In this document: positions 1 to 64,000 of the stretch, one piece after another | How positions within the stretch are numbered: the stretch's first letter is position 1 | Layout of the letters: every line of letters begins with the position of its first letter | NCBI GenBank assembly: GCA_014727915.1 | Contig: WJMO01000006.1 | Coordinates: 472,762 to 536,761 of the forward strand | Reading direction: 5' to 3' | Source: Candidatus Altiarchaeales archaeon | GTDB lineage: Archaea; Altiarchaeota; Altiarchaeia; IMC4; SCGC-AAA252-I15 | DNA: 64,000 bases | Made by a program: the position numbers and the translations under genes | The notes under the pieces: generated by a model | Seen by the model: the letters and a program-made list of their open reading frames with translations, nothing else | Databases searched by the model: none | Told to the model about the DNA's origin: nothing

Positions 1-122
1 GCCATGTTGTAGGTTTTAGATTAAGAAGAAGGGGTAAATAAGGACGGGGATGAGGTGGTTGAACGGCCCTTTTATTCATTGCAGGGATGTTTAATTTTAG
101 GGCAGTCTAATATGTTGGATGT

Positions 123-1472
123 ATGGTTTGCGGGTTTTTTCATGATCGGCGACGGACCATATTCCTCTTCTCCATTTCAACCGCATTCTTCCTCTACCAG
201 CACATGATCGGTTTATCATGGGATTTCTCCGTTTACGTGTTGAACGCACGTTACATGTTCGGGGGCGGTCATTATATGGAGTGGTTGAGGGCGCCGCTCA
301 TGCCGTTCCTCCTTTTCACATTGAGCTTTGCAGGATACAGGTTAGGGGAGTATCTGTACATAGTGTTGGCTTCCATGTTGTTCGCTGTGGCTTCGGTGAA
401 GTTCGCCGGAAAGGCGGGGTTGGACGGGAACATTTTCTATGCGCTGATGTTAAGCCCGTATGTGTTGAATTGGGGGCTGCTAGCAGGCACGGAGCTGCTG
501 ACCCTGTCCTTGCTCATGCTGGCCTTAACGTATCTGAAGACGTGGAGGTCGTGTGTTTTCTTCGGTTTGGGAGTTCTCGCGAGATACACGACGGTGTCGT
601 ATCTTGTCCTGCTAGCGTACAAGAGGAACGTGAAGGACGTTATACTCTGCCTTGCCGTATTGGTATTGGTTTTCACGCCGTGGATGGCGTACAACAAGGC
701 CCTGAAAGGCCATCCACTGTACTCGGTGGGGGATTCGATGTTCTTCAACATGGTATACCGGAGACAATACGCCACCGAATTCAGCCTATGGCATGTGGCA
801 GGCGTCATAGGAGCGTATCTGCCGTTCATGGCCTATGGTTTGTGTGCGTGTTTAAGGCGGAGGCTGCCAGGCTATGAGGGGCTGGTGCTCGCCTTCATGA
901 TACTGGCACTGATCTCATACTGGAGGATCCCTGTGAAGGAGATAAGACACCTGTTCAACCTCTCCCTGCCGGCGGCATATTTCACCGCCGTCGCATTGAA
1001 GAGGCTTGAGCCAAGTGTCGGGAGGGAACTGGTGCTCGCCTCCATTGTTCTGCTGAACTTCTCGATGGGTACTCTGACCTTTGAGAGCATCGGACTGTGG
1101 CCAGGCTTCTATGAAGGGGCAGAGGCTGTTCGCGGCGATTGCATGGTAATGTCCAACATGTGGCCGCAGCTGAACTACCTGGGAGTCAGGGCGGAGACCT
1201 ACCCGGAACGTGTTGAAGTGCGGGCTGAGATAGGGGAGGGCAAGAGGATAATACTGTACAAGTACGGGCCAGAGAGCGAGCCAGAGTACATGCACGACGT
1301 GGATTTCATGGGCGGCCTGCCTACGATCGATGAGACGTACTCCTATGTCATCTTGGGGGAAATCGGCAGGTGCGCCCCACAAGAGGATGTTGACGGTTCG
1401 ATGATGGAATTGCTCGACAATAGGGGATACGACGCCGAGCTGTGCCCGCTCCTTCCTTTGATGTGCGGTTAG
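123..1472 (+). CDS. Polytopic membrane protein, possibly a GT-C-fold glycosyltransferase (PMT/ArnT-like)
   Basis: 449-aa ORF with about 10 hydrophobic segments and short loops. An in-frame TAA lies just upstream of the ATG at 123. It sits next to the GT2 operon. No catalytic motif was recognised with confidence. Confidence 0.35.
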   Translation: MVCGFFHDRRRTIFLFSISTAFFLYQHMIGLSWDFSVYVLNARYMFGGGHYMEWLRAPLMPFLLFTLSFAGYRLGEYLYIVLASMLFAVASVKFAGKAGLDGNIFYALMLSPYVLNWGLLAGTELLTLSLLMLALTYLKTWRSCVFFGLGVLARYTTVSYLVLLAYKRNVKDVILCLAVLVLVFTPWMAYNKALKGHPLYSVGDSMFFNMVYRRQYATEFSLWHVAGVIGAYLPFMAYGLCACLRRRLPGYEGLVLAFMILALISYWRIPVKEIRHLFNLSLPAAYFTAVALKRLEPSVGRELVLASIVLLNFSMGTLTFESIGLWPGFYEGAEAVRGDCMVMSNMWPQLNYLGVRAETYPERVEVRAEIGEGKRIILYKYGPESEPEYMHDVDFMGGLPTIDETYSYVILGEIGRCAPQEDVDGSMMELLDNRGYDAELCPLLPLMCG

Positions 1473-1473
1473 G

Positions 1474-2748
1474 TCAGCGGTTCTTCTCCCAGATGTTTAT
1501 GTGCCCGCCCATCCGAGTCCATGGTAGCACCTCCAACAGGAAGGGTAAGACGAAGTAGACGAGTGTTAGTAGGTAGTAGGGGAAGAGGAAGAATATCACC
1601 AATAGTATGCGCAGGTTCAACCGTCCGATCCTCTCAACCGAGAGGAAGTTGTAGAGCATGTTAAGTATGTAGGATACAATGAAATAGGGGAATATGGGTG
1701 TCATCGGCCACACCCCAGATAACGTGTTGTATATGAACTGCAGGGTTCCGTACATGGAGAAGGACGCGAAAAAGTACTGTAACACGGTGAGCGACAGGTA
1801 GTTGCCGTGGGCCACGTACCACCTCATGTACCCCCCAAATATCTGATAGAAGGTTATGGGAAGTATGAAGAAGGATTGGACGAAGAAGTATATCTGGTTG
1901 GGAAGGCCGTACAATCCTATGAACCCGTATCGTGGGTTCAAAACCATATCCCAGTGCTTTCTTATGACCTGGACTGTGCCCCGCCCCCACCTGAACCTCT
2001 GCCTTGCGAGACCGCCGACTGTCTGGGGCACGTTGGTATACATTACCGCCTTGGACATGACAAGCCTCCACCCTGCCTTGTGCAGCTTCAAACCGATGTC
2101 GAAGTCCTCCGACAGCGTATCAGTGCAGAAGAGCCCTACATTCACCAGAGCCTCCCGCCTGAACGCGGCGAACCCCGGCAGGACATAAGTGCATCCGAGC
2201 TTGTCGAATATGTACCTCCACATGGAGCTGAGTATGTACTCGAAGTCCTGGAACCATACAAGTGGGTTGCGGTTTATCACCACCCTTATTATCCCCGAGA
2301 CCGCTCCTACCTTGGGGTCTGAGAAGGGAGCGGCCAGGTTCGACAGCGCGTCCCCCGCCAGCTGGGAGTCGGCATCGAGGAAAGCCACTATCTCGCCGGA
2401 ACACTCCTCAACTCCGCGGTTGACGGCCAATGCCTTCCCCAGATGGTCTGTTTCGATCAGGCGCAGCCTCTCATCCTCGGAGGCCATCTTGGACACTATA
2501 TCGCCTGTGCGATCCTTTGAGCCGTCATCGACGACCACCACCTCCACCCTGCCAGGGTAGTCTGAGTCCAATATGCTCCTGACCGTTTCCTCGATAACGC
2601 TCTCCTCGTCGTGTGCGGGAACAACAACAGATATGTGGGGGTGATTTTTCAGCTTGTGCCTGCGCTCTGGCATGAAGCCGAGGACGGTCCAGAACACGAA
2701 GGTGAAGATGGAGATTACGAAGGTCGCGAGGAGTATCTCGTCTATCAT
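1474..2748 (-). CDS. Family-2 glycosyltransferase, processive beta-glycan synthase type (cellulose/chitin/hyaluronan-synthase-like)
   Basis: N-terminal TM, GT-A core motifs VVVVDDGSKDRT and LDADS, QRFRWGRG (QxxRW), and a multi-TM C-terminus. Confidence 0.7.
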   Translation of the reverse strand: MIDEILLATFVISIFTFVFWTVLGFMPERRHKLKNHPHISVVVPAHDEESVIEETVRSILDSDYPGRVEVVVVDDGSKDRTGDIVSKMASEDERLRLIETDHLGKALAVNRGVEECSGEIVAFLDADSQLAGDALSNLAAPFSDPKVGAVSGIIRVVINRNPLVWFQDFEYILSSMWRYIFDKLGCTYVLPGFAAFRREALVNVGLFCTDTLSEDFDIGLKLHKAGWRLVMSKAVMYTNVPQTVGGLARQRFRWGRGTVQVIRKHWDMVLNPRYGFIGLYGLPNQIYFFVQSFFILPITFYQIFGGYMRWYVAHGNYLSLTVLQYFFASFSMYGTLQFIYNTLSGVWPMTPIFPYFIVSYILNMLYNFLSVERIGRLNLRILLVIFFLFPYYLLTLVYFVLPFLLEVLPWTRMGGHINIWEKNR

Positions 2749-2755
2749 TTTTTAG

Positions 2756-3439
2756 TCAGTTGCATATGGAGACGTTGGGAGAGTTCTCGCACAATAGCCG
2801 CTCTATCTCGTCCTTGTCCCTGAGGCCGCAGTAGGTGTTCCCCTCTATCACCGTGCACGGGTGCTCGCCCACGCCGTACACTTCAGCCAGAACGTTTACC
2901 GAGGACACGTTCAAGTCCGAGTCGAAGCTGAATATGGCAAGCTCCTCGTCTATCCTCTTGTTCAGGTGGTCTAGGACGTAGGCCTGGTCGTCGCATTGCT
3001 TGCAGTCCTCGCCGCGCCGGTAGAAGTAGAGTATGACCGTCTGGTCTATGTCGCATTTGTCCCGTACCTGGGTGAGAAGCGACAGGTACAGCACTTCCTG
3101 GCGGTTGAACCTCCTCTTCTGCTTCAGGTAGTAGGGGTCTGTCATGTACTCTTCCGTCAGCCGCTTGTAGAGCTCGATCTTGTCGCCTAGCCTCCAGATG
3201 TTCTGGTCCAACAACTCAAGCTGGGACTTCAAAGTGACGCAGGTGGCGTTCTCTCCGAACATGCGCATAAGCTGCGTCAACGCCTCCATCTCCTCCAGCG
3301 TGTCGATGGTGGCCTCCATCCTCGACTCCAGGTTGGCCTCCCGCTTCTCGTTGATGTAGACGTTGATCGAGTATATCACCACAAGGACAAAGACCGTCAA
3401 GACAAGGGCTTTGGCGAATATCCACCTGCTCACCTCCAT
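2756..3439 (-). CDS. Membrane-anchored thioredoxin-like protein with a CKQC motif, between the two GT2 genes
   Basis: N-terminal TM helix, a coiled-coil stretch, then the beta-strand VILYFY followed by CKQC, a thioredoxin-like CxxC context, plus further Cys pairs. Its start overlaps the stop of the upstream GT2 gene (3430-3439). Confidence 0.4.
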   Translation of the reverse strand: MEVSRWIFAKALVLTVFVLVVIYSINVYINEKREANLESRMEATIDTLEEMEALTQLMRMFGENATCVTLKSQLELLDQNIWRLGDKIELYKRLTEEYMTDPYYLKQKRRFNRQEVLYLSLLTQVRDKCDIDQTVILYFYRRGEDCKQCDDQAYVLDHLNKRIDEELAIFSFDSDLNVSSVNVLAEVYGVGEHPCTVIEGNTYCGLRDKDEIERLLCENSPNVSICN

Positions 3440-4677
3440 TTTACCTTCCTCCCCGCGAGGACAGAGTAAAAGGAGCTGAGCCAGAAGAACTGGTAGAGTA
3501 GGAAGAAGAAGATGAACCCTATGAAGCCCGATATGTTCTCCCTGAGCCTCCTGTGCATCACGCTCATGCTGGCCTTGGTCATCAAAGCGATTGACAGCAT
3601 GGAAGACAGCATGAGAAAGTGGAATATGCTAACCGTCAACAGGTCGAAGTCCAATATGTCAAATGGGAGCAGCTCGAAGTTCGTCAGGATCAGGTGTTTC
3701 ACATGCTGGAATATGTTGTTGGCCAATAGCCCGGCCGAGTATACGCCCATCAGCAGGCCCAATGTTATGGTCAGGTAGTTGAGGGGCAGGAAGAAGACGC
3801 CGAAGCAGCCGAGAGCCCGGTTGAACATGGTGTCCTTATGCTGCAGCAGGGTTATGAGGGATCCGCTGTACCACCTCTTCCTCTGCCTGTACAAACCGTT
3901 CAAGGTGGAAGGCACGATTGTGTAGACGCCTGTGTGGAGGGTGTTCTCTATCCTGTAGCCTGCCTTGTGTATCCTAAAGGCTATCTCCATGTCCTCCACT
4001 ATGTTGTGCTCGTCGAAGCCGCCAATCTCCAAGAGCATGGACTTCCGGTAGATGCTGAACGGCCCGGGGGTTACATGCATGGCATTCAGGTAGGAGAGTA
4101 TCTTGAGCGAGAGCGAGAGGCCGACCACGTATTCTATGTCGACTATCCTCTCCAAAAGGTTCCTGGGCTCGCTAACGTGAACGCGGACCGTCACAGCCCC
4201 GACGCCCTCGTCCCGGAACATGCCAACGGTCTTCTTCAATATGTCACTTTTGACCACGCTGTCAGAGTCCATCGTAGCAACATAATCCCCCTTGGCTGCT
4301 TCAATGCCCTCGTTCAGGGAGAACGCCTTCCCATGGTTTTCGCTCCGGTCTATGAAAACCGCCCGCATTTCTTTGTGGGAGGAGATGAAGTCTCTTATGA
4401 AATCAGAAGTCCGATCGGTGCTTCCGTCGTTAACGACTATAACCTCATACCTGCCCCATGGATAGTCCATGTCATAAAGCGACTGAAGGGCCGGTAGAAC
4501 CCCTTTTTCCTCGTTTAGAGCCGGAACTACAACGCTTACAAAGGGCAGGCTATCATCTGGTTCCCCATATGATTTCAGGTCCTCACGCTTCTCAAGCATG
4601 ATCAACAACACCAATGCTATGAAGTAAGTGGACAGGAACCATACGGTCAACGTTAATATGGAATACATCAAATCCAT
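3430..4677 (-). CDS. Family-2 glycosyltransferase, processive synthase type (paralog of 1474-2748)
   Basis: Motifs VVNDGSTDRT, MDSDS and QRKRWYSG (QxxRW), with N- and C-terminal TM segments. First gene of a three-gene minus-strand operon. Confidence 0.7.
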   Translation of the reverse strand: MDLMYSILTLTVWFLSTYFIALVLLIMLEKREDLKSYGEPDDSLPFVSVVVPALNEEKGVLPALQSLYDMDYPWGRYEVIVVNDGSTDRTSDFIRDFISSHKEMRAVFIDRSENHGKAFSLNEGIEAAKGDYVATMDSDSVVKSDILKKTVGMFRDEGVGAVTVRVHVSEPRNLLERIVDIEYVVGLSLSLKILSYLNAMHVTPGPFSIYRKSMLLEIGGFDEHNIVEDMEIAFRIHKAGYRIENTLHTGVYTIVPSTLNGLYRQRKRWYSGSLITLLQHKDTMFNRALGCFGVFFLPLNYLTITLGLLMGVYSAGLLANNIFQHVKHLILTNFELLPFDILDFDLLTVSIFHFLMLSSMLSIALMTKASMSVMHRRLRENISGFIGFIFFFLLYQFFWLSSFYSVLAGRKVKWR

Positions 4678-4756
4678 GGTCTAAAACACTCCCCCGCAAC
4701 CAGCCCACTATATGATTAGCTGATATTATAATAAATAAAGTCTATATATTGGTCTG
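4678..4756. promoter_or_regulatory. Bidirectional AT-rich promoter region (TATA-like elements)
   Basis: 79-bp divergent intergenic region containing ttataataaataaag and tatatatt, between the GT2 operon (-) and the 4757 gene (+). Confidence 0.35.
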
Positions 4757-5329
4757 GTGTCGTCTATGGATGAGGACAGGCTAGAATTTAAGCGGCAGAT
4801 GGTCCATCTATTCAACGGATCGGTCATTGGAGGCCTCGTATACGCCCTAAAGCCCGTATACGGGCTTTGGATACTTGTGCCGCTGGTATTATCGCTTTTC
4901 ATATTGCACGCGGTCCCAAAGCTAACACCGGATTTGAAGGTGGCAAACCACTTATTATACCATTTTGAGCGTCGGAAGGACATAGACAACTTCCCCTTCA
5001 AAGGCGCCATATTCTACGGATACGGGATAATATTCCCAATAGTCCTCTTGGAGACAGAGTATGCGGTCGCAACCATACTCGTTTTGAGCGTTGGAGACGC
5101 CTTCAGCAACCTCGTAGGGAGGAAATATGGGAGGATAAGGATATTAGACAAGAGCATGGAGGGCACGCTGGGTTTCTTCTTCAGCGCATGGCTGGCAGCA
5201 TCCCTGCTAGTTGACCCAACCCACGCGCTCATAATGGCAGCAGTAGCTTCCGTAATAGAACTGTTCAGCTTCTGGGATGACAATATCACAATACCCTTAG
5301 GCCTCTCCCTGCTTGTTCAACTCCTCTGA
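4757..5329 (+). CDS. CTP-transferase-family membrane protein (CDP-archaeol synthase CarS-like or polyprenol/dolichol kinase-like)
   Basis: 190 aa, about 5 TM helices. Motif VLSVGDAFSNLVGRKYGR resembles the CdsA/CarS/dolichol-kinase cytidylyltransferase signature. Confidence 0.4.
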   Translation: MSSMDEDRLEFKRQMVHLFNGSVIGGLVYALKPVYGLWILVPLVLSLFILHAVPKLTPDLKVANHLLYHFERRKDIDNFPFKGAIFYGYGIIFPIVLLETEYAVATILVLSVGDAFSNLVGRKYGRIRILDKSMEGTLGFFFSAWLAASLLVDPTHALIMAAVASVIELFSFWDDNITIPLGLSLLVQLL

Positions 5330-5927
5330 CCCGGACCCTCCGGCCTTCAACGGTTAGCCTGCCCTCAACGTACCATTTCACCGCCTGGGGGTAGATGAGA
5401 TGCTCCTGCTCCAATATCCTGCCGGCAAGACTGTTGACGTCGTCGCCTTCGAGCACGGGAACAGCCGCCTGTACGATTATGGGACCGTGGTCGACTTCCT
5501 CGTCGACGAAGTGTACGGTGCAGCCTGAGACCTTGACACCGTAGTCGAATGCCTGCTGCTGGCCATGCACCCCCGGAAAAGACGGCAACAGCGCGGGATG
5601 GATGTTCATAAGCCTGTCCTTGAAAGCCCTTACAAAATAGGGGGTTATTATCCGCATGTAACCAGCTAGGAGAACCAGGTCAACATCGCGCTTCCCCAGC
5701 TCTTTCACAACTTCCTTGTCGTAGTCCTCCCGCGAAACATATCCGCTGGGGTCCAGGTGAAGGGATTCAATTCCGTGGCTCTCAGCCCGCTCCAACGCGT
5801 AGGCGTCCTTCTTGTCGGATACTACGACGACCACCTGGGAGTCGGGTATCCACCCAGACTCCACATTGTCTATGATGGACTGCAGGTTGCTACCCCCGCC
5901 GGAGGCCAGGACGCCGATTAGGGCCAT
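5286..5927 (-). CDS. purN: Phosphoribosylglycinamide formyltransferase (folate-dependent)
   Basis: N-terminal GVLASGGGSNLQ, a formyl-transferase core, and HPALLPSF-type motifs typical of PurN. Confidence 0.75.
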   Translation of the reverse strand: MALIGVLASGGGSNLQSIIDNVESGWIPDSQVVVVVSDKKDAYALERAESHGIESLHLDPSGYVSREDYDKEVVKELGKRDVDLVLLAGYMRIITPYFVRAFKDRLMNIHPALLPSFPGVHGQQQAFDYGVKVSGCTVHFVDEEVDHGPIIVQAAVPVLEGDDVNSLAGRILEQEHLIYPQAVKWYVEGRLTVEGRRVRVRGVEQAGRGLRVL

Positions 5928-5965
5928 ACGAGAATATTATATGTTGAGTTTTATAATGTGTATGT

Positions 5966-6457
5966 ATGAGGTTACTGGCCGTCCTGGCGCTCGCCCTGCT
6001 GGCCTGCGGGTGCATGACAGGAGCTTCAGAAGAGCCTGTGAAGGTCGTGGACGTGGGCTCTGACCAGGGGAGAGTCGTGGAATCGGTGGTCGAGACTACC
6101 ACAACAACTGTAGAGGTGGCGGAGACGGTCGATACGGCGGAACCCCAGGAAGGCGATGTCATCGAGGTCGGAGACGACGTGGTCATAGAGATAAGACAGA
6201 CCACAACATCAACCACCGCAACTTCAACTACCACAACATCCTCCACTACAACAACCACTACGGATTCCACGACCACAACAACTTCCACGACCACGTCGAG
6301 CACATCTTCGACCACGCTTCCGTGCACCATAGAATGCTATGAGATAGAATACCCCAACCCCAGCAGCTGCGAACGGGGATGCTGCATAAGCGAGAACACC
6401 AGATGCCAGTACATAACCGGCGGACTGAGCCAGGGCGGACGGTGCAGGTGCCGTTAG
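5966..6457 (+). CDS. Secreted Thr-rich (mucin-like) lipoprotein with a Cys-rich C-terminal module
   Basis: Signal peptide ending LLACGC (lipobox-like), a long T/S tract (TTTSTTATSTTTTSSTTTTTT...), and a C-terminal 8-Cys module. Confidence 0.5.
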   Translation: MRLLAVLALALLACGCMTGASEEPVKVVDVGSDQGRVVESVVETTTTTVEVAETVDTAEPQEGDVIEVGDDVVIEIRQTTTSTTATSTTTTSSTTTTTTDSTTTTTSTTTSSTSSTTLPCTIECYEIEYPNPSSCERGCCISENTRCQYITGGLSQGGRCRCR

Positions 6458-7699
6458 AGGTCGATCCTGTCCCTCCACTTCCTTATGGCCTCTCCAGCAA
6501 CGTAGATGGAGCCAGTGATGAGCACTAGGTCGTCCTCGGATGCAATGGACAATGCGTGGTCGACCGCGTCGGACACGCGCTCAACCGGGACGCCGTCCGC
6601 GTGCTTGAGGATTTCGCACGCCCCAAGAGCCCTCTTCAAATCGGCTCTGGTGGCGATGAGCACGTCAGCCTCTGAAAGAAGCCCTATCATGGGCTTGTAT
6701 TCCTTGTCGGACATGAAACCCGCCACCACGACCAGCCTATCGTAATCCAGGGACCTTATGAAAGCCAGGGACTCACGCATACCCGCCGCGTTATGTGCTG
6801 AGTCAACTATTACCCTCGGGTTTTCCCGGACCAGGTCCAGCCTGCCGGGCCAATAGGCCTTCGGGACCGCTGACAGAATGTCACCACGCGTAGTGCCTAA
6901 CTCTTCTGCTGCTGAGACCGCGCAGGCAATATTCAACGCCTGGAAGCCTCCGCGCATGGGAGACCTCAGCACATAGGATTCCCGGCCGGTCTTCATCTTG
7001 AACGAAACACCATCAAGGGAGGACTCGACATCACATAGGACTACATCCCCCCCGACCTTAACAACCCTTGAACCCCGCTCAGCCGCCGCGGAAGATATTA
7101 TGTCCAATGCCTCCCCGGACGCAGCGGTCACAACCACCGACCCGCCGTGGATTATCCCTGCTTTCTCGACGGCGATCTCGCCGACTGTCGAGCCTAGATA
7201 GCTGGTGTGGTCGATCTCGACGTTCGTTATCACCTGGAGCTTCGACTCCACCGCATTGGTCGAGTCCAACCTGCCGCCCATCCCAACCTCCAAGATAATG
7301 ACATCCACGCGCTCGTCGGCGAAATGCTTCAACGCCAACGCTGTGGTGGCCTCGAAGAAAGTGGGCTTGGAGCCCATAGAATCAATATGTGGCTTCAACC
7401 GCCCTGCCAATTCCGCGAACCTCTCCCTGTCGATCTGCACACCATCCACGCGAACACGCTCCGTGAAGTCGATCAACTCGGGTGAAGTGTAGAACCCAAC
7501 CTTCCTGCCCGACATGCGGAGTATGGAATCCAACACACAGGCACAGCTACCCTTCCCATTGGTGCCCGCTATATGGACTATCTCACCGTCGAAACCGAAC
7601 CCCAAAGAATCCAAGAGATCGCGGGTGTTCTCCAATCTGAAACGGTAGCCAAGCCGCTCAAAACCGCGAAGATAAGACAACGCACCCGAGTAGTCCATC
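6454..7699 (-). CDS. folC: Folylpolyglutamate synthase / dihydrofolate synthase
   Basis: P-loop HIAGTNGKGS and a Mur-ligase fold. Start reassigned to the internal ATG at 7699-7697 ([10 protein letters not shown]), which forms an ATGA overlap with the fhs stop. Confidence 0.75.
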
Positions 7700-9356
7700 A
7701 GAACAAACCGCTTATCACACCGTCGTCGTCGATGTCTATCACTTCGGCCGCAGGCCTCCTGGGCAACCCGGGCATGGTCATAACCTTCCCAGTCAACACC
7801 ACGATGAAACCGGCGCCAGCCGACAAATGTATCTTCTTGACCGTTATCTTGAAGCCGTCCGGCCTCCCCAGCAATGTTGAGTCGTCGCTGAGGCTCTTCT
7901 GGGTCTTGCTCATGCAAACCGGGAGCTTGTCCAGGCCCTGGGCCTCCAGCTCCCGGATCTCATTCAACGCCCTCTCAGTGTATGTCACGCCGTCAGCCCC
8001 GTATATCTCCCGGGATATGGCCTCGATCTTCTCCCTAATGGGCTTGCCAGGATCATAGAGGAACCTGAAATCTGACTTTGACTTGGACGCCTTAAGCACT
8101 GCCTCAGCCAGCTCCAAACCGCCGTCGCCCCCCATGGAATGCACCTCCGACAGCGCGCAGTCGACCTTCTTGTCCCTGCACCTCCCCAGCACAAAGTCGA
8201 CCTCAGCGTCCGTGTCAGTGGCAAACCGGTTGACTGCAACAACCAAGGGCACATTGAACTTCAACACGTTCTCTATCTGCTTCTCCAGGTTAGGCCATCC
8301 CTTCTCCAACGCCAGCAAATCCTCCATTTCATATTCGCTGCATCCGCCATGGTGCTTCAACGCCCTCACCGTCGCCACCAGGACGACCGCGTCAGGCTTC
8401 AAACCCGCCTGCCGGCACTTGATGTCGAAGAACTTCTCAGCGCCCAGGTCCGCGCCGAACCCGGCCTCGGTCACGACAACATCCGCCAGCTTCAACGCCA
8501 TCTTCGTCGCCACCACGCTGTTGCACCCGTGGGCGATGTTAGCGAACGGACCGCCATGGATTATGGCAGGCCCGCCCTCCATGGTCTGCACCAGGTTGGG
8601 GTTGAACGCGTCACGCAAAAGGGCGGCCATGGCACCCTGGACCTTCAACTGCTCGACGGTGACAGGGTCGCCGAAGAACGTATAACCAACGACCATCCTG
8701 GCAAGCCGCTCCCTCAGGTCATGGTAGCTCTCAGACAGGCACAACACGGCCATGACCTCGCTGGCGGCGGTGATGTCATACCTGTCCTCCCGAGCCAGGC
8801 CAGAAGAGTCGGCCAAACCGACGAATATGCGGCGGAGGCTCCGGTCGTTCATGTCCGTGACTCGATGCCATCTGACACGGTTGGGGTTGATGTTGAGCTC
8901 GTTACCCTGGAATATGTGATTGTCCACGACCGCGGACAACAGGTTGTTGGCCGCGGAAACCGCGGGTATGTCGCCTGTGAAGTACAGGTTGATGTCCTCC
9001 ATGGGAAGCACCTGACTGTACCCGCCGCCGGCCGCACCGCCCTTGATGCCCATAACAGGGCCGAGGGACGGCTCCCTTATGCACAAAACCGCGTTAACGT
9101 CCTTCTTCCGAAGCGCCTGGGTCAAGCCGACGGTTGTGGTTGTCTTCCCCTCACCCGGGGGTGTGGGAGTCATCGAAGTAACTAGCACCAGCTTACCGTC
9201 CCTGTTCTTCTTCAGCCGCTCCAAGAGCTTAACAGGCAGCTTGGCCTTGAACTTGCCATATGCCATGAGATCATCGGGTTCCAGGCCCAAATCTCCCGCA
9301 ACCTCCTCGACAGGCCTCAGATCAACCGAATGCGCTATCTCAATATCAGATTTCAT
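7698..9356 (-). CDS. fhs: Formate--tetrahydrofolate ligase
   Basis: 552 aa. MKSDIEIA N-terminus and [15 protein letters not shown]-loop, with FTHFS family length and layout. Confidence 0.85.
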
Positions 9357-9427
9357 ATTTGAATAAGAAACAAGGGATGAACGCTTAAAAAGAAAACATA
9401 ATAACTATGCTTTCCATTAGATAGTAT

Positions 9428-11197
9428 ATGGCTGCTACGAGGAGGGTTGAGAGAATAGGATTTGACGGGGATCTGCCCAGGATCATAGCACACCCCGTGG
9501 ACGAGCAGATAGTCGTATTAAGGAACCCCGACGTGCCCTTCAGGAGGGATGGGAAACATGTTGAAGGCCCGGTGGTCATGACCCGCGGGGGCATAGGCTA
9601 CGTCGTCGGCAGCAACAGATTAGACGCCAGGGACGAAAGCCCTGAAAGAGCAGCCGAACTAGTCCGGATGAAGGATAGCATGGACCGGGGGGAGATCACC
9701 ATAACAACACCATATGATATCTACACCGGCGGACTTTTCGGGGACAAGAGCAAACTGGCGATCGTGTTCACAAGCGGGGGGGAAGGGTCGAGCATCGGAG
9801 TCAACAACGCGGAGGTCACACGGGAACTGAGCAGCACACACGTCGTCCTAGGAGCATGGCAGGGCTTCCAGGCAGGGGTGAAGACAACAGAGGAGTTCGC
9901 AAGACAGCTTACCGTGTTAAACGACCCGGCAACCACCGAGAGGATGAGCCGCACGGGAGGCTCCACCCTTGGAATGTCACGCACAAAGGTCAGATTCGAC
10001 TCCGAAAATCCAGAGGACATAGAGGCTGCTGAAAACCTCTTCACCAACGTGCGATACGTGGGCGTAGTATTCGGGAACGGGGGCGGAGACCACACACAGA
10101 ACTTCATGAACTTGTACCTGAAGGCGCAGGCAGAGGGGGCAAGCCAGATTGTCATAGGAGTGACGCCGAAGAGCATGGACAACGACCTGGCAATAAATTT
10201 AAACGACGGGACAATCGCCAACTCACTGATGCTGGGATTCCCAACAACCGCGTATGTTATGCGCCGGCACTTCCTGGACGAGATGCAGAGCGCAGCCGGA
10301 GCAGGACGCGGCACGGTGGGGTTCTTCTTCGGACGCGGAGCGGGATGGACCGTCCTGGGAGCCATAAGGAACGACATGGAATACAGGGAGAATATGCGGG
10401 AGGACGGCATATTGACGGCGGACATGGAGAACAAGATGGACAGCCTCGGACCGCGGACGATAGGATTGGTGCCCGAGTATCCGGTGTCAATACCCTACTT
10501 CGCAGCCTCGATTAACAAAATCTACAACGAGGGTAGCATAGACGGGCAGGGAGGGGAAGTCAGGGACAAGTTCGTCGGAGTCGCAGTATCCGAAGGCTTC
10601 ATGTTCACGGAACTGATCTCCGAATTCGAAAGGCTCACCAGGGAGAGGGAGGAGGGAAGGCTCACTGAAGAAATCGTCATCGAAAAGGTGTCCAGAAACG
10701 ATTTGGAAGACCTGATAGAGGACGAGAACGTCAAGAGGATAATGGGTGAAAACCCGGAGATGGCCAAGAAATTCTTCGAACAAGTGATGAAGCCCAAACT
10801 GGACGTCTGGGAACACCCCAAAGTTGACTTCGGACCCCAGTTCGTGCACGCGGTGATGAACAGCAGCCTAACGGACGTGCCGAAAAACAATTATGCAGAG
10901 ATAAAATACGAGGCGCGCACCGGAGAGACCGTACCCGCCGACCGGGCCCTGGGAGAGGTCACCGGCAGGGTGGAAGCCGAGACTATAAGAGCCGGCAGGT
11001 CGGGGGTGACCACTGTGACTTATGAGGCGGGCGAAGACCCGTTACTGATAGACCCCCGCAAGCGGGGGGCAAGCTTCATACCCTTCGAGGACATAGCCGG
11101 GATGAGCGAAGACCAGAACAACCTAAGGACTTTGGACCCCAACTACCTCAGAAAGCTGGGGATACTCATCGAACCCCATTTTGAGATGCCAGCCTAA
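9428..11197 (+). CDS. Phosphofructokinase-A family protein, divergent long form (possibly PPi-dependent), substrate uncertain
   Basis: PFK motifs recognisable but altered: FTSGGEGSSIGVNNA (for TSGGDAPGMNAA), GNGGGDHT (for GGDGS), PKSMDNDL (for PGTIDNDI), RTGGSTLG, VMRRH (for MGR). Extra roughly 90-aa N-terminal and 200-aa C-terminal extensions. Confidence 0.55.
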   Translation: MAATRRVERIGFDGDLPRIIAHPVDEQIVVLRNPDVPFRRDGKHVEGPVVMTRGGIGYVVGSNRLDARDESPERAAELVRMKDSMDRGEITITTPYDIYTGGLFGDKSKLAIVFTSGGEGSSIGVNNAEVTRELSSTHVVLGAWQGFQAGVKTTEEFARQLTVLNDPATTERMSRTGGSTLGMSRTKVRFDSENPEDIEAAENLFTNVRYVGVVFGNGGGDHTQNFMNLYLKAQAEGASQIVIGVTPKSMDNDLAINLNDGTIANSLMLGFPTTAYVMRRHFLDEMQSAAGAGRGTVGFFFGRGAGWTVLGAIRNDMEYRENMREDGILTADMENKMDSLGPRTIGLVPEYPVSIPYFAASINKIYNEGSIDGQGGEVRDKFVGVAVSEGFMFTELISEFERLTREREEGRLTEEIVIEKVSRNDLEDLIEDENVKRIMGENPEMAKKFFEQVMKPKLDVWEHPKVDFGPQFVHAVMNSSLTDVPKNNYAEIKYEARTGETVPADRALGEVTGRVEAETIRAGRSGVTTVTYEAGEDPLLIDPRKRGASFIPFEDIAGMSEDQNNLRTLDPNYLRKLGILIEPHFEMPA

Positions 11198-11386
11198 CAA
11201 GATTGTCAGGTTAGGTTGTTGGGGTTCCCCTGGCAGTTGACGCCGTTTTTCATGTGTCAAAGCACACTATTTTTTTATTATCACATCACCAACCACAGAA
11301 TTACCCGCGAGCCCACCGTGTGGGCGCGCATCCATCACACTTTAGAGAACCCCAGAATAGCTATGGGAATACAACGATAAAAAGAC

Positions 11387-12931
11387 TTAGTGGAGGAAGC
11401 AGCGCACGCCGGTGAAGACCATGGCCATCCCATGCTCGTCCGCGGCCTTGATGACCTCCTCGTCCCGTATGCTGCCCCCCGGCTGTATGACCGCGGTGAC
11501 GCCGGCTTTCGCAGCCTCGTCGATGCCGTCACGGAAGGGGAAGAAGGCGTCCGACGCCATCACCGAGCCCTTGGCCAAATCCCCCGCCTTCATTGCGGCG
11601 ATCTTCACCGCGTCAACCCGGCTCATCTGGCCGGCCCCCACGCCAACGGTCCGGTCACTGTTTGAGAGGATTATGGAATTGGACTTGGTGTGCTTGCACA
11701 CCTTCCAAGCGAACAGCATGGCCTCTACCTCGTCGTCTGTGGGCTTTCGCTTGCCGACGGCCTTAAGGTCTGATTTCACTAAATCCTTCAAGTCGGTCGT
11801 CTGCAGCAGTAATCCGCCAACGACCCTGCGGACGTCCAATGCGTTCTTGTTGGCCTTCCTTATCTGCCCCACCTCCAACACGCGCATGTTCTTCTTCCTT
11901 TTCAATGTCTCCAACACCTCCTCAGAGTATGCGGGAGCGGCAACCAGCTCGACGAACGTGGAGGTGATGTCCTCAGCGGTCTTCGCATCCGGCTGGCGGT
12001 TCAACGCCACGATGCACCCGAACGCGCTAGTGGGGTCCGCGCTGTGAGCGAGCTCGTATGCTTTGGAGATGTTATCAGCCACACCCACACCAGAGGGGTT
12101 CAAATGCTTCACGATAACGGCTGCAGGGCGGTCGAACTCCTTCACCAGCTCCAATGCGCTGTTGACGTCTATGAGGTTGTTGAATGATAGGTGCTTGCCC
12201 CCCGCGACGAGGCGGGTCTTGGAGACTATTCCTTCCCCGGCGTTGTCATAGTAGTACGCGGCCATCTGATGGGGGTTCTCCCCATAGCGGAGGTCGTATG
12301 CTTTCTCAAGGTTTATGCTGAAATGCTGTGGGAAACTGCCGGGCTCGTACTCCTGACTCAAGTACCTGCTTATCGTCGAATCGTATCTTGCGGTGTGGCT
12401 GAACGCCTTGACAGCCAACGCATTCCTCGTCTCCCCCGAGACGCCCCCGGACTTTCGCATCTCCTCCAATACGAGCCCGTAGTCGGAGGGGTCGGTGACG
12501 ACTGTCACATGCTTGTGGTTCTTGGCAGCTGCGCGGACGAGAGTCGGGCCACCTACGTCTATCATCTCCAACGCATCATCCAAGGTTACATCCTCCTTTA
12601 GAATGGTCTGCTCGAAGGGGTATAGGTTCACCACCACCAGGTCTATGGGCTCGATGACCTGCTCCTTCAACTGGCGCATGTGCTCCCCGCTATCCCTCCG
12701 CGCCAGGATGCCCGCGTGGATCTTAGGATGCAAGGTCTTGACCCGCCCGTCCAGCATCTCAGGGGACTCGGTGACATCAGACACCCTTACGACAGGCAGG
12801 CCAGCATCAGACAACACCTTAGCCGTGCCACCGGACGATATCAGCTTCACCCCGAGCTCATGAAGGCCCCTGGCAAAATCCACAACACCGTCCTTGTCAT
12901 ACACGCTGAACAACGCAGTCGCAGCCTTCAA
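11387..12931 (-). CDS. purH: Bifunctional AICAR formyltransferase / IMP cyclohydrolase
   Basis: 514 aa. MGS-like N-domain (SVYDKDG..LISSGGTAK) followed by an AICARFT domain. Confidence 0.85.
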   Translation of the reverse strand: MKAATALFSVYDKDGVVDFARGLHELGVKLISSGGTAKVLSDAGLPVVRVSDVTESPEMLDGRVKTLHPKIHAGILARRDSGEHMRQLKEQVIEPIDLVVVNLYPFEQTILKEDVTLDDALEMIDVGGPTLVRAAAKNHKHVTVVTDPSDYGLVLEEMRKSGGVSGETRNALAVKAFSHTARYDSTISRYLSQEYEPGSFPQHFSINLEKAYDLRYGENPHQMAAYYYDNAGEGIVSKTRLVAGGKHLSFNNLIDVNSALELVKEFDRPAAVIVKHLNPSGVGVADNISKAYELAHSADPTSAFGCIVALNRQPDAKTAEDITSTFVELVAAPAYSEEVLETLKRKKNMRVLEVGQIRKANKNALDVRRVVGGLLLQTTDLKDLVKSDLKAVGKRKPTDDEVEAMLFAWKVCKHTKSNSIILSNSDRTVGVGAGQMSRVDAVKIAAMKAGDLAKGSVMASDAFFPFRDGIDEAAKAGVTAVIQPGGSIRDEEVIKAADEHGMAMVFTGVRCFLH

Positions 12932-12973
12932 CCTAAAACACCAGTAAAAAACTAAGGACTAACCAGTATAAAA

Positions 12974-13807
12974 CTACTCGACCGCTTGCGCAGCCTTTAA
13001 TGTGTTCTCCAAAAGCATGGCTATGGTCATCGGGCCCGCGCCGCCTGGGACGGGGCTTATGTACGAGCATTTGTCTTTGACTTTCTCAAAATCCACGTCG
13101 CCGACGGTTTCGCTATCTTTTTTCGCCACCCCCACGTCAACGACGACCGCGCCCTCCTTCACCATGTCCTCCTTGATCAGGTGCGGGACTCCCGTCGCAG
13201 GCACGAGTATGTCAGCACGCCTCGTGTGAAACCCTAGGTCTTCTGTCTTCACATGGCAGACTGTCACGGTAGCGAACCGGTTGAGGAACAGCATGGCCAA
13301 CGGCTTCCCCACCACAGTACTATGGTTGACTATCACAACCTCCCTGCCCTCAACAGGAATCTCATACTCGTCCAATAATCTTATCACGCCCTTTGGGGTG
13401 GCTGCTACCATGCGCTCATCACCGGCCATAAGCTCCCCCATGCTCCGGGGGTGGAAGCCGTCAACGTCCTTCGAGTGCGACACCGCGGCTAACACACGGT
13501 TTACGTTGATGTTGTCAGGTAGCGGGAGCTGCACGAGGATGCCATGGACTTCCTTGTCTTTGTTCAACCCATCAATCACAGACAACAGCTCTTCCTCGGA
13601 CACATCCTCGGATAGGTCTCTGCGGACAGAATGAAAACCAGCTTCCCGGCAGGCCCGGTCCTTCATGCCGACATACATCCTAGAAGCAGGGTCACCGCCG
13701 ACGAGGACAGTTGCAAGACCTGGTTTAACGCCAAGTTTAGAGGCTTTCTCCTTCAGCTCGGCCCTTACCCTGGCCGAGACCGCCTTGCCATCCAAGATTA
13801 CAGTCAT
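12974..13807 (-). CDS. folD: Methylene-THF dehydrogenase / methenyl-THF cyclohydrolase
   Basis: 277 aa, [12 protein letters not shown]-terminus and PGGVGPMT motif. Its start ATG overlaps the glyA stop as ATGA (13804-13807). Confidence 0.85.
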
Positions 13808-15051
13808 TTGTAGACCGGAAACTTACTGCAGAGGCTGCCAACCTCCGCCTTCACCTTATCCCTTACCTTCTCGCTCGAGGGGTCCGATAACACTTCGCTT
13901 ATCCAGGAGCCGATCAAGTTCATCTCAGACTCGCCCATACCCCTGACAGTGACCGAAGGGGTGCCAACCCTTATCCCAGAGGTGACGAACGGCTTCTCAT
14001 TGTCGTAGGGTACGGTGTTCTTGTTCAAGGTTATGCCTGCCGCGCCCAACGACTCCTCAGCCAGCTTCCCAGTGAGTCCCTTGTTCGAAAGGTCCGCCAG
14101 AATGAGATGGTTGTCCGTCCCGCCCGACACCAAGTCGAAACCATTATCAGAGAGTGTTGAGGCCATTGCCTTGCTGTTCTTCACCACCTGCTCCATCACC
14201 TTCTTCCTCTCACTTGTCATGTTCTCCTTGAAGCAAACGGCCTTCGCAGCGATTATGTGCATGAACGGCCCGCCCTGACACCCGGGGAAAACCGCACGGT
14301 CAACGTCCTTCGCATGCTCTTCCCGGCACATTATCATCGCGCCCCGGGGGCCCATCAGCGTCTTATGGGTTGTGGTAGTGATATAGTCCGCATATCTCAC
14401 AGGCGACGGATGAACTCCCGCAGCAACCAATCCTGCGATGTGAGCGATGTCCGCCAACAGCAACGCGCCGACGTCGTCGGCAATCTCCCGGAACTCCTTG
14501 AAAGGCACAGTCCTCGGGTAGGCGCTGTATCCGCAGACGATGATCTGGGGCTTCACCTCCCGGGCCCGGGCGAGCACCTCATCATATTCTATCACACCCG
14601 TCTCCTTGCTGACGGTGTAGAACTCCCCCTTGTAGATTTTCCCGGACTCGTTTATTTTGTAGCCGTGACTGAGGTGGCCGCCGTGGCTCAGCTCCATGGA
14701 CAGTATCTTGTCCCCTGGCTTCAACGCCGCAAGATACACGGCAAGGTTGGCCTGGGTGCCGCTGTGGGGCTGCACGTTAACATGATCAGCGCCGAATACC
14801 TTCTTGGCCCTTTCTATGGCCAGGTCCTCAACCAAATCGACGTTCTCACAACCCCCATAGTATCGCTTATGAGGATAACCTTCAGCGTACTTGTTGGTCA
14901 TCACGGAAGAGCATGCCTCGCGCACCGCCTGCGATGTGAGGCTCTCCGAGGCTATGAGGTTTATGCCCTCCTGCCGCCTCTCCTCCGCCCCTATAGCCTC
15001 CAAAACCCGGGGGTCAACCTCCGCCAAACTCCTGTAAAACGAAACGTCCAT
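13804..15051 (-). CDS. glyA: Serine hydroxymethyltransferase
   Basis: PLP-fold SHMT motifs ([27 protein letters not shown]). Start placed at the internal Met (MDVSFYRS); the ORF as given begins 15 codons earlier, at 15096. Confidence 0.8.
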
Positions 15052-15212
15052 GAGGATACAATATATGGGACCCATATTATAATAAAAACAGGACAAAACC
15101 GGATTTCACAATAGTTTAAACAATTATATGAACTATTAAAAGGAAAACAGGTATAATTCAAACAAAGACAAGCCTTATATTGCCATCCTCCCTACTACTA
15201 TAAGCTGTTTCT

Positions 15213-15293
15213 GGGCCTGTAGCCTAGCGGATGCTGCTCACATGCGTTCGCGCAGACGAAACTGCAACAGCAGTCTAGCCTAAGGCGACAGCC
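15213..15293 (+). repeat. Partial direct copy of the tRNA-Arg 5' half (positions 1-20 and 21-32) interrupted by a 49-nt insertion carrying a UUCG hairpin
   Basis: GGGCCTGTAGCCTAGCGGAT ... AAGGCGACAGCC matches nt 1-32 of the downstream tRNA. The insert (15233-15281) contains TGCG-TTCG-CGCA and a GCTGCT/AGCAGT stem. A TATA-like cttatatt lies about 35 nt upstream. Confidence 0.5.
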
Positions 15294-15326
15294 CAAAATA
15301 GAAAACATAGAAGGAAGCACATTCAC

Positions 15327-15478
15327 GGGCCTGTAGCCTAGCGGATAAGGCGACAGCCTTCTACGAGCCCCTTTCTTTTAAAAAAAGAAAGGTGCTTCAC
15401 CCCCAAAGAAAAAAATAGGGTGGTGAGGAAGGGTTCGGGGATAGCTGTAGATCATGGGTTCGAATCCCATCAGGCCCA
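15327..15478 (+). tRNA. tRNA-Arg (anticodon TCT) with a 79-nt intron at the canonical 37/38 position (intron 15364-15442)
   Basis: Hand-folded cloverleaf: acceptor GGGCCTG/CAGGCCC, D-arm GCCT-AGCGGATA-AGGC, anticodon stem ACAGC/GCTGT with loop CTTCTA|A, 5-nt variable loop, T-arm ATGGG-TTCGAAT-CCCAT, discriminator A, no encoded CCA. The intron holds a perfect 9-bp hairpin CTTTCTTTT-aaa-AAAAGAAAG. Confidence 0.7.
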
Positions 15479-15490
15479 CAAGAATTTTTT

Positions 15491-16966
15491 ATGTTGGGGT
15501 TAAGGGGTTTTATTTCCATCATTTTAATCCCTAATATGCGCTTATGTTGTCTGATAGTCCTTATCCTCATTTTCTCAGGCTGTATGGGAGGATATGACAA
15601 AACAGAAGAATCAAAGCCAGACAATTATTGTGAAACCGATCGAGATTGCAGCCCTCTCGGATGTTGTTGTCCTAAAAAATGTACGGGTTCAGTATATGCC
15701 AGCCAGTACTATTATGAAAACTGTAAAGGGAAACCCTGTCCAGAAGTAGTATGTAACCCTGTTGTGACATGCACTTGTGAAAATAACATGTGTAAAACAC
15801 ACAAAGATAGTGTATTCAAAAAAACCACTTCATCAACTCAATCCACCACGACAACTTTGAAGATTGGGACTGATTATTCTGAACTAATCCACATGTATAC
15901 TGACAAATTCGACTCAAACAGTTCTATAATCAAATGCCAAAATGATGATGACTGTATCTTAGTCCCAAATATTGGTAGTTGTAATGCTGGTGGCATAAAT
16001 ATAGCCATCAATAAGGATTTCCAAGAGGGGTGGAACAAGCAACTAAATGAAGAACGTAGAGGGATGGTGTTTGCAGGAGTCATGTCGCAGCATTCATCAT
16101 GTTTCTCAAATCCAGTTTGTAACGATAATAAATGCACGACTGAGATTAACAATACAATGATTTGCAGTCAACAGGATATTCGTGGAAACTGTGAAAATCC
16201 TGCATATGCGAATAACTGGAAAAAGGAACTGGGTATACGATGTGAAGATCTTAATGCAATATGTCAGTGGGGGATAGGGAATATCAATGCATCAGACTTC
16301 ATAAATTGGGATGAGAACTTCGGGTCGTGGGGGGATGAATACGGGACATTCATCCAACTTAGAGATTTTAGCGGATATGAGTACGACCTAAACTCCTCGG
16401 TGGACGAAAAATTAAAGGTCTACGCATTACGTCGTGAGAAAAGCAGGAATATATCAAAGGAGTTCATAGCTTTCCTGAAGCAGTTGGATGTGAGTATAGA
16501 TGAGGATAGGAGTTTCGGGAAGATAATGGTTGTCGGAGGACGAAAAGATGACATGCAAAAGGTCATCTTCCACCCCTATGTCGAGTCATATTCCAGAGAT
16601 AACCCGGGATTCCCGGAGGATATTTTCACAGAAACTGAGCTGAAATATTGCATGACTGATGATGACTGCATAAGTATTGAAGCATATAGGAATGGATGTA
16701 CGGCCGGTGGGACATCAATACCCATGAATAAAAAATTCAAGGAGTATTGGACCGATAAGAGATTGTCAGATACTCTTTTTACAGGAACTACTGGGGTGCT
16801 ATCCTTCCATTGGTCCTGTTTTGCAATCCCAAAATGTCTGAACCATAGGTGTGCATTAGTCAATACAACGTGTTCAAGTCCTGAGGATTGTGACGGAGGA
16901 TACTACTACGAAAAGTTCAGTGAAGGAATAATATGCAAAGACAATAAATGTTATGGGGATATTTAG
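15491..16966 (+). CDS. Cys-rich secreted (lipo)protein with two internal roughly 70-aa repeats (CxxDDDC...AGG...NK.F.E.W...SCF..P.C module)
   Basis: Signal peptide with an FSGC lipobox-like motif. Paired segments CQNDDDCILVPNIGSCNAGGINIAINKDFQEGW... and CMTDDDCISIEAYRNGCTAGGTSIPMNKKFKEYW.... N- and C-terminal Cys knots. Low-GC codon usage. Confidence 0.5.
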   Translation: MLGLRGFISIILIPNMRLCCLIVLILIFSGCMGGYDKTEESKPDNYCETDRDCSPLGCCCPKKCTGSVYASQYYYENCKGKPCPEVVCNPVVTCTCENNMCKTHKDSVFKKTTSSTQSTTTTLKIGTDYSELIHMYTDKFDSNSSIIKCQNDDDCILVPNIGSCNAGGINIAINKDFQEGWNKQLNEERRGMVFAGVMSQHSSCFSNPVCNDNKCTTEINNTMICSQQDIRGNCENPAYANNWKKELGIRCEDLNAICQWGIGNINASDFINWDENFGSWGDEYGTFIQLRDFSGYEYDLNSSVDEKLKVYALRREKSRNISKEFIAFLKQLDVSIDEDRSFGKIMVVGGRKDDMQKVIFHPYVESYSRDNPGFPEDIFTETELKYCMTDDDCISIEAYRNGCTAGGTSIPMNKKFKEYWTDKRLSDTLFTGTTGVLSFHWSCFAIPKCLNHRCALVNTTCSSPEDCDGGYYYEKFSEGIICKDNKCYGDI

Positions 16967-17086
16967 GCTTCAAAAAAGGTTCTATTTTTGTCTAATAGTT
17001 GTTCCAGACTAACTTATAGTGACTATATATTGCAATAATCTATATTATAGATATCGAGAAAAATTATATATTGTAAAAGATATATT

Positions 17087-18256
17087 ATGAAAAGGAGTGA
17101 TTTTCCAGCCCCAAATGGCAGGTTTTCAAAGAATTCCGATGGAGACCTTACATTCATCCCAAACAGGATAATCCGGGATATTGAGGGACTATACTCTTCG
17201 GAGATAGTGAGCCTTCTTTCAAAGGCTGACAGGATGCTTGGTTCCCTGGACCGGTGTAGTCAAAGCGACCCGAACATTGACTTCCTCGTCGCGCCCTACA
17301 TACGGCTCGAGGCTGTCGCGAGCTCAAGAATCGAGGGGACTCAGACAACTTTAACGGACTACTACAAGCTGGAGGCAGAAAAGAAAGGGGAACACGACCC
17401 GGACTATATCGAGGTCAACAACTACATCAAAACGATGATGGCAGGCTTTGAGAGGGTCATTGGCGGACAAAAAATCGACCTCCCCTTCGTCAAATCACTT
17501 CATAAGACCCTTGTAGCGGGAAGCGAGCGCACAAAGGGGGTTCCCGGCCATGTCAGGACGAAACAGAACTGGATAGCCCCCATGAACTCGCCGATAGAGC
17601 TTGCGACATATGTCCCACCAGATCCAATTAAACTGGAGCCCCTGCTAAAGGATATGCAAGGATTCATCCTGAAAGACGATGACATCCCGCCGCTCATAAA
17701 GACGGCATTGATACACTATCAGTTCGAGGCGATACACCCGTTCGAAGACGGAAATGGGAGGGTCGGGAGAATCATCAACTCCCTCTACCTCGGCCAGGCA
17801 GGATGCCTCCACAGCCCGATCCTGTTTTTGAGCTTCTATTTCCAAAAGCACAGGGACGAATACTGGGCGAGGTTGTTGAGGACCAGCCAGCAAAGCGACT
17901 TCGACGGATGGCTTAGATTCTTTTTGAAGGGCATTATAGAGCAATCGCAAAGGTCTATAGAGCTTTCAAACAAGATAGAAGGGTTGCATACCAGCTATCA
18001 GGAACGTCTTGAGAAAAAGAGGGTCACAGCGACCACATTAAAGGCTTTGAGGCTGCTTTTCACAGGCAACCCATTCGTGTATATGACCGAGCTTGCAAGG
18101 GAGCTGGACGTCCATCTTCCGACGGCAAAGAAGGCGATAACACAGCTTGAGAAAGAAGGCATCCTGAAGCAATCAAAGGTCAAAAAGCCAGCAATCTACT
18201 TCGCCCCCGAGATAATAGATACATTACGGAAGGCTGAAAAGGAAATGCTCAAATAA
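17087..18256 (+). CDS. Fic/DOC family protein (probable AMPylator) with a C-terminal winged helix
   Basis: Canonical Fic motif HPFEDGNGRVGR (HxFx[DE]GNGRxxR). 389 aa. Confidence 0.8.
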   Translation: MKRSDFPAPNGRFSKNSDGDLTFIPNRIIRDIEGLYSSEIVSLLSKADRMLGSLDRCSQSDPNIDFLVAPYIRLEAVASSRIEGTQTTLTDYYKLEAEKKGEHDPDYIEVNNYIKTMMAGFERVIGGQKIDLPFVKSLHKTLVAGSERTKGVPGHVRTKQNWIAPMNSPIELATYVPPDPIKLEPLLKDMQGFILKDDDIPPLIKTALIHYQFEAIHPFEDGNGRVGRIINSLYLGQAGCLHSPILFLSFYFQKHRDEYWARLLRTSQQSDFDGWLRFFLKGIIEQSQRSIELSNKIEGLHTSYQERLEKKRVTATTLKALRLLFTGNPFVYMTELARELDVHLPTAKKAITQLEKEGILKQSKVKKPAIYFAPEIIDTLRKAEKEMLK

Positions 18257-18522
18257 CGCTCACAAGGACGCAAAAAAGGGAGTACGTACTGGTGGGGTGG
18301 TCAGGCATCAGGCCCGCATCAAATTAGATTAGACCAGGGGTTCGAACGCTCGGAAACCGAAGGTTTCCGGCGCGCCAAAATCCGCAGGCTTTTGAGCGTC
18401 CCATCAGGCCCGATACAGGATAATAATTGGGTGAGTGTTTGCTTGAGGCCGAAACACACTTTTTTTCCGTTGGAAAAAACCGACCCAGCTGGCGCAGGGA
18501 ATAAAGACCCGAGTCAGGTGTG

Positions 18523-19128
18523 CTAGAATGCTCTTGCCACAATAACCGAGGCAGCTGACAACAGAAGAGTTAGCACTGGCATGCAAACACACGCAGTATC
18601 GGCTGGTCTATCGGGAGAGGGAACAGTTGATGATGGTTTTCGGGCGGGGTATTTCGCTTCGTTTATGATTTCAAATGCTGCGGTTTTTGTCTCGTCCTTT
18701 TCCGGGTTTAATATGCTCACATCAAGTGTGTAGTAGACGCCATCAGAGTAGAAGTCGAAAAAACACTGTTCCTCGTCGGAGCCCGCCATTTCACATATGT
18801 AATATAGAGTGTGGCCAGAGTATGTGGCCTTTCCCACATTTCCCTGTTCATAGCCTTTTTTTAGGTCAGTCCATTCCGAGCTGCTCATATGTTGTTTCTC
18901 GAAGATGGCGACGATCCTATCGTCTGTTGAAGCATAGGATCTGCTGTTCAGGCTTTCCTCAACCATGGTCAGGTCTAATGCTGGCACATGGTCAGGGAAG
19001 GTTAGTTCGGCGACCGCCGGTGGTGAAAGGATGAGGAGTGCGAGGATGGCGAGATTGGAATGTTTCAGCATATAGAATGATTTGAGGAAGTGAATAAAAA
19101 ACCCAGATTCTGCCATCAACACCCACAA
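18523..19128 (-). CDS. Secreted protein with a C-terminal hydrophobic anchor
   Basis: Signal peptide (probable start at 19071, MLKHSNLAIL...), a C-terminal TM segment, and a basic tail. Confidence 0.35.
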   Translation of the reverse strand: MWVLMAESGFFIHFLKSFYMLKHSNLAILALLILSPPAVAELTFPDHVPALDLTMVEESLNSRSYASTDDRIVAIFEKQHMSSSEWTDLKKGYEQGNVGKATYSGHTLYYICEMAGSDEEQCFFDFYSDGVYYTLDVSILNPEKDETKTAAFEIINEAKYPARKPSSTVPSPDRPADTACVCMPVLTLLLSAASVIVARAF

Positions 19129-19182
19129 TACAGAAATCCCATTAAATATTTTTTTATATTGAATATTGCATTAGATAATGTC

Positions 19183-19620
19183 ATGAAAATAGGTTTAATC
19201 CTGGGTTTGGTGATGTTAGCCTCTGGGTGTCTCTGCTGCTGCAGTGGGGGATCTGACTATGGAGACTATGACTATGATGATTGGGATGCACCAACGGATT
19301 ATGCGGCAGCTACGGTAGCCTCTCCCAGTGGGGGCCCCAGGTTGGACTGCCTAGACGGGCATACACTCAATGACATCATGTGCTACAAGGCAGGGGGTGG
19401 GATTTCAACGGATGCCAGCCTCTGCAAGCAGATAGATGATCCGATTGGAGTTGCCGCATGCCTTGGTGGTGTGGCAGCAGTTAAAGACGATCCTAGCCTA
19501 TGCAGTCAAAGCAGGGGGGACTTGCATGATTTCTGCGTTGACGTATCCAATAGCAACTTCGCAGGAGAAACGGCAGGTAGCTTGGAGGAGAAATATCCCT
19601 TCCTGAAGCGGTGGGAGTAG
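19183..19620 (+). CDS. Cys-rich secreted lipoprotein with D-x-x-x-C repeats
   Basis: Start moved to MKIGLILGLVMLASGC (lipobox-like). A TATA-like tttttatatt sits about 30 nt upstream. Repeats of the form C..IDDP...AC / C.QSRGDLHDFC. Confidence 0.45.
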   Translation: MKIGLILGLVMLASGCLCCCSGGSDYGDYDYDDWDAPTDYAAATVASPSGGPRLDCLDGHTLNDIMCYKAGGGISTDASLCKQIDDPIGVAACLGGVAAVKDDPSLCSQSRGDLHDFCVDVSNSNFAGETAGSLEEKYPFLKRWE

Positions 19621-19903
19621 GGCGTTCATGGATATCCTGTCACCGGTATTTAACCTTTGTTTGCCTAAGTTCTTGTCATAATGGCGGATAGGATGTGGAC
19701 CTACCCTGAGTTGAGGTTTGTCTTCGTCAACCAGTTGAAGTACACACCCCAGGAGTTGGCCCTGCATGTCAATCGGGAGTTCCACGATGGGGATGACGTG
19801 AGGAGCGCCGTTGACATAGAGAATATCAAGAGGGGCAGGAACATATTCAACAAAGACCAGGGCTTCTGACCGCTTTTAATTCTGTTGTTTCTTATGAGTT
19901 ACG

Positions 19904-22261
19904 ATGAAATCCGCTGACTTGAAGTCTTCAGCCGCCGCTGTCTTCGCAGTGTCGATGATGGGCTATCTGATGACCTTGGCTCCCACCGTGTATGGGGGGG
20001 ACAGCGGGGACATGATAACAGCCTCGTATAATCTTGGCGTGGCACACCCCACAGGGTACCCCCTTTATATGCTGTTGGGCAAGGTGTTCTCGCTCATCCC
20101 GGTTGGGACGGTGGCCTACAGGTATAATCTGATGAGCGCGGTGTTCAGCGCTTTGGCTGCGGTTTTCATCTGCCTAACCACGATTTCTTTCACTAAGTCC
20201 AGGTTGGCGGGTGTGGGGTCTGGGTTGATGGTGGCCTTCTCCCACGCGATTTGGGACCAGGCCACTGTCGCGGAGGTCTACGCCTTGAACGGTTTCTTCG
20301 TTTCCCTGCTGATCTGGCTGGCCGTAAGGTTCAGGGAGAAGCGGGATAAGACTCTGCTTAGATACATCGCCTTCGCCTTTGGGCTGGGTTTGACAAACCA
20401 CATATCCCTGGTGTTTTACGCGCCCGCATTCGCGTACCTGTTGTATGAGGGCAATAGGAAGGCGTTTATGAAGATAGGAGCGGAGGTCAAGGCCTTCCTT
20501 GTGGCGCCGCTCCTCTTGTATCTATACATTCCATTGCGGGCTGGCAACAGGGTTTACAGCTGGGGTGACCCCAGGGGCGCGGCGGGTTTCATAAGGCATG
20601 TCACGGGGAGCATACACCGGCAGACCTACACTCTAACATTGAGCAAAGAGGGTGTTTTCGAGCGTTTCTTCGGTTTGTTGTATCATTATTTCAGGCAGTT
20701 CTCCCTTGCGGGTGCGCTTGTGTTGGCTGGCCTATACAACCACGGCGGCAAGAACAGGACATACCTCCGGTTCACTGGCCTTATGGTTGGCGCCGACCTC
20801 ATCTACGCCCTCTTCATAAACGATGTTTCGCTTCGGATCACCACATTCTGCATCCCCAGCATAATGGCCTTGGGCGTCTGGTCAGGTTATGGATTCCGGG
20901 ACGTCTTCAAAAGTTTCAAGAGGGGAAAGGACAATGCCTTTGAGGCGGTCGCGGTGGCGGTTGTAGTCCTGATAGTGTTCGCCTCCAACCATTACATAAG
21001 CGACCGGTCCGATAATCTCATAGCATACGATTATGCGATGAACATATTGAGGTCCGTGGACGAAGGGGGTGTTGTCTTCGCGGAGGGTGATAATACCGTG
21101 CTGCCTTTGAATTATCTTCTGCTTGTCGAGGGAGTTAGGCCGGATGTGACCTTGTACGAGCGCACGGGTTTCCTAAGCCACAGACTATACGGGAAAGACT
21201 TCATATTCCTAGATGAGGATGAGCACGGGGAAGCCCGGGACAGGGTCGAGTATGAGGTGGTCCAGGAGGGCAGGCCGGTATATTATACGACCAAATCCGA
21301 TGTTGACCTTCCAGGGTACGATCTGGAGCAGGCGGGTTTAGTGTATAAGGTCGTGGCAGAGGGTGAAGAAGGCCCCTCAGAGGATTATTGGAACCTATAC
21401 GACTACCGGGGAGTTTGGAACCAGACCACCTACGAGGACTTCATGACCAGGTACATAAAGGCGGCCTATTACCTTCGCCTTGCGGAATACCGTATGGGAG
21501 AGGACAAAGACGCCGCTTTGGAGTTGCTCAACGACGCCAAGAGGCTCCTCCCAGACAATGTGGAACTCCACTATGACATAGGCAACATACTACTGAGCAA
21601 AGGCGACTATAAGGGCGCGGTGGAGGAGTTCGGGAAGGTTTTAAAGGAAGACGCCGAGAATGTGAAGGCCTTGAACAACAGGGGCTATGCATATGCGATG
21701 ATGGGATACGGTGAAAGCGCCAAGGAGGATTATATCAAGGCTCTGAAGTTGGAGCCAGGATATCTTAAGGCGCGTTTCAACCTGGCGGGGGCGCTGATGG
21801 CAGAGGAGAGGTTCGGAGAGGCCAGCCAACAGTACAAGCTCATAGTCGCCGCTGACCCCGAGTACGCTAACGCTTACTTCAACATGGGAGTGAGCCTGTA
21901 CAGGACCGGCGACCACCAGGGCGCAGTGGATGCGTGGACCAGGTATCTGGATTTGAGCCCTGACAGCCCCAGGGCCGGGGAGATACTCGAGCAGATTGAG
22001 ATAATAGAGGACCAGTATGCTATGGAGCAGAACCTGCTAGAATGCTCCAACGACAGCGACTGCACAGTAACAGAATATCCGATAAACGCGTGCTGCATGC
22101 AAAGGAAGTGCAGGTGGAGGGCTATAAACAAGGAAGGGCTTGAGCTCCAGGAGAGATGGAGGGAAGATGAGTGCGGAGAGGAAATCAAGTGCATGGTGGA
22201 TGACTGCGGGGAGCCGGACCGGGAGGTACAGTGCGTCAAGTTCAAGTGCAAGCTAATATAG
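19904..22261 (+). CDS. GT-C-fold membrane glycosyltransferase-like domain (DUF2723/TMEM260-like) fused to TPR repeats and a C-terminal Cys-rich CxxDxDC module
   Basis: About 11 TM helices with first-loop motifs GGDSGD and HPTGYPLY. Residues about 520-690 are TPR-like (repeated AxxYxxxG, A.EL..A, alternating hydrophobics). The C-tail CSNDSDCTVTEYPINACCMQRKC...C..C matches the module seen in 15491-16966. Confidence 0.5.
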   Translation: MKSADLKSSAAAVFAVSMMGYLMTLAPTVYGGDSGDMITASYNLGVAHPTGYPLYMLLGKVFSLIPVGTVAYRYNLMSAVFSALAAVFICLTTISFTKSRLAGVGSGLMVAFSHAIWDQATVAEVYALNGFFVSLLIWLAVRFREKRDKTLLRYIAFAFGLGLTNHISLVFYAPAFAYLLYEGNRKAFMKIGAEVKAFLVAPLLLYLYIPLRAGNRVYSWGDPRGAAGFIRHVTGSIHRQTYTLTLSKEGVFERFFGLLYHYFRQFSLAGALVLAGLYNHGGKNRTYLRFTGLMVGADLIYALFINDVSLRITTFCIPSIMALGVWSGYGFRDVFKSFKRGKDNAFEAVAVAVVVLIVFASNHYISDRSDNLIAYDYAMNILRSVDEGGVVFAEGDNTVLPLNYLLLVEGVRPDVTLYERTGFLSHRLYGKDFIFLDEDEHGEARDRVEYEVVQEGRPVYYTTKSDVDLPGYDLEQAGLVYKVVAEGEEGPSEDYWNLYDYRGVWNQTTYEDFMTRYIKAAYYLRLAEYRMGEDKDAALELLNDAKRLLPDNVELHYDIGNILLSKGDYKGAVEEFGKVLKEDAENVKALNNRGYAYAMMGYGESAKEDYIKALKLEPGYLKARFNLAGALMAEERFGEASQQYKLIVAADPEYANAYFNMGVSLYRTGDHQGAVDAWTRYLDLSPDSPRAGEILEQIEIIEDQYAMEQNLLECSNDSDCTVTEYPINACCMQRKCRWRAINKEGLELQERWREDECGEEIKCMVDDCGEPDREVQCVKFKCKLI

Positions 22262-22283
22262 AAGCGAGGCGATTGATTAAACG

Positions 22284-23444
22284 ATGATCGGGAGGAAGAG
22301 CATTGAAGAGGTTGTTGGAGGATACGACGGGGAAGATGTTAAGGTCGGGGTTCTAGCATCCCACAGCGCGTTGGATGTGGCTGAGGGCGCGGTAGCTGAG
22401 GGGTTCCGGACGGTGCTCTACTGCCAGAAGGGACGGGAGAAGACCTACGCAGAATACTTCAAAGCCCGGCGTGACGGCGAGGGTAACCTGGTGCGTGGAG
22501 TGGTCGACGAGGCCAGGGTCTACGGCAAGTTCAGGGAGATGGTATCCGAAAAGGAGCAGGAGAGGATGAAGGAGGATAACGTGCTTTTCATACCCAACCG
22601 TTCCTTCACGTCATACATTGACCTCAAGACCATCGAGGATGACTTCAGGGTGCCCATGGTGGGTTCGAGGAACATGCTGAGGAGCGAGGAACGGGGTGAG
22701 CAGCAGGACTACTATTGGCTTCTCGAAAAGGCGGGGCTGCCGTTCCCGGAGAAGATTGACAACCCAGAGGCCATTGACGACCTTTGCATTGTTAAACTAC
22801 ATCACAAACAAAAAAGGTTGGAGAGGGGTTTCTTCACCTGCAAGAGCCAAGAGGAATACGAAGAAAAATCCGCCCAGCTGATAAAAGACGGGGTTATAAC
22901 AGCTGATGCGCTGGAGCATGCGCGAATCGAGCGGTACATCATCGGCCCCGTCTTCAACCTGGACTTCTTCTACAACCCCTTGGAGGATGAGTTGCCTAAG
23001 ATCGAGCTCTTGGGCGTTGATTGGAGGTTCGAGTCCTCACTGGACGGGCATGTGCGGCTGCCCGCAGCCCAGCAGATGGAGCTGGTGGGCACGAAGCAGG
23101 AGATACCTGAGATGACCGTCTGCGGCCACAACAGCGCAACACTGCGAGAGTCGCTCTTAGAAAATGCCTTTGACCTGGCTGAGAAGTTCGTGGAAGCCAG
23201 CAAGGAACACTACAAGCCAGGTATCATAGGGGCTTTCTGCCTGCAGACCTGCGTGGACAAGGACCTCAACTACTACATCTACGATGTCGCCCCGAGAATC
23301 GGAGGGGGGACGAACGTTCACGTGGCGGTCGGCCACCCCTACGGGAACGCGCTGTGGAGGAAGGAGATGAGCACCGGCCGACGCACCGCCCAACTCATAA
23401 GGGAGGCTGTGGAGCAGGACCGGGTGAATGAGATAGTAACCTGA
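22284..23444 (+). CDS. purP: 5-formaminoimidazole-4-carboxamide ribotide synthetase-like (PurP family, ATP-grasp), paralog 1
   Basis: N-terminus VGVLASHSALDVAEGA..GFRTVLYCQKGREKTY and C-terminus YIIGPVFNLDFFYNP...LLGVDWRFESSLDG match my recollection of the archaeal PurP (DUF1246+DUF1297) layout. Paralogous to 24875-25957. Confidence 0.55.
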   Translation: MIGRKSIEEVVGGYDGEDVKVGVLASHSALDVAEGAVAEGFRTVLYCQKGREKTYAEYFKARRDGEGNLVRGVVDEARVYGKFREMVSEKEQERMKEDNVLFIPNRSFTSYIDLKTIEDDFRVPMVGSRNMLRSEERGEQQDYYWLLEKAGLPFPEKIDNPEAIDDLCIVKLHHKQKRLERGFFTCKSQEEYEEKSAQLIKDGVITADALEHARIERYIIGPVFNLDFFYNPLEDELPKIELLGVDWRFESSLDGHVRLPAAQQMELVGTKQEIPEMTVCGHNSATLRESLLENAFDLAEKFVEASKEHYKPGIIGAFCLQTCVDKDLNYYIYDVAPRIGGGTNVHVAVGHPYGNALWRKEMSTGRRTAQLIREAVEQDRVNEIVT

Positions 23445-23473
23445 CCTTAACCGACTAGCTCGGATTTAAGGTT

Positions 23474-24334
23474 TTGATTCGAAAGAATAACAGTATGGGC
23501 AGCATCAGGTTCTCCGCTTTCCAGAAGAGAAACGAGTCGGTCCCGGCAGAGCTTGTGCCAGATATAGAGGGGATGTGGAGTTACTGGGCCGGTACCGTAT
23601 GGCCGCCGCAGATGGTGCTTCAACCGCTTGACCTCCGAGACACCGATGTTTTCATGGACGTTGGTTGCGCTATTGGAGAGCACGCGATATACGCGGGCTG
23701 CAGGGGAGGGACGTCTGGGGCAGGGGTCAGGGAATCTTATGGCCTGGACAATCCTAAGAAGATGATACGTCTGGCGAACATGCTGTCAAGGGCCGTGAAA
23801 ATGGGGCATCCACTGGCTGATAAGGTATGGGACTATCACCGATACGGACAAGACGCCCTAGGAGGCATGAGGATGCACGTTGAAAGATGCCAGGATGAGA
23901 TAACTGATAATGCGCCGCTGCTGGATAACGTGAGATTCGCCTGTGTCAACCCCTATTATCTGCCAATAAGGTCGGACTCTGTGGACAAGCTGCAGAGCCT
24001 GTCAACGATCTCATACGAGCCTGACCCGTTGAAGAGGAGGAACATGATCAAGGAACAATTGAGGGTCGTCAGGGCGGGAGAGGGGAGGATACATGTTTTG
24101 GGCCACGACTACCACCCCACAAAAATGCCCAGGAACATGTTTGACGACCAGCCACTCCACCTGCAAAACGAGTATATCACGCTGCCTCATGAGTTCGAGG
24201 AAGTAGCAGGATTACTGGGTGTGAAGCTAAGGAGGGTCCAGGATTCGCCCGTATATGATCCTGGAAGGCACGGTGCAGTATATTTGGTGGAGGAGAAGGC
24301 CAAACCCCTGCCGAAAGGAATATTCAGGTTTTGA
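23474..24334 (+). CDS. Hypothetical protein (weak Rossmann/SAM-methyltransferase-like motif VFMDVGCAIGEHA)
   Basis: 286-aa ORF between the PurP paralogs. A motif-I-like D-V-G-C-A-x-G is present. No confident family assignment. Confidence 0.3.
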   Translation: MIRKNNSMGSIRFSAFQKRNESVPAELVPDIEGMWSYWAGTVWPPQMVLQPLDLRDTDVFMDVGCAIGEHAIYAGCRGGTSGAGVRESYGLDNPKKMIRLANMLSRAVKMGHPLADKVWDYHRYGQDALGGMRMHVERCQDEITDNAPLLDNVRFACVNPYYLPIRSDSVDKLQSLSTISYEPDPLKRRNMIKEQLRVVRAGEGRIHVLGHDYHPTKMPRNMFDDQPLHLQNEYITLPHEFEEVAGLLGVKLRRVQDSPVYDPGRHGAVYLVEEKAKPLPKGIFRF

Positions 24335-24369
24335 ATTATTATATTTGTCTGATTCCTAAATTTTATATT

Positions 24370-24840
24370 ATGAGCATAGCAACCGCGGATCCTGCAACCG
24401 TAGAGGGGGCTAATATTCCTGTGGAACTGGCAGAGGACCCTGCAGAGCACATGATCACCCGGAAGGAGTATGACGCCTATTTGAAGGCTGCCCGTGAGCG
24501 GGCCAGGATACCGCCGGGAAGCCAGAACAGTAAGGGCTACGAGGACATTGAAGGCAGGCTATCTGGTATGGAGGGCATGAGCAGGCGAGAAGCCAGGACC
24601 CTGGTGAAAAGAGTATGTCATGATCCTAACCGGCAGGGGGCGGACTGCGACCTCGGGGGAACGTGGCAGCCCATGTTCTTCGCATACCTATACTACAGGA
24701 TCAGCAAGGACGCGGGTTTGAAATATGACCCGATAGTGCCGTATATCACAGTGGACAAACTCGACGGAGACCTGCACGCGAGGATGGCTGAGGCGCGGAG
24801 AAAGAGGTTCTCGCCGCGCAGGTTACTGGATGGGGACTGA
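24370..24840 (+). CDS. Hypothetical protein
   Basis: Start moved to the ATG at 24370, preceded by an AT-rich ttttatatt element. No recognisable domain. Confidence 0.3.
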   Translation: MSIATADPATVEGANIPVELAEDPAEHMITRKEYDAYLKAARERARIPPGSQNSKGYEDIEGRLSGMEGMSRREARTLVKRVCHDPNRQGADCDLGGTWQPMFFAYLYYRISKDAGLKYDPIVPYITVDKLDGDLHARMAEARRKRFSPRRLLDGD

Positions 24841-24874
24841 AAGGCTTTTATAGCTCGTTTTCTATAATGCTTTA

Positions 24875-25957
24875 ATGGTTGCTGTAGCTGAAGTACACCG
24901 GATTCTCGACGATTACGATCACAGCAGCGTCTCCGTAGCCACCATCGGCAGCCATAGCGCATTGAACATCTTCAAGGGAGCGAGGGAGGAGGGTTTCAAG
25001 ACCGTGTGCATCTGCAAGAAAGGAAGGGAGAAGACATACAACCGGTTCGGGCTGGTGGACGATTACATCATGATAGACGACATGAACGACACCGCCTCCG
25101 AGGAAGTGCAGGAGAAGCTCAGGGAATTGAACAGCATCGTAATACCCCACGGTTCCTTCAACGCCTACATAGACCAGGCTAGGATGGACGAGTTCAGAGT
25201 GCCCATAATGGGCAACCGCACGCTGTTGGAGGTGGAGACCTCACGGGTCAAACAGCACGATTGGATGAGGTCCGCGGGTTTGAAGGTCCCGAAGATATTC
25301 GAGTCCGCCAAGGACATCGAGGAACTGGCTTTCGTCAAATTTCCAGGGGCGAAAGGTGGGAAGGGCTACTTTGTGGTGGACAGCGAGGCAGCCTTCAAGA
25401 AGAAGATGAAGCTTATGCTCAAGAAGAATCTCATAACCAAGGAGGAGGCCAAGAACCCCTATATACAAGAGTACATAATCGGCGTGAACGCCTACCCCCA
25501 CTACTTCCACAGCCCGTTGAGGGATGAGACTGAGTTCCTCGGCGTGGATAAGAGGTATGAGTCGAGTGTGGACGGCGTCTTCAGGATACCGGTGCCAGAG
25601 CAGATAGGGCAGGAGATAAGCCCAACATTCAGCATCGTGGGCAACTTCCCCATGGTGCTGAGAGAATCGCTTTTGGATGAGATATTCGACATCGGCGAGA
25701 AGATCGTGAAGGAAAGCGAGAAACTCGCCCCTCCAGGGCTTATAGGCGCCTTCTGCCTTGAAGCCATCATAAAGGAGGATCTGGAGATAATAGCCTTCGA
25801 GATATCCTCTAGGATCGTGGCCGGCTGCAACGCCCTGATAGGGAGCAGCCCATACACATACCTGATGTACAATGAACCGATGTACATGGGCAAGAGGATA
25901 GCCAGGGAGATAAAAGAAGCAGTCAAAGAAGACAAACTCAAAGAACTGGTAACCTGA
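24875..25957 (+). CDS. purP: PurP-family FAICAR synthetase-like protein, paralog 2
   Basis: VATIGSHSALNIFKGAREEGFKTVCICKKGREKTY ... YIIGVNAYPHYFHSP...FLGVDKRYESSVDG. Collinear with 22284-23444 over its full length. Confidence 0.55.
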   Translation: MVAVAEVHRILDDYDHSSVSVATIGSHSALNIFKGAREEGFKTVCICKKGREKTYNRFGLVDDYIMIDDMNDTASEEVQEKLRELNSIVIPHGSFNAYIDQARMDEFRVPIMGNRTLLEVETSRVKQHDWMRSAGLKVPKIFESAKDIEELAFVKFPGAKGGKGYFVVDSEAAFKKKMKLMLKKNLITKEEAKNPYIQEYIIGVNAYPHYFHSPLRDETEFLGVDKRYESSVDGVFRIPVPEQIGQEISPTFSIVGNFPMVLRESLLDEIFDIGEKIVKESEKLAPPGLIGAFCLEAIIKEDLEIIAFEISSRIVAGCNALIGSSPYTYLMYNEPMYMGKRIAREIKEAVKEDKLKELVT

Positions 25958-26087
25958 ACCGGGTGCTTGAGGGGCGTAAGCCCCGAAACACACCTTTGTC
26001 GTCGGCTAACTCCGACATGGGCAAGAGGATAGCCAGGGAGATAAAAGAAGCAGTCAAAGAAGACAAACTCAAAGAACTGGTAACCTG
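25884..26087 (+). repeat. 73-bp direct repeat: the 3' end of PurP-2 (25884-25956) duplicated at 26015-26087
   Basis: Identical run ACATGGGCAAGAGGATAGCCAGGGAGATAAAAGAAGCAGTCAAAGAAGACAAACTCAAAGAACTGGTAACCTG in both copies. The copies diverge at the stop codon: TGA in copy 1, TGG in copy 2. Confidence 0.75.
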
Positions 26088-26185
26088 GTATTTGGGGGGT
26101 GTTTTATTTCATTTTTAATAGGTGTGGTCTCAATATATTGTATCTCTTATTCAGAGTCGAAAAAAAAAATTTGAGGTGAAAAAAC

Positions 26186-26452
26186 ATGGGTGAAGGACAG
26201 CAGCCTCCCGCGGGTGTGAACCCGGACAGGGTGGGGATATTCATGGATGTGTTGGACAACATAATTAGTGACTTGAACGATAACGCTGAATTACAGAAGG
26301 TCTTTGGCGTGCCTGTTTCCCGCGCGCTGGTGGTCGTTGCAGACAACAATGACCTGCGCATCGAGGAAGGAGGCAGGGTGCCCTTGAACGAGGAACAGCA
26401 GCAGCTATTCCTGAGGGTGTTGGACGAGGTCATAAGGGCCAACTCAGTGTAA
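26186..26452 (+). CDS. Small hypothetical protein (88 aa), co-oriented with the DUF167 gene
   Basis: ORF ending 1 nt before the next gene's start. Acidic, helical composition. Confidence 0.3.
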   Translation: MGEGQQPPAGVNPDRVGIFMDVLDNIISDLNDNAELQKVFGVPVSRALVVVADNNDLRIEEGGRVPLNEEQQQLFLRVLDEVIRANSV

Positions 26453-26453
26453 G

Positions 26454-26753
26454 GTGAAGAAGCCTTCGCTGAGGATCTCAGACTCCGGCGTCATATTCGA
26501 GGTCAGGGTCACGCCGTCAGCAAGGGAAGAGGGTGTTTCCCTTGAGGAGGGTGTGATAAGGGTCAGGACACGCGCGCCGGCGGATAAGGGCAAGGCTAAC
26601 AAGGCCGTCGTCCAGCTTTTGAAGGAGTTCTTCGGCCCCTGCGAAATCGTGGGCGGGCAAAGGTCAAGGAAGAAGACGGTAAAAACTGGAAAACGCGATG
26701 AAGACGGCTTTTACGCCTGTTTAGAGGCTCTTGGACGGGGGCAGACGGTGTGA
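26454..26753 (+). CDS. DUF167 (YggU/UPF0235) family protein
   Basis: 99 aa. The pattern RV.P.A......E.G.I.V...AP...GKAN.A...L.K.F resembles the DUF167 profile. Confidence 0.45.
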   Translation: MKKPSLRISDSGVIFEVRVTPSAREEGVSLEEGVIRVRTRAPADKGKANKAVVQLLKEFFGPCEIVGGQRSRKKTVKTGKRDEDGFYACLEALGRGQTV

Positions 26754-26911
26754 TTGGCTTTTATAAGCCATGAATGCGTAAAAATAGGCAATTGAATTCG
26801 CAAGTCAGGAATTCAAATTCACAAACATCACTTTCATAATCTGCACGCAGGTTAAATCAGACGTTTGTTGTAACGCTTTTTCTGGCTTGTAGGAGTTGAG
26901 AAACTTTAGAG

Positions 26912-28054
26912 GTGATAAGTATGGCTAAAGCACCAGCTGATACGGTAAAATACAACATATACGCAGACATAACCATCGACGGCGTCGTGGAGAAGCCGGA
27001 CGTGGTAGGAGCATTATTCGGGCAGTCCGAGGGTCTACTCGGGGAAGAATTGGAGCTGAGGGACCTGCAGAAGACGGGTAGGATAGGAAGGATAGAAGTC
27101 GACATAAAGACGAAGTCTGGGAAGAGCCAAGGCAAGATTCTAGTGCCCTCCAGCCTGGACATGGTCGAGACCTCGATCATAGCCGCCACTATAGAGATGG
27201 TGGACAGGGTCGGACCCTGCAATGCGAACATCAAGGTGACTAACGTCGTTGACGCGCGGACCAGCAAGAGGAAGTCCATGGTCGACAGGGCCAAGATAAT
27301 CCTTAAGAAGCTTATGCAGGATGAGATACCCGAGAGCATGGAGTTGGTGGATGAGGTCCGGAAGTCGGTGCAGTTATCGGAGATAACGACCTACAGGGGC
27401 TTGTCGGCTGGGCCGGCAGTGGAGGACAGTGACTCTGTGATATTGGTCGAGGGCCGGGCTGACGTCCTGAACCTGCTCAAATGCGGGATCAAGAACGCTG
27501 TGGCAATAGGCGGGACGAACATCCCCCGGGCGATCTCGGAGCTGAGCAAGAGCAAGACAAGCATAGCCTTCGTCGACGGGGACCGTGGCGGGGACATAAT
27601 ATTGAACGAGCTGCGGCAGGTGGCGGACATAGACTTCGTCGCCAAAGCACCGTCCGGGAAGGAAGTGGAGGACCTGGGCAAGAAGGAGGTCATCATGGCC
27701 TTGAGGAAGAAGGTCACCACAGACCAGGCCAAAAACGGCAGGGGCCGGAAGAACGGAGCGGCCGCGGACGGGGAGAGCCTTTTGCCCGAGCTGTCGAAGG
27801 TGAAGGGAAAGCTAAGCGCTCGACTCTACGGTGCGGATAAGAAGATGATAACCGAGATAGAGATCAAGGACCTGATAAGCACCCTGGGGAAGGTGCAGCC
27901 GGCGTATGTCGTGTTGGATGGGATAATAACCCAGCGTCTTGTGGACAGCGCACATGGCAGCGGGGTCAAGGTCTTGATCGGCGTGAACACTGCAGCCGAC
28001 ATAAAGAACAAGCATAACATAAGCTTGCTTACTGAGAAGGCTGCAGCCGGTTAG
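26912..28054 (+). CDS. dnaG: Archaeal DnaG-type primase (Toprim)
   Basis: Toprim motifs VILVEGRADVLNL and AFVDGDRGGD. SD-like GAGGTGAT upstream of the ATG. 380 aa. Confidence 0.8.
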   Translation: MISMAKAPADTVKYNIYADITIDGVVEKPDVVGALFGQSEGLLGEELELRDLQKTGRIGRIEVDIKTKSGKSQGKILVPSSLDMVETSIIAATIEMVDRVGPCNANIKVTNVVDARTSKRKSMVDRAKIILKKLMQDEIPESMELVDEVRKSVQLSEITTYRGLSAGPAVEDSDSVILVEGRADVLNLLKCGIKNAVAIGGTNIPRAISELSKSKTSIAFVDGDRGGDIILNELRQVADIDFVAKAPSGKEVEDLGKKEVIMALRKKVTTDQAKNGRGRKNGAAADGESLLPELSKVKGKLSARLYGADKKMITEIEIKDLISTLGKVQPAYVVLDGIITQRLVDSAHGSGVKVLIGVNTAADIKNKHNISLLTEKAAAG

Positions 28055-28148
28055 AGGAAAATCTGCTCCTAATGCGGTGTGCGCGGTTTTTAAGCGCACG
28101 CCCATCCTCGCTTATTTTAACCCGTGGCCGTATTGTCTATACGGTAAC

Positions 28149-29615
28149 ATGATATTGGATGATATAGAGTCTACTGCTGACGTGGTTGTGCCCAGCGACC
28201 CGATAGCCCGGGTCATAGGCCAGGATAACGCCATCGAGAAGATACATGTTGCCATACGGCAGAGGAGGAACCTGTTGCTCGTAGGGCCGCCGGGTGTGGG
28301 AAAGAGCATGCTCGCTCAGGCGTTGGCCAAGCATCTGACCCCTCCCCAGCAGCAGATAAGCGTATTGCACAATCCCAAGGCCCCAAACAGGCCTGTCGTC
28401 GAGGTCATGCGGAAGGACGAGATAAGCAGCAGGAGCCAGAAGGAGGGGTTGGCTACGGGGCGTGTCGTAAGCCCCATGGAAGTCCCTTCCTTCGTTGCTG
28501 AACGGCTTGGGTTCAGGTGTGGGAGCTGCGGCTCATTGAGCGGGGTGGAGTTCCTAACCTGCCCCCGCTGCGGGTCCAACAAGTACAGCAGGATGGTCAA
28601 GAGCAGGCAGGAGAACCCTGTGAACAAGATGCTCACTGACGTGTTCGAAGTCGGCCCTGTTAAGCCTGAGAAGGAGGTGCAGACGTCTAGGATAGGATAC
28701 GGGGGTTCGGAAGAGGTCGTGGTATACCAGAGGACCAGCGAGGGGAAGGTGCGGGTCCTGGACCAGAAGGCTTTGGAGGAGATAAGGCAGTTGAACGAGA
28801 GGGATAAGCGCCATGTCATAGTCCCGTTGGAGCGGAAGAACTTCGTGCACATGAGCGGGGCTACTGAGACGGAGCTGTTGGGGGATGTCCGCCACGACCC
28901 CTACGGCAGCCACCCGGAGATCGGAACACCCGCATATCTAAGGGTCGTGGCGGGCGCTATACACGAAGCCCATGAGGGGGTCCTGTTCATAGATGAACTG
29001 CCCCACCTGGAGCACCTGCAGAACTTCATCTTGACCGCCATGCAGGAGAAGAAGTTCCCAATAACGGGCAGGAACCCCCAGAGCGCGGGGGCTTCCGTGA
29101 AAGTCAAGGACGTGCCCTGCGACTTCCTTTTCGTCGGAGCCTGCAACATAGTGGACGTGTCCAAGATCCTTCCGCCGCTGAGGTCGCGCATCATAGGTAA
29201 CGGTTATGAGATTCTCTTGGAGACTACCATGCCTGACACACCAGAGAACAGGGATAGGATACTGCAGTTTGTGGCGCAGGAGATAGCCACTGACGGCAGG
29301 ATACCTCACGCTTCCCCGGAGGTTGTTAAAGCCATCATCGAGGAGGCTAAGGTTCGCGCTCAGGGGGTTGACAACGCTAAGAACTCGCTGACCTTGAGGC
29401 TCAGGGACCTGGGGGGTGTCGTCCGGATGGCGGGGGACCTGGCGGTGTTGGAGGATAGCGAGTACATTGAGTATCGGCATGTTGAGCGGAGCCTTAAGGA
29501 GTCCAAGTCAATCGAACACCAGCTTCAGGAGAGGTATGGGAGCGTCTGGAGCGGTTTGGAGAAGGACAAGTCCATAGTCTTGGACCATGATTCCGCGGAC
29601 AGGAGCTACGGGTGA
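28149..29615 (+). CDS. Lon-family AAA+ ATPase lacking a recognisable S16 protease domain, with a Zn-ribbon insertion
   Basis: LonB-like N-terminus VIGQDNAIEKIHVAIRQRRNLLLVGPPGVGKSML, then CGSCGS...CPRCGS (4 Cys) where LonB carries its TM insert, then Walker B/sensor (GVLFIDEL). The C-terminal 150 aa has no Ser-Lys dyad motif. Start placed at MILDDIES. Confidence 0.55.
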   Translation: MILDDIESTADVVVPSDPIARVIGQDNAIEKIHVAIRQRRNLLLVGPPGVGKSMLAQALAKHLTPPQQQISVLHNPKAPNRPVVEVMRKDEISSRSQKEGLATGRVVSPMEVPSFVAERLGFRCGSCGSLSGVEFLTCPRCGSNKYSRMVKSRQENPVNKMLTDVFEVGPVKPEKEVQTSRIGYGGSEEVVVYQRTSEGKVRVLDQKALEEIRQLNERDKRHVIVPLERKNFVHMSGATETELLGDVRHDPYGSHPEIGTPAYLRVVAGAIHEAHEGVLFIDELPHLEHLQNFILTAMQEKKFPITGRNPQSAGASVKVKDVPCDFLFVGACNIVDVSKILPPLRSRIIGNGYEILLETTMPDTPENRDRILQFVAQEIATDGRIPHASPEVVKAIIEEAKVRAQGVDNAKNSLTLRLRDLGGVVRMAGDLAVLEDSEYIEYRHVERSLKESKSIEHQLQERYGSVWSGLEKDKSIVLDHDSADRSYG

Positions 29616-30976
29616 CTTACGTGAGCGCTGAGGGCAACCGCAGAATATTGCTCGTATACCCCCCGTATGAGAAGCCATTGATGCGGCAGGGACTCCATTA
29701 CACCTCCATACCCTTGGGCGTGGGGTATTTAGCATCTGTGTTGGAGGCGTCAGGGTTTGAAGTATCGGTGGTAGACTGCAACATCAGAGAATCCTCCCCG
29801 GAGGGGATGGCAGAGTCCATAGGCGAATTAAAGCCGGATATCGTCGGTTTGACCATTACGAGCCCGGGTCTGAGATACGCCTATAAGCTAATATCCGAAC
29901 TCAGGGAGGGGGGGCTCACTTCCACTATTCGCGTGGCTGCTGGTGGCCCGCATGTAACGGCAGATCCCGGGGCTTCGACCTGCCTTGGGGCTGACTTGTA
30001 CTTCACGGGAGAGTCGGAATACGCGTTCAGAGACTACTGTGTTAGCAGGAGGGAAAACGCAGGGAGAAACAACATCATAGAGTCTGGTTTGATAGGGGAC
30101 TTGGACTGTCTCCCATACCCCGCCCGGCACCTCTTCAACGGGGGGAGTTACAGGTTCACTCCGGTGGCCGCCTCAAGGGGCTGCCCCTTCAACTGCGGCT
30201 ACTGCGGCATATCAGGGACACAGTACCGGAAGAGGAGTATTGCGAATGTCAGGGGCGAGATCGAGCATCTCGCCTCCTTCAATACGAGGTCTGTTGACTT
30301 CACAGACGACATATTCACATTGGACCGGCCCTACGCGAGGGGGGTTGCGGAGGTGATGGGCGAGTATGGGATGGGATGGTCATGCACTACCCGGGCCGAC
30401 CTAGTGGACGGCGGGATACTGGAGCATCTGGCGGATAATGAATGCCGGCATATAAGCTTCGGTGTTGAAACAGGAGTCGAGCGGATAAGGTATAGGATGG
30501 GGAAGAAAGTGCCGGACAGCAGGTACCAGAATGCGTTCAAATCCTGCAGGGATGCGGGGATCAGAACAAGGGCTTATGCTATGCTAGGCTTTCCGGGCGA
30601 AACATTGGAGGACGTTCATAGAACCTTCGATTTCGTGAACGGTTTGGGGGCTGATGAGGTCCTGTATTCGCCCACGATAATCTACCCAAACACGTGGTTG
30701 ATGAAAGCGGCTGTTGAAGAGGGAAAGACAGGTTCGGACGCTTGGGTTAGGTACATGCGAGGGGAGGGTGGAATACCATACTATCTCCCGGAAGGCTTGA
30801 GTCTCGAAGAAGTTAACGCGTTAATCTACGAGGAGGGCAAGCGGTTCTACCTGAATCCAAAGCGGATATTGGCCAGGATGAGGGATGCGCAATCATTGGA
30901 TGACATCGCAGACTCGTTCAAGGCCCTGGCAGTATGGATGGTGGGGGCCATTAATAAACAAACCAGGACAAAATAG
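29612..30976 (+). CDS. B12-binding-domain radical SAM protein (class B)
   Basis: N-terminal Rossmann-like B12-binding region (ILLVYPPYE...VSVVDCN) and a CPFNCGYC CxxxCxxC cluster. Its ATG overlaps the upstream gene's stop. Confidence 0.7.
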   Translation: MTYVSAEGNRRILLVYPPYEKPLMRQGLHYTSIPLGVGYLASVLEASGFEVSVVDCNIRESSPEGMAESIGELKPDIVGLTITSPGLRYAYKLISELREGGLTSTIRVAAGGPHVTADPGASTCLGADLYFTGESEYAFRDYCVSRRENAGRNNIIESGLIGDLDCLPYPARHLFNGGSYRFTPVAASRGCPFNCGYCGISGTQYRKRSIANVRGEIEHLASFNTRSVDFTDDIFTLDRPYARGVAEVMGEYGMGWSCTTRADLVDGGILEHLADNECRHISFGVETGVERIRYRMGKKVPDSRYQNAFKSCRDAGIRTRAYAMLGFPGETLEDVHRTFDFVNGLGADEVLYSPTIIYPNTWLMKAAVEEGKTGSDAWVRYMRGEGGIPYYLPEGLSLEEVNALIYEEGKRFYLNPKRILARMRDAQSLDDIADSFKALAVWMVGAINKQTRTK

Positions 30977-31095
30977 AAGATAGAGGCGGGTAGCGGACCA
31001 CCACAGGCTCCGGTCGTTAGGGCATGAAAGGCGATAACGCCCCCGGGTCCGGGAGCTTGGAAAAAGAGAAAATCCAGACCGTCGGAGTGCAGACA

Positions 31096-31905
31096 ATGAC
31101 AAGATTCGGGTTGTTGGGGTGCGGCGCTATGGGTTCGGCCGTCGCCCAGGCCTTCGTTTCCGGGGAGATACCAAGGACACTGTCCTGCGTGTACGACGTA
31201 AGGGCAGAAGCTGCTGAAGAGCTCGCCCAGCGGTTCAAGGACCCGCCGAGGATATGCGAGTCCATCGGAGAGCTTATTGAAAACAGTGACTTCATAATAG
31301 AGGCCGCCAGCCAGGAAGCGGTCAGAGAGCATATGCCCGCGGCGTTGAAGGCGGAGAGGGACGTTCTGATAATGAGCGTCGGGGCCCTGCTGGACGATGA
31401 TGTGAGGGATAAGGTATACTCAGCTTCTAAGGAGAGCTCAGCCAGCATATACCTTCCAAGCGGAGCCCTCGCAGGCGTCGACGGTATGCTGTCTGGCGCG
31501 GTTGTGGGTGTTGATGCAGTGACACTGACAACCACCAAACCACCAGGGGGTTTGAGGGGAGTTGCATATCTAAAGCAGAGAGGAGTGGATGTCGAGCGAC
31601 TGGCAGAGCCTACTGTTGTCTTCGAGGGGTCGGCTGTGGAGGCGGCGCGCCTGTTCCCGAAGAACATAAACGTGTCTGCTGTAGCGTCGCTCGCGTCGGG
31701 GAGAACAGCAAATGTGAGGATAGTATGCGACCCAGACGCCGAGCGGAACACCCATGAGATATGTGCAACTGGGCCGTTCGGGGAGGTCACCGCCAAAACG
31801 ACAAACCTCCCTTCGCCTGACAACCCGAAGACATCATACCTGGCAGCATTGTCCGTCATAGCAACTCTCAAGAAGATTACAGGGAACATAAAGATAGGAA
31901 ACTAA
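31096..31905 (+). CDS. nadX: L-aspartate dehydrogenase (NAD biosynthesis)
   Basis: N-terminus FGLLGCGAMGSAVA (NAD(P)-binding) and an aspartate-dehydrogenase-like core. Start chosen at MTRFGLLG. Confidence 0.55.
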   Translation: MTRFGLLGCGAMGSAVAQAFVSGEIPRTLSCVYDVRAEAAEELAQRFKDPPRICESIGELIENSDFIIEAASQEAVREHMPAALKAERDVLIMSVGALLDDDVRDKVYSASKESSASIYLPSGALAGVDGMLSGAVVGVDAVTLTTTKPPGGLRGVAYLKQRGVDVERLAEPTVVFEGSAVEAARLFPKNINVSAVASLASGRTANVRIVCDPDAERNTHEICATGPFGEVTAKTTNLPSPDNPKTSYLAALSVIATLKKITGNIKIGN

Positions 31906-31927
31906 AGAAAACACCGCAGTATTCAAA

Positions 31928-32716
31928 ATGTCCATTAGGGAGCGTGTTAGGTTCTGGTTCGAGGATTTGGAGACGCCCATGGGCAAGGCCGTCGACATAG
32001 TGGTGTTGACTCTCATATTCCTTGCCTGCGCCGTCTACGCAGCCCAGAACTACCCATTGGATGCGGATACGCTCTCCATGCTCTCGACGGTAGAGGTCAT
32101 CATCGGCCTGGCGTTCACCGCAGAGTACCTGCTCAGACTCTGGTCTGCTGAAGACCGGGTCCGTCATTCGTTGAACGTATACTCCATCATCGACTTGGTG
32201 GCGATAATGCCCGTGTTCCTGGCGTTCACCAGCCTACAGTTCCTCCGCGTATTCCGGGCCTTCAGGATATTCCGGCTGCTGAGGTTCCTCGAGAACCGAC
32301 ACTTCTTCTTCGGGAGCATAACGGAAACCGGGCTAATCGCGGCAAGGATACTCTTCACATTCTCCACTATCGTGTTCGTGAGCGCCAGCCTCATACTGAT
32401 AGCTGAGGTCGAAGTTAACAGCGAGTTGAACACTTTCACTGACGCGGTTTACTTCTCGGTGGTCACATTGACAACCGTGGGGTTCGGGGACATCGTTCCC
32501 CTCACAGAGGGAGGGCGGTTGATCACCCTGTTCATAATAGTCTCGGGCATCATATTCATACCCTGGCAGCTCGGCAGCCTCATACGGCAGCTAATCGCGG
32601 CCGGCGGGAAGAGGAACATAATCTGCCGGAACTGCGGGCTCACCCGCCACGACCCAGATGCAGTGCACTGCAAACACTGCGGTGCAACCATATACCAGGA
32701 GACAAGAGGAGCCTGA
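31928..32716 (+). CDS. Potassium channel (2TM pore type) with a C-terminal zinc ribbon
   Basis: Selectivity filter TTVGFGD between TM helices. C-terminal CRNCG...HCKHCG. Confidence 0.65.
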   Translation: MSIRERVRFWFEDLETPMGKAVDIVVLTLIFLACAVYAAQNYPLDADTLSMLSTVEVIIGLAFTAEYLLRLWSAEDRVRHSLNVYSIIDLVAIMPVFLAFTSLQFLRVFRAFRIFRLLRFLENRHFFFGSITETGLIAARILFTFSTIVFVSASLILIAEVEVNSELNTFTDAVYFSVVTLTTVGFGDIVPLTEGGRLITLFIIVSGIIFIPWQLGSLIRQLIAAGGKRNIICRNCGLTRHDPDAVHCKHCGATIYQETRGA

Positions 32717-32781
32717 AAAGCACGGTTAGGCACTACAGGTTTTGTTGTATTCTTTAACAGGCAAGGGACAATCATAATCTG

Positions 32782-33684
32782 ATGGAAAGGATAGAGGACC
32801 TGAAGGTCGAAAGGGGCGAGACCGCCAAGTCACTAACGAGAAAGTTAGGCACTACAGGTTTTCAGGGTAGTTGGGTGTCAGACGCCGCGGAGCTGATAAA
32901 GAAGATGCGTAAGGAGAAGTGCACGGTATTCCTGACGTTCACCGCCAACATGATGGCCTCCGGACTCCGGGGCATATTCACCCAGATGATAGAGGAGGGA
33001 CTAGTGGATGCTGTAATAACAACCGGAGGAAGCATAGACCACGACATAATCAAGAGCCACAAACCATACCTGCTCGGCGACTACTACCTCGACGACGTTA
33101 AACTCCACAAGAAAGGAGTGAACCGAATAGGCAACATACTGGTCCCGAACAACAGATACCTGCTATTGGAGAGGAAGATTGGGGGGTACTTCAAGGCATT
33201 CAACAGGATGCAGGACGTGTTCGCGCCATCCGAGCTCAACGAATTCATGGGCTCCCAGCTGCCGAAAGGCAGCTTCCTGAACGCGTGCAACCGTAAGGCA
33301 GTTCCTGTATTCTGCCCAGGGATGGTAGACTCCGCAATCGGAATGCACCTCTACTTCTACCGCCAAGACCACAAAGACTTCATAATGAACCCGGCAGCAG
33401 ACCTCGAAAGACTGGGGGACATTGTGTTCAATGCAAAGAAGACTGGGGGGATAGTCCTTGGAGGGGGGATCAGCAAACACCACCTCATCGGCGCCAACCT
33501 AATGCGCGGCGGCCTGGACTATGCAGTGTACGTCACAACCGCTGCCGAGTATGACGGCAGCCTAAGCGGCGCACAACCACGAGAGGCGAAAAGCTGGGGC
33601 AAGATAAAAGAGACGGGCAGCACAGTCACAGTCCACTGCGACGCCACCCTCGCGCTGCCCCTGATAACGGCCGCGATCAGATGA
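32782..33684 (+). CDS. dys: Deoxyhypusine synthase
   Basis: 300 aa. Matches the archaeal DHS length and motifs, including GGGISKHH-type NAD-binding and FLTFTANMMASGLR. Confidence 0.75.
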   Translation: MERIEDLKVERGETAKSLTRKLGTTGFQGSWVSDAAELIKKMRKEKCTVFLTFTANMMASGLRGIFTQMIEEGLVDAVITTGGSIDHDIIKSHKPYLLGDYYLDDVKLHKKGVNRIGNILVPNNRYLLLERKIGGYFKAFNRMQDVFAPSELNEFMGSQLPKGSFLNACNRKAVPVFCPGMVDSAIGMHLYFYRQDHKDFIMNPAADLERLGDIVFNAKKTGGIVLGGGISKHHLIGANLMRGGLDYAVYVTTAAEYDGSLSGAQPREAKSWGKIKETGSTVTVHCDATLALPLITAAIR

Positions 33685-33733
33685 ACGGCCATAGTGCACA
33701 GGTAATAACCAATAAACCCCCAATAGAGCTAAC

Positions 33734-34666
33734 ATGGGGGTCGAGAGGGAGGGCGCGCACCCTCCAAGCCAGGAGCAACCGATGTTCTCAGAGCTTATGG
33801 GCTTGGGACCTGTCGAGAAGCAGATGGCCGTCTATCTAATGTCTGTCATATTCCGAGACGCTAACACCCCAGATTTCGACGCTAGGCTAGGGAGGATGAT
33901 GTCACGGCTAGGGTTCAGCCCCGAGGAGATAAGGGACAGCTATTTTGTGCCCCCATTGGAGGAAGTCCTTGCGGTCGAGGTAGGTGAACGCGACTTACCC
34001 CACTCTGGAGGAACAGTTAAGCTGCCTGTCATGGACAGGAACCTGAGCACGTCGAAGGGCCCTGTCGAATGCCGGATCGTGGGCACATCCCATGGAAAAA
34101 GGCATTTCGTGACTGAACAGGTCACCGACGCCAGTCGGAGGGTTCTAATGGATGCTGACGGCCACGAACATGGCTTCCCCCTATTCTATGGGGTGGAGGG
34201 GAGAACGGCGCCGCTGGACATGTCCAAGGAGATTATGCCCTTATTGAGCCCGGAGATGACAGCACAGTTCGGGCTCAAGCTGATCGGCGCCACAATCATG
34301 GATTTCGCAGCGGAGACGGGCCACCCTCTGGCGGAGACATTCACCCGAGGGGGTAGGTACGGCGGCAGACGGAACCTCCAAGAGGGAATGTGGAATTCAG
34401 TCAGCCGGTTCTACGAAACACGGGAGGCCATGAGCGGCAACCAGCTGAGATATGAGTGGAACGACCTCATAGCAAGAAGCGCGGAACAGGCACACAGCAT
34501 AGCATCGATAGCGGAGGCAAAGACCGGCCGTGAGAACATCGCCTGCTCGTTCATAGTTGGAGCAGGACACCTACCATTCATAGGCTGGTTCCTCGACCAT
34601 CCAAGAGAGAGGAACATGACCCTATTGCAGATGAGCAATCTGGCAGGGCCCGGAACACAACAGTAA
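33734..34666 (+). CDS. Hypothetical protein (310 aa), no recognised domain
   Basis: Clean ORF at coding GC. No motifs recognised. Confidence 0.3.
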   Translation: MGVEREGAHPPSQEQPMFSELMGLGPVEKQMAVYLMSVIFRDANTPDFDARLGRMMSRLGFSPEEIRDSYFVPPLEEVLAVEVGERDLPHSGGTVKLPVMDRNLSTSKGPVECRIVGTSHGKRHFVTEQVTDASRRVLMDADGHEHGFPLFYGVEGRTAPLDMSKEIMPLLSPEMTAQFGLKLIGATIMDFAAETGHPLAETFTRGGRYGGRRNLQEGMWNSVSRFYETREAMSGNQLRYEWNDLIARSAEQAHSIASIAEAKTGRENIACSFIVGAGHLPFIGWFLDHPRERNMTLLQMSNLAGPGTQQ

Positions 34667-34747
34667 AGGCAGACGCGACACCAGACCACCACGAGGTAAC
34701 CAGGCACCTTAAATAAGCCTATGACATATTGATAAGGATAATCCAAG

Positions 34748-34972
34748 ATGGAAGACGAGGTTAAGAAGGCTTTGGAGAAGGTCAGGCCCATGCTGCAGGC
34801 AGACGGGGGGGACGTGGAGTTCGTGTCAGTGGACGACGAGGGCGTCGTTAAGGTCCGGCTCAAGGGAGCCTGCCACGGGTGCCCGATGAGCCAGATGACG
34901 CTCCAGCACGGGATAGAACAGGTACTGAAGAAGGAAGTCGAAGGCGTGAAGAAGGTCGAGCCCGCCGACTAG
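34748..34972 (+). CDS. NifU-like (Nfu-type) Fe-S cluster scaffold domain protein
   Basis: 74 aa. LQADGGDVEFVSVDDEGVVKVRLKGACHGCPMS is the classic NifU C-terminal-domain CxxC pattern. Confidence 0.65.
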   Translation: MEDEVKKALEKVRPMLQADGGDVEFVSVDDEGVVKVRLKGACHGCPMSQMTLQHGIEQVLKKEVEGVKKVEPAD

Positions 34973-35028
34973 GCCGGGCCCGTTATTTATTCTAGTATTC
35001 AGATACCTAAACCCAGACTCTGTGAGGT

Positions 35029-37170
35029 GTGGTTGGGATGGTTTCTAAGGTCAAAAAGAGAGACGGGCGGACAGTCAAGTTCAACAAGCAGAAGATAGTA
35101 GACGCGATAGAGAAGGCCATAGAGGCCGTTGAAGACAATGACGGAGAGGAAGCCAGGAAGCTCGCGGCCAAGGTCGTCAAATACCTGAACAGGAAGTATC
35201 GGGGCAAGACGCCCACGGTCGAGGAGGTCCAGGACGCTGTGGAGAACGTTCTCATAGACGAGGCTGACCCGGAAGTAGCTAAAGCATACATACGTTACAG
35301 GGACGAGCGAAAGAGGATACGGGAGGCCAAGTCGATGATGGGCGTTGACGACGACATCAAACTCTCATTGAACGCTGTCAAGGTTCTGGAGAAGAGGTAT
35401 CTGATAAAGGACGACAACGGCGTCGTGGAGGAGACTCCTAAGCAGATGTTCCACCGGGTCGCCAACAACATAGCCGAGGCTGACAAGGTTTACGACAAGA
35501 AAGCGGACGTGAGGAAGACCGCGCGGGAGTTCTACAACGTCATGGCCTCATTGGAGTTCGTCCCTAACAGCCCCACGATGATGAACGCGGGCCGCCAGCT
35601 GCAGCAGCTTTCAGCATGCTTCGTCCTGCCAGTCGAGGACACCATGGACAGCATATTCGAAGCCATAAAGAACACCGCCCTCATACACCAAAGCGGCGGG
35701 GGGACCGGCTTCAGCTTCTCCAGGCTCAGGCCCAAAGGCGACATAGTCGCGTCTACCAGCGGGGTTGCCAGCGGCCCCCTGTCCTTCATGAACGTCTTCA
35801 ATGCAGCCACCGAAGTCATCAAACAGGGAGGAACGAGGAGGGGGGCTAACATGGCCATACTGAGGGTGGACCACCCGGACATACTGGACTTCATAACAGC
35901 GAAGGAGAAGGAGGAGGTCCTCAACAACTTCAACATATCCGTGGGCCTGACAGGCGAATTCATGAAGGCGGTAGAGCACAACCAAGAGTACGAGCTCATA
36001 AACCCCAGGACAAAGGAGGTCGTGAACAAGATAAGCGCGCGCACCGTCTTCGACCTCATAGTCACGATGGCCTGGAAGAACGGGGAGCCGGGCATAATCT
36101 TCCTTGACCGGATAAACCGGGACAATCCCACCCCTTCTATAGGGGAGATGGAATCAACCAACCCCTGCGGGGAACAGCCGCTCCTGCCCTATGAGGCGTG
36201 CAATCTGGGAAGCGTTAACCTGGCCAAGATGGTCGACAACGGGAAGATCAACTACCGGCGATTGAGGAGGGTTGTTCACACGGCCGTCCACTTCCTGGAC
36301 AATGTCATTGACATGAGCAAGTTCCCACTGGATAAGATAACAAAGATGGTGAAGTCAAACCGGAAGATCGGATTGGGCGTGATGGGCTTCGCGGACATGC
36401 TGCTTGAGATGGGAATAGCCTATAACAGCGGGGAGGGCGTTGAGGCGGCACGGGAAGTCATGAAGTTCATAGACGAGGAGTCGAAGAAGGCTTCCGTTGC
36501 GTTGGCTGAGAAGAGGGGCAGCTTCCCGAACTTCAAGAAGAGCACCTGGAAGGAGAGGGGCTATAAGATGCTCAGGAACGCCACCACCACGACCATCGCC
36601 CCGACAGGAACCATCAGTATCATAGCCAACAGCTCAGGGGGCATAGAGCCGTTGTTCGCCATATCTTTCATACGGAACATACTGGACAACACCGAGATGA
36701 TAGAGGTGAACCCAATATTCGAGAGGGTGGCCCGTGAGAGGGGATTCTACAACGACGACCTTATGCGAAAGATCGCGAAGAGGGGCACCATACAGGACAT
36801 AGACGAGATACCAGATGATGTGCGGAGGGTTTTCGTCACGGCCCATGACATCACGCCCGAATGGCATGCCAGGATGCAGGCTGCTTTCCAGGAGCACACG
36901 GACAACGCAGTATCCAAGACTGTGAACTTCCCGAATCACGCCACCACAAGCGACGTCGAGGAAGTGTACATGCTCGCATACCGTCTCGGGTGCAAGGGAG
37001 TCACCATATACCGAGACGGAAGCAGGAGCAACCAGGTCTTGAACATAGAGTCCGTTAAGAAATCCCCCGGTGGAGTGGAGAGCGCATGCCCCGAGTGCGG
37101 GGGCAAACTCTCCTTTGAGGAAGGATGCAGCAAATGCCACGGCTGCGGTTACTCTGTCTGCAGCGTCTGA
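35029..37170 (+). CDS. nrdJ: Adenosylcobalamin-dependent (class II) ribonucleotide reductase
   Basis: N-terminal ATP-cone ([21 protein letters not shown]), catalytic core ([15 protein letters not shown]) and a C-terminal Zn ribbon CPECG...CSKCHGCG. 713 aa. Confidence 0.85.
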
Positions 37171-37177
37171 GATCAAG

Positions 37178-37759
37178 ATGAGAAAGCGCAAGAGGAAAGG
37201 ACTGGTTCACGTGTACACAGGTGAGGGTAAGGGAAAGACCAGCGCGTCCGTTGGTTTGGCCACCCGCGCACTGGGGCATGGGCTGAAGGTGTACATGATA
37301 CAGTTCCTCAAGGGCGGAGGGCATTCCGGGGAATACCTCGCCTCAAAGGAGTTCCTACCGAACTTCACCATCAAACAGTTCGGGAAACCATGTCCCTACA
37401 GCGAGGAGATGAAAAAGGGGACGATGGAGTGCGGCAACTGCAAGGACTGCTTCCTAAGCCGGCGTGAAGAGCGGGAGAAAGTCAGCGAGGGGTTGGAGCT
37501 GGCTGAGAAGATAGTGAAGTCTGGGAAATACGATGTTGTGATATTGGACGAGATAAACAACGCGGTAAGCAGGAAGCTAACTTCGGTTTCGAAGGTGGTG
37601 AAGCTGATAAGGGGGCGTAAGTCCAATGTCGAGCTCATACTAACTGGCCGGCACGCCCCCAAGGACGTCATAGACGATGCGGACTACGTCACAGAGATGA
37701 AGCGAATAAAACACCCTTTCATGAAGGGTGTTAGGGTGCGGCATGGGATAGACTACTGA
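37178..37759 (+). CDS. Cob(I)alamin adenosyltransferase (CobA/CobO/BtuR family)
   Basis: P-loop VYTGEGKGKTSASVGLATRALGHG...QFLKGG, with a CGNCKDC insertion. Start moved to the internal ATG at 37178, just after the nrdJ stop. Confidence 0.7.
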   Translation: MRKRKRKGLVHVYTGEGKGKTSASVGLATRALGHGLKVYMIQFLKGGGHSGEYLASKEFLPNFTIKQFGKPCPYSEEMKKGTMECGNCKDCFLSRREEREKVSEGLELAEKIVKSGKYDVVILDEINNAVSRKLTSVSKVVKLIRGRKSNVELILTGRHAPKDVIDDADYVTEMKRIKHPFMKGVRVRHGIDY

Positions 37760-37826
37760 CACACCCCTGCCTGCTAGGCGTTTCTCCCGCCATTTATATG
37801 CCTTCCCTCAGCTATCATATACTCAG

Positions 37827-38621
37827 ATGGACCTTTTCAGCATATTAGCGGGGTTGGCGTTGGTTTTGGGGGCTTTCATGCTTTTTGCCGGAGTGATGGG
37901 TATTTTGTTAACTGTTGTTGGGGTCGCTTCAGCCCTCATATTCCTGAAGACGCGACAGATAATCGTCCCGCGCGTAACCTTGTTCATATTGAACATACTG
38001 GAGGCTCCCGTCCGCTACATGCTATGGATGTTCGGTATAGAGGAGGATGTGGTGAGCAACCTGGTGATAGAGGTCCGGAACCTGCTTTACACCCGGTCCT
38101 ACAACAAGACGCCCTACAAGGACCGGGCCATATTCCTGCCCCAGTGCCTTAGAAACCCCAAATGCCCTGCTCCATTGACTCCTGAGGGCATAAAGTGCAT
38201 GGGGTGCGGGCGATGCGGGATTGGAGCCATAAAGGATGAGGCTGAGCGGCTTGGCACTAGGGTTTTCATAGCCCCGGGCAGTTCGCTTATAAAGCGGATG
38301 GTCAAGAAATACCGTCCCAAGGCTATATTGGGGGTCGGGTGCCACATGGAAGTGAACGAGGGAACCGCCAAGATGGCCTCCTACGGGCTTCCAGTCCAAG
38401 GTGTTGTGTTGGACCGTGATGGCTGCGTTGACACCCGAGTCAACGTCCTTGAACTGTTGGAGAGGATAAAATCCCACAGCGCCTACGGCAGATACCACAT
38501 CGAAGAAGACCTGGAATTCCAGGAGAAAGCCGTTGAAATATCCAAGCTTTGGGGCGCGGGCTCAGCCACCGAAGTCGAGATAATCGAAGCGGTCAAAAAG
38601 AGCGAAAAAGGCAAGTGGTAG
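37827..38621 (+). CDS. Membrane protein with a Cys cluster (DUF116-like)
   Basis: Two N-terminal TM helices, then LPQCLRNPKCPAPLTPEGIKCMGCGRCGIG. Confidence 0.4.
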   Translation: MDLFSILAGLALVLGAFMLFAGVMGILLTVVGVASALIFLKTRQIIVPRVTLFILNILEAPVRYMLWMFGIEEDVVSNLVIEVRNLLYTRSYNKTPYKDRAIFLPQCLRNPKCPAPLTPEGIKCMGCGRCGIGAIKDEAERLGTRVFIAPGSSLIKRMVKKYRPKAILGVGCHMEVNEGTAKMASYGLPVQGVVLDRDGCVDTRVNVLELLERIKSHSAYGRYHIEEDLEFQEKAVEISKLWGAGSATEVEIIEAVKKSEKGKW

Positions 38622-38639
38622 AACACGCGTCAACACCAC

Positions 38640-39060
38640 AAACAACATCCAATACTAACAGGAGGACAACACACAACCACCACTAACCACCCAATAAACC
38701 ACTAACACTAACTGATATTACCACTAACATCTAAAAAATAGCACCACTACTAACCACTTACTACTACCCAACTATTACTACCACTTACTACTACCTATTC
38801 CTTACTACCGCCACTACTACTACACACCACTAACTTTCACTACTATCTACCCCCAACTACTAGCCATCACTATCTATCACTACTATCTATTATTATTATT
38901 ATCTATTACTACTATCTATCTGTCAATAGCTACCACTACTACCTATCATTATCTGCCACTTACTACTATCTGCCACCAACCACCACTTACTAACAACTAA
39001 GACCACCCGCAACTGTCACTAACACCACCACAAGATAGCGGACAACAAACGTCATCCGCG
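38640..39060. repeat. About 420-bp G-free (plus-strand) low-complexity tract built from degenerate ACT/CCA/CTAT repeats
   Basis: The plus strand is almost exclusively C/A/T across 38640-39040 (ccactact, ctatct, tattatt repeats). It lies between convergent 3' ends. No ORFs are possible in it, since TAA/CTA/TCA/TTA are frequent. Confidence 0.8.
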
Positions 39061-40215
39061 TCATCCGACAAAGGGGCTCATCCACCTTAACCTTTCCACC
39101 ACTTCACCAACAGACACGATTACATAGTCTATCTCCTCCCATGTGTTATCCCGGCCGAGGGTGAACCTAATGCTGCCATGGGAATCCTCCGGCCTCCGGC
39201 CTATAGCAGCCAGCACATGGCTGGGTGTCAGGCTCTTGCTGCTGCAAGCGGAACCCGTGGACACGGAAATGCCCTTCGCATCCAACCCCAACAGTATCGA
39301 CTCTCCCTCAATGTGCTTGAACGAAACGTTCACGTTATTGCACAGCCTACGATCACCACGCGGCCCGTTCAACATAGTGTCAGGCAGCTCCAACAGGGAG
39401 TCGGCTAGCTTGTTCCGCAACCTTACCATATGCTTTACGTGGCTCTTTCTCGCGAGAGAAACGGCCTTACCGTAGCCTACTACGCCCGGCACATTCTCTG
39501 TCCCGGCCCGCAGATGATACTCATGGCCGCCGCCGTCAATTTGCCGCCTCAAAGAACCCTTCAGGTCCTCCCGCACATAAAGAGCGCCCACACCCTTGGG
39601 CCCGTGTATCTTATGGGCTGAGAACGAAGCAAGGCCCAACCCCTGCTTGACCACGTCAACTTCTGTCTTAGTGTGGGATTGCACCGCGTCACTGTGAAAA
39701 ACGACATCCTGATCGCCGCATACCTCCCCCAACGCCCGCAGGTCCTGTATGGTGCCTATCTCGTTGTTCCCGTGTATTATGGACACGAGGATAGTGTCGT
39801 CCTTTATGGATTCGGATAGCACATTTGGGTCTGTAAAACCTTCCTCGTCAACGGGGAGATACGTTACATTGAAACCCTCCCTCTCCAGCCCTCTGCAGGT
39901 CTCCAAAACCGCAGGATGCTCTATCCCCGTCGTTATGATGTGTCTTCCACTGTCCCTCAGCCCGTATGCGACCCCCTTGACCGCGAGATTGTCCGATTCG
40001 CTCCCGCCCGAGGTGAATACTATCTCCTCCGCCTTCGCGTTTATGGAATCCGCGAGCGTCTTCCTGCTTTCCGCCAGTGCGTTCGCGGCCTCCGCCCCCC
40101 CGCTATGCAGGCTAGAAGCGTTCGCATAGTATTCCGTGAAATAAGGCCTCATAGCGTCCAAAACCCGGCGGTCCACTGGCGTGCTCGCCCCATGGTCCAA
40201 GTAGACGTCCATCAC
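39061..40215 (-). CDS. Cysteine desulfurase (NifS/IscS)
   Basis: 384 aa. Class V aminotransferase motifs, with a PLP-Lys context (SAHKIHGPKG) and an active-site Cys region (SSGSACSS). Confidence 0.8.
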   Translation of the reverse strand: MMDVYLDHGASTPVDRRVLDAMRPYFTEYYANASSLHSGGAEAANALAESRKTLADSINAKAEEIVFTSGGSESDNLAVKGVAYGLRDSGRHIITTGIEHPAVLETCRGLEREGFNVTYLPVDEEGFTDPNVLSESIKDDTILVSIIHGNNEIGTIQDLRALGEVCGDQDVVFHSDAVQSHTKTEVDVVKQGLGLASFSAHKIHGPKGVGALYVREDLKGSLRRQIDGGGHEYHLRAGTENVPGVVGYGKAVSLARKSHVKHMVRLRNKLADSLLELPDTMLNGPRGDRRLCNNVNVSFKHIEGESILLGLDAKGISVSTGSACSSKSLTPSHVLAAIGRRPEDSHGSIRFTLGRDNTWEEIDYVIVSVGEVVERLRWMSPFVG

Positions 40216-40270
40216 AGCTTTTTTATATTATCGTGTATTTATTTAAACTAGTTTCGACGAGGTAGCTAAG

Positions 40271-40474
40271 ATGCCGACAGAAATCGATGCGGAGAAGTGT
40301 ATTGGGTGCGGAGCGTGCGTAAGCGTGTGCCCTGCAAACCCAAACGTGTATGAGATGCAGGACACCGACAAGGGCAAGAAGTCAGTCGTGAAGAACAAGG
40401 ACGCATGCATAGAATGCGGCGCCTGCGTGACATCATGTCCTGTGCAGGCCATTAAGATGGTGCCGAAAGCATAA
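40271..40474 (+). CDS. 2x[4Fe-4S] ferredoxin
   Basis: 67 aa with two CxxCxxCxxxCP motifs (CIGCGACVSVCP, CIECGACVTSCP). Confidence 0.75.
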   Translation: MPTEIDAEKCIGCGACVSVCPANPNVYEMQDTDKGKKSVVKNKDACIECGACVTSCPVQAIKMVPKA

Positions 40475-40559
40475 CTTCGGCACACATCACATCTTTCTTG
40501 CCTTTACTGGCGTAATATTTTGAGCCCTGGTTCGCCATTCCACTACCCGCTCATATCCC

Positions 40560-41202
40560 CCGAATCTCATTTCAAACCGTGCCTTCTGCTTTCCACGAAT
40601 TCCAAGGCCCTCTCCTCGTCCTTGACGAACATGACATTAGGCCCCTGACGGTGTTTCCCATGGTAGGACGGTCTTCCGATAACAATCGCCTCCTTGTCAG
40701 GCAGTAAACCGACCCCCTATCAGCCCCCAGTTCTTTCCCTCTCCGTCATCGGTGTTCCTCAAGTCAGCGACAAACACCTTCTGCGGGCTCGCGTTCACAA
40801 GCTCGGTAGCAAACAATGAACCAGCCAACTCCAGGCCTCGCGTGTCACCCCGGGCATCTGAGGTCTTATCCTGTTCTCCGGTGGCGAGAATGAGTATATG
40901 AACTCCTGCACACCCCTGTTGTCCGTAACCATTCCAAGGTTGGTGATGGTCCTCCTGCAGGTGTTCCGCACCAGGTCGACCTTGCCCGGGTCTGAGACGC
41001 ACTTGCAGACCTCACGTTGCGTTGCCGGCGCGTTGAATATCCCTATGATTGTCTCAGAATCCACACACCCCATCCCGCCCTGGCCCGGTCCCATGAGGTC
41101 CTGGTTCAGAGAGATGTCATTGCTGTGCCTCTCCCTCGGAGCTACCATAGACTCATATACGCAAACAGACAAAATAAAGGAGACAACACCAAAACAATTC
41201 AT
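40560..41202 (-). pseudogene. Probable frameshifted or degraded gene (two overlapping minus-strand frames plus a 3' fragment in a third frame)
   Basis: The ORFs 40795-41202 and 40697-41002 overlap in different frames. The downstream stretch 40560-40700 reads LPDKEAIVIGRPSYHGKHRQGPNVMFVKDEERALEFVESRRHGLK in yet another frame. No intact ORF longer than 135 aa. Confidence 0.3.
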
Positions 41203-41382
41203 AAATAATATTATAAATAATTATGGATAATTTATCAATAATTTATAATTTATCATAAATAATATGTGGTACCTAACCTGTCTTGTTCACCCGGGCCAAA
41301 AAGCATGTAGTGCCTAACTGATGGTAGGTAACCCTCAAAAAAACCAAAAGAAACCGCGGCATATCAAGCCACCCACAGAAAC

Positions 41383-42387
41383 CTACTCCTCCCCAGAGCC
41401 TTCCCCTACCTCTTCAGGGGATTTCTTCTTTCCCTTCTTACCGCCCTCCCCGAGCATTCCTGGTATCCCCCCCTCTCCTTTGAGCATCTCCCCCAAAGCG
41501 GCCGCTCCGCTCAACACCCCACTCGTCTCCACGGGCATGAATATCTTGGTGGCCTTCCCGTCCGCCATCTTCTCCAAAGCCTCCAGATACTTTATCATGA
41601 GTATGTCCTTCGTAGCCCGGCCCTTGTGTATAGCGTCGAACACCTTGCTTATGGCCCTGGCCTCCCCCTCGCTTATCAGGACCTTCTTCTTCTTCTCCGC
41701 GTCAGCGACGGTAGCGATGGCAGTGGCTTCCCCCTCTGCTGCGAGTATCTCCGAGAACTTCTTACCCTCCGCCTTCAATATCTCGCTCTCCTTTATGCCC
41801 TCCGCCTCCAATATGGCCGCCCTCTTGGTGCGCTCAGCCTTCATCTGCCTGCTCATCGCGTCCACGATATCCCTGGGCGGCTCGATGTCCTGTATCTCAA
41901 CTCGGGTGACCCGGACACCCCACCGGTCCGTGATCTCATCCAAGGTCTTCCTCAATTCGGTGTTTATCTTCTCCCTGCTGGCCAAGGTCGAATCCAGGTT
42001 GAGGTCGCCGATGATGTTCCTCAGGTTTGTCTGGGCCAATTTGCTGATGGCATCCTCGAACATGGCCACATTATACATGACCCTGAACGGGTCCGTGACC
42101 TTGAAGTAGATGACAGCGTCCACGGAGATGTTGACGTTGTCCTTGGTGATCACATCCTGCGATGGCACGTCTATCAGCGCTTCCCGCATGTCCACCCTGT
42201 ACACGACCTCAATGAAAGGGAGTATGATGCTCAAACCAGCCCCTAACGTGCGGTTATATCTGCCGAAACGCTCCACAACACCCCGCTCGAACGGCCGGAT
42301 TATGACGATGGACTTGATGGAGAAAACCACCATTACAGCAGCCACCAACATGAAAAAAACCGTTTCAGGGTCCAAAGGCGCAGCCAT
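41383..42387 (-). CDS. SPFH/band-7 (stomatin/prohibitin-like) protein with a Gly/Lys/Glu-rich C-tail
   Basis: N-terminal TM and a band-7 core (IVIIRPFERGVVERFGRY..., RDIVDAM..QMKAER). Confidence 0.8.
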   Translation of the reverse strand: MAAPLDPETVFFMLVAAVMVVFSIKSIVIIRPFERGVVERFGRYNRTLGAGLSIILPFIEVVYRVDMREALIDVPSQDVITKDNVNISVDAVIYFKVTDPFRVMYNVAMFEDAISKLAQTNLRNIIGDLNLDSTLASREKINTELRKTLDEITDRWGVRVTRVEIQDIEPPRDIVDAMSRQMKAERTKRAAILEAEGIKESEILKAEGKKFSEILAAEGEATAIATVADAEKKKKVLISEGEARAISKVFDAIHKGRATKDILMIKYLEALEKMADGKATKIFMPVETSGVLSGAAALGEMLKGEGGIPGMLGEGGKKGKKKSPEEVGEGSGEE

Positions 42388-42587
42388 ATAAGTAAAACTA
42401 TGTATCCTCCTCTATAAAATCAAAAAACTGACGGCCCTAAAACCCCCTGGAATACAACCCCCAAACCTACCATCTCCCAAGCACCTCCCCATAACTGCAG
42501 AAAACCCACAATACCCGAACTGACCCCCCTCCCCCCGTCTTCTAACAGCATTTTTAAGCCCCGCATCATATTAATACCTAAACCTCC

Positions 42588-42857
42588 GTGGTTACGATGA
42601 GTAAGCGACTTTCAGAATTATATGGGATGGACATCTACACCACCAAAGCCCAGTACATAGGCGAGGTGAAGGATGTCATTTTGAACCTTGACAAGGGAGA
42701 GGTCATGCAACTGTGTTTGTCGTCCCTCAGGGGCGGTGAAGTGATGGGCGAAGACGTTAGGCGGATCATCCAGGAGGAGAGCATCAGCTATGATGAAGTC
42801 GCTGAAGTGGGCGACATAGTCCTAGTGCAAAAGGCGCCGCCTGTCCAAAAAAAATAA
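42588..42857 (+). CDS. PRC-barrel domain protein
   Basis: 89 aa. LSELYGMDIYTTKAQYIGEVKDVILNLDKGEV matches the PRC-barrel pattern. Confidence 0.45.
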   Translation: MVTMSKRLSELYGMDIYTTKAQYIGEVKDVILNLDKGEVMQLCLSSLRGGEVMGEDVRRIIQEESISYDEVAEVGDIVLVQKAPPVQKK

Positions 42858-42875
42858 CAGGATCCTCCCTAAACA

Positions 42876-43721
42876 ATGGACGATAGGGTTTTGACTTCTG
42901 TGCTTGAGAGATTCCTACGCGAGGATGTGGGCTCCGGGGACGTTACATCGGATTTCACACCCAACCAGGAAGTGGATGCAATTATCAAGTCCCACAACTC
43001 AGGATACGTTTCCGGCATACGCGAGCTTGAGCTTCTATTCAGAAATCATGGTGTGAATGTGAGGTCACACGTCCGCGATGGCGGGCGCATACGGAGGCGC
43101 CAGAAGATAATGACACTCAAAGGCAGGTCGAGGGACATACTGACCACCGAGCGCACGGCCTTGAACGTACTCTCGCGGATGAGCGGCGTTACGACATTGA
43201 CCCGCCAGTACGTAGAATCGTTGAAGAAGTCAGGCTCCAAGGCAAAGGTCGTCGCAACCAGGAAGACAACCCCCGGAATGCGGTACTTCGAAAAGACCGC
43301 GGTCGTGTTGGGGGGCGGCCTGCCCCATCGGATGGGCTTGTACGACATGATACTGATAAAGGACAACCACCTAAGGCTCTTCGGCAACGATGTCAAAGCC
43401 GCGCTTGCAGCGGCTCGCAAATCCAGGGGAAAGGCCAAAGTAGAGGTTGAAGTCTCGTCGCTCAGGGATGCTGTCACTGCCGCCGAGAACGGCGCGGACA
43501 TCATAATGCTGGATAACATGACCCCCAGGAACATAAGGAAGGTAGTGGCCCGCCTTAAAAAAAATGGCCTGCGTGGCAAGGTGGTGATTGAGGCATCCGG
43601 CGGCGTTAGCCTACGGAACATAAGGCACTACGGCCGGGCGGGGGTGGACTGGATATCGGTCGGTAGGCTGACTCACTCAGTACCTTCCATAGACTTCAGC
43701 CTTGACGTGCTAAGGTTATAA
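42876..43721 (+). CDS. nadC: Nicotinate-nucleotide pyrophosphorylase (carboxylating)
   Basis: 281 aa. QPRTase motifs (TRKTTPGMR, MLDNM, IEASGGV). Confidence 0.8.
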   Translation: MDDRVLTSVLERFLREDVGSGDVTSDFTPNQEVDAIIKSHNSGYVSGIRELELLFRNHGVNVRSHVRDGGRIRRRQKIMTLKGRSRDILTTERTALNVLSRMSGVTTLTRQYVESLKKSGSKAKVVATRKTTPGMRYFEKTAVVLGGGLPHRMGLYDMILIKDNHLRLFGNDVKAALAAARKSRGKAKVEVEVSSLRDAVTAAENGADIIMLDNMTPRNIRKVVARLKKNGLRGKVVIEASGGVSLRNIRHYGRAGVDWISVGRLTHSVPSIDFSLDVLRL

Positions 43722-43827
43722 CCGCCACAGCACATATAATTATGATAATGAAGTGCAAACTAGACCCTAAGAGGGAATGCGACTCATCCTGCATAGCATA
43801 TGACATACAGACCGGAACCTGCAAGGC

Positions 43828-44403
43828 CTAGTCTCTGACGACCCTCCCGCACTCTGTCAGGTCGATTATCTTGGACGGCCTCCCTATCCTGCATCTTCCC
43901 CCGTCCAGCACAAGCTCAACCCCTTCGATCAATGATCTGTCTATCTCCTCGACCGAGGCGGGCGCCGGGCTGCCGCTGGGGTTCGCGCTGGTCGAAACAA
44001 TAGGTCCAGCCCTTGAGGCGATCATCCGGCATAACCTGCTCTCCGGCACTCTGACCGCGACGGTCCTCAACCCGGCAGTAACATAGTCGGGGATGCCTCT
44101 CTTCTCCAGTATGTAACTCATAGCAGACCATCCGCCCTTCAATATCTCCCCCTCCGAAACACCATCCAGAACAGTGTAGTGCCTAACTTGCTCAATGTCG
44201 GAGAAGGCGACACTCAACGGGTTCTTGAAGTCTCTGCCTTTGAGCTCATAGACTCGCCTGACAGATTCCTCGTTCAGCAGGCATCCAACACCATATACGG
44301 TGTCTGTTGGGTATATGATAACTCCTGACTTCTCCAGAGCATTGACGGCCGCGTCCACAACCTCCTCATCCGGATCTGATGGGTCTGTTCTGAGGGCCCT
44401 CAT
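43828..44403 (-). CDS. tsaC: L-threonylcarbamoyladenylate synthase (YrdC/Sua5-type, single domain)
   Basis: YPTDTVYGVG motif, SANPSG, 192 aa. Start reassigned to the ATG at 44403; the longer ORF runs into the upstream small gene. Confidence 0.7.
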   Translation of the reverse strand: MRALRTDPSDPDEEVVDAAVNALEKSGVIIYPTDTVYGVGCLLNEESVRRVYELKGRDFKNPLSVAFSDIEQVRHYTVLDGVSEGEILKGGWSAMSYILEKRGIPDYVTAGLRTVAVRVPESRLCRMIASRAGPIVSTSANPSGSPAPASVEEIDRSLIEGVELVLDGGRCRIGRPSKIIDLTECGRVVRD

Positions 44404-44405
44404 CT

Positions 44406-44564
44406 TCAAGGACCTTTGAATCCGCATTTGCTGCAGCTGTAGTTGCTTGCCAGAGACCTGCAACTCTCGCATCTGACGATCTTCTCGCCGCTGCACTGTG
44501 GGCACGAGAATTCGGCGTATTTGAACATGACCTCCTTTCCGCAGCTGCTGCATTTCTTAACCAT
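44406..44564 (-). CDS. Small 4xCxxC zinc-ribbon protein (52 aa, COG2888-like), missed by the ORF track
   Basis: Minus-strand translation is MVKKCSSCGKEVMFKYAEFSCPQCSGEKIVRCESCRSLASNYSCSKCGFKGP. Its stop lies 2 nt before the tsaC start. Confidence 0.55.
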   Translation of the reverse strand: MVKKCSSCGKEVMFKYAEFSCPQCSGEKIVRCESCRSLASNYSCSKCGFKGP

Positions 44565-44602
44565 GGTCTAATAATAAGCAAATCACCTATAAGAATAATA
44601 TA

Positions 44603-45109
44603 ATGGCTGAAATAGTGGTTGAGAAGGGCGATATCACGCTCAAGGAGGCTGGTGCCATAGTCAACCCAGCCAACTCCGGAGGGTGGATGGGCGGTGGCGT
44701 GGCGTATGCCATAAAAAAGGCAGGGGGAGACATCATAGAGGCGGAGGCTGTGGCTTCAGCCCCCATACCTGTCGGTTCCGCGGTTGAGACGTCCGCCGGC
44801 AAACTGCCATGCAAGCATGTCATACATGCTCCCACCATGGAATTGCCGGGGGAGATCATAGGCCCTGAGAACGTGAATTCAGCGACCGATGCCGCTCTGA
44901 GGAAGGCCTCCGAGCTTGGCGTGGAATCGGTTGCCTTTCCTGGCATGGGATGCGGCGTCGGGGGTTTGTCCAAGTCTGTGGCGTCCAGGGCGATGGTCGA
45001 GTCAATACTCGATTTCGGACCGGAGTTCACTGTGTATTTAATCGGTTTTGACGATGAATTAACCGAGGAGTTCAGAGGATGGTTGCGGCAGAACCAGGGG
45101 ACAGGGTAG
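44603..45109 (+). CDS. Macro-domain protein (ADP-ribose binding / O-acetyl-ADP-ribose deacetylase-like)
   Basis: GDITLKEAGAIVNPANSGGWMGGGVA and GMGCGVGGL motifs. Confidence 0.75.
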   Translation: MAEIVVEKGDITLKEAGAIVNPANSGGWMGGGVAYAIKKAGGDIIEAEAVASAPIPVGSAVETSAGKLPCKHVIHAPTMELPGEIIGPENVNSATDAALRKASELGVESVAFPGMGCGVGGLSKSVASRAMVESILDFGPEFTVYLIGFDDELTEEFRGWLRQNQGTG

Positions 45110-46377
45110 AGGTCAAAACAGGCGTCAAAACATATGTCGGCACACTTATGCCGCGCCCCGAGATCTCCGAGGCAGGCAATGTGACGTTGAAGTTGGACAG
45201 CGGCTATAATATCGGCATACCCGAATCTGGGATAGAATCCGTAAAATTGCTGGAGAAAAGGCCTCCTAAGCAGAATGGCAAAAAGGCGAAAATAGCAACT
45301 GACGCGTCAAAGCCGACCGTTTCCATCCTGTCGACTGGTGGGACTATAGCCTCGAAGGTGGACTACCATACCGGAGGTGTCTACGCGTCCTTCACGGCGG
45401 AGGACCTCATGGAGTCCATGCCTGAGTTGACGGGGTTGGCGAATCTCCGAACTGCTTCGGTTATGAATGTGATGAGTGAGGACATGAATCCCAAACTATG
45501 GGTTGAGATGGCCAAGGCAGTTGCGAAGGAATTGAACAGGGGTTCGGATGGTGTTGTCGTCACTCACGGCACTGATACAATGCACTACTCTACCGCTGCC
45601 ATGTCATTCCTTCTCAGTGGCCTTTCTAAGCCGGTCGTCTTCACAGGTTCTCAGAGGTCCACGGACCGTGGTTCTGCGGACTCTTTCCTGAACCTGCTCT
45701 GCTCGGTTTCATATGCGGCTTCTGACGTGTCTGGGGTTTATCTTGTGATGCACGGCAGCATGTCAGACAACTATTGCATCGCCCACCAAGGGGTCAAGGT
45801 TAGGAAGATGCACACCACCCGGAGGGACGCGTTCAAGTCGGTCAACGCACAGCCTGCAGCGAGGATATCAGCAGGCGGAGGGGTGGAGTTCATATCAGCT
45901 GGCTTGCCGGGGAGGTCAGAGTCTAAGGTGAAGGCGGATTCAAAGCTTGAGGAGAGGGTCGCGCTAGTCAAAGCCTATCCTGGCATGGACCCCGATATAC
46001 TCCGATTCCACCTTGAAAAGGGCGTTAAAGGGGTTGTGATAGAGGGAACCGCGCTGGGTCATGTTCCGACTACCCTGGAAGGTACGTCCCTGATACCTGG
46101 TATAGAGGAACTAGTGGGTTCGGGGGTTCTTGTCGCGATGACAACCCAGTGCCTTTTCGGCCGGGTTAACCCCTACGTTTACAGCAACCTGCGCGAGGTT
46201 TCGTCCCGGGGTGTCATATACTGTGAGGACATGCTCCCCGAGGTCGCCTATGTGAAGATGATGTGGGTGTTGGCCAGGTCCAAGAGCCTGGACGAGGCGG
46301 GCCTGCTAATGTTGGAGAATGTGGCCGGTGAGATAACCCGGCGATCTGAGCCCTCGGAGGAATTCCTTGACTTATAA
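45079..46377 (+). CDS. gatD: Glutamyl-tRNA(Gln) amidotransferase subunit D
   Basis: Asparaginase-type motifs (ILSTGGTIAS, VVTHGTDTM) behind a GatD-specific N-domain. Archaea-specific. Confidence 0.8.
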   Translation: MVAAEPGDRVEVKTGVKTYVGTLMPRPEISEAGNVTLKLDSGYNIGIPESGIESVKLLEKRPPKQNGKKAKIATDASKPTVSILSTGGTIASKVDYHTGGVYASFTAEDLMESMPELTGLANLRTASVMNVMSEDMNPKLWVEMAKAVAKELNRGSDGVVVTHGTDTMHYSTAAMSFLLSGLSKPVVFTGSQRSTDRGSADSFLNLLCSVSYAASDVSGVYLVMHGSMSDNYCIAHQGVKVRKMHTTRRDAFKSVNAQPAARISAGGGVEFISAGLPGRSESKVKADSKLEERVALVKAYPGMDPDILRFHLEKGVKGVVIEGTALGHVPTTLEGTSLIPGIEELVGSGVLVAMTTQCLFGRVNPYVYSNLREVSSRGVIYCEDMLPEVAYVKMMWVLARSKSLDEAGLLMLENVAGEITRRSEPSEEFLDL

Positions 46378-46384
46378 TCGTGAC

Positions 46385-46546
46385 TTACTCTCTAAGCTTC
46401 TTTATGACCTCTAATAGGTCTTTAAGGTTGTCATATATGAGGAATGCGTTTCTCAGTTTCTCTGCGTCCGTCTCTCCTAGTGCTGTTGATTTTTTCAGGT
46501 TCTCATACTGTTCGTCCGTCAGCGTAACCAAAACCTTCTTAGCCAA
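46385..46546 (-). CDS. Ribbon-helix-helix (CopG-like) small DNA-binding protein, TTG start, missed by the ORF track
   Basis: Minus-strand frame gives (L/M)AKKVLVTLTDEQYENLKKSTALGETDAEKLRNAFLIYDNLKDLLEVIKKLRE: an RHH beta-strand followed by two helices. Stop at 46385-46387. Two in-frame TGA codons lie immediately upstream of the TTG. Confidence 0.4.
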   Translation of the reverse strand: MAKKVLVTLTDEQYENLKKSTALGETDAEKLRNAFLIYDNLKDLLEVIKKLRE

Positions 46547-46672
46547 AACTCATCACCAGATAATCTCAGGATATATTATATATCTCTTCAGAAATATAAA
46601 TAAGATATAAATTTGTCGGGCATGTGAGAGTTGGCTGCAGGACGTTTTCACTACCTATCCTGATGGAATGGC

Positions 46673-47803
46673 TCATCTGCTGCCAAGCAATCGCCTTGAA
46701 TTGTCGGAAAGGCTGAAAACGTACTGCAAACGCCCTAAACGCACCTCTTTGCCTTTTCTGACCACCACGGGATATGGTATGTTCGGCTTGCGTTCTACCT
46801 CTTTCTTGTTCAATCCCCTTAGCTTCCTTATGAGTGAGCCCACGCTCCGTATGTCCTTGTTTAATTGCTCGCTTATCTCTGCTATGCTGAGCGATTCGTG
46901 GTCCAACAGCATCTGTACTATCTCCTGCTGTGTTGGTGAGAGGTCCTGCATGAATCCGCCCCTTTCCACTGGGGCCTCCACAACCCTATCCTCTTCTGCC
47001 TCCATCTTCTCAACAGTCTCTGGCTTTATCCTTCCGAGTGTGCTCTCCACGAATTCCTCGTCTATCTCTTCCACATCCTCACGCGCGGACTCTTCTATCA
47101 ACCTCTGGCCGTTCTCCAGCAGCTGTCTTGGCACATGCTTGCATGACTCGCACAGACGCACAAGGCCCAGCTCGGTGAATGGCTTGATTGTCTTTCCCCC
47201 AGCCCATGCTATCCTCTGTCTTATCATCTCTACAAGGTCTTCAGTCTCGAAGGCCCTTAGGCCGATGGATTTTGACTTCCTATCCCTAAAACTCGTTTCA
47301 GCAGTTATTCTGTCTTCAAGCCCCCTTAAACCCAAAAATATCATAAATATATTGTCTGTTCTGTCGTTTAGTATCCGGAGCCATTTGAACAGATCGTTCT
47401 CGTAGTCTTGGGCTTCATCAAACACGAGCAACATCTTGTCATCGCCTAGCTTGGACTGCAGCATCTCGCCGAATCCTGTTCGGTCGGTCTTTGAAAAGAT
47501 CCTCTTAACAAATGGTAGTTCTGCCCTTACCTTCTCCATAACTTCTTCGACAGGCTCGTAGGCGTTGAAGGGCACGACATACTTTACTCCCCGCGGCTTC
47601 TTTATGGAGAGCTGGTTCATGAATGTTGTTTTTCCGTATCCTATCGGGGCGGTGACTACCATTATCCTGTCCCATCCACCGATGCACTCGCACACTTCTT
47701 CGTATTCTTCTATGCGTTCTATTATTGGTATGTCAAGCGAGGTCGATTTGATGAACGGGCTCTTTCTCCAACCGAACTTTTTATAGTATTCTTCACGTTC
47801 CAT
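46673..47803 (-). CDS. AAA+ ATPase with a C-terminal winged-helix domain (Orc1/Cdc6-like or AAA_22/ExeA-like)
   Basis: Walker A APIGYGKTT, Walker B LLVFDEAQ. C-terminal wHTH (SPTQQEIVQMLLDHESLSIAEISEQLNKDIRSVGSLIRKL). Confidence 0.5.
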   Translation of the reverse strand: MEREEYYKKFGWRKSPFIKSTSLDIPIIERIEEYEEVCECIGGWDRIMVVTAPIGYGKTTFMNQLSIKKPRGVKYVVPFNAYEPVEEVMEKVRAELPFVKRIFSKTDRTGFGEMLQSKLGDDKMLLVFDEAQDYENDLFKWLRILNDRTDNIFMIFLGLRGLEDRITAETSFRDRKSKSIGLRAFETEDLVEMIRQRIAWAGGKTIKPFTELGLVRLCESCKHVPRQLLENGQRLIEESAREDVEEIDEEFVESTLGRIKPETVEKMEAEEDRVVEAPVERGGFMQDLSPTQQEIVQMLLDHESLSIAEISEQLNKDIRSVGSLIRKLRGLNKKEVERKPNIPYPVVVRKGKEVRLGRLQYVFSLSDNSRRLLGSR

Positions 47804-47804
47804 A

Positions 47805-48015
47805 TTGCAATCTAAGTCATATGACTTAACTTTTGGGCTAGGCTTAAAACTACTTTGACTTAAACCAATAAAAACCTTTCGACACTAAAAACACACCATA
47901 AAATAAGTCATAAGAATAAGTCATGAAAATAAATATGACTTACTTCTATGACATACTTCTGCTATGGTTTTTTCATGTCTTCTGACTTCCCAATACCCTC
48001 TAATACCTGCCTTTT
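47805..48015. promoter_or_regulatory. Divergent promoter region with an AAGTCAT/ATGACTT operator-like array, including a perfect 16-bp palindrome
   Basis: TAAGTCATATGACTTA at 47813-47828, 10 nt upstream of the ATPase start. Further half-sites at 47903-47911, 47917-47924, 47935-47942 and (degenerate) 47947-47955. Confidence 0.45.
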
Positions 48016-48019
48016 TTAG

Positions 48020-49261
48020 GTGTATCTCACCTATTCTAACAACATGTACGTTGCATTCGACGATACCGACTCCCGGAAAGGAATGTGCACAACATACCTG
48101 GCAGCGCGCATATGCCACAGGATAAACATCATAGGGCTTCCACGGCTGGTTAGGCTTAACCCTAACATACCCTACAAGACCCGGGGCAACGGGGCGGTCG
48201 CCTTCCGCACGGACGACCCAGATGCTGAAGACATAGTACTCTCTGAAATCAAGAAACACGCGATGATGTCAGATCCCATGACCAACCCCGGAGCGGTATT
48301 CCTGGACTGTGAGGAAGTCCCGGCAGAAATAAGAAGGTTCTATGATCGCGCGGTTTCAGAGATAGTGTCCGTGGAGGATGCTGAAAAGACCGCGGAAAAA
48401 TCGGGCGCCACAGTCCACAAGTTCAAGAACGGCAGGGGAGTCATCGGTGCCATGGCGGCAATAGGCTTCACCGGCGGCCACACATATGAGCTCATAGCCT
48501 ACCGAAACAGACTCAACTACGGCAAACCCAAGAAGATAAAGAAAGAGTCTGTCATAAAAATGCATGATACACTTTATCCCCGGGTATTCGACTCCCTGGA
48601 CCAAAAAAGAGAGAAGGTCATCATAACCCCCAGGGGGCAAGATCCAGTCTTCTGTGGCATAAGGGGCCTGACTTCTGAGGATGTGCTTTCAGGATGGGAC
48701 ATGGTACATGCGGGTGAGCCCCTAGAGCGCATACAGGTATTTGAGACCAACCAGGCCACAGACGCCCACATAAGAAAGAAGAAGATAGCAGACGTAAAAC
48801 CCTACGATTGTGTTATGGTCTCCGGGGAAGTGTCATCAAAACCTAAGTCACACCCGGGCGGCCATGTCGTATTCACGCTCACAGACGATACGGGATCCAT
48901 CGATTGCGCCGCCTACAAGCCCACAGGACCCTTCCGGAAGATTGTAAGTCACCTGACTCCCGGTGACTTACTTGACGTATATGGTGGTATCGGACGCTAT
49001 CTGAAGACCGTCAACATGGAAAAGATTGAAATAAGGCGTTTGAAAGATGTTTTTTCTGGTGACTCTCCCTCCTGCTGTGGTAAAAAGATGACCTCTGCTG
49101 GAAGGGGCGACCAGGTCAAGTGCAGGTTGTGCGGTTCAAAGTCAACTAAAAAGCGCCTGATAAGGGCCCGAGATATTTCAACAGGATTCTATGACGTGCC
49201 TCCAGAGTCCAGACGCCATCTTAGCCGGCCTGTTTTCCTGGACCTAGCTGCTGGTATTTAA
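48020..49261 (+). CDS. tiaS: tRNA(Ile2) 2-agmatinylcytidine synthetase
   Basis: N-terminal VAFDDTDS motif characteristic of TiaS, about 400 aa, C-terminal Zn ribbon (CCGKK...CRLCGS). The start may instead be the second Met, at 48044. Confidence 0.7.
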   Translation: MYLTYSNNMYVAFDDTDSRKGMCTTYLAARICHRINIIGLPRLVRLNPNIPYKTRGNGAVAFRTDDPDAEDIVLSEIKKHAMMSDPMTNPGAVFLDCEEVPAEIRRFYDRAVSEIVSVEDAEKTAEKSGATVHKFKNGRGVIGAMAAIGFTGGHTYELIAYRNRLNYGKPKKIKKESVIKMHDTLYPRVFDSLDQKREKVIITPRGQDPVFCGIRGLTSEDVLSGWDMVHAGEPLERIQVFETNQATDAHIRKKKIADVKPYDCVMVSGEVSSKPKSHPGGHVVFTLTDDTGSIDCAAYKPTGPFRKIVSHLTPGDLLDVYGGIGRYLKTVNMEKIEIRRLKDVFSGDSPSCCGKKMTSAGRGDQVKCRLCGSKSTKKRLIRARDISTGFYDVPPESRRHLSRPVFLDLAAGI

Positions 49262-49496
49262 GCATATAAGCCGATTTTCTTTCTGATGAGGATTGGTTTC
49301 GACCAGCACTGTCCTGACTGCATCTACGCAGGTTATACTAATATGCTCTATGGTAAATGCTATTGCAAGAAATTCAGGATGATGGTCTCAAGGAAGCGAT
49401 TCCCACCACCATCCGTAAGACCTCAAAAAAAGGATGTTTGCGAGTATTTCAGCAGCAAGTCCCGGCTTTGACTTACTTTTGACTCACTTCCGGGAC

Positions 49497-50702
49497 TTAT
49501 ATTCCTAGGAAATACATGGCTGTTGGAACTATTAAAACCCCCATCAGATGTGTTCTGCTGACTCCTGCTAGTATGGGCAGAAGCCCTATTGCGGTTGATG
49601 CCATCGCCACCAATAATCCCATGATGCCTGTGAAGGTGTACACCAGTGCCAGCACGAATACGAGCACCGCGGATGAGAGCAGCCGGTAGTTCAAGACGTT
49701 GAATCCCCTGGCTGCTCTTCTTCCTATTGCAATGTGCATGACTGTTGCTATGGAACCTGAAAGCGCGAACACGCCGGTGAACAGGATAAGGGTGTTCATG
49801 TCCAATTCTATTATCCTGTCAAGCATGACAGCAACCCCGCTTCTCGGGTTCTGTATTGTGTAAAGTGATACGAGTGAGTATATTGCGTCGCTGGTGTTTA
49901 TCGCGCTGACTGACACTAGGAAGTTTTGCGTGTTGGTTCCGAAGATGCTGGACATTATCACCCCAACCTGTGACGGGCTCATGGCTGGGAGCACTCCCAC
50001 TACTGCTCCTCCTATTGCACCTAAAAGTCCGCTGCCCAATATGTTCCGGTCAATCTTTGCTCTTGAGTGTTCCTGCTGGGGTATCGTCTGAGGCTCGTTT
50101 TTTATGGAGTAGATCAGCCCGCTCAATCCGAACAGCCCTGCGAACACCGGGAAAAGAACATAAGTCGATGATATGCTGTCCATGTTCAATGCAATGACCC
50201 CCAACACACCAGACATTGCCATAATGATTACCGCCCATATCTTGCCCCTCGTTTTTCTCTCTCTGAGTATTAGATATGCTGCGGCTGCCATCACAATGTA
50301 TATGACGAATCCCCTTATGCTGTTGTAAACTATGGGTATGATGTAAAGCGCCGGCACCAGCATTGCCAGGCCGAAGACCAGGCCTAATATGCTTCCGTAT
50401 GCTGTCAGCTTCACCGCATCCATCGCCCTCCCCTTAAGCACAAGCTTGTGTGCTGGGAGCACGCTCAGCGCAGTCTCTTCCTCCGGGACTCCGAGGAAAA
50501 TGGAGGGTATAAAGTCAAGGAACGTGTGGGTGAGGCTCATAGCTACCATTGCCGTGCCGAACCCTATCGCGTCCAACCCCATAGAGGAGTACATTCCCAA
50601 CCCGATCAGGCAGACGGTGTTGACGTGCAGTCCAGGCGTCAATCCTGTCACCACCCCCAGCAGGCATCCTATCAACGCCAGCAGAACGTACTCCAGCATC
50701 AA
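49497..50702 (-). CDS. Polytopic membrane transporter, TctA/DUF112-like
   Basis: 401 aa with at least 10 TM helices and Gly-rich TM motifs (GLTPGLH, GAIGGAVVG). Confidence 0.4.
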   Translation of the reverse strand: MMLEYVLLALIGCLLGVVTGLTPGLHVNTVCLIGLGMYSSMGLDAIGFGTAMVAMSLTHTFLDFIPSIFLGVPEEETALSVLPAHKLVLKGRAMDAVKLTAYGSILGLVFGLAMLVPALYIIPIVYNSIRGFVIYIVMAAAAYLILRERKTRGKIWAVIIMAMSGVLGVIALNMDSISSTYVLFPVFAGLFGLSGLIYSIKNEPQTIPQQEHSRAKIDRNILGSGLLGAIGGAVVGVLPAMSPSQVGVIMSSIFGTNTQNFLVSVSAINTSDAIYSLVSLYTIQNPRSGVAVMLDRIIELDMNTLILFTGVFALSGSIATVMHIAIGRRAARGFNVLNYRLLSSAVLVFVLALVYTFTGIMGLLVAMASTAIGLLPILAGVSRTHLMGVLIVPTAMYFLGI

Positions 50703-50727
50703 TGAGAATATTCTGTATTATCCTATT

Positions 50728-51735
50728 TTAAGCGCAGAGCCTCTTCAATATGGGGTCTTCTATACGCTCGCATAGGCTTGTGTCCCTTGTCGTCTTCACG
50801 AGGCACATGTTCCTGTGGTCCGAGTTCACGACCTTCTCGCACAGGCTTGAAAGCCCCAGCCTCACCGCCAGCTTCTCACGGCAGTCGTCTGCAAGCCCGA
50901 TGTCCTCTATCCGGTCGCATAAGCTGGTTTCGTTCGTAATAAGCGCGTATGACCTGTAGCATTCGTCCGTCACGTTCTGCCTTAATGCTGCGCCGCACCT
51001 GCTCGAGTCGTTGAAGGTCAATGCGAACCACCTGAAGCAGCTCATTGCAGTATCCTCGGCTTCAACGTCCCTGCACCCGCTTATGTCGTATGTTATCTTG
51101 CTGGCCCCCGAATTGCAGGCGCTCACGTATGTCTTGTTGGATATGGCATTGCATAGTCCCGACTGGTTTGTTCTTTTCACTATCCTCCAGACGCAGACGT
51201 ACTCCTGGTAGTCGTCAACCACATGACTGCATACTTCCGCGTCAACCCTTATCTCGGCGACCTGCCTGTAACACAGGTCTCTCAGTTCACCGTCATTGAC
51301 TTCCTTGCATCCGGCAGGGTCGTGGGAGCTCTCCGAGACCTTCATCAGGCACTGGTCCTTCTGCTTCACGTCTTCCATGCTGTTGCAGATTATGGAGTCG
51401 TTCAATGCTCCTGCGAGCTCACGGTAGCACTTTTCCCTCATCCACTCTATGTTAACTCCCTCGCAGGCTGTGCTGTCTCCTAGTGCGCCGGCCATGTGGA
51501 TGTTGCACTCGCTCCTCTTGTCCTCGTCAAGGATTCTACCGCATAATGACGATATGTTGGCGGTTTTCGCAACCTCCAGCATGCAGTCGTCCCTCCGGTA
51601 GTCAAGTTTGATGTTCTCGCATATGCCAGCGTCCATCTCCTCGACTGCCCTATCATAGTGTCTCTTGTCCACGTCGAGGCAACCACATGCGAGCAACATC
51701 AAAAAAACGACCATCAGCGAGCGCATGATAACCAT
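50728..51735 (-). CDS. Secreted lipoprotein made of about 12 tandem 25-aa two-Cys repeats
   Basis: Signal peptide with an LLACGC lipobox. Repeating unit of the form C-x3-[DE]-x5-[DE]-C-x8-10-[SA]-x-C, for example CDRIEDIGLADDCREKLAVRLGLSSLCEKVV. Confidence 0.5.
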   Translation of the reverse strand: MVIMRSLMVVFLMLLACGCLDVDKRHYDRAVEEMDAGICENIKLDYRRDDCMLEVAKTANISSLCGRILDEDKRSECNIHMAGALGDSTACEGVNIEWMREKCYRELAGALNDSIICNSMEDVKQKDQCLMKVSESSHDPAGCKEVNDGELRDLCYRQVAEIRVDAEVCSHVVDDYQEYVCVWRIVKRTNQSGLCNAISNKTYVSACNSGASKITYDISGCRDVEAEDTAMSCFRWFALTFNDSSRCGAALRQNVTDECYRSYALITNETSLCDRIEDIGLADDCREKLAVRLGLSSLCEKVVNSDHRNMCLVKTTRDTSLCERIEDPILKRLCA

Positions 51736-51921
51736 TTGGCACCTATCGAATAAAACTAATTTCCCTTACGAAACCGTGGGCTTTATATACTATGTTTGCA
51801 TTGTATTAGGAAAACACCTCATCTGTTTCCTGAGAGAGGTTGGCTGATTACCATATCAGCCTAAAAAAAGATGTGAACCACCTATGGGGGGGTTGGGGTG
51901 ATCCGATCCCCCCACCTTACC

Positions 51922-52608
51922 CTAACCCGAGATCATCTGTTCTATCAGCGCCCTGTACTCTTCCTCTTCTTTTTCTTTGTCGTCACGTACCTGGTAACCA
52001 TTACCCACACGTGTGAACCTGCATCCGAAGCTGAAGTATGGCACGGTCCTTATTTCATTCCCCTCATAGAACACCTCGTATTCACCGTCAGGCATGCTCC
52101 TCTCCATGCGCTCTGTCAGGGTGTCGTCCTCGACGTCAAAAACCCAGTGATGGGCCTTGATGAGCCCTTTTTCCATGTATTCGCTGGCTACCCTGTCGAA
52201 TATGGGCGCGCTCCATTCGCAGTTGTGGCAGGAGTTCTTGCTGTACATCCTTATGATAGGCTTACCATCAACCCTGCACACACTGCCCCCCCGGTCTTCG
52301 AAGGTCTTGATCCGGGAGTCCAAAGTGGTTGAAGTGGGTGCAGAAGTCGCAGGGGTTTGACTCGCGCCCTCAGACCCAAAATTCATGTTTAAACCATCTA
52401 CAGACCCATCCACACCATGACTTACTTCTCCGTGACTTATTTTTCCCTGGTTATTTGTGCTGTTTTGGACTTTTATCCTCCAAACATAGTCCTCATTCAA
52501 TACTCTTAATGTGGTTGTGGTCGAAGACTCATCTACTCTGGCGGGTTTGCTGACGCAGCCGCAGACTAGTATTGTGGTCAGAACCACAACTGCATACGTA
52601 ACCCTCAT
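51922..52608 (-). CDS. Extracytoplasmic thioredoxin-like lipoprotein (CHNC motif)
   Basis: Signal peptide with an LVCGC lipobox-like motif and a T-rich linker, then beta-strand IIRMYS followed by CHNC (thioredoxin-like CxxC). Confidence 0.45.
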   Translation of the reverse strand: MRVTYAVVVLTTILVCGCVSKPARVDESSTTTTLRVLNEDYVWRIKVQNSTNNQGKISHGEVSHGVDGSVDGLNMNFGSEGASQTPATSAPTSTTLDSRIKTFEDRGGSVCRVDGKPIIRMYSKNSCHNCEWSAPIFDRVASEYMEKGLIKAHHWVFDVEDDTLTERMERSMPDGEYEVFYEGNEIRTVPYFSFGCRFTRVGNGYQVRDDKEKEEEEYRALIEQMISG

Positions 52609-52723
52609 CTTGAAGAAGATTTACCATTCCAGCACATAAATAGCAGATATTTTTACAAGACTACAGACTACATTTTTACGCCTCTAATTCAATACTATTC
52701 CACTCGACTTCTTGGGATGATGT

Positions 52724-54928
52724 ATGAAGGTTCTTAAGAGCAATAATAAGCTGGTTCGCTACGACCGCAACAAGGTGATACAAACAGCCATGGCAGCGGG
52801 GGCTCCGCTAAAGCTCGCGACACAGATTGCATCCGAGGTCAGGGGCGAAGGCTACGATGGAATGACAACCGACGAGATACGGATGCGCGTCTACATAAAA
52901 CTCAAGAAGATCAACCCCGACTTTGCCGAGCGATACGTCTACCGTTCCAACATGCAGGTCCGCACTTCCAGCACTTCACTGGACAACTTCGAGATAGAGA
53001 AGATAATAAACTCCCTTTCTGAGGAGACACGTGTCGACCAGAGCTTTGCGAAGAAGATCGCGAAGCAGGTCGAGAAGGAGCTTGGCCGCATGCGGCTTAA
53101 CTATGTGACGGCTCCCCTGATAAGGGAGATAGTCAATGTCAAGCTTTTGGAGCATGGGATGGAGTCCGTGCGGGCAAGGTACACCCGTTTGGGGATGCCG
53201 GTCTACGATGTTAAGCGTCTTTTGGAGTCCGGGTCGAGGGACATCGCCCAGTACAGCCCCGAGGCGGTTCACAAGCTGATGAGCGACCAGATAGCTCGCG
53301 AGTACGCTCTCATAAACGTTCTACCCGTTGACTTGGCTGACGCTCACATATGCGGCCAGATCCACATACACGACCTCAACTACTATCCTCTGAGACCGAC
53401 GATATTCTCCCATGACTTGAGGTTCTTCCTGCGCCGAGGTTTGAAGGCTGACGGTACTGGAGAGTATACTGCGGTCGCGGGGCCCGCGAAGCACCCGACA
53501 TCTGCTTTGATGCATGCGTTGAAGGTTTTGATAGCCGGTCAGACGGAGTGCAGCAGGGAACAGTACATCGAGGACTTCAACAATGTCATGGCACCCTACG
53601 TGTCGGGGCTGCCCTACAAAGACGTCAAGCAGCTTGTGCAGATGCTCTTCTATGAGATCTCGCAGACATCGGTCGGAAAGGGAGGCCAGGCAATATACGC
53701 TGCCCTGTCCTTCAACACCTCAGTCCCCCGGTACTTGAGGGATGTGCTGGCCGTGCAGCCTGGTGGCCGAACGAAGAAGGGCCTCACATACGGGGACTAC
53801 GAGGACGAGGCGGAGATGATATTCAAGGCCGCGTTGGATGTGAGCCTGGAAGGTGACGCCCTGGGGAAGCCTTTCATATACCCGAAGGTGAAGGTTAATG
53901 TTGTGGGCAAGCCTGGTGATGACATGATGCACAAGGCTGCCGAGCTGACAGCCAAGTTCGGACTGCCCTATTTCCTGAACTCTGGCAGGCAGTTCTTCGG
54001 CAACCGCAGGGGCACAATCCAGCATGTGACTTTGAACCTTCCCCAGGCCGCGTATGTCCCGCGGGATCCCATGACCGTCATCGACAACAGGATGAAGAAG
54101 GCCTTTGAAGTCCTGTTGTTGAAGAAGAAGGTTGTGTCGAGGAACCTCCAGCATAACCTGCTACCTTTCCTAAAGCAGAAGGCTGCGGGGTTGAGGTACT
54201 ACAACCCGCAGAAGCAGCTTTACGTGATCTCATACTCCGGCCTCTCAGAGTTTGTGAAGAACGAGACCAACGAGGACATAAAGTCAAAGGCGGGATCCTC
54301 ATATGCATCCTCTGTGCTTAAGTCGATGATGCGGTCGGTAGACACCTTCAGGGAGGAGAGCGAACTCGATTTCATACTTACCGGCGCGCCGAAGGGCATA
54401 TGCTACACCCGCTTCGCCGAACTGGACCTTGGCAGGTACGGTGACAGGGCGCTGGTAAGGGCTGAGAGGAACCCTTACTATTCGAAGACCCATTATGTGA
54501 GCAGTCGCAGGCTTTCGGAGAAGCTTAGGGTTGAGGGCAGGATGAACTGCATAGTGAATGGCAGGACCCTCACTCACATAAGGCTTTGCGATGGTGAATT
54601 GCATGCTGATGACGTTCTGAAGATGGTCAATAAGACGCTTTCCAGGAAGGATGTCAAGTACTTCACGTTCTCCCGTGACCTTACGGTCTGCAGCAAATGC
54701 GGTCACGTACAGGCCGCGATAACCGGCAAGTGCGGCAGCTGCAAGAGCCCGAGGGTGGCTGTTTGGAGCCGGGACACTGGGCACCTGCAGAACACTCGCA
54801 CGTGGAATCGCTCCCAACGCCAGGCTTACGTTGACGAATACCGATATGACACCCGGGGAAGGGGGGTTGAGGTCTCGGCGAGGCAGAAGAAGACCATAAT
54901 GAGATATGGAGATGGCAAAACCGCCTAG
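52724..54928 (+). CDS. nrdD: Anaerobic (class III) ribonucleoside-triphosphate reductase
   Basis: N-terminal ATP-cone, a glycyl-radical enzyme fold of 734 aa, and a C-terminal Zn ribbon (CSKCGH...CGSCKS). Confidence 0.8.
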   Translation: MKVLKSNNKLVRYDRNKVIQTAMAAGAPLKLATQIASEVRGEGYDGMTTDEIRMRVYIKLKKINPDFAERYVYRSNMQVRTSSTSLDNFEIEKIINSLSEETRVDQSFAKKIAKQVEKELGRMRLNYVTAPLIREIVNVKLLEHGMESVRARYTRLGMPVYDVKRLLESGSRDIAQYSPEAVHKLMSDQIAREYALINVLPVDLADAHICGQIHIHDLNYYPLRPTIFSHDLRFFLRRGLKADGTGEYTAVAGPAKHPTSALMHALKVLIAGQTECSREQYIEDFNNVMAPYVSGLPYKDVKQLVQMLFYEISQTSVGKGGQAIYAALSFNTSVPRYLRDVLAVQPGGRTKKGLTYGDYEDEAEMIFKAALDVSLEGDALGKPFIYPKVKVNVVGKPGDDMMHKAAELTAKFGLPYFLNSGRQFFGNRRGTIQHVTLNLPQAAYVPRDPMTVIDNRMKKAFEVLLLKKKVVSRNLQHNLLPFLKQKAAGLRYYNPQKQLYVISYSGLSEFVKNETNEDIKSKAGSSYASSVLKSMMRSVDTFREESELDFILTGAPKGICYTRFAELDLGRYGDRALVRAERNPYYSKTHYVSSRRLSEKLRVEGRMNCIVNGRTLTHIRLCDGELHADDVLKMVNKTLSRKDVKYFTFSRDLTVCSKCGHVQAAITGKCGSCKSPRVAVWSRDTGHLQNTRTWNRSQRQAYVDEYRYDTRGRGVEVSARQKKTIMRYGDGKTA

Positions 54929-56186
54929 ACACCAGAGCTGGGAGAACCCTAGATGCGGGGTGTTCAAGAGCATGGGAGAATCCCGGCCGATGAGCAGGGA
55001 GATGTGCTTGAAGTGCAAGGGGGGCAGGCTTCTCTGCGGCCACGACCACTGCCCGCTACTTCGGAAGATGGACCTTCAGAACCCAGTCCAAGACCGGCTC
55101 AAGGAGGAGATGTTCGGGCCTTCACCCTCAGTGTTCGTGGGTTGGAAGGACTACCCCAACGTATATGTGGGCCCTATGACCTCCTTGGATGAGGAGGCTG
55201 AGCGCCTCGACAATCCAGGGTCGTGGTACGGTTTGGGATTCGACGATATAATACGGATGCGTTCGCTGATGGTCAGGGGCAAGCAGAAGCGGCCGGTCTC
55301 GGACAGAACCCGCTTCACTGAGAAGATGAGGGAGCTCGCATTATCTGTCCGGCCCGTTGACGTTGAAACCCACTATAAGAGAAAGCCCCATTTCAGCATG
55401 TCATTCTCTCCGGTTAGCCAGCCTATGGGCGCGTCAGGCGATGTCCGCAGGTTCCATGTAACGGAGAACCCGGTGATCCCCCGGAAGGTTGACTATGTCG
55501 TCTCTGATGAGCTGAGGTCTGTGGACCAGGTCAGAAATCTTTTCGACAAGAACTTTGACGTATACTATCTCACAAACGTCCTCGCCTCGGGCTCCCTAGG
55601 CATCGAAGACGACCGTAAGATGGTCCCGACACGGTGGAGCATAACAGCCGTAGATGACATGCTGGGGAAGGAGCTGATGAAGCGCATACGCGACTACCCG
55701 TGCGTGAACGATTTCCAGGTTTACGAGAACACCTACCTGGAGAACCACTTCGAGATACTGTTGATCCCCGGAGCATGGGAGTTCGAGCAGTTCGAGGCAT
55801 GGTCTCCCCAGACCCTCTGGACGATCGGCCAGTCGGAGCACACGATAGTCCAGGAACATGAGGGTCACGGTGGAAGGTGGGAATACGCCTACAACGAGGG
55901 CGGAGGATACTATGCCGGCAGGTTCGCAGTATTGGAGGCGCTCCATGCGATGCGCCGGCAGGCCCGTGCGATCGTATTCAGGGAGATATACGACAGCTAC
56001 ATAATGCCGGTTGGCGTCTGGGAGGTCCGGGAGAACGTGCGGAAGGCTATGGAGTCCAGGCCGACAAATCATGCGACATTACACCAGGCCCTGGAGGACA
56101 TCAACACCCGCCTGACAATCCCAGTGGGCAAGTACGCGGAAAAGAGCGAGATACTTAAACAGCGCAGGATAACCGAATACACCTGA
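54906..56186 (+). CDS. NreA-like protein (archaeal DUF650/DUF651-type) with an N-terminal Zn finger and a C-terminal PIP-like motif
   Basis: N-terminus CLKCKGGRLLCGHDHCP. 426 aa. The extreme C-terminus QRRITEYT approximates a PIP box, Qxx[ILM]xx[FY][FY]. Overlaps the nrdD 3' end by 23 nt. The family call is tentative. Confidence 0.35.
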   Translation: MEMAKPPRHQSWENPRCGVFKSMGESRPMSREMCLKCKGGRLLCGHDHCPLLRKMDLQNPVQDRLKEEMFGPSPSVFVGWKDYPNVYVGPMTSLDEEAERLDNPGSWYGLGFDDIIRMRSLMVRGKQKRPVSDRTRFTEKMRELALSVRPVDVETHYKRKPHFSMSFSPVSQPMGASGDVRRFHVTENPVIPRKVDYVVSDELRSVDQVRNLFDKNFDVYYLTNVLASGSLGIEDDRKMVPTRWSITAVDDMLGKELMKRIRDYPCVNDFQVYENTYLENHFEILLIPGAWEFEQFEAWSPQTLWTIGQSEHTIVQEHEGHGGRWEYAYNEGGGYYAGRFAVLEALHAMRRQARAIVFREIYDSYIMPVGVWEVRENVRKAMESRPTNHATLHQALEDINTRLTIPVGKYAEKSEILKQRRITEYT

Positions 56187-56205
56187 CATAGAACAACCCA
56201 GAAAC

Positions 56206-56481
56206 TCAGATCTCGGTCTTTACGAGCGGCTGGAACTCCGTCTCCGGAAGGAGATACTCGATTACGTACTCCGTTATCTGGTAGAAGCTGTGGGCTATCA
56301 CAGCCAATCCGATGAACATGCTGAATAGCATGAATATCTGGACGGTGTCTGGGAGGCTCTTCATCATGTCCCAGAACATCACGGATTCGAAGGTGTCGCT
56401 GAACATCTGCATCAATAGCGGCACGTAGACTGTGAGCGCCCCGGTCAGGAACACTAGCAGCACCACCCTCGCAAAGTTCAT
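56206..56481 (-). CDS. Small membrane protein (91 aa)
   Basis: Two or three hydrophobic helices. No known domain recognised. Confidence 0.25.
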   Translation of the reverse strand: MNFARVVLLVFLTGALTVYVPLLMQMFSDTFESVMFWDMMKSLPDTVQIFMLFSMFIGLAVIAHSFYQITEYVIEYLLPETEFQPLVKTEI

Positions 56482-56524
56482 AGATAACTCTTGTCCTTGG
56501 ATGTTAAAAAATGTCCTCTTTTTT

Positions 56525-56725
56525 TCAGAACCACCAGAGTTCTGTGTCCTCTGCCCTCCCCCCTTCGCAGTCGCAGTCCGGGCATATGTACCGCTCTATG
56601 CTGTACTCCCATTCTCCCATAGTGTATACTTCACTGTACATGTAAACCCACCCTAGATCTGGCTTAAGGACCAGGGGCAGGGGGGTCCCGCACCTTGGGC
56701 ACCTCATGGCATCATTAACCTCCAT
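56525..56725 (-). CDS. Small zinc-ribbon protein (66 aa)
   Basis: CPRCG ... CPDCDC, four Cys in ribbon spacing. Confidence 0.3.
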   Translation of the reverse strand: MEVNDAMRCPRCGTPLPLVLKPDLGWVYMYSEVYTMGEWEYSIERYICPDCDCEGGRAEDTELWWF

Positions 56726-56896
56726 CCGTTAGGCTTCGGCGGCTGGGTTATGTAATAGTATAGTAGGTTCAGCGCCGCAGCCGGGTTTATAACAGCCTCC
56801 ATCACCAACACCGATTTAATTTCTACATTGACATATTAACTGTCCCCAACCATAAGGAACAGGCTAAAACAGTGTTAAAAAAGGGATTAGACGAGG

Positions 56897-58399
56897 TTAA
56901 TCCTCTTTTTTCGGCTTTCCGCTCTTGTTGTAGAGCGGGGCTAGCAGCATCAGTATGGGGAATATCTCCAGTCTACCGATCCACATGAGAAGGGCTATGA
57001 CGACCTTGCCGAAGTCGTGCATGTCATACCATCTGCTACCCTGGATATAGACTATGCCCACGTTTCCCATGGCGCTCAGACTGGTAGATATGCTCTCATA
57101 TCCCGTGTAACCCAAGGCCATTATCAATATCGCCCCCACTATTGCAACTACCAGGTAGACCATCGACAGCCCCAGGACGTATAGGAGCTCCGTCTGGGAT
57201 ACTGTTTTCCCTCCCATCCTGAGCGATACGATGGCGTGCCGTGGCAGGAGCATCCTCTTGACCGTGAAAATCACCGCCTTTATTATCACCGCGAACCTAA
57301 GGAGCTTTATCCCTCCCGCAGTGGACCCGTAGAAACCTCCTATGTACATCAGTATCATTATCAGGGTCTGGGGCAGCTCAGGCCAGTCGCCAACGTTAGA
57401 TGTTCCGAATCCGGTGCAGGATATTGCCGATACAGTCTGGAAAACGCTCTTCCGAAGGACATCCGACGGCGATAGGGTGTCGACTCCGACGGTGTCCGTC
57501 CCTATGAGGCTCCAGAAGCATATGAACGCAACTATCACTACTAGGATGAGCATGTACTTGGCCTCCACGTTCCTGAAGAAGGCTTTAACATCCCCGTTGA
57601 ATATCTTATAGTGGACTAGGAAGCTTATGGCTCCCGCCAGCATGAGGAACATTATCACCACTTCTATGAAGACGCTGTCGTAGTATCCGATGCTGTCCGT
57701 GTGGGTTGAGAATCCTCCGGTCGCTATGGCCGCGAACGCATGGTTGACGGCGTCGAAGGGCGTCATACCGAAAATGTAGAGCAGTACTATCCCTGCCAGT
57801 GTGTAAAGCAGGTATATCTTCCACGTCTCCAAAACGGTGCTCTTTATCCCTGGCTTTATCTTCTGACCGCCTACTTCGCTGCTGTAGTAGTCCATGGCGA
57901 CGTTCCCCGACTGTATCAGGACTATAAGGCCCAGGGCGATTATGCCGACGCCGCCTATCTCATGGGTCCAGCTCCTGTAGAATATTATGTCACGGTCTAT
58001 GACCTCGGGGTGCTCAATCATGGTCATCCCGGTGGTTGCCCATCCGCTCATCGATTCGAAGAAGCTGTCAACCGGGTCGAGAACGCCCCTTATCATGAAC
58101 GGCAGCGCCCCAACCAACGCTATTATCATCCAAACCAGCACGACTGTCAGCATCGCATGTTTGGTCCTGGTGTCCTGTTTCGTCTTGACATAAGCTCTTA
58201 TGGCCTTGTGCATCAGGTACAGTATTATGCTGGGTATGATGAACGCGGACGCATCCTCCAGTATCCCGAATGGATCGGCTGATGGGGTGTATATGAGGGT
58301 GGCTATCACCGGCACCAGCATCACGATCGCCAGAACCTGGAGTATCCCTGAAAGGTCCTTCAAGGCTACTTTTATGTCTTCCCAGTCGAGGTATATCAT
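56897..58399 (-). CDS. trkH: TrkH/KtrB-family K+ transporter membrane subunit
   Basis: 500 aa with repeated M-P-M pore segments (GGFSTH, CTGFGTSNVGD motifs). Confidence 0.8.
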   Translation of the reverse strand: MIYLDWEDIKVALKDLSGILQVLAIVMLVPVIATLIYTPSADPFGILEDASAFIIPSIILYLMHKAIRAYVKTKQDTRTKHAMLTVVLVWMIIALVGALPFMIRGVLDPVDSFFESMSGWATTGMTMIEHPEVIDRDIIFYRSWTHEIGGVGIIALGLIVLIQSGNVAMDYYSSEVGGQKIKPGIKSTVLETWKIYLLYTLAGIVLLYIFGMTPFDAVNHAFAAIATGGFSTHTDSIGYYDSVFIEVVIMFLMLAGAISFLVHYKIFNGDVKAFFRNVEAKYMLILVVIVAFICFWSLIGTDTVGVDTLSPSDVLRKSVFQTVSAISCTGFGTSNVGDWPELPQTLIMILMYIGGFYGSTAGGIKLLRFAVIIKAVIFTVKRMLLPRHAIVSLRMGGKTVSQTELLYVLGLSMVYLVVAIVGAILIMALGYTGYESISTSLSAMGNVGIVYIQGSRWYDMHDFGKVVIALLMWIGRLEIFPILMLLAPLYNKSGKPKKED

Positions 58400-58430
58400 G
58401 TTAAAAACCGGCGTCCTAATCCCTTAGTTC

Positions 58431-58823
58431 CTACTCCCAAACTAGCTTCTTGGCTATGTCCATCGCGGCCCTCTGCTCCGGGGACACTATGTTCTCGATG
58501 CCCAGCTCGTTGAATATGGGTATGTACTCTGGCTCGTGGACCCGCGCAACCGCCTGTTTGCCTCGCTTAATCGCCAGCAGGCTTATGAACAGGTTCACGT
58601 CGTCGTTGTTCGTGACTGCCATAACCGCGTCCGCGCTGTCGAAGTTCGCCTTCTTCAGTATGTAAAGCTTGCTCGCGTCGCCGTTCACGACGTTGATGTT
58701 GAGCTCTCCCATTATCCTGTCGCATTTGTCCTGGTTCTTCTCTATAAGTGTGATCTCATGCTCTGGCAGCGCAGCTGCGATGCACCTTCCCATCGTGCCT
58801 CCTCCAACGATCAAAATATGCAT
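58431..58823 (-). CDS. trkA: TrkA-N (KTN/RCK) NAD-binding regulatory subunit, short form
   Basis: MHILIVGGGTMGRCIA Rossmann motif. 130 aa. Confidence 0.7.
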   Translation of the reverse strand: MHILIVGGGTMGRCIAAALPEHEITLIEKNQDKCDRIMGELNINVVNGDASKLYILKKANFDSADAVMAVTNNDDVNLFISLLAIKRGKQAVARVHEPEYIPIFNELGIENIVSPEQRAAMDIAKKLVWE

Positions 58824-58897
58824 TTATACCCCTCCATCGTTTATTTTAAGAATTAACAATCGGTCTTAAAATAGGCCTGGGTGAATAGATATAGGCA

Positions 58898-59692
58898 ATG
58901 CCGTCTGTGGAATTCGACATGGGTGACCTCTCCCACCTCATGGGTTGCCCATACGACTTGGAAGAGCTCAGGGAGAGGATCCCCATGCTAGGAGTCGACA
59001 TGGAGAGATTGGACGAGGAGAAGATAGTGTTAGAGGTCTTCCCCAACCGCCCGGACCTTCTCAGCGTGGAAGGATTCGCCCGGGCCCTTAGGGGATTCTT
59101 GGGAGCAGAGCCGGGAATGCCGGAATATTCAGCAGTCGACTCGGATGTAACATTGTACGTCGACCCTTCAGTGGATGCCGTCCGCCCGGCAGTGTCCACT
59201 GGGCTGGTGTTGGGCGTCGACCTCGACGATTACACGGTAAAGTCTGTCATGGACATGCAGGAGAAGCTTCACCTAACCCACGGCCGGAACCGCTTGAAGG
59301 TCGCCATCGGAGTGCACGACCTGGACAAGGTGGAACCCCCGTTCACCTACAAGGCAGTCGACCCGGACTCTGTTTCCTTCGTGGCCCTGGACATGGACGA
59401 GGAGATGACCTTGTCGGAGATACTAGAGAAGCACCCGAAGGGCAGGGACTATGCGTGGACATTGGAGGGCAAGAGCAAATACCCCCTGTTCGTCGACAGC
59501 AGGGATAACGTCCTCTCATTCCCCCCCATAATAAACGGGGAGCTCACCCGCTTGACACCTAACACCCGCAACCTGTTCCTGGACTTGACAGGCAACGACC
59601 AGCATGCCGTGGACGTGGCCTGCAACATAATCTCAACATCATTGGCAGACCGCGGCGGGAAAATAGAGAGGGTGAGGGTGGAACGGGTCTAG
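58898..59692 (+). CDS. Stand-alone B3/4-B5-like domain protein resembling the N-terminal part of archaeal PheRS beta subunit
   Basis: The N-terminus is collinear with the archaeal PheT N-terminal region (...EVFPNRPDLLSVEGFARALRGFLG). Only 264 aa, with no catalytic-like C-terminal half. Confidence 0.45.
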   Translation: MPSVEFDMGDLSHLMGCPYDLEELRERIPMLGVDMERLDEEKIVLEVFPNRPDLLSVEGFARALRGFLGAEPGMPEYSAVDSDVTLYVDPSVDAVRPAVSTGLVLGVDLDDYTVKSVMDMQEKLHLTHGRNRLKVAIGVHDLDKVEPPFTYKAVDPDSVSFVALDMDEEMTLSEILEKHPKGRDYAWTLEGKSKYPLFVDSRDNVLSFPPIINGELTRLTPNTRNLFLDLTGNDQHAVDVACNIISTSLADRGGKIERVRVERV

Positions 59693-60189
59693 CAGTTCTT
59701 CTCCACCATATCCCCCACATAGGGGTATCTGAAGTCCTCCCCCTGGAATGTCTTGTATGCTCCGTATAGCCCGTACACTACAGCCGCGAAGTAAACTACC
59801 AGTATCACTGGTATTATTATCAACCCGATCAGCACGAACGACAGTATAACGGCGATGAACCAGAGCACCACAAACGCGATGTTGACTAGGGCCTGATATA
59901 CGAGCGCCTGCATCGACTGGAATCTGATGTACCTGCTCCTGTCCTTGTAGACCAGCCATATGATGAACGGCGCTATCACGGGAAGGACTATCACTAGCCC
60001 GTGTGCTAGGGCCGCTATTATGTTATCATCCTTTGAATCTTTAGTCTTGGGGGTTTCAACATTCACAGCCCCCATCTCATCGTTTACAGGAGCCTCAACA
60101 TTCGTTACCTCCTTCCCGTCTGTTTTAGTATTTCTGTCCTCCTCTTTCATATCCTGTTTCTCGGTTTCTGCGTCACCCATATTTACCAC
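59689..60189 (-). CDS. Small membrane protein (DUF4870-like) with an acidic N-terminal tail
   Basis: Two TM helices around LVYKDRSRYIRFQSMQALVYQAL. Acidic and Lys-rich N-terminus. Confidence 0.35.
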   Translation of the reverse strand: MVNMGDAETEKQDMKEEDRNTKTDGKEVTNVEAPVNDEMGAVNVETPKTKDSKDDNIIAALAHGLVIVLPVIAPFIIWLVYKDRSRYIRFQSMQALVYQALVNIAFVVLWFIAVILSFVLIGLIIIPVILVVYFAAVVYGLYGAYKTFQGEDFRYPYVGDMVEKNC

Positions 60190-60210
60190 CTCACTGGCCT
60201 AAATCTATAA

Positions 60211-60756
60211 TCAACGCCTGTTAATAAAACCCTTAAAACCCTTCAGTAACGGTTCCAAGGCGGGAATTATGTAGTATGGGATTATAGCGCCGAATATGAG
60301 GCCCGTACCCAGCCTCAACAGGTTGTTGCTCTCCCTCAGCCCTGTCAGCTGTGTTATGCCGTCCAACGCCAGCGGCGCCAGCGCAGCAAGCAATAGCCTA
60401 CTGTCTGGAACGCCCTCACGCCCACAAACTGGATAAAGCAGTGTGCCTGTGAACAACCCCGCGTAGATGCCGAAGCACCTGGCGCACACGGGCATCTTCT
60501 CACCGTATACGAAGAAACTCCGTTCCGGCAGCTGATGGCATGACTCCCCGAACATGACATGTATCAACTCTGAGATGTTCTCATGTCCCGTGATTGCCAG
60601 GTACGGAGCCGCGAAAATTAGCAATAGGACGAAAGCGCACGCGGTCAGGAAAAGAAAGTAGAAAGCTCTCATAATAAAAAAAATTTTGGGAGGGGAAGGC
60701 TCACTTCTTCCCCATGGCGGCCGCGTATACTGCCCCGCCCACGGCGCCGAAGACAA
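60211..60756 (-). CDS. DUF2085-like membrane protein with a CxxC pair
   Basis: CHQLPERSFFVYGEKMPVCARCFGIY between TM helices. Confidence 0.4.
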   Translation of the reverse strand: MSSAPWAGQYTRPPWGRSEPSPPKIFFIMRAFYFLFLTACAFVLLLIFAAPYLAITGHENISELIHVMFGESCHQLPERSFFVYGEKMPVCARCFGIYAGLFTGTLLYPVCGREGVPDSRLLLAALAPLALDGITQLTGLRESNNLLRLGTGLIFGAIIPYYIIPALEPLLKGFKGFINRR

Positions 60757-61159
60757 CGCCTATGAACAGGTTCAGGAAGAATCCTATTATCGCCCCTATT
60801 ATCCCGCCTGCCACTCCGATCCCGAGCGATGCCATCGCATTGCCTGCCCCGCTTCCCTGGGCCATTGCCATCCCGGTCCCTAACATGTTGAAGGCCATCG
60901 TGGTCAGGAAGTTCATCACAGTGTACACGATGCTGTATCCAACCCCGAATATTGCTCCCACTACTGCGCCTTCTGCCGGCTCAACGCTCATGGCTTTCCT
61001 GCCGTAGATGTAGGCTGCGAGGAATCCTCCGCATGCAGTCCAAAGGCAACATAGTATGTTGCAGAATCCGAGTATGGGTATTGCACCCACGACACCCATG
61101 ATAAAACCCACTGCAACGCCAACCCCAAGTCCGGGAACGATCATGTTCTTTACTTCCAT
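60701..61159 (-). CDS. Gly/Ala-rich small membrane protein (paralog A)
   Basis: 152 aa, four TM helices with GxxxG-type packing motifs. Paralogous to 61220-61714. Confidence 0.35.
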   Translation of the reverse strand: MEVKNMIVPGLGVGVAVGFIMGVVGAIPILGFCNILCCLWTACGGFLAAYIYGRKAMSVEPAEGAVVGAIFGVGYSIVYTVMNFLTTMAFNMLGTGMAMAQGSGAGNAMASLGIGVAGGIIGAIIGFFLNLFIGVVFGAVGGAVYAAAMGKK

Positions 61160-61219
61160 AAAAACACACCTCTACTTGCTATCTATTCAACTCCCTGTTA
61201 TAAATAATGAAAACAACCC

Positions 61220-61714
61220 TCATCTGCCGAGTTTGGGGGCTTTGGCTTCAACAGGTTTGGCCGTTTTCTGGAAGCTGGTCGCCGCGTACACGACCGAACC
61301 GGAAGCCCCCAGGACTATCCCCAAGAAGACCCGGATTATCGCTTTAAGGGCGGAGCCCGCCAAACCGAAGCTCCCCGACCCTATATGGCTCAGGTTCAGC
61401 GCGTCTAGGATCAAACCCACAACCAACAGGGAGGAGTTGGAAACGACTCCATACGTCAGCCCGAAGACGACACCTACTGCCGCGCAGTCAACGTACTCGA
61501 CGGCCCTTCCCCGCCCGTAGACGTAGGCTGCGAGGAATCCCCCGAAAAATATCCAAAGGCAGCAGACGTTGCAAAGCCTTATAACAGGGACTGCCGCTAT
61601 GACCCCCACCGCCAAACCGACCAAAAAGCCCGAAAATACGATGTTCTTAGCTTCCATGTCAAAAGGTATGCTAGCTATTGACCCACTCCCGTTAAATATC
61701 GCGGTCGAGGGCAT
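61220..61714 (-). CDS. Gly/Ala-rich small membrane protein (paralog B)
   Basis: 164 aa. Shared motifs with paralog A: AIPILGFCNILCCLW / AVPVIRLCNVCCLWIFFGGFLAAY(I/V)YGR. Confidence 0.35.
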   Translation of the reverse strand: MPSTAIFNGSGSIASIPFDMEAKNIVFSGFLVGLAVGVIAAVPVIRLCNVCCLWIFFGGFLAAYVYGRGRAVEYVDCAAVGVVFGLTYGVVSNSSLLVVGLILDALNLSHIGSGSFGLAGSALKAIIRVFLGIVLGASGSVVYAATSFQKTAKPVEAKAPKLGR

Positions 61715-61749
61715 TTAACTGATTAACGCAAATTGTTAAATGGTTTTAG

Positions 61750-64000
61750 ATGAGGATAAACAGGATAGAGACCAAGGCCTACCTGATATCTAGGGAGGGC
61801 GAGGACGCGGCGTTGGCCAGGTTCAAAGCCAGGGCAAGAGAGCTTGAGAGGCAGCACGGCTCGAAGGTGAAGATCAATGTCGAGCACAAGTACGCACCCC
61901 TGGTCATACTATACGCCATCAAGAGGGACATGGACGGGAAGGGCACCCTCGTCCACGGCATGGAGAACCACTTTCACATAGGCTTGAAGGACGCGTGCAT
62001 ATACGTATTCGGCAGCAAGGGTGTCGGGGACATGGCTAAGTCGACGTTCGTAAAGCCGCATGAGGCGGAGATCGAGCGAATAGACCTTCTTTTGGACGTT
62101 GCCACGCTATCCCCTCTCGCGCTACAGACCCTGGGCTACCTCGTGGACCATGGCACCGTCAACTTCCTGCAGTTGGACGTTCCGAAGCAGAACGGCGCCA
62201 AGGAGCTTCAGGGCAGGAAATGGGCGGACATCTACAGGCCAGAGGACAGGGAATCCGACTTCAAGTCGGTTCTCAAGGACATCTTCGAAATGCAACGGGT
62301 CACCCCGCTCTATAAGGTGAAGGCGACCCTGCCCACTCCCCGTTTCGTGAAGAGCAGCTACGACCTATCCGCCCGGCTTCAGATGTCGGACGTGGTCGAG
62401 GACGAGGTCGAGCTGGAGAAGATCGCCCACGCCCCCGAGAAGCTCATGTACATCCTGGGCACCATGTTCAACTGCAGCCTGGGTGTCGAGCGTATAGTCT
62501 ACCTCCCATACATCGAATGCTTCTACCAGTGGGAGGGCAAGCAGACCTCCGAGATACGCTACATACCCTGTTTGACGGGCATGCAACCCAAGAAGTACGT
62601 CGCGCCCAAGAAGCTTAAGACCGTGATGTTGGGCACGAAAGGCCATGGGCTCAACGCCATCCCCATCGAGGACGTTGTGATAAACTTCTCGAATGTCGCG
62701 GGCATGGAGGAAGTCAAGGAGAAGATAAAGGAGGCCATCATCTACCCCATCGCCCACCCAGAGCTTTCCAAGGACTTCGGCACCAAAGGAGGGGGCGGAG
62801 TCCTCTTCTACGGCCCCCCGGGCTGCGGTAAAACGTACATCATGCGGGCAACTGTTGGGGAGGCGGGTGTTAACTTCTTCAGCGCCAGCGTCCAGGACAT
62901 CATAGGAGACGACCCCGAGGCGGGAGCCAAGAAGCTCGACGATTCCTTCAACGAGGCCCGGGCCGGCTCCCCGGCCATACTGTTCTTCGACGAGATAGAC
63001 GCTTTGGCGGGCAGCCGCAAGTCTTCCAAGACGGGCGCGGACAGGCGGCTGGTCAACCAGTTCCTCACAAACATGGAGGGCGTCGGCACCACCAACGAGA
63101 ACGTCCTGATAGTGGGCTCCACCAACGCCCCCTGGGACATGGACCCCGCCCTCCGTAGGGCTGGCAGGTTCACCACCCAGATATTCATACCCCCGCCCGA
63201 CGCGGAGGCGAGGATGGTGCTGTTCAAGATACACACCAAGGGCAGGCCGTTGGATGATAGCGTGGACTTTGAGCGCCTGGTGGAGCTCACGGAGAACTAC
63301 TCATCCTCTGACATAACCGCGATCTGCGATGAGGCCGCGAAGATACCGTGGAGCGAGTCGGTGCACGGAGCCGAGAAGCGGGCCATTTCGATGATGGACT
63401 TCATGAGCATATTGAACTCGCGGGAGTCCACGCTGGTGCCATGGCTTAGGCTCGCCGAGAAGCAGATGCGGGAGAGCGGAGAGTCCGAGCTCTTCCCCGA
63501 GCTCTCAGACTACGTGTTCAAGAGGGCAGGGGGCATAGAGATGGTACAGTCCCCCGACCTGAAGTTCGAGAACGTGGGGGGATTGACTGAAGTTAAGGAG
63601 GAGATCAAGAACAAGATCGTCTACCCGTTGAAGCACCCCGAGCTCTCCAACGAGTACGGCCGCACCCTCGGAGGCGGGCTCATGCTATACGGCCCCCCGG
63701 GCTGCGGCAAGACGTACATCGCCCGCGCCACCGCCGGCGAGTGCGAGGCCTCGTTCTTCAACGTCAAGATGACCGACCTGCTCTCCCCCGAGGAGGGCGT
63801 GACTGAGAAGAGGCTGCACAGCATATTCGAGCGGGCGTCCCGGAACGTGCCGGCCGTCATATTCTTCGACGAGGTTGATGCGGTTGCTGGTCAGCGCAGT
63901 TCTAGTCAGGGTGGTGCGGAGCGTCGTTTGATCAACCAGTTCCTGACGGAGATGGATGGTTTCGAGCGGCGTGAAGGCGTTGTTGTGCTTGCTGCGACGA
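61750..64000 (+). CDS. CDC48/VCP-like double AAA+ ATPase with a non-canonical roughly 330-aa N-terminal region (3'-truncated by the window edge)
   Basis: Hand translation from the ATG at 61750 (in-frame TAG just upstream) runs open to the window end. D1 has GPPGCGKTY...ILFFDEIDAL, D2 has LYGPPGCGKTY...VIFFDEVDAV. Absent from the supplied ORF track, presumably because it has no stop. Confidence 0.8.
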   Translation, partial: MRINRIETKAYLISREGEDAALARFKARARELERQHGSKVKINVEHKYAPLVILYAIKRDMDGKGTLVHGMENHFHIGLKDACIYVFGSKGVGDMAKSTFVKPHEAEIERIDLLLDVATLSPLALQTLGYLVDHGTVNFLQLDVPKQNGAKELQGRKWADIYRPEDRESDFKSVLKDIFEMQRVTPLYKVKATLPTPRFVKSSYDLSARLQMSDVVEDEVELEKIAHAPEKLMYILGTMFNCSLGVERIVYLPYIECFYQWEGKQTSEIRYIPCLTGMQPKKYVAPKKLKTVMLGTKGHGLNAIPIEDVVINFSNVAGMEEVKEKIKEAIIYPIAHPELSKDFGTKGGGGVLFYGPPGCGKTYIMRATVGEAGVNFFSASVQDIIGDDPEAGAKKLDDSFNEARAGSPAILFFDEIDALAGSRKSSKTGADRRLVNQFLTNMEGVGTTNENVLIVGSTNAPWDMDPALRRAGRFTTQIFIPPPDAEARMVLFKIHTKGRPLDDSVDFERLVELTENYSSSDITAICDEAAKIPWSESVHGAEKRAISMMDFMSILNSRESTLVPWLRLAEKQMRESGESELFPELSDYVFKRAGGIEMVQSPDLKFENVGGLTEVKEEIKNKIVYPLKHPELSNEYGRTLGGGLMLYGPPGCGKTYIARATAGECEASFFNVKMTDLLSPEEGVTEKRLHSIFERASRNVPAVIFFDEVDAVAGQRSSSQGGAERRLINQFLTEMDGFERREGVVVLAAT

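Follow-up and report, generated by a model that had tools for sequence, protein, structure and literature searches.

A Predicted Tetrahydrofolate One-Carbon and Purine Gene Cluster, Probably Inherited within Its Lineage, in an Uncultured Altiarchaeales Archaeon

Results

The 64-kb stretch of DNA analyzed here (the window) carries a real but ordinary folate one-carbon/purine gene set of an uncultured Altiarchaeales archaeon. We consider it probable (roughly 80%) that this cluster is a biosynthetic tetrahydrofolate (THF) one-carbon (C1) module inherited within the Altiarchaeota and that any interdomain transfer behind it was ancient.

All six genes that the earlier note had named (purN, folC, fhs, purH, folD, and glyA) were upheld by HMM search, and all six lie on the minus strand (Table 1). 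Curated cutoffs were exceeded for every family except folD, whose membership holds at the family level only: the catalytic domain (135 bits) and the NAD(P)-binding domain (209 bits) both scored above the Pfam gathering scores, with the NCBIfam equivalog models below cutoff (best, 375 versus 437). The Fhs match spans residues 1 to 552 of 552. PurH (protein record MBD3388668.1, 100% identity) carries both of its domains, the MGS/IMP cyclohydrolase domain (PF02142, residues 15 to 130) and the AICAR formyltransferase domain (PF01808, residues 135 to 448). FolC also matches Mur_ligase_M and Mur_ligase_C but is distinct from MurC to MurF, whose models score at most 86 bits against cutoffs above 200; FolC orthologues of 414 and 427 amino acids were called in relatives. 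PurN is distinct from PurU and Fmt, whose models score far below their own cutoffs, and shares 66% and 46% identity with its orthologues in loci L001 and L081, respectively.

Membership of GlyA in the serine hydroxymethyltransferase (SHMT) family is supported by its NF000586 score, and the best-matching solved structures score 472 to 511 bits (5vmb, 511; 1kkj, 506; 1dfo, 472). We take 1kkj and 1dfo to be bacterial THF-dependent SHMTs. The best PDB matches of FolD score 250 to 301 bits, compared with 186 bits for 3ngl; the former are presumably bacterial FolD enzymes and the latter the Thermoplasma enzyme. The span given earlier for the cluster ended at 15096, a TTG, but glyA most likely starts at the ATG at 15051, which gives a protein of 415 amino acids, as in the identical public record. 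An A/T-rich, TATA-like stretch precedes this ATG.

Table 1. Features of the folate cluster and PurP paralogs, with positions counted from the first nucleotide of the window
Feature	Product or description	Length (aa)	Position	Strand	Evidence or placement
glyA	Serine hydroxymethyltransferase	415	13804-15051	Minus	PF00464, 520 bits; NF000586, 603 versus cutoff 335
folD	Bifunctional methylene-THF dehydrogenase/methenyl-THF cyclohydrolase	277	12974-13807	Minus	PF00763 (catalytic), PF02882 (NAD(P)-binding)
purH	Bifunctional AICAR formyltransferase/IMP cyclohydrolase, TTG start	514	11387-12931	Minus	NF002049, 731 versus cutoff 402
PFK-like gene	Divergent phosphofructokinase-like, outside the folate module	589	9428-11197	Plus	Between fhs and purH
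fhs	Formate-tetrahydrofolate ligase	552	7698-9356	Minus	PF01268, 842 bits; NF010030, 842 versus cutoff 652
folC	Folylpolyglutamate/dihydrofolate synthase, from ATG 7698	414	6454-7698	Minus	TIGR01499, 313 versus cutoff 163
146-aa ORF	Putative gene	146	5890-6330	Minus	Between folC and purN; without family match
purN	GAR formyltransferase, uses 10-formyl-THF	213	5286-5927	Minus	PF00551; TIGR00639, 245 versus cutoff 150
Small ORFs (two)	Conserved	91 and 94	4726-5289	Minus	Directly downstream of purN
purP1	Divergent PurP paralog	386	22284-23444	Plus	DUF1246, DUF1297
purP2	Paralog nearest the characterized formate-dependent FAICAR synthetase	360	24875-25957	Plus	DUF1246, DUF1297

The cluster had been described as a compact module. 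The six genes are indeed grouped, but they are split by the plus-strand gene between fhs and purH and by the 146-aa ORF. The plus-strand protein gave only weak NCBIfam PPi-PFK matches (1e-9, residues 112 to 311) and no match in a Pfam search; its homologue in locus L085 (26% identity) carries PF00365, and relatives hold other inserts at the purH/fhs junction. At the position and strand of the 146-aa ORF, a gene of 150 amino acids is called on a relative's contig, and a rival plus-strand ORF (5966-6457), with low-complexity matches only, competes with it. The two small ORFs beyond purN (91 and 94 amino acids) share 54% and 52% identity with the ORFs at the same position in L001; a family search gave no matches for either.

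Transcribed from the same strand, purH begins 42 nt downstream of folD, and the stop of glyA overlaps the start of folD in the ATGA at 13804-13807 that the earlier note had reported; the same 4-nt overlap is found in locus L081 of Altiarchaeales ex4484_96. A second ATGA, placed at 7697-7700 between folC and fhs, does not exist, as the plus strand there reads ATCA. The genes run in the order fhs then folC, not folC-fhs, and their junction on the minus strand is TGATG (7696-7700), a one-base overlap with the stop at 7700-7698 and the ATG at 7698-7696. The glyA/folD and fhs/folC overlaps are compatible with translational coupling, but this signal is generic, since 4-base start/stop overlaps are common in the window (purN/orf91, orf286/orf169, and AAA/radical-SAM). 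Judged only from gene spacing and A/T-rich, TATA-like stretches, there are probably two or three transcription units: glyA-folD(-purH), fhs-folC, and purN with the two small ORFs.

Both PurP paralogs claimed for the window are present, and they share 33 to 36% identity. The purP2 product scores 395 bits against Methanocaldococcus jannaschii PurP (2r7k), 303 bits against Pyrococcus furiosus PF1517, and 489 bits against NF009783 (cutoff, 590), while that of purP1 scores 228 bits against 2r7k and 302 bits against NF009780 (cutoff, 556). Because both fall below the NCBIfam equivalog cutoffs, PurP activity is a prediction from sequence for the two paralogs, especially for purP1. In L085, the gene directly downstream of purH is an orthologue of purP1 (74% identity). 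The suggestion of two formylation routes is borne out to the extent that folate-dependent (PurH and PurN) and formate-dependent (PurP) enzymes co-occur in the window.

The surroundings of the cluster are archaeal, as had been supposed, with an intron-containing tRNA, TiaS, GatD, deoxyhypusine synthase, Nre, and a split pheT (window scan; PMC4975002). The runs glyA-folD-purH and fhs-folC-purN recur in similar order on independent contigs of Altiarchaeota, with identities of 46 to 81%, and matches to GlyA, PurH, and Fhs apparently co-occur on about 10 or more contigs. Locus L001 reads glyA-folD-purH-(4.6 kb)-fhs-folC-purN-orf91-orf94-GT2-x-GT2; L081/L082 of Altiarchaeales ex4484_96 reads glyA/folD-purN-purH-folC; L085 reads glyA-x-folD-purH-purP-x-purP-DnaG-AAA; L089, beside archaeal ribosomal protein genes, reads fhs-x-folC-folP-x-purN-x-GT2-x-GT2; and a JGI contig reads purH-(9 kb)-fhs-x-folC-x-purN-x-GT2.

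GlyA, PurH, and Fhs each have their nearest homologues in the Altiarchaeota, and about 27 proteins (64 to 100% identity) make up the Altiarchaeota-specific clade to which Fhs belongs. Each of the three has a 100% identical counterpart in a public Candidatus Altiarchaeales metagenome-assembled genome, where Fhs is annotated as formate--tetrahydrofolate ligase. The earlier note had held that the cluster would be ordinary if its proteins grouped firmly with the host lineage and the genome lacked H4MPT genes; the first of these, grouping with the host lineage, was found for these three proteins, together with the recurring gene order. In a neighbor-joining tree of GlyA, drawn without support values, the Altiarchaeota sequences do not form one clean clade. 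Outside the Altiarchaeota, the nearest homologues of the three proteins are bacterial, at about 55 to 65% identity. FolD proteins encoded beside bacterial fhs genes are 34 to 51% identical, compared with 58 to 60% for Altiarchaeota FolD. GC3 and codon usage, which the earlier note had proposed to compare, revealed no deviation: GC3 is 0.68 to 0.78 in the six genes and 0.68 ± 0.08 in other genes of the window (Mann-Whitney P = 0.11), and the codon-usage distances of the six are typical for the window.

Is the cluster an import from bacteria, as had also been proposed? A recently acquired island, set in an archaeon that otherwise relies on H4MPT and PurP, is highly improbable. Such an origin would fit the nearest relatives outside the Altiarchaeota, which are bacterial for Fhs (55 to 65% identity, the named matches being Bacillota among others), come from Hippea, WOR-3, and Hydrothermae for GlyA (61 to 64%), and for PurH belong to a group (55 to 57%) whose one sampled member sits on a bacterial contig; it would also fit the scores of FolD, which are lower for 3ngl than for the best-matching FolD structures in the PDB. 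It is contradicted, however, by the typical composition of the genes, by the lack of integrase, transposase, or other mobility genes at the cluster borders, and by several independent Altiarchaeota contigs, among them those of the hydrothermal Altiarchaeales ex4484_96, that keep the gene order with orthologues as distant as 46 to 63% identity. Moreover, distant Altiarchaeota sequences are at least as close as the nearest bacterial ones. The same genes occur in similar order in related archaea, and therefore the cluster is not a recent import. What survives of the proposal is an ancient interdomain origin, with which the bacterial relatives are compatible: since these lie nearest beyond the Altiarchaeota and the module is lineage-wide, any transfer would be ancient, and since the enzymes are of bacterial sequence type, it would predate the diversification of the sampled Altiarchaeota. 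The chance that assembly or binning joined a bacterial fragment to an archaeal contig is negligible. Bacterial-like enzyme sequences in a metagenome-assembled genome could suggest such a chimera, but archaeal genes lie on both sides of the cluster inside the window, composition is uniform, and contigs assembled separately from different samples show the same purN-GT2, purH-purP-DnaG, and fhs/archaeal ribosomal protein junctions.

Discussion

The sequence shows which genes are present, how they overlap, to which lineage they belong, that their synteny is conserved, and that their composition is homogeneous; the cofactor specificity, operon structure, and physiological role of the module are inferred. 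Judged by the known activities of these enzyme families, the C1 pool would be anabolic, fed from serine (GlyA and FolD) or from formate (Fhs), and would supply purine steps 3 and 9. GlyA would load the hydroxymethyl group of serine onto THF to give methylene-THF, which FolD would oxidize to 10-formyl-THF, and Fhs would form 10-formyl-THF directly in an ATP-dependent loading of formate onto THF. In building the purine ring, 10-formyl-THF would be spent at step 3 by PurN and at step 9 by PurH, through its AICAR formyltransferase domain; the N-terminal PurH domain would then cyclize FAICAR to IMP, and FolC would add glutamates to the cofactor. The PurP paralogs may provide a parallel, folate-independent formylation of AICAR from formate and ATP, beside which ring closure may still need PurH. 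That the cofactor is folate itself is suggested by FolC and, in L089, by FolP; none of the pterin/pABA biosynthesis genes folP, folE, folK, and pabAB was found in the 64-kb window.

Can the module reach beyond biosynthesis, into the fixation of carbon or the assimilation of formate? In that case Fhs, FolD, and a MetF from another part of the genome would make up a bacterial-type THF methyl branch leading to CODH/ACS. This branch would either replace the H4MPT branch put forward in published work or run in parallel with it. Archaeal CODH/ACS is normally methylated from H4MPT or H4SPT. We regard this alternative as unlikely. The presence of fhs, in a conserved Altiarchaeota-specific clade and adjoining other THF genes, speaks for it, as do the published core genes of Altiarchaeales, which include 5,10-methylene-THF reductase, CODH/ACS, and a bacterial-like NADP-dependent MtdA (PMC4975002); furthermore, activation of CO2 by way of formate, which Fhs would make possible, is reportedly beyond the H4F enzymes of Methanosarcinaceae and ANME-2 (PMC9012536). 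Yet fhs is linked to folC, purN, and purH, a biosynthetic neighborhood, and the ORFs of the window that were scanned include those for Fhs and FolD but no metF, acsE, cdh (CODH/ACS), or fdh. Two C1 carriers in one archaeon are plausible, because Altiarchaeales are described with a modified H4MPT Wood-Ljungdahl pathway (PMC4500143, PMC4975002, PMC8407392), and the arrangement is already documented in Methanosarcinaceae and ANME-2 (PMC9012536, PMC3261824). It would be a long shot that Altiarchaeales have a complete bacterial-type THF formate route with real flux to CODH/ACS or to the serine/glycine pool and a PurP pair that works with PurH. If so, their modified archaeal Wood-Ljungdahl pathway would be a THF/H4MPT hybrid, and the purH-purP-purP link in a relative would reflect an enigmatic PurP pair acting alongside PurH, not replacing it. 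A use of tetrahydromethanopterin or some other modified pterin by these enzymes, which would make the folate label an annotation artifact, is very unlikely: the best GlyA structure matches are 5vmb and 1kkj, of which 1kkj is presumably bacterial and THF dependent, and no M. jannaschii SHMT is among the 60 matches listed (lowest, 316 bits). H4MPT-specific versions of GlyA do exist, MtdA can use either carrier (PMC9012536), and H4MPT-pathway genes have been reported in the lineage (PMC4500143), but FolC (above the TIGR01499 cutoff) and Fhs belong to folate-specific families, L089 has a Pterin_bind/FolP gene within the cluster, and PurN and PurH need 10-formyl-THF in all characterized cases (PMC3261824).

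The nearest known parallel to the biosynthetic THF module that we favor comes from Methanosarcinaceae and ANME-2, which have an H4F gene cluster and in which an anabolic H4F pool stands beside a catabolic H4MPT pool (PMC9012536). In Methanosarcinaceae and ANME-2a/2b/2d/3, this anabolic cluster is given as metF-metV-folP-folD-glyA-purN (Buchenau and Thauer 2004, as cited in PMC9012536). Shared with it are the clustering of THF-specific FolD, THF-type GlyA, and PurN (the cofactor being predicted here), all three within 9.8 kb on one strand in our case; a host lineage that reportedly also has an H4MPT-type C1 pathway; and a presumed role in supplying C1 units from serine to purine synthesis and other biosynthetic pathways. 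The present cluster differs in including fhs (formate entry), purH, and folC and in missing metF, metV, and folP, none of which was seen when ORFs in or near 3430-16966 were scanned, whereas L089 has folP in its cluster. The host belongs to another phylum, and its relative L085 links the PurP pair physically to purH. In addition, cofactor specificity was biochemically tested in Methanosarcina barkeri, whereas for the Altiarchaeales cluster it is predicted from sequence.

Bacterial fhs-folD pairs, which in Bacillota serve the Wood-Ljungdahl methyl branch or general C1 metabolism, resemble the module in Fhs, which is 55 to 63% identical to the retrieved bacterial homologues, most of them from Bacillota. 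Many of the retrieved bacterial fhs loci have folD immediately downstream of fhs; here, in contrast, folD is paired with glyA, the host is an archaeon, and no acs, metF, or fdh lies nearby. As for purine formylation, the window resembles archaeal PurP-based, folate-independent last steps (M. jannaschii PurP I; PurP II/III pairs; PMC6486802, PMC3261824) in having two PurP paralogs, of which purP2 is close to the characterized M. jannaschii enzyme. Most archaea with PurP II and III are without PurH/PurV (PMC6486802), whereas here a full-length PurH coexists with the PurP pair, and in L085 purH lies directly upstream of the pair. For this combination, too, there is a precedent in the Methanosarcinales, where a full-length PurH occurs with PurN and, as a rule, with two PurP-like genes (PMC3261824).

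Results

ORF listing and HMM scans of the window identified six minus-strand genes of folate-dependent C1 and purine metabolism (table below), in agreement with the annotations proposed in an earlier note on this DNA. That note had described a compact cluster with ATGA start/stop overlaps at two gene pairs. The overlap at 13804-13807 is present, with the glyA stop codon lying on the folD start. The ATGA claimed at 7697-7700 is absent: the minus strand reads TGATG, the fhs stop (7700-7698) and the folC ATG (7698-7696) share one base, and the order is fhs followed by folC rather than folC-fhs. The glyA start had been placed at 15096, but ATG 15051 is the most likely start, since the resulting 415-aa product agrees with the length of an identical public protein. 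The cluster is also broken by a plus-strand gene encoding 589 aa, and a 146-aa ORF without assignment (orf146) sits between folC and purN. Apart from one overlap, one start codon, and cluster contiguity, the earlier observation was largely correct. Several further gene pairs in the window have 4-nt start/stop overlaps as well; such overlaps are a general habit of this genome and no special mark of the cluster.

Features of the window discussed in the text (bit scores with family cutoffs in parentheses)
Feature	Coordinates	Strand	Remarks
GT2-x-GT2	1474-4677		conserved glycosyltransferase block, after orf91/orf94
orf91 + orf94	4726-5289	-	91 aa, 94 aa; downstream of purN; 52-54% identical in L001
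purN	5286-5927	-	TIGR00639, 245 bits (150)
folC	6454-7698	-	TIGR01499, 313 bits (163)
fhs	7698-9356	-	NF010030, 842 bits (652)
589-aa gene	9428-11197	+	weak PPi-phosphofructokinase similarity
purH	11387-12931	-	NF002049, 731 bits (402); two domains, both present
folD	12974-13807	-	two Pfam domains, both matched
glyA	13804-15051	-	NF000586, 603 bits (335)
tRNA	15327-15478	+	Rfam, 59.6 bits
low-GC stretch	15468-18325		directly after the tRNA
orf491	15491-16966		GC 0.40, GC3 0.40; no family match
Fic/DOC protein	17087-18256		winged-helix domain at C-terminus
purP1	22284-23444	+	228 bits to M. jannaschii FAICAR synthetase
purP2	24875-25957	+	395 bits to M. jannaschii FAICAR synthetase
RNR large subunit	35029-37170		ATP-cone type
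corrinoid adenosyltransferase	37070-37759		CobO-type
NrdD	52724-54928		anaerobic; followed by an archaeal Nre protein
PheT fragment	58898-59692	+	264 aa; B1 and B3_4 domains only
289-aa ORF	62365-63234	-	GC1 0.84, GC3 0.56; no family match

TATA-like A/T-rich stretches lie roughly 24-35 nt 5' of the start codons of glyA, fhs, and purN; although these are a matter of resemblance only, they suggest that the cluster may be transcribed as two or three units, with short leaders. The only match of the 589-aa protein covers residues 112-311, and Pfam gave none; its homologue in the related locus L085 (577 aa, 26% identical) carries PF00365. Lenient Pfam and NCBIfam scans matched orf91 and orf94 to no known family and returned nothing usable for orf146, orf491, or the two ORFs between the purP genes (orf286 and orf169).

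The window is archaeal in context, as seen in its tRNA, two PurP genes, a DnaG-type Toprim protein, deoxyhypusine synthase, GatD, TiaS, and Nre. The tRNA gene, detected by Rfam and missed by ARAGORN, has an anticodon-loop insertion of ∼80 nt, read as an intron, and a UCU (Arg) anticodon, read from the alignment. The short N-terminal fragment of the PheRS beta subunit (PheT) is consistent with the split pheT described as characteristic of Altiarchaeales (PMC4975002). A MAG contig of 536,761 bp in NCBI encodes proteins 100% identical to GlyA, PurH, and Fhs of the window: the PurH is MBD3388668.1, and the Fhs bears the name [quoted passage not shown] The window is assigned to Altiarchaeales. Elsewhere in the window are two ribonucleotide reductases, one with an ORF that overlaps the corrinoid adenosyltransferase ORF and the other an anaerobic NrdD.

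With identities falling from 100% to about 58-64%, the best GlyA, PurH, and Fhs homologues form graded series whose members are labelled Altiarchaeota wherever the source names an organism and many of which share contigs. By gene order, which is conserved with variations, the module is made up of a glyA-folD-purH block and an fhs-folC-purN block, both conserved, with a variable junction between them that in the window is occupied by the 589-aa gene.

Gene order at related loci
Locus	Gene order	Remarks
L001 (Altiarchaeota MAG)	glyA-folD-purH-[4.6 kb]-fhs-folC-purN-orf91-orf94-GT2-x-GT2	colinear with the window as far as coordinate 1474
L081/L082 (Altiarchaeales ex4484_96)	glyA/folD, then purN-purH-folC	GlyA 63% identical; same 4-nt glyA/folD overlap
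L085	glyA-x-folD-purH-purP-x-purP-...-DnaG-AAA	GlyA 81% identical; single strand
L089 (Altiarchaeota MAG)	fhs-x-folC-folP-x-purN-x-GT2-x-GT2	adjoins archaeal ribosomal protein genes
JGI contig	purH-[9 kb]-fhs-x-folC-x-purN-x-GT2	9 kb includes a restriction-modification gene

Beyond Altiarchaeota, the nearest sequences are bacterial. Those of Fhs are 55-65% identical (named matches mostly Bacillota), and GlyA is 61-64% identical to proteins of Hippea, WOR-3, and Hydrothermae. PurH is 55-57% identical to a large group of 519-aa proteins, whose taxonomy was inferred from gene context (the contig of the one member sampled carries YkuD, Mur ligase, and DAP epimerase genes); a 58%-identical match is located on another archaeal contig. 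In the PDB, the leading FolD entries, which we take to be bacterial enzymes, scored 250-301 bits, versus 186 bits for 3ngl, presumably the Thermoplasma FolD; the best solved GlyA structures include 1kkj and 1dfo, also presumably bacterial. A rough neighbor-joining tree of the top 120 GlyA matches, without support values, contained three Altiarchaeota-labelled groups, one of which adjoins a bacterial group. As judged from these similarities, the module enzymes are of bacterial type. A Korarchaeota-labelled GlyA (locus L083, 10001-11275; 68% identical) was placed within the Altiarchaeota series and stands by itself, without the cluster, in a neighborhood of peptidase and hydantoinase genes; its placement could reflect archaeon-to-archaeon transfer or mis-binning.

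Were these genes imported, and if so, when? Composition gave no sign of foreign origin: the six genes have GC3 values of 0.68-0.78, against a mean of 0.68 (SD, 0.076) for the other 40 genes (Mann-Whitney P = 0.11), and their codon-usage distances are typical. With this composition and a gene order kept in independent Altiarchaeota contigs, we rejected both a recently acquired island and an assembly chimera. The horizontal acquisition from bacteria raised in the earlier note is thus tenable only as an ancient event, in keeping with the bacterial type of the enzymes; any transfer would predate the split of the sampled Altiarchaeota from one another. The module is a known kind of housekeeping unit, conserved in the lineage, and was annotated before in a public MAG.

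The sole compositional outlier near the cluster is the region just beyond the tRNA, a low-GC stretch that holds orf491 and a Fic/DOC protein and may be a small integrated element. The tRNA 3' end, CATCAGGCCC, is repeated at 18306, and a repeat of 10 nt could occur by chance. The 289-aa ORF, odd in composition, may encode a low-complexity protein or may not be a real gene.

The claim of an archaeal folate module beside PurP was borne out, with the six genes and two PurP paralogs in one archaeal window. The paralogs share 33-36% identity, fall under the NCBIfam equivalog cutoffs, and each have a separate orthologue in L085; purP2 is the closest to the characterized M. jannaschii FAICAR synthetase, and purP1 is more distant. 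In L085 (14816-17758), the PurP pair comes immediately after purH, in the same orientation; DnaG and an AAA/Mg-chelatase-like ATPase follow it, as they follow the pair in the window (22284-25957). Conservation does not extend to the ORFs between the two purP genes, which are orf286 (weakly methyltransferase-like) and orf169 in the window and a single 190-aa ORF in L085. Methanosarcinales have full-length PurH and PurN and typically two PurP-like genes (PMC3261824). Since PurH is missing from most archaea that have the PurP II/III pair (PMC6486802), a direct link of the type purH-purP-x-purP, as in L085, is mildly unusual.

Discussion

On established enzymology, GlyA would load C1 units from serine onto tetrahydrofolate (THF or H4F), FolD would convert methylene-THF to 10-formyl-THF, and Fhs would add a second, ATP-consuming entry for formate. 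PurN (purine step 3) and PurH (step 9, with ring closure) would spend the 10-formyl-THF, and FolC would maintain the polyglutamylated cofactor. The window showed no folP; in L089, a Pterin_bind (FolP-like) gene (13793-14602) directly follows folC, and its position inside the cluster points to folate itself as the probable cofactor. With Fhs as the formyl source, the folate and PurP routes both consume formate and ATP, and serine is an additional C1 source for the folate route. Putative parallel or condition-dependent formylation routes are a reasonable reading, and the purH-purP-purP linkage in the relative offers a natural test system for the role of the uncharacterized PurP paralogs.

Could the folate pool also serve carbon fixation? 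In published reconstructions, the Wood-Ljungdahl pathway of Altiarchaeales is a modified H4MPT (tetrahydromethanopterin) version that includes a bacterial-like MtdA and a gene resembling methylene-THF reductase (PMC4500143, PMC4975002, PMC8407392). The presence of Fhs and FolD in a group reported to have MetF makes it worth asking which pterin is the C1 carrier in the Altiarchaeales acetyl-CoA pathway. Acetyl-CoA synthesis could conceivably be fed by a THF methyl branch, because Fhs opens the THF pool to formate, but we consider this unlikely because the gene neighborhood is biosynthetic.

Our search of the literature on Altiarchaeum or Altiarchaeota and folate found no paper on this module. 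The analysis settles the annotation and lineage of the window, and it shows that uncultured, reportedly autotrophic Altiarchaeales have a conserved folate C1/purine module with formate entry through Fhs. The pterin and PurP leads are modest and do not overturn current knowledge: the coexistence of folate and H4MPT pools, and of PurH with PurP, is already documented in archaea. Methanosarcinaceae and ANME-2/3 provide the nearest precedent with their H4F gene cluster, metF-metV-folP-folD-glyA-purN; in these archaea, H4MPT is the catabolic carrier, and an H4F pool fed from serine supplies the synthesis of purines, of thymidylate, and possibly of methionine (PMC9012536). Unlike that cluster, the Altiarchaeales cluster lacks metF and metV and adds fhs, purH, and folC; the two have folD, glyA, and purN in common.

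Follow-up and report, generated by a model that had tools for sequence, protein, structure and literature searches.

The window analyzed here, a 64,000-nucleotide (64-kb) stretch of a Candidatus Altiarchaeales genome, carries at positions 9428..11197 of the forward strand a complete ORF with an ATG start, encoding 589 aa plus stop, exactly where an earlier, sequence-only reading had located it. The product is recorded at NCBI as a 'hypothetical protein', GF416_06330 (MBD3388667.1 / MBD3416732.1), of a Candidatus Altiarchaeales MAG, and is a divergent member of the PFK-A superfamily. Transcription of the gene runs away from fhs on one side and toward purH on the other; lying on the strand opposite to both, it cannot be co-transcribed with either neighbor. 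The flanking regions, taken directly from the sequence, are:

9357..9427 (no strand): A/T-rich divergent intergenic region shared with fhs, 71 bp
11198..11386 (no strand): convergent intergenic region to purH, 189 bp, with a T-run at about 11270-11277

Read by eye, TTAAAAAG, some 40 nt before the ATG, may be an archaeal TATA element. The gene would appear to form a transcription unit of its own.

Occurrence and gene neighborhood

The window protein and its relatives fall into two clades, here called A and B. Clade A, which includes the window protein, has about 11 known members, each from Altiarchaeota or a metagenome contig; among the species-representative genome contigs scanned it was found in only two, and a scan of metagenome contigs added only one more, a short contig with the same context as locus L007. 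Clade B proteins are annotated as 6-phosphofructokinase and come from Altiarchaeota, Omnitrophota, Peregrinibacteria and Gracilibacteria. In Altiarchaeota genomes the slot between fhs and purH is occupied by clade A (the window), by clade B (L008) or by both (L001), and in the last case about 1 kb separates the two genes, which share a strand and have one opposite-strand DUF362/Fer4 gene between them. The window, L001 and L008 are collinear over a block of about 15 kb (GT2, purN, folC, fhs ... purH, folD, glyA), and the adjacency of fhs, the PFK-like gene and purH is explained by the shared ancestry of this block. Five other clade A loci have unrelated neighbors, and in L002 an MTHFR gene is found about 5 kb upstream of the clade A gene. 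A tblastn search detected no clade B copy within the 64-kb window, and five other contigs likewise carry clade A without clade B.

This conserved synteny is established, and the fhs-purH location looks like a gene-order feature inherited in one Altiarchaeota lineage rather than an operon. The sequence-only reading had called the position unexpected for a glycolytic enzyme and had suggested looking for the same association in related genomes. PFK-like genes do recur in this block, in L001 and L008, so the slot is a recurrent PFK-like site in a subset of Altiarchaeota, while the other five clade A loci stand in unrelated contexts.

Family membership and architecture

In the Pfam scan the window protein had no match to PF00365 (PFK-A superfamily, InterPro IPR035966) at E<=1, and neither had the orthologue P0010, while three other clade A orthologues pass the gathering threshold of 30.9 bits (P0002, 47.7 bits; P0006, 46.8; P0009, 31.4). 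A naive reading of the missing match, the check that had been proposed for this protein, would refute membership of the PFK family, but it is overruled by profile, HMM and structural evidence. A custom canonical-PFK HMM scored 68.8 bits over residues 111-529, and a clade A profile matched the PDB entry 3k2q, a PPi-PFK, with an E value of 2e-6. The best NCBIfam score was that of PRK14072 (E 1.4e-9, 37.2 bits, cut-off 273); neither the window protein nor its orthologues reached the cut-offs of TIGR02477, PRK07085, PRK14072, PRK06555 or NF041103, and all proteins of clades A and B fell short of every NCBIfam PFK cut-off. The likeness of the window protein to PFKs is well above chance.

The AF2 model (pLDDT 91, pTM 0.90) has the PFK fold of two Rossmann-like domains, and its top Foldseek matches were all PFK-A enzymes, the first being the T. 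vaginalis PPi-PFK (E 2e-16). The longest structural alignment was to 1kzh, and about 210 residues of the model align to no solved structure. Since canonical PFKs were included in the input alignment, the model does not count as evidence separate from the homology argument. Nine clade A orthologues, with 48-58% identity to the window protein, share about 140 invariant columns, a degree of conservation which indicates that clade A is under purifying selection. Family membership and fold are established, and the window gene is a real, very divergent member of the PFK-A superfamily, bearing out the proposal of a divergent, long-form PFK-A protein. Its additions to the canonical core include:

9428..9757 (+): N-terminal extension, residues 1-110 (AF2 model, clade A alignment)
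10370..10444 (+): insertion between FGR and VPE (P349-E350), residues 315-339, about 25 aa in two helices (alignment, AF2 model)
10607..10825 (+): four predicted helices (394-408, 414-422, 433-441 and 443-454), then a short hairpin (AF2 model)

Residues 1-23 are predicted to be disordered and residues 24-105 to form a small beta/alpha module, which is conserved in clade A from P17 on; sequence homology to clade B starts at about residue 81. The insertion at 315-339 holds the invariant N335-K-M-D338, another of about 10 aa (372-382) is unique to the window orthologue, and a third of about 70-78 aa lies between E389 and R497. The hairpin after the four helices carries D459-x-W461-x-H463, and the C-terminal tail is about 25 aa long. 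An N-terminal extension of about 90 aa had been proposed, and the extension is real, with a length of about 107 aa. A separate C-terminal extension or domain of about 200 aa is ruled out, as the equivalents of E222, H249 and R252 are found at 389, 494 and 497 and the PFK core in the model carries insertions but no appended domain; the extra length is made up of the N-terminal extension, the insertions and the short tail.

Catalytic motifs and comparison with known enzymes

Motifs were mapped by two independent alignments to E. coli PfkA (MAFFT, and hmmalign to the canonical-PFK HMM), using a reference sequence identical to 1PFK. Both gave the same residue assignments:

9770..9805 (+): glycine-rich phosphate loop T115-SGGEGSSIGV-N126, equivalent to E. 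coli PfkA TSGGDAPGMN
9971..9982 (+): G182-M-S-R185, with R185 equivalent to E. coli R72
10079..10102 (+): G218-G-G-D221-H-T-Q-N225, corresponding to GGDGS
10163..10189 (+): T246-P-K248-S249-M-D251-N-D253-L, the catalytic PKTIDND block
10259..10270 (+): M278-R-R-H281, a helix motif invariant in and specific to clade A
10328..10348 (+): F301-G302-R303-GAGW, the true equivalent of M169-G170-R171
10586..10597 (+): V387-S-E389-G390, with E389 equivalent to E222
10907..10924 (+): Y494-E-A-R497-T-G, equivalent to E. coli GHIQRG and to GYEGR of the Borrelia PPi-PFK

The stretch TSGGEGSSIGVNNA (residues 115-128) corresponds to TSGGDAPGMNAA, with a loop that is two residues longer; clade A keeps G117, G118, E119, G124, V125 and N126 without exception. 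R72, T125, D127, D129, G170-R171, E222 and R252 are represented by R185, S249, D251, D253, G302-R303, E389 and R497, a set that is invariant in clade A except for G302, which is Ser in two of the nine. Across 57 diverse PFKs, the window protein included, G117, G118, R185, G218, G219, K248, D251, D253, E389 and R497 are invariant, and G302 and R303 nearly so, which establishes the conservation of these residues. PKSMDNDL (247-254) replaces PGTIDNDI and contains D251 as counterpart to the catalytic base D127; R294, upstream of FGR, corresponds to R162, and Y494/R497 to H249/R252. Two positions nearby differ, N488 upstream replacing R243 and T498 replacing G253. G220, invariant in clade A, stands in place of D103, the first Asp of GGDD and a Mg2+ ligand; Gly at this position is also seen in 3k2q and 3hno, and Asn in other PRK14072 members.

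Of the four altered PFK-A motifs described in the sequence-only reading, the phosphate loop, GGGDH (218-222) and PKSMDNDL had been assigned correctly. The fourth had been misplaced, as three alignments put MRR (278-280, or MRRH to 281) in the preceding helix, and the equivalent of MGR is F301-G302-R303 within FFFGRGAGW, where Gly and Arg are kept. Nor is GGGD a novel mutation, as had been implied, since GGGD(S) is present in the solved PRK14072-type structures 3k2q and 3hno.

The nearest relatives are the clade B proteins, such as P0039, an unreviewed '6-phosphofructokinase' whose gene is the second for a PFK in the Altiarchaeota MAG GCA_043800705.1. They are about 450-580 aa long, share with the window protein an N-terminal extension, an insertion of helices that falls between EG and YEAR, the motifs F-G-R-x-x-G, (A/S)EGF and YEAR(G/T), and K124, S125, N243 and Y249, but are only about 25% identical to it. 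The glycine loop reads TGGGDCAGIA in clade B and TSGGEGSSIGVN in the window protein, position 103 is Asn or Asp in the former and Gly in the latter, the catalytic block KSIDGDG is matched by KSMDNDL, and Gln at the R162 position by Arg. Clade B passes PF00365 (70 bits) and is named PFK at NCBI, whereas the window protein falls below the threshold and is hypothetical.

The best NCBIfam and PDB sequence matches are the short PPi-PFKs of the PRK14072 type (about 400-420 aa; Marinobacter 3K2Q and Nitrosospira 3HNO), with which the window protein shares the GGGD register with Asp104 and Gly103, the PK(T/S)(V/M)DNDL block, the (M/F)GRxAGW motif, and D-x-(F/W)-G-H before the C-terminal helix, aligning with DAFGH of 3k2q. 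It is about 170 aa longer, owing to the N-terminal extension and helical insertions, and its glycine loop has two more residues. R243, kept in PRK14072 members, is Asn in the window protein, which keeps the R162 that they have lost. Closer in length (555 versus 589 aa) is the long Borrelia burgdorferi PPi-PFK (1KZH/2F48, of the TIGR02477/PRK07085 type), which has the same state at all three donor positions, including Asn at 108. Its N-terminal extension, inserted four-helix domain with a hairpin over the active site, and C-terminal extension (PMC12203962) resemble those predicted for the window protein (AF2 model) in topology and aligned-length counts, and both proteins have a YE-x-R motif (GYEGR and KYEAR, respectively). 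The two differ in GGDD versus GGGD, and no match of the window protein to the Borrelia-type models TIGR02477 (cut-off 588 bits) or PRK07085 (446 bits) was reported. E. coli PfkA (1PFK) has the same two-domain fold (TM 0.80, normalized on 1PFK) and the conserved catalytic set given above, but 270 residues fewer, with G104/G108/G124 where the window protein has D221/N225/K248. Its allosteric-site E187 is not conserved, being T344 or R343 by alignment.

In a neighbor-joining tree, a crude method prone to long-branch effects, clade A groups with clade B as its sister (bootstrap 95%), and the stem leading to clade A is long. The clade A proteins of the window and L001 are 48% identical, compared with 58-72% for fhs, purH, folD and glyA, and the clade B proteins of L001 and L008 are 73% identical. 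Clade A appears to evolve faster than its neighbors, which is compatible with a changed function. With its phylogenetic placement established, clade A is, as judged from the sequences, a small, fast-evolving, sister paralogue of the wider clade B. Clade-B-type domains form part of fusion proteins, with a class II fructose-bisphosphate aldolase in P0020, a starch-synthase domain in P0030 and a HAD/S6PP-like phosphatase in P0029, and one clade A gene immediately precedes that for an archaeal phosphoglycerate mutase. Together with the sister relationship, these fusions and this neighbor suggest a role in carbohydrate metabolism for the A+B superclade.

Phosphate donor, acceptor and likely function

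The three donor determinants are Asp, Lys and non-Gly in all solved PPi-PFKs (EC 2.7.1.90), and Gly, Gly (or Lys) and Gly in all solved ATP-PFKs (EC 2.7.1.11) (PMC12203962, Table S3). In the window protein, positions 104/124/108 are D221/K248/N225, all in the pyrophosphate state and invariant in clade A, and the Gly at 104 and 108 by which ATP-PFKs keep the pocket for the ATP alpha-phosphate and adenine open is absent (D221, N225). The GGGD register follows that of 3k2q, where GGGDS provides D115 as the position-104 determinant (PMC12203962, Table S3), and the counterpart of N225 is Borrelia Asn181, which blocks adenine binding (PMC12203962). Lys at position 124 is not diagnostic alone, as it also occurs in the ATP-dependent T. 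brucei PFK (PMC12203962), and for 3k2q and 3hno, which also lack the D103 Asp, there is no published biochemistry (PMC12203962, Table S3). The glycine loop that contacts PPi in the T. vaginalis PPi-PFK is two residues longer and altered in sequence in the window protein. On this residue pattern the donor is probably pyrophosphate, as had been suggested previously, and the alignment proposed at the Gly104 and Lys124 equivalents (D221, K248) differs from a canonical ATP-PFK.

From these homologies we infer activity, donor, acceptor and physiological direction. With moderate confidence, we consider the protein to be catalytically competent and most likely a reversible, Mg2+/PPi-dependent ketose-phosphate 1-phosphotransferase of the PFK-A superfamily, belonging to a small Altiarchaeota clade. 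The reaction would be fructose-6-P + PPi <-> fructose-1,6-P2 + Pi, possibly with sedoheptulose-7-P as well. By homology, D251 would be the general base acting on the C1 hydroxyl, the transferred phosphoryl group would be stabilized by R185 and R303, and S249 and D253 would complete the catalytic block. The sugar phosphate would be held by E389, Y494, R497 and R294, and PPi positioned by K248 and D221, while D221 and N225 would occlude the site for the ATP alpha-phosphate and adenine. Acceptor binding may differ from that of known enzymes because of the changes R243 to N488 and G253 to T498. A literature search returned no biochemical data on any clade A or clade B protein, and nothing specific on PFK or PPi metabolism in Altiarchaeota.

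The acceptor-site changes to N488 and T498 and the clade-specific, invariant R279/R280 helix could also point to a PPi-dependent 1-phosphotransferase that is sub- or neofunctionalized relative to clade B. Its acceptor would then be sedoheptulose-7-P (in an SBP route that stands in for transaldolase), tagatose-6-P or some other ketose phosphate, with F6P not the main substrate. The co-existence of both clades in L001 argues against full redundancy, the long stem and faster evolution of clade A fit such a shift, and PPi-PFKs phosphorylate sedoheptulose-7-P in Entamoeba (PMC12203962) and clostridia (PMC7029132). However, N488 and Y494 are common to clade B and do not distinguish the clades, no residue code for preference between S7P and F6P is known, and the presence of a single paralogue in the same slot, across 64 kb in the window and about 18 kb in L008, fits interchangeability within those stretches; overall, such a specialization seems rather unlikely. 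A phosphofructokinase that uses ATP or another NTP despite its PPi-like residues is less probable still. Donor switches have occurred repeatedly in the PFK family and Lys124 is found in the ATP-dependent T. brucei PFK (PMC12203962), the glycine-rich loop is remodeled, and six of 17 clade B relatives have Gly at 104 (GGNG), so that members of the superclade may differ in their donor. On the other hand, Asp104 and non-Gly108 occur in no solved ATP-PFK (PMC12203962, Table S3), D221 and N225 do not vary within clade A, and N225 matches the adenine-blocking Asn of Borrelia (PMC12203962).

The proximity of the two genes on one strand in L001, and the greater divergence of clade A, would also suit a non-catalytic or regulatory subunit in a hetero-oligomer with clade B, comparable to the alpha/beta pairs of plant PPi-PFK or yeast PFK (hetero-oligomeric PFKs are known, and 3opy and 3o8o are among the matches). 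We think this very improbable, given that all tested catalytic and substrate-binding residues are conserved and invariant in clade A, that clade A occurs without clade B in the 64-kb window and five other contigs, and that an opposite-strand gene separates the pair in L001. Hardly any weight falls on a role in C1/folate or purine metabolism, which the location between fhs and purH might suggest and for which we found no evidence. The order fhs-PFK-purH-folD does recur in the window, L001 and L008, and L002 has its MTHFR gene, but the divergent and convergent orientations preclude co-transcription, collinearity of the 15-kb block accounts for the adjacency, the varied neighbors of the five other clade A loci in the synteny survey weakly refute such a role, and the active site is of the sugar-phosphate kinase type.

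For DPANN archaea, 6-phosphofructokinase is described as 'widely absent', with none listed for Altiarchaeota (PMC8407392), and CPR bacteria are described likewise. At least some Altiarchaeota encode PFK-superfamily enzymes that are too divergent for threshold-based annotation; the clade A proteins deposited at NCBI bear the name 'hypothetical', and both clades escape every curated subfamily model. If the window protein is the reversible PPi-PFK that we favor, reconstructions of upper glycolysis and gluconeogenesis would change in an autotrophic lineage where only about half of the genomes have an annotated bifunctional FBP aldolase/phosphatase. Structural knowledge of the PFK family has a strong taxon bias (PMC12203962), and the A/B pair provides a natural experiment in PFK divergence, with a remodeled phosphate loop, loss of D103 and new decorations. 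More tentatively, and with a low probability in our estimation, clades A and B may be an Altiarchaeota-specific, deeply diverged pair that arose by local duplication beside fhs, in which clade A has a distinct specificity (S7P, another ketose phosphate or an unusual donor) or forms a hetero-oligomer with B, and which supplies the missing PFK step or a bidirectional PFK/FBPase step. If this were true, the PFK step that has been reported missing in a CO2-fixing DPANN lineage would be supplied.

Family membership and phylogenetic placement

The ORF at 9428..11197 (+) starts with ATG and encodes a 589-aa protein identical to NCBI 'hypothetical protein' GF416_06330 (MBD3388667.1/MBD3416732.1), from a 536-kb contig of a Candidatus Altiarchaeales MAG. 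G+C around the gene (0.56–0.57) is the same as in neighbouring genes, and archaeal-type genes (TiaS, Nre, GatD, deoxyhypusine synthase and PurP) occur elsewhere in the window. Curated libraries barely detect the PFK family membership of this protein: a Pfam scan returned no PF00365 match at E<=1, and the NCBIfam PPi-PFK models PRK14072 (37 bits, E 1.4e-9; cut-off 273) and NF041103 (34 bits) scored below threshold. A single-sequence search of the PDB matched one chain, the Marinobacter PPi-PFK 3k2q (E 0.002), while a profile of nine orthologues matched the PPi-PFKs 3k2q, 3hno (Nitrosospira) and 1kzh (Borrelia) as well as T. brucei PFK, with a best E of 2e-6. A custom HMM trained on canonical PFKs alone (E. 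coli PfkA, PRK14072-type proteins and bacterial PFKs of ~345–380 aa) aligned residues 111–529 at 68.8 bits. The AlphaFold2 model, made from a 57-sequence alignment, had a mean pLDDT of 91 and a pTM of 0.90, and its top Foldseek matches were all PFK-A enzymes, headed by T. vaginalis PPi-PFK (E 2e-16) and followed by those of Borrelia, T. brucei, Nitrosospira, Prometheoarchaeum and E. coli (TM 0.80 on 1PFK). This deeper evidence is unambiguous, and the PFK-A assignment of the sequence-only reading was correct. The Pfam check it proposed gave a split result: since three orthologues pass the threshold of 30.9 bits (47.7, 46.8 and 31.4) and the window protein has no match, the group to which they belong, clade A, straddles the annotation boundary.

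Clade A is tiny, with nine proteins among 5.8 billion clusters, and all its named members are Altiarchaeota. A search of 1.84 billion representatives gave only 23 matches at E<=1e-3, including one further orthologue; the clade occurs in 2 of 185,579 GTDB species representatives, and 241 million JGI records added one contig. Its nearest relatives (about 25% identity) form clade B, first met on contig L001 (Altiarchaeota MAG GCA_043800705.1), where it supplies the second of two PFK genes. Clade B has about 65 close members (E <= 1e-65, among 255 matches) in Altiarchaeota, Omnitrophota, Peregrinibacteria and Gracilibacteria, which NCBI usually names '6-phosphofructokinase', and none of its proteins reaches any NCBIfam cut-off. 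In a neighbour-joining tree the two clades are sisters (95% bootstrap), with a long stem under clade A, which is a new, unannotated subfamily, evolving fast, within a familiar enzyme superfamily.

Clade-B-type domains are also found fused to class II fructose-bisphosphate aldolase (P0020, 1037 aa), a starch-synthase GT5 domain (P0030, 751 aa) and a HAD/S6PP-like (sucrose-6-P-phosphatase-like) phosphatase (P0029, 983 aa), and inside two giant proteins, P0013 (5040 aa) and P0017 (5534 aa), the latter apparently with two PFK-like domains by motif scan. Some of these could be assembly or gene-calling artefacts. By a Rosetta-stone argument, the aldolase fusion would place the superclade at the fructose-/ketose-bisphosphate node.

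Extra segments, conserved residues and phosphoryl donor

An N-terminal extension of ~90 aa had been proposed and is present, at about 107 aa, but the supposed 200-aa C-terminal extension is absent as such; in the alignments and the model, 270 extra residues are spread over several sites:

N-terminus: extension of about 107 aa
between the FGR and VPE motifs: about 25 aa
residues 372-382 (nt about 10541-10573): ~10 aa, Gly-rich (SIDGQGGEV), low pLDDT
between E389 and R497: about 70-78 aa, predicted as four helices and a short hairpin with D459-x-W-x-H
C-terminus: about 25 aa
elsewhere: a few small insertions

A 6-aa acidic insertion lies at residues 193–201; this and the 9-aa SIDGQGGEV insertion at 372–382 are found only in the window orthologue and are absent from all other clade-A members. 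In structural alignment, ~210 residues have no counterpart in any solved structure. The longest alignment was to Borrelia PPi-PFK, which has a 70-residue N-terminal extension, an inserted four-helix and hairpin domain and a C-terminal extension (PMC12203962); by topology and aligned length, the window protein appears to follow this plan of decoration.

Residues were mapped from E. coli PfkA (reference sequence confirmed identical to 1PFK) by MAFFT and, independently, hmmalign, with mutually consistent results.

Residues of E. coli PfkA and their equivalents in the window protein
G10-G11, D12: G117-G118, E119
R72: R185
G101-G102, D103, G104: G218-G219, G220, D221
S105, G108: H222, N225
P123-G124-T125-I126-D127-N128-D129: P247-K248-S249-M250-D251-N252-D253
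R162: R294
M169-G170-R171: F301-G302-R303
E222: E389
R243, H249: N488, Y494
R252, G253: R497, T498

Both alignments bear out three of the four altered motifs read from the sequence. The fourth was misplaced: MRR (278–280) belongs to the helix before it and is specific to the clade, while MGR corresponds to FGR (301–303), in agreement with the 3hno alignment, where MGRHAGW lies opposite FGRGAGW. The glycine loop, TSGGEGSSIGVN, is two residues longer than TSGGDAPGMN. GGGD is not a novelty of this protein but a feature common to PRK14072-type PPi-PFKs (GGGDS in 3k2q); the protein stands out by combining the longer glycine loop with Asn at the R243 position and a Mg2+-ligand position (103) that lacks Asp.

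A 2025 PFK review (with Table S3) gives three structurally equivalent positions associated with donor choice. In ATP-PFKs they are all Gly (G104, G124 and G108), except that T. brucei has Lys for G124; PPi-PFKs carry, in the same order, Asp, Lys and some residue bulkier than Gly, namely D177/K203/N181 in Borrelia, D115/K141/T119 in Nitrosospira and Marinobacter, and D115/K139/S119 in T. vaginalis (PMC12203962). The window protein has D221/K248/N225, each invariant across clade A, and the GGGD register is backed by 3k2q, where D115 within GGGDS is the determinant listed in Table S3. Because every one of the determinants is as in PPi-PFKs, PPi is most likely the phosphoryl donor, and the earlier suggestion of PPi use was reasonable and is now better grounded. 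Dependence on ATP or NTP is unlikely. The protein is taken to be an active enzyme because it keeps every residue that PFK-type phosphoryl transfer requires and purifying selection acts on them. Its acceptor is most likely fructose-6-P and possibly also sedoheptulose-7-P, which other PPi-PFKs accept (PMC7029132, PMC12203962).

Gene neighbourhood and its conservation

The neighbouring genes are as had been inferred from the sequence:

5286-5927 (-): purN
start at ATG 7698 (-): folC-like gene (Mur-ligase family)
7698-9356 (-): fhs
9428..11197 (+): PFK gene
11387-12931 (-): purH
beyond purH (-): folD and glyA
22284-23444 (+) and 24875-25957 (+), farther downstream: two genes taken to be purP

The fhs stop and folC-like ATG overlap as TGATG (7696–7700, minus strand), which suggests translational coupling. 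The longest-ORF start of folC (TTG at 7917) is over-extended by 73 codons and creates a false 220-nt overlap with fhs; orthologues align only from residue 71–73. Since 71 bp of A/T-rich spacer separate the PFK gene from the divergent fhs, and 189 bp with a T-run separate it from the convergent purH, it looks like its own transcription unit. The DUF1246/DUF1297 paralogue pair, read as PurP, formate-dependent FAICAR synthetase, lies at a distance of ~10 kb from purH and purN, which are folate-dependent, and with both types present the genome seems to encode formate/ATP-dependent and folate-dependent routes for the purine formylation steps.

The collinear block GT2, purN, folC, fhs ... purH, folD, glyA recurs in two other Altiarchaeota genomes (contigs L001 and L008). 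Between fhs and purH, L001 carries clade A (579 aa) and clade B (563 aa) genes ~1 kb apart and about 25–28% identical (L001:10001-14514); a DUF362/4Fe-4S ferredoxin gene lies between them on the opposite strand, and its 3' end runs into the end of the clade-A gene. At L008:8001-9743 a clade-B gene divergent from fhs occupies the position of clade A in the window, and there it is the end of clade B that this DUF362 gene overlaps; no DUF362 gene is found at this spot in the window. In a third contig, L010 (8001-9734), clade B is still near fhs and glyA. At five other clade-A loci the neighbours are unrelated, one having an archaeal phosphoglycerate mutase gene directly downstream. Flanking proteins of the window share 58–77% identity with those of L001/L008 (folC lower, 51–57%); the L001 and L008 clade-B proteins share 73%, but those of clade A in the window and L001 only 48%.

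In our reading, a PFK gene beside fhs is ancestral in this lineage, the two clades arose by local duplication followed by differential retention, with faster evolution in clade A, and adjacency to C1/purine genes is inherited gene order, co-transcription being unsupported. The arrangement described earlier is thus real, and conserved gene order accounts for a location that had seemed unexpected. A C1/purine-linked role, to which that adjacency might point, is highly improbable. A non-catalytic partnership with clade B, the two being neighbours in L001, is scarcely more credible, given the retained phosphoryl-transfer residues. Sub-functionalisation relative to clade B towards a different acceptor is a somewhat more serious prospect in view of the faster evolution of clade A, though still a doubtful one beside fructose-6-P.

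Other features of the window were noted. Two family-2 glycosyltransferase genes with weak chitin-synthase-like matches (1474-2748 and 3430-4677, both minus), with a small hypothetical gene between, are kept upstream of the purN-folC-fhs block in L008 (L008:1-2561), and a single gene of this kind lies at the edge of the L001 locus. Between glyA and a TMEM260-like/TPR gene, a region of G+C 0.44–0.49 (about 15400-19700; ~0.55 elsewhere) may be an acquired islet; it holds a 491-aa protein without a Pfam match, short hypothetical genes and a Fic/DOC-family protein with a C-terminal MarR-like HTH (17087-18256). Two ribonucleotide reductase genes lie within 20 kb, a putative class II enzyme with large-subunit barrel, all-alpha and ATP-cone domains (35029-37170, plus) and an anaerobic class III NrdD with ATP-cone domains (52724-54928, plus).

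Metabolic implications

Altiarchaeota are carbon-fixing subsurface archaea, and fhs, folD and glyA in the window encode folate-dependent C1 enzymes. If PPi-dependent, a near-equilibrium PPi-PFK could support both gluconeogenesis and glycolysis in such an archaeon. The PPi-PFK reading matters because surveys give Pfk as widely absent in DPANN, with none listed for Altiarchaeota, where no more than 52.7% of genomes have FBP aldolase/phosphatase (PMC8407392). Its relevance is mainly to the metabolic reconstruction of DPANN and Altiarchaeota and to studies of PFK evolution.

Follow-up and report, generated by a model that had tools for sequence, protein, structure and literature searches.

Published archaeal tRNA introns range from 11 to 129 nt, with medians of 12–25 nt (PMC4090602). 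By what routes archaeal tRNA genes acquire, lose and relocate introns, and how split tRNA genes originated, is still argued mostly from a few cases, e.g., the tRNA-Thr gene of Caldiarchaeum, in which a 5′ tRNA fragment and the gain of an intron were brought about by an integrating element (PMC3293823). The tRNA-Arg(TCT) gene is among the most used attachment sites of archaea (PMC8371274). Integrases of the pTN3-like type target the 5′ half of a tRNA gene, such that a rebuilt gene is left behind a promoter derived from the element, and attachment sites may reach across the D-loop (PMC8371274). The same integrase family causes inversions (PMC5495485).

Here we describe a tRNA-Arg(TCT) locus in a DNA stretch of 64 kb, which at its full length is referred to as the window. 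We consider it probable, at roughly 60%, that the locus consists of a functional intron-containing gene accompanied by relics of an older copy of this gene, and that it lies in a variable region resembling an integration hot spot.

Results

A tRNA-Arg(TCT) gene with a long intron

An Rfam search returned a tRNA at 15327–15478 on the plus strand as the sole RNA gene of the 64-kb window. It matches RF00005 with 59.6 bits, the gathering score being 29, and carries approximately 80 inserted nucleotides in the anticodon loop. ARAGORN in its default mode reported no tRNA; in intron mode, it identified a tRNA-Arg(tct) with a 79-nt intron inserted at position 37/38. The 5′ exon comprises nucleotides 1–37 (15327–15363), the intron extends over 15364–15442, and the 3′ exon comprises nucleotides 38–73 (15443–15478), with A73 as the discriminator and CCA not being encoded. 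The spliced 73-mer (15327–15363 joined to 15443–15478) gives a clean cloverleaf, which ARAGORN again names tRNA-Arg(tct). Directly after the gene, on the same strand, there is a run of six T (15485–15490), which is likely an archaeal termination signal.

We scanned the range 15150–15520 with our own script for bulge-helix-bulge motifs, i.e., for a central helix of 4 bp with a 3-nt bulge at either end and a further helix beyond each bulge. The top-ranked candidate, by a clear margin, was 15364–15442. Its central helix of 4 bp is formed by C32UUC35 with GGGG, the two 3-nt bulges are UA/C and AU/A, and the motif is flanked by the anticodon stem of 5 bp and by an outer helix of 6 bp, GAGCCC/GGGUUC. 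At minimum energy, the gene folds into a cloverleaf whose anticodon arm is extended (z = −5.4 versus shuffles). Since the motif scan and the minimum-energy fold agree with each other, as well as with Rfam and with ARAGORN in intron mode, the tRNA gene, its TCT anticodon and the position and coordinates of the intron (15364–15442) had been correctly given in the earlier note on this DNA, which was made from the sequence alone. As modelled here, 15327–15478 is a working tRNA-Arg(UCU) gene of the ordinary, already known intron-containing archaeal kind, and the archaeal tRNA splicing endonuclease would excise the 79-nt intron at the canonical bulge-helix-bulge, followed by ligation of the exons.

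The intron, which we designate type A, folds with two internal hairpins. The hairpin formed by CCUUUCUUUU and AAAAGAAAGG had been taken for a perfect 9-bp A/T hairpin, but it has 10 bp, G–C pairs included. Neither a C box (RUGAUGA) nor a D box (CUGA) was found in the intron, in which both TGATGA and CTGA are absent, and an Rfam search gave no snoRNA above noise. As to its length, which had been called unusual, the 79 nt do exceed the published medians of 12–25 nt, but they fall within the published range of 11–129 nt, and the corresponding genes of relatives have introns of 85, 105 or 141 nt, or none. It should be noted for annotation purposes that default tRNA finders miss such genes, and that the gene with the 141-nt intron was missed by Rfam and mis-named by ARAGORN.

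A partial copy of the 5′ exon in front of the gene

On the plus strand upstream of the gene, its own 5′ end is present a second time, in two pieces. The first piece (15213–15232) is identical to tRNA nucleotides 1–20 of the gene, and this 20-mer, GGGCCTGTAGCCTAGCGGAT, has two exact occurrences in the window, at 15213 and at 15327, with a chance expectation of 0.01. The second piece (15281–15293) is identical to nucleotides 20–32; here, the 13-mer TAAGGCGACAGCC occurs exactly at 15281 and at 15346 (chance expectation in the window, 0.09). The pieces are parted by an insert of 48–49 nt (15233–15280), which we count as 49 nt with a 1-nt ambiguity at T15281, and the second piece is followed by an A-rich spacer of 33 nt (15294–15326), which ends in ACATTCAC and lies directly upstream of the functional gene. 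This confirms that nucleotides 1–20 and 21–32 are exactly repeated 114 nt upstream, split by a 49-nt insert, as the earlier note had stated. Direct repeats of the tRNA ends in the orientation of the gene amount to 20 nt plus 13 nt upstream, and to 10–14 nt downstream, at 18306 and 18399 (see below).

The insert contains a UUCG hairpin (TGCG-TTCG-CGCA, 15243–15254) as well as GCTGCT/AGCAGT arms. Both had been proposed as structural elements, and the sequence does contain them, but at minimum energy the leader pairs differently. Folding of 15205–15485 predicts separate domains for the leader and the tRNA. A pairing of the copy with the 3′ half of the tRNA, which had also been suggested, finds no support, as the leader folds back upon itself.

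Could 15213–15293 be a functioning 5′ portion of a tRNA that is split or has several introns, joined to a 3′ portion by the splicing endonuclease, with the 49-nt insert serving as a non-canonical D-loop intron? In favor of this, the pieces 1–20 and 21–32 are perfectly conserved, positions near 20/21 and 59/60 are known sites of non-canonical tRNA introns, and the T-loop insert of a downstream relic (18347–18398, see below) fits a relaxed bulge-helix-bulge motif. However, no bulge-helix-bulge was found at exon-restoring boundaries near 15232/15281, the outer helices of the best candidates being 0–2 bp. The fragment furthermore is restricted to nucleotides 1–32, such that 33–43 have no counterpart; there is no complementary pair of leader and trailer; the partial copy obtained no tRNA-like score from Rfam even at E ≤ 10; and the fragments of relatives are shorter or decayed. 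The product would also be redundant, since the complete gene, only 114 nt further on, has the same exons. This possibility is thus close to refuted. A related idea, a mature tRNA that uses the upstream copy of nucleotides 1–20 and removes a 114-nt non-canonical intron, was rejected as well: it needs a palindromic 4-mer at the junction plus flanking helices, and the scan gave no acceptable candidate. The partial copy 15213–15293 is not a gene.

The locus in related lineages

An exact 20-mer scan of public genome and metagenome contigs gave one true relative, L002; all other matches fell in bacterial tRNA arrays or in unrelated archaeal tRNAs that lack introns. Because of this low yield, we reached further relatives through homologues of the neighbouring glyA, which in the window lies on the minus strand along with folD and purH. 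The glyA protein of the window has a 100% identical match in a Candidatus Altiarchaeota MAG; the next glyA proteins are 74–81% identical, and those of them with a name are mostly from Altiarchaeota, too. This led to seven lineages (L008, L010, L011, L012, L013, L015 and L016). Their tRNA-Arg(TCT) was located by Rfam, BLAST and ARAGORN.

The comparison also bears on the assembly. The source of the window is a metagenome-assembled genome, in which variable loci are prone to local mis-joins, such that the partial duplication might be an artefact of strain variants wrongly joined within the bin. Against this, arrangements of a comparable kind recur in five assemblies that were made independently, in various projects and with various assemblers (ENA megahit contigs, Logan contigs and NCBI MAGs), and L013, which is the same species as L002, is identical to it over the locus even though the two were assembled separately. 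We thus regard an artefact as very improbable.

In L012 and L011, the locus is in a single-copy state: an intact gene, with no upstream copy, stands at the position of the copy behind a TATA-like box 35–40 nt upstream. The flank of the window copy (15172–15212) aligns with the flank of the intact L012 gene, followed by a clean gap of ~110 nt in L012 (alignment A2). Since the upstream flank of the copy aligns with that of an intact gene in L012/L011, the partial copy would mark the ancestral start of the gene, behind its ancestral promoter. The presumed promoter is a TATA-like box, CCTTATATTG (15173–15182, plus strand), in which TTATATT (15175–15181) lies 38 nt upstream of the copy, close to the distance of about 35 nt given before. 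The boxes TTTATAAA, TTTTATT and TTTTATTCC of the relatives align with it, 35–40 nt upstream of either the intact gene (L012, L011) or the upstream fragment (L013, L016). Because a conserved box stands upstream of the copy, the latter probably is transcribed as part of a 5′ leader of ~115–125 nt, which RNase P would remove. The earlier proposal of a transcribed leader is therefore strengthened by the alignment with the boxes of L011 and L012, in contrast to the proposed pairing with the tRNA.

The introns differ between the lineages. In L012, L015 and L016, the working gene is intronless. Type A is found in the window (79 nt) and in L010, where its interior is inverted, whereas an unrelated type B occurs in L008 (85 nt), L013 (105 nt) and L011 (141 nt), and L012 has type-B-like sequence in its trailer. 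Folding of a type-B consensus recovered only the first short hairpin, which is insufficient to call a structured RNA family.

Four relatives (L008, L013, L015 and L016) carry a comparable 5′ fragment upstream of the gene, and in three of the four, intron-derived sequence comes next. The L008 fragment has 20 nt, mismatches its own gene and is followed by a homologue of the window intron (local-alignment p < 0.002), while the intron of the L008 gene itself is different. In L015, 17 nt are followed by a near-complete intron of the L008 type (p < 0.002) ahead of an intronless gene, and in L016, which likewise has an intronless gene, 12 nt are followed by the start of an L013-type intron (p = 0.002). 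The fragment of L013 is decayed. The window intron accordingly has homologues in the leader of L008 and, in inverted orientation, in the intron of L010. Since intron-derived sequence trails the fragment in L008, L015 and L016, the fragment goes back to an earlier copy of the gene that had an intron. This gives partial substance to the earlier suggestion of a decayed second gene with a D-loop intron; the part that does not hold is the intron in the D-loop, as the 49-nt insert has no exon-restoring bulge-helix-bulge.

The 49-nt insert shows no significant similarity to the introns or leaders of the relatives, and no homologue of it was detectable among them. Two ideas, namely that an old intron left its 3′ part as the 33-nt spacer and that the insert is kin to type B, were dropped, as shuffle-tested local alignments gave p = 0.05–0.87. 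By eye, the end of the spacer resembles the spacer ends of L008 and L013; local-alignment tests of this likeness were not significant.

The surroundings are variable, too. Relative to glyA, the entire module has the opposite orientation in L013, L010 and L015, the gene content between glyA and a TMEM260-like gene differs in every lineage, and in L010 a gene for a TrbC-type pilin adjoins the tRNA. Among the called genes of the relatives' loci, no Pfam integrase was listed.

These data have to be weighed against a serious rival for the origin of the copy, which we nonetheless consider unlikely on balance, namely local tandem duplication without any mobile element. Here, a segment with the 5′ exon and the intron, and separately the 3′ end, would have been copied by unequal recombination or slippage; the upstream unit would have decayed by internal deletions and insertions, and lineages without it would have arisen by recombination between the direct repeats, a collapsed state that L011 and L012 resemble. 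The copies lie just 13–150 nt from the gene with no mobile-element genes between, predicted intron-like sequence does follow the fragment in L008, L015 and L016, and a duplication of 5′ exon plus intron would be viable at once, because the downstream unit still makes a complete pre-tRNA. However, in L008 the upstream unit is of type A and the gene of the unrelated type B, and in L015 the upstream unit is of type B and the gene intronless. The units therefore are not simple copies of one another, unless alleles or introns were subsequently replaced. In the window, moreover, the first unit shares with the second nothing detectable beyond 33 exon nucleotides, and the variable gene content, along with the island described below, shows that foreign DNA enters the locus.

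Copies of the tRNA 3′ end and an inserted island

When the locus was compared with the window by BLAST, TCCCATCAGGCCC was found again at 18399 and CATCAGGCCC at 18306. The earlier note was silent on these 3′ relics (18306–18412) and on the island inserted in front of them. The first relic, on the plus strand at 18306–18316, is a displaced copy of the tRNA 3′ end, CATCAGGCCCG. It carries G73, as do most relatives, whereas the working gene of the window has A73. The second and older relic (18337–18412, plus strand) consists of the start of a T-arm, GGGGTTCGAA, then an insert of 52 nt with two hairpins (18347–18398) at T-loop position 59/60, and then TCCCATCAGGCCCG. It is the orthologue of L013 5850–5930 (alignment A1), an element that L013 has at a distance of 13 nt downstream of the tRNA. 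In the T-loop insert, hairpin 1 differs in sequence between the window and L013 while its pairing is kept, and a relaxed bulge-helix-bulge motif fits exactly to 18347–18398. An Rfam search of the 3′ relic matched no family.

Downstream copies of the last 13–17 nt of the tRNA, one or two in number, are present in all six relatives with readable downstream sequence, as well as in the window, and they usually stand just 3′ of a hairpin built of an A-run, a stem and a T-run. T-stem and acceptor sequences vary by lineage, yet each downstream copy fits its own tRNA best or equally well, such that the copies track lineage-specific changes, including, in the window and L013, compensatory changes that affect both T-stem strands.

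While the relic lies 13–150 nt from the tRNA in L013, L016, L008, L015 and L011, its counterpart in the window (18337–18412) is displaced by 2.9 kb. The intervening DNA is an island of 2.8 kb (15479–18305, plus strand) with a GC content of 0.32–0.46, compared to ~0.55 for the genome. It encodes a Cys-rich lipoprotein (15536–16966) and a Fic/DOC protein (17087–18256; Pfam Fic_N and Fic), the latter of which belongs to a phage-associated family (phrog_5978 at 4.5e-73). The edges of the island are formed by a 10-nt direct repeat, CATCAGGCCC, at 15468–15477 and 18306–18315, and it is flanked by the tRNA 3′ end on one side and by the downstream copy of the same end on the other. The island is absent from five relatives with readable downstream sequence. 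We found no integrase within its 2.8 kb, and no Pfam integrase among the five window ORFs scanned between the tRNA and the TMEM260-like gene. In its composition, its borders and the displaced end with G73, the island bears the marks of DNA inserted at the 3′ end of the tRNA.

The faithfulness of the 3′ copies raises the question whether the copies and their structured inserts are functional and kept identical to the tRNA by selection. They could act as leaders or trailers that guide processing, give rise to intron-derived small RNAs, offer spare or decoy attachment sites, or serve as recombination sites for the exchange or inversion of cassettes. The layout in three parts has persisted among lineages in which glyA is only 74–81% identical to that of the window. 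The 3′ copies follow lineage-specific changes, on both T-stem strands in the window and L013, and hairpin 1 of the T-loop insert keeps its pairing despite the change in sequence between these two. Where the gene is intronless, type-B-like sequence persists outside it, in the leader of L015 and L016 and in the trailer of L012, a comparison of L015 with L008 shows a compensatory change in one stem, and the module as well as the intron interior is inverted in some lineages. Nonetheless, we regard such functions as doubtful. The 5′ fragment is absent from L011 and L012, decayed in L013 and of varying length elsewhere (12, 17, 20 and 20+13 nt), and that of L008 mismatches its own gene. In the window, the 3′ relic has been shifted by 2.9 kb, and the T-run terminator comes right after the tRNA, apparently without harm. 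Furthermore, no Rfam family was matched, the consensus fold of type B amounts to one short hairpin, and the intron has no C/D box motifs.

Discussion

In the reading that we prefer, 15213–15293 would be a displaced remnant, namely the 5′ end of an earlier copy of this gene that stayed with its original promoter where the gene once began, while a replacement 5′ part, or a whole copy of the gene, would have recombined in ~114 nt further downstream. The most likely agent would be site-specific recombination by mobile elements that used tRNA-Arg(TCT) as their attachment site and were later lost, and the Fic island would have been inserted at the tRNA 3′ end in the window. The exact identity of the copy to the gene would best be put down to gene conversion over short tracts, acting between these neighbours. 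We view the locus as a hot spot of rearrangement because of its 5′ and 3′ relics, the varying introns, the inverted modules and the Fic island of the window. In this broad sense, as a recombination relic at an integration hot spot, the attachment-site scar proposed in the earlier note is retained. No integrase or mobile-element gene separates the relic from the gene; the interval has only 33–94 nt and no ORF.

A number of observations count against this reading. If a mobile element was at the origin of the arrangement, it must have been deleted almost completely. Exact-match scans of viral contigs with the 5′ and 3′ ends of the tRNA returned nothing, though these scans hardly sampled plasmids and Altiarchaeota elements. 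Given that the short-range layout is common to divergent lineages and that there is no integrase in between, one old event fits better than frequent integration. An old and neutral relic, on the other hand, would be expected to decay, which is what happened in L013, but the 33 nt of the window equal the gene. This identity, together with the compensatory changes in the 3′ copies, therefore calls for gene conversion on tracts of 13–20 nt, or for selection. Moreover, the repeat that bounds the island is just 10 nt long, and the 49-nt insert is unaccounted for.

Two further scenarios were considered. Unequal crossing-over at the shared CTGTAG (positions 5–10 and 40–45) was rejected by reasoning, as no working gene would remain. 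A single insertion of a nested cassette that gave rise to both flanks is unlikely, since L011 and L012 have copies of the 3′ end but none of the 5′ end.

What is new here is a conserved short-range nest of gene relics with movable, invertible long introns, a variant of the known picture of tRNA fragments and intron transfer. The locus provides related snapshots within one clade, i.e., an intronless gene, two unrelated types of long intron and an inverted intron, together with former gene ends, 5′ as well as 3′, and former introns that now sit in the leader or the trailer. If the pattern holds in more genomes, it would form a data set with which to test whether recombination at attachment sites carries introns between genes, and whether gene conversion or selection keeps the fragments alive. 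The interest of this lies mainly with students of tRNA gene evolution.

A more far-reaching view, which we think improbable, is that of a conserved and selected three-part module made up of the promoter, the 5′ fragment with a structured RNA, the complete gene, and a hairpin with the 3′ fragment. Were it true, the copies would stay identical to the gene as sites of recombination or processing, long intron-derived RNAs would shift among intron, leader and trailer, and the gene or its intron would be inverted or exchanged, making the locus a present-day case of tRNA introns being acquired, lost and relocated.

Returning to relics at a rearranged locus as the preferred reading, it remains to place the locus among the systems described. 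As far as the gene itself is concerned, it agrees with archaeal tRNA genes that have a canonical bulge-helix-bulge intron at 37/38: position, geometry and the cloverleaf left after intron removal are the same. The difference is one of length, with 79 nt in the window and 85–141 nt in the relatives, far above the usual medians of 12–25 nt (PMC4090602). The long introns of tRNA-Trp nest a C/D box RNA, whereas the window intron has none.

The closest counterpart to the arrangement as a whole is the tRNA-Thr(GGU) of Caldiarchaeum subterraneum (Sugahara et al. 2012, PMC3293823). There, too, a 5′ fragment stands as a direct repeat upstream of a complete gene, intron content differs, and intron gain and loss are tied to recombination at the tRNA. 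In Caldiarchaeum, however, 1.8 kb with a recombinase gene separate the fragment from the gene, and the variation is found inside one population. At the locus described here, the distance is 33–94 nt with no recombinase, the layout is common to several divergent lineages, and there are 3′ relics as well.

The pTN3-like integrases of Thermococcales (PMC5495485; PMC8371274) would likewise displace the 5′ half of a tRNA gene along with its promoter and leave element sequence ahead of the rebuilt gene. They also cause inversions, and inversions of the module are seen in relatives of the window. Since neither an integrase nor an element is present here, and Altiarchaeota are unrelated to Thermococcales, this likeness is one of outcome only.

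Finally, split and multi-intron tRNA genes (Nanoarchaeum, Caldivirga, Thermoproteales) resemble the locus in that pieces of tRNA are parted by structured inserts in the D-loop or T-loop. In contrast to these, the D-loop insert of the window has no bulge-helix-bulge, complementary leaders and trailers are missing, and a complete gene is present. Compared to such genes, the tRNA pieces of the window look like fossils rather than working parts.

Orientation of the tRNA-Arg(TCT) module

A comparison of the window with contigs of related lineages, reached via the neighbouring glyA gene, revealed that the interior of the 79-nt tRNA-Arg(TCT) intron (window 15364-15442) and that of its counterpart in L010 (1-116; this sequence stops within the intron, at the contig end) are reverse complements of each other, with the sense of the exons unchanged. 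The outer helix of the intron is formed by an inverted repeat, and the reversed interior has the appearance of an inversion between the two arms of that repeat. On a larger scale, the whole module of promoter, 5′ tRNA fragment, tRNA and 3′ copy is flipped relative to glyA in three lineages (L013:5659-5931, L010:1-116 and L015:357-654, as compared to window 15173-15478), and L013 and L016 have identical exons in opposite orientation.

Sequences surrounding the tRNA genes

Type B, an intron type unrelated to that of the window, has homologues next to intronless genes, where they lie in the trailer (L012:2060-2145, minus strand) or in the leader (L015:375-447; L016:1630-1719, minus strand). A GAAC motif is the constant start of these three sequences, and the L015 version shows a compensatory change in one stem relative to the type-B sequence of L008.

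The L008 contig also carries a tRNA-Arg(CCT) gene (779-905) whose own 3′ end is copied in inverted form approximately 40 nt downstream (ATCACGAACGGGCTGGGAT), and the trailer of the tRNA-Arg(TCT) gene on the same contig contains an analogous ATCACGAAACCGGCGGGAT. No such inverted copy accompanies tRNA-Arg(CCT) of L015. Furthermore, a hairpin motif, GGGATGTAAAAAGC...GCTTTTT, lies near tRNA-Arg loci of three lineages (L008:3020-3060 and 3135-3165, minus strand; L015:612-637; L011:4600-4625, minus strand); possible identities are a terminator and a small repeat element.

In the window, the tRNA gene is followed by a low-GC island (15479-18305) that contains no integrase and at whose borders 10 nt of the tRNA 3′ end are repeated. 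It encodes a Cys-rich lipoprotein lacking a family match (15536-16966) and a Fic/DOC protein (17087-18256; phrog_5978 at 4.5e-73) that ends in a winged-helix tail. Within it, GGGTTTTATTTCCATCA (15505-15521) has 76% identity to the tRNA T-arm segment GGGTTCGAATCCCATCA located 49 nt upstream, a resemblance that may have arisen by chance or may mark one more degenerated 3′ relic. Between the 3′ relic at 18337-18412 and the TMEM260-like gene, two small divergent ORFs of 201 aa (minus strand) and 176 aa (plus strand) occupy 18523-19620; their N-termini are signal or lipobox-like, and neither has a family match.

A long intron in L011

The tRNA-Arg(TCT) gene of L011 (4800-5017, minus strand) was not detected by Rfam at the gathering threshold, and ARAGORN in intron mode wrongly labelled it tRNA-Gly(tcc). 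Its intron, at position 37/38, measures 141 nt and thus exceeds the range of 11-129 nt given for intron length in a 2014 review (PMC4090602).
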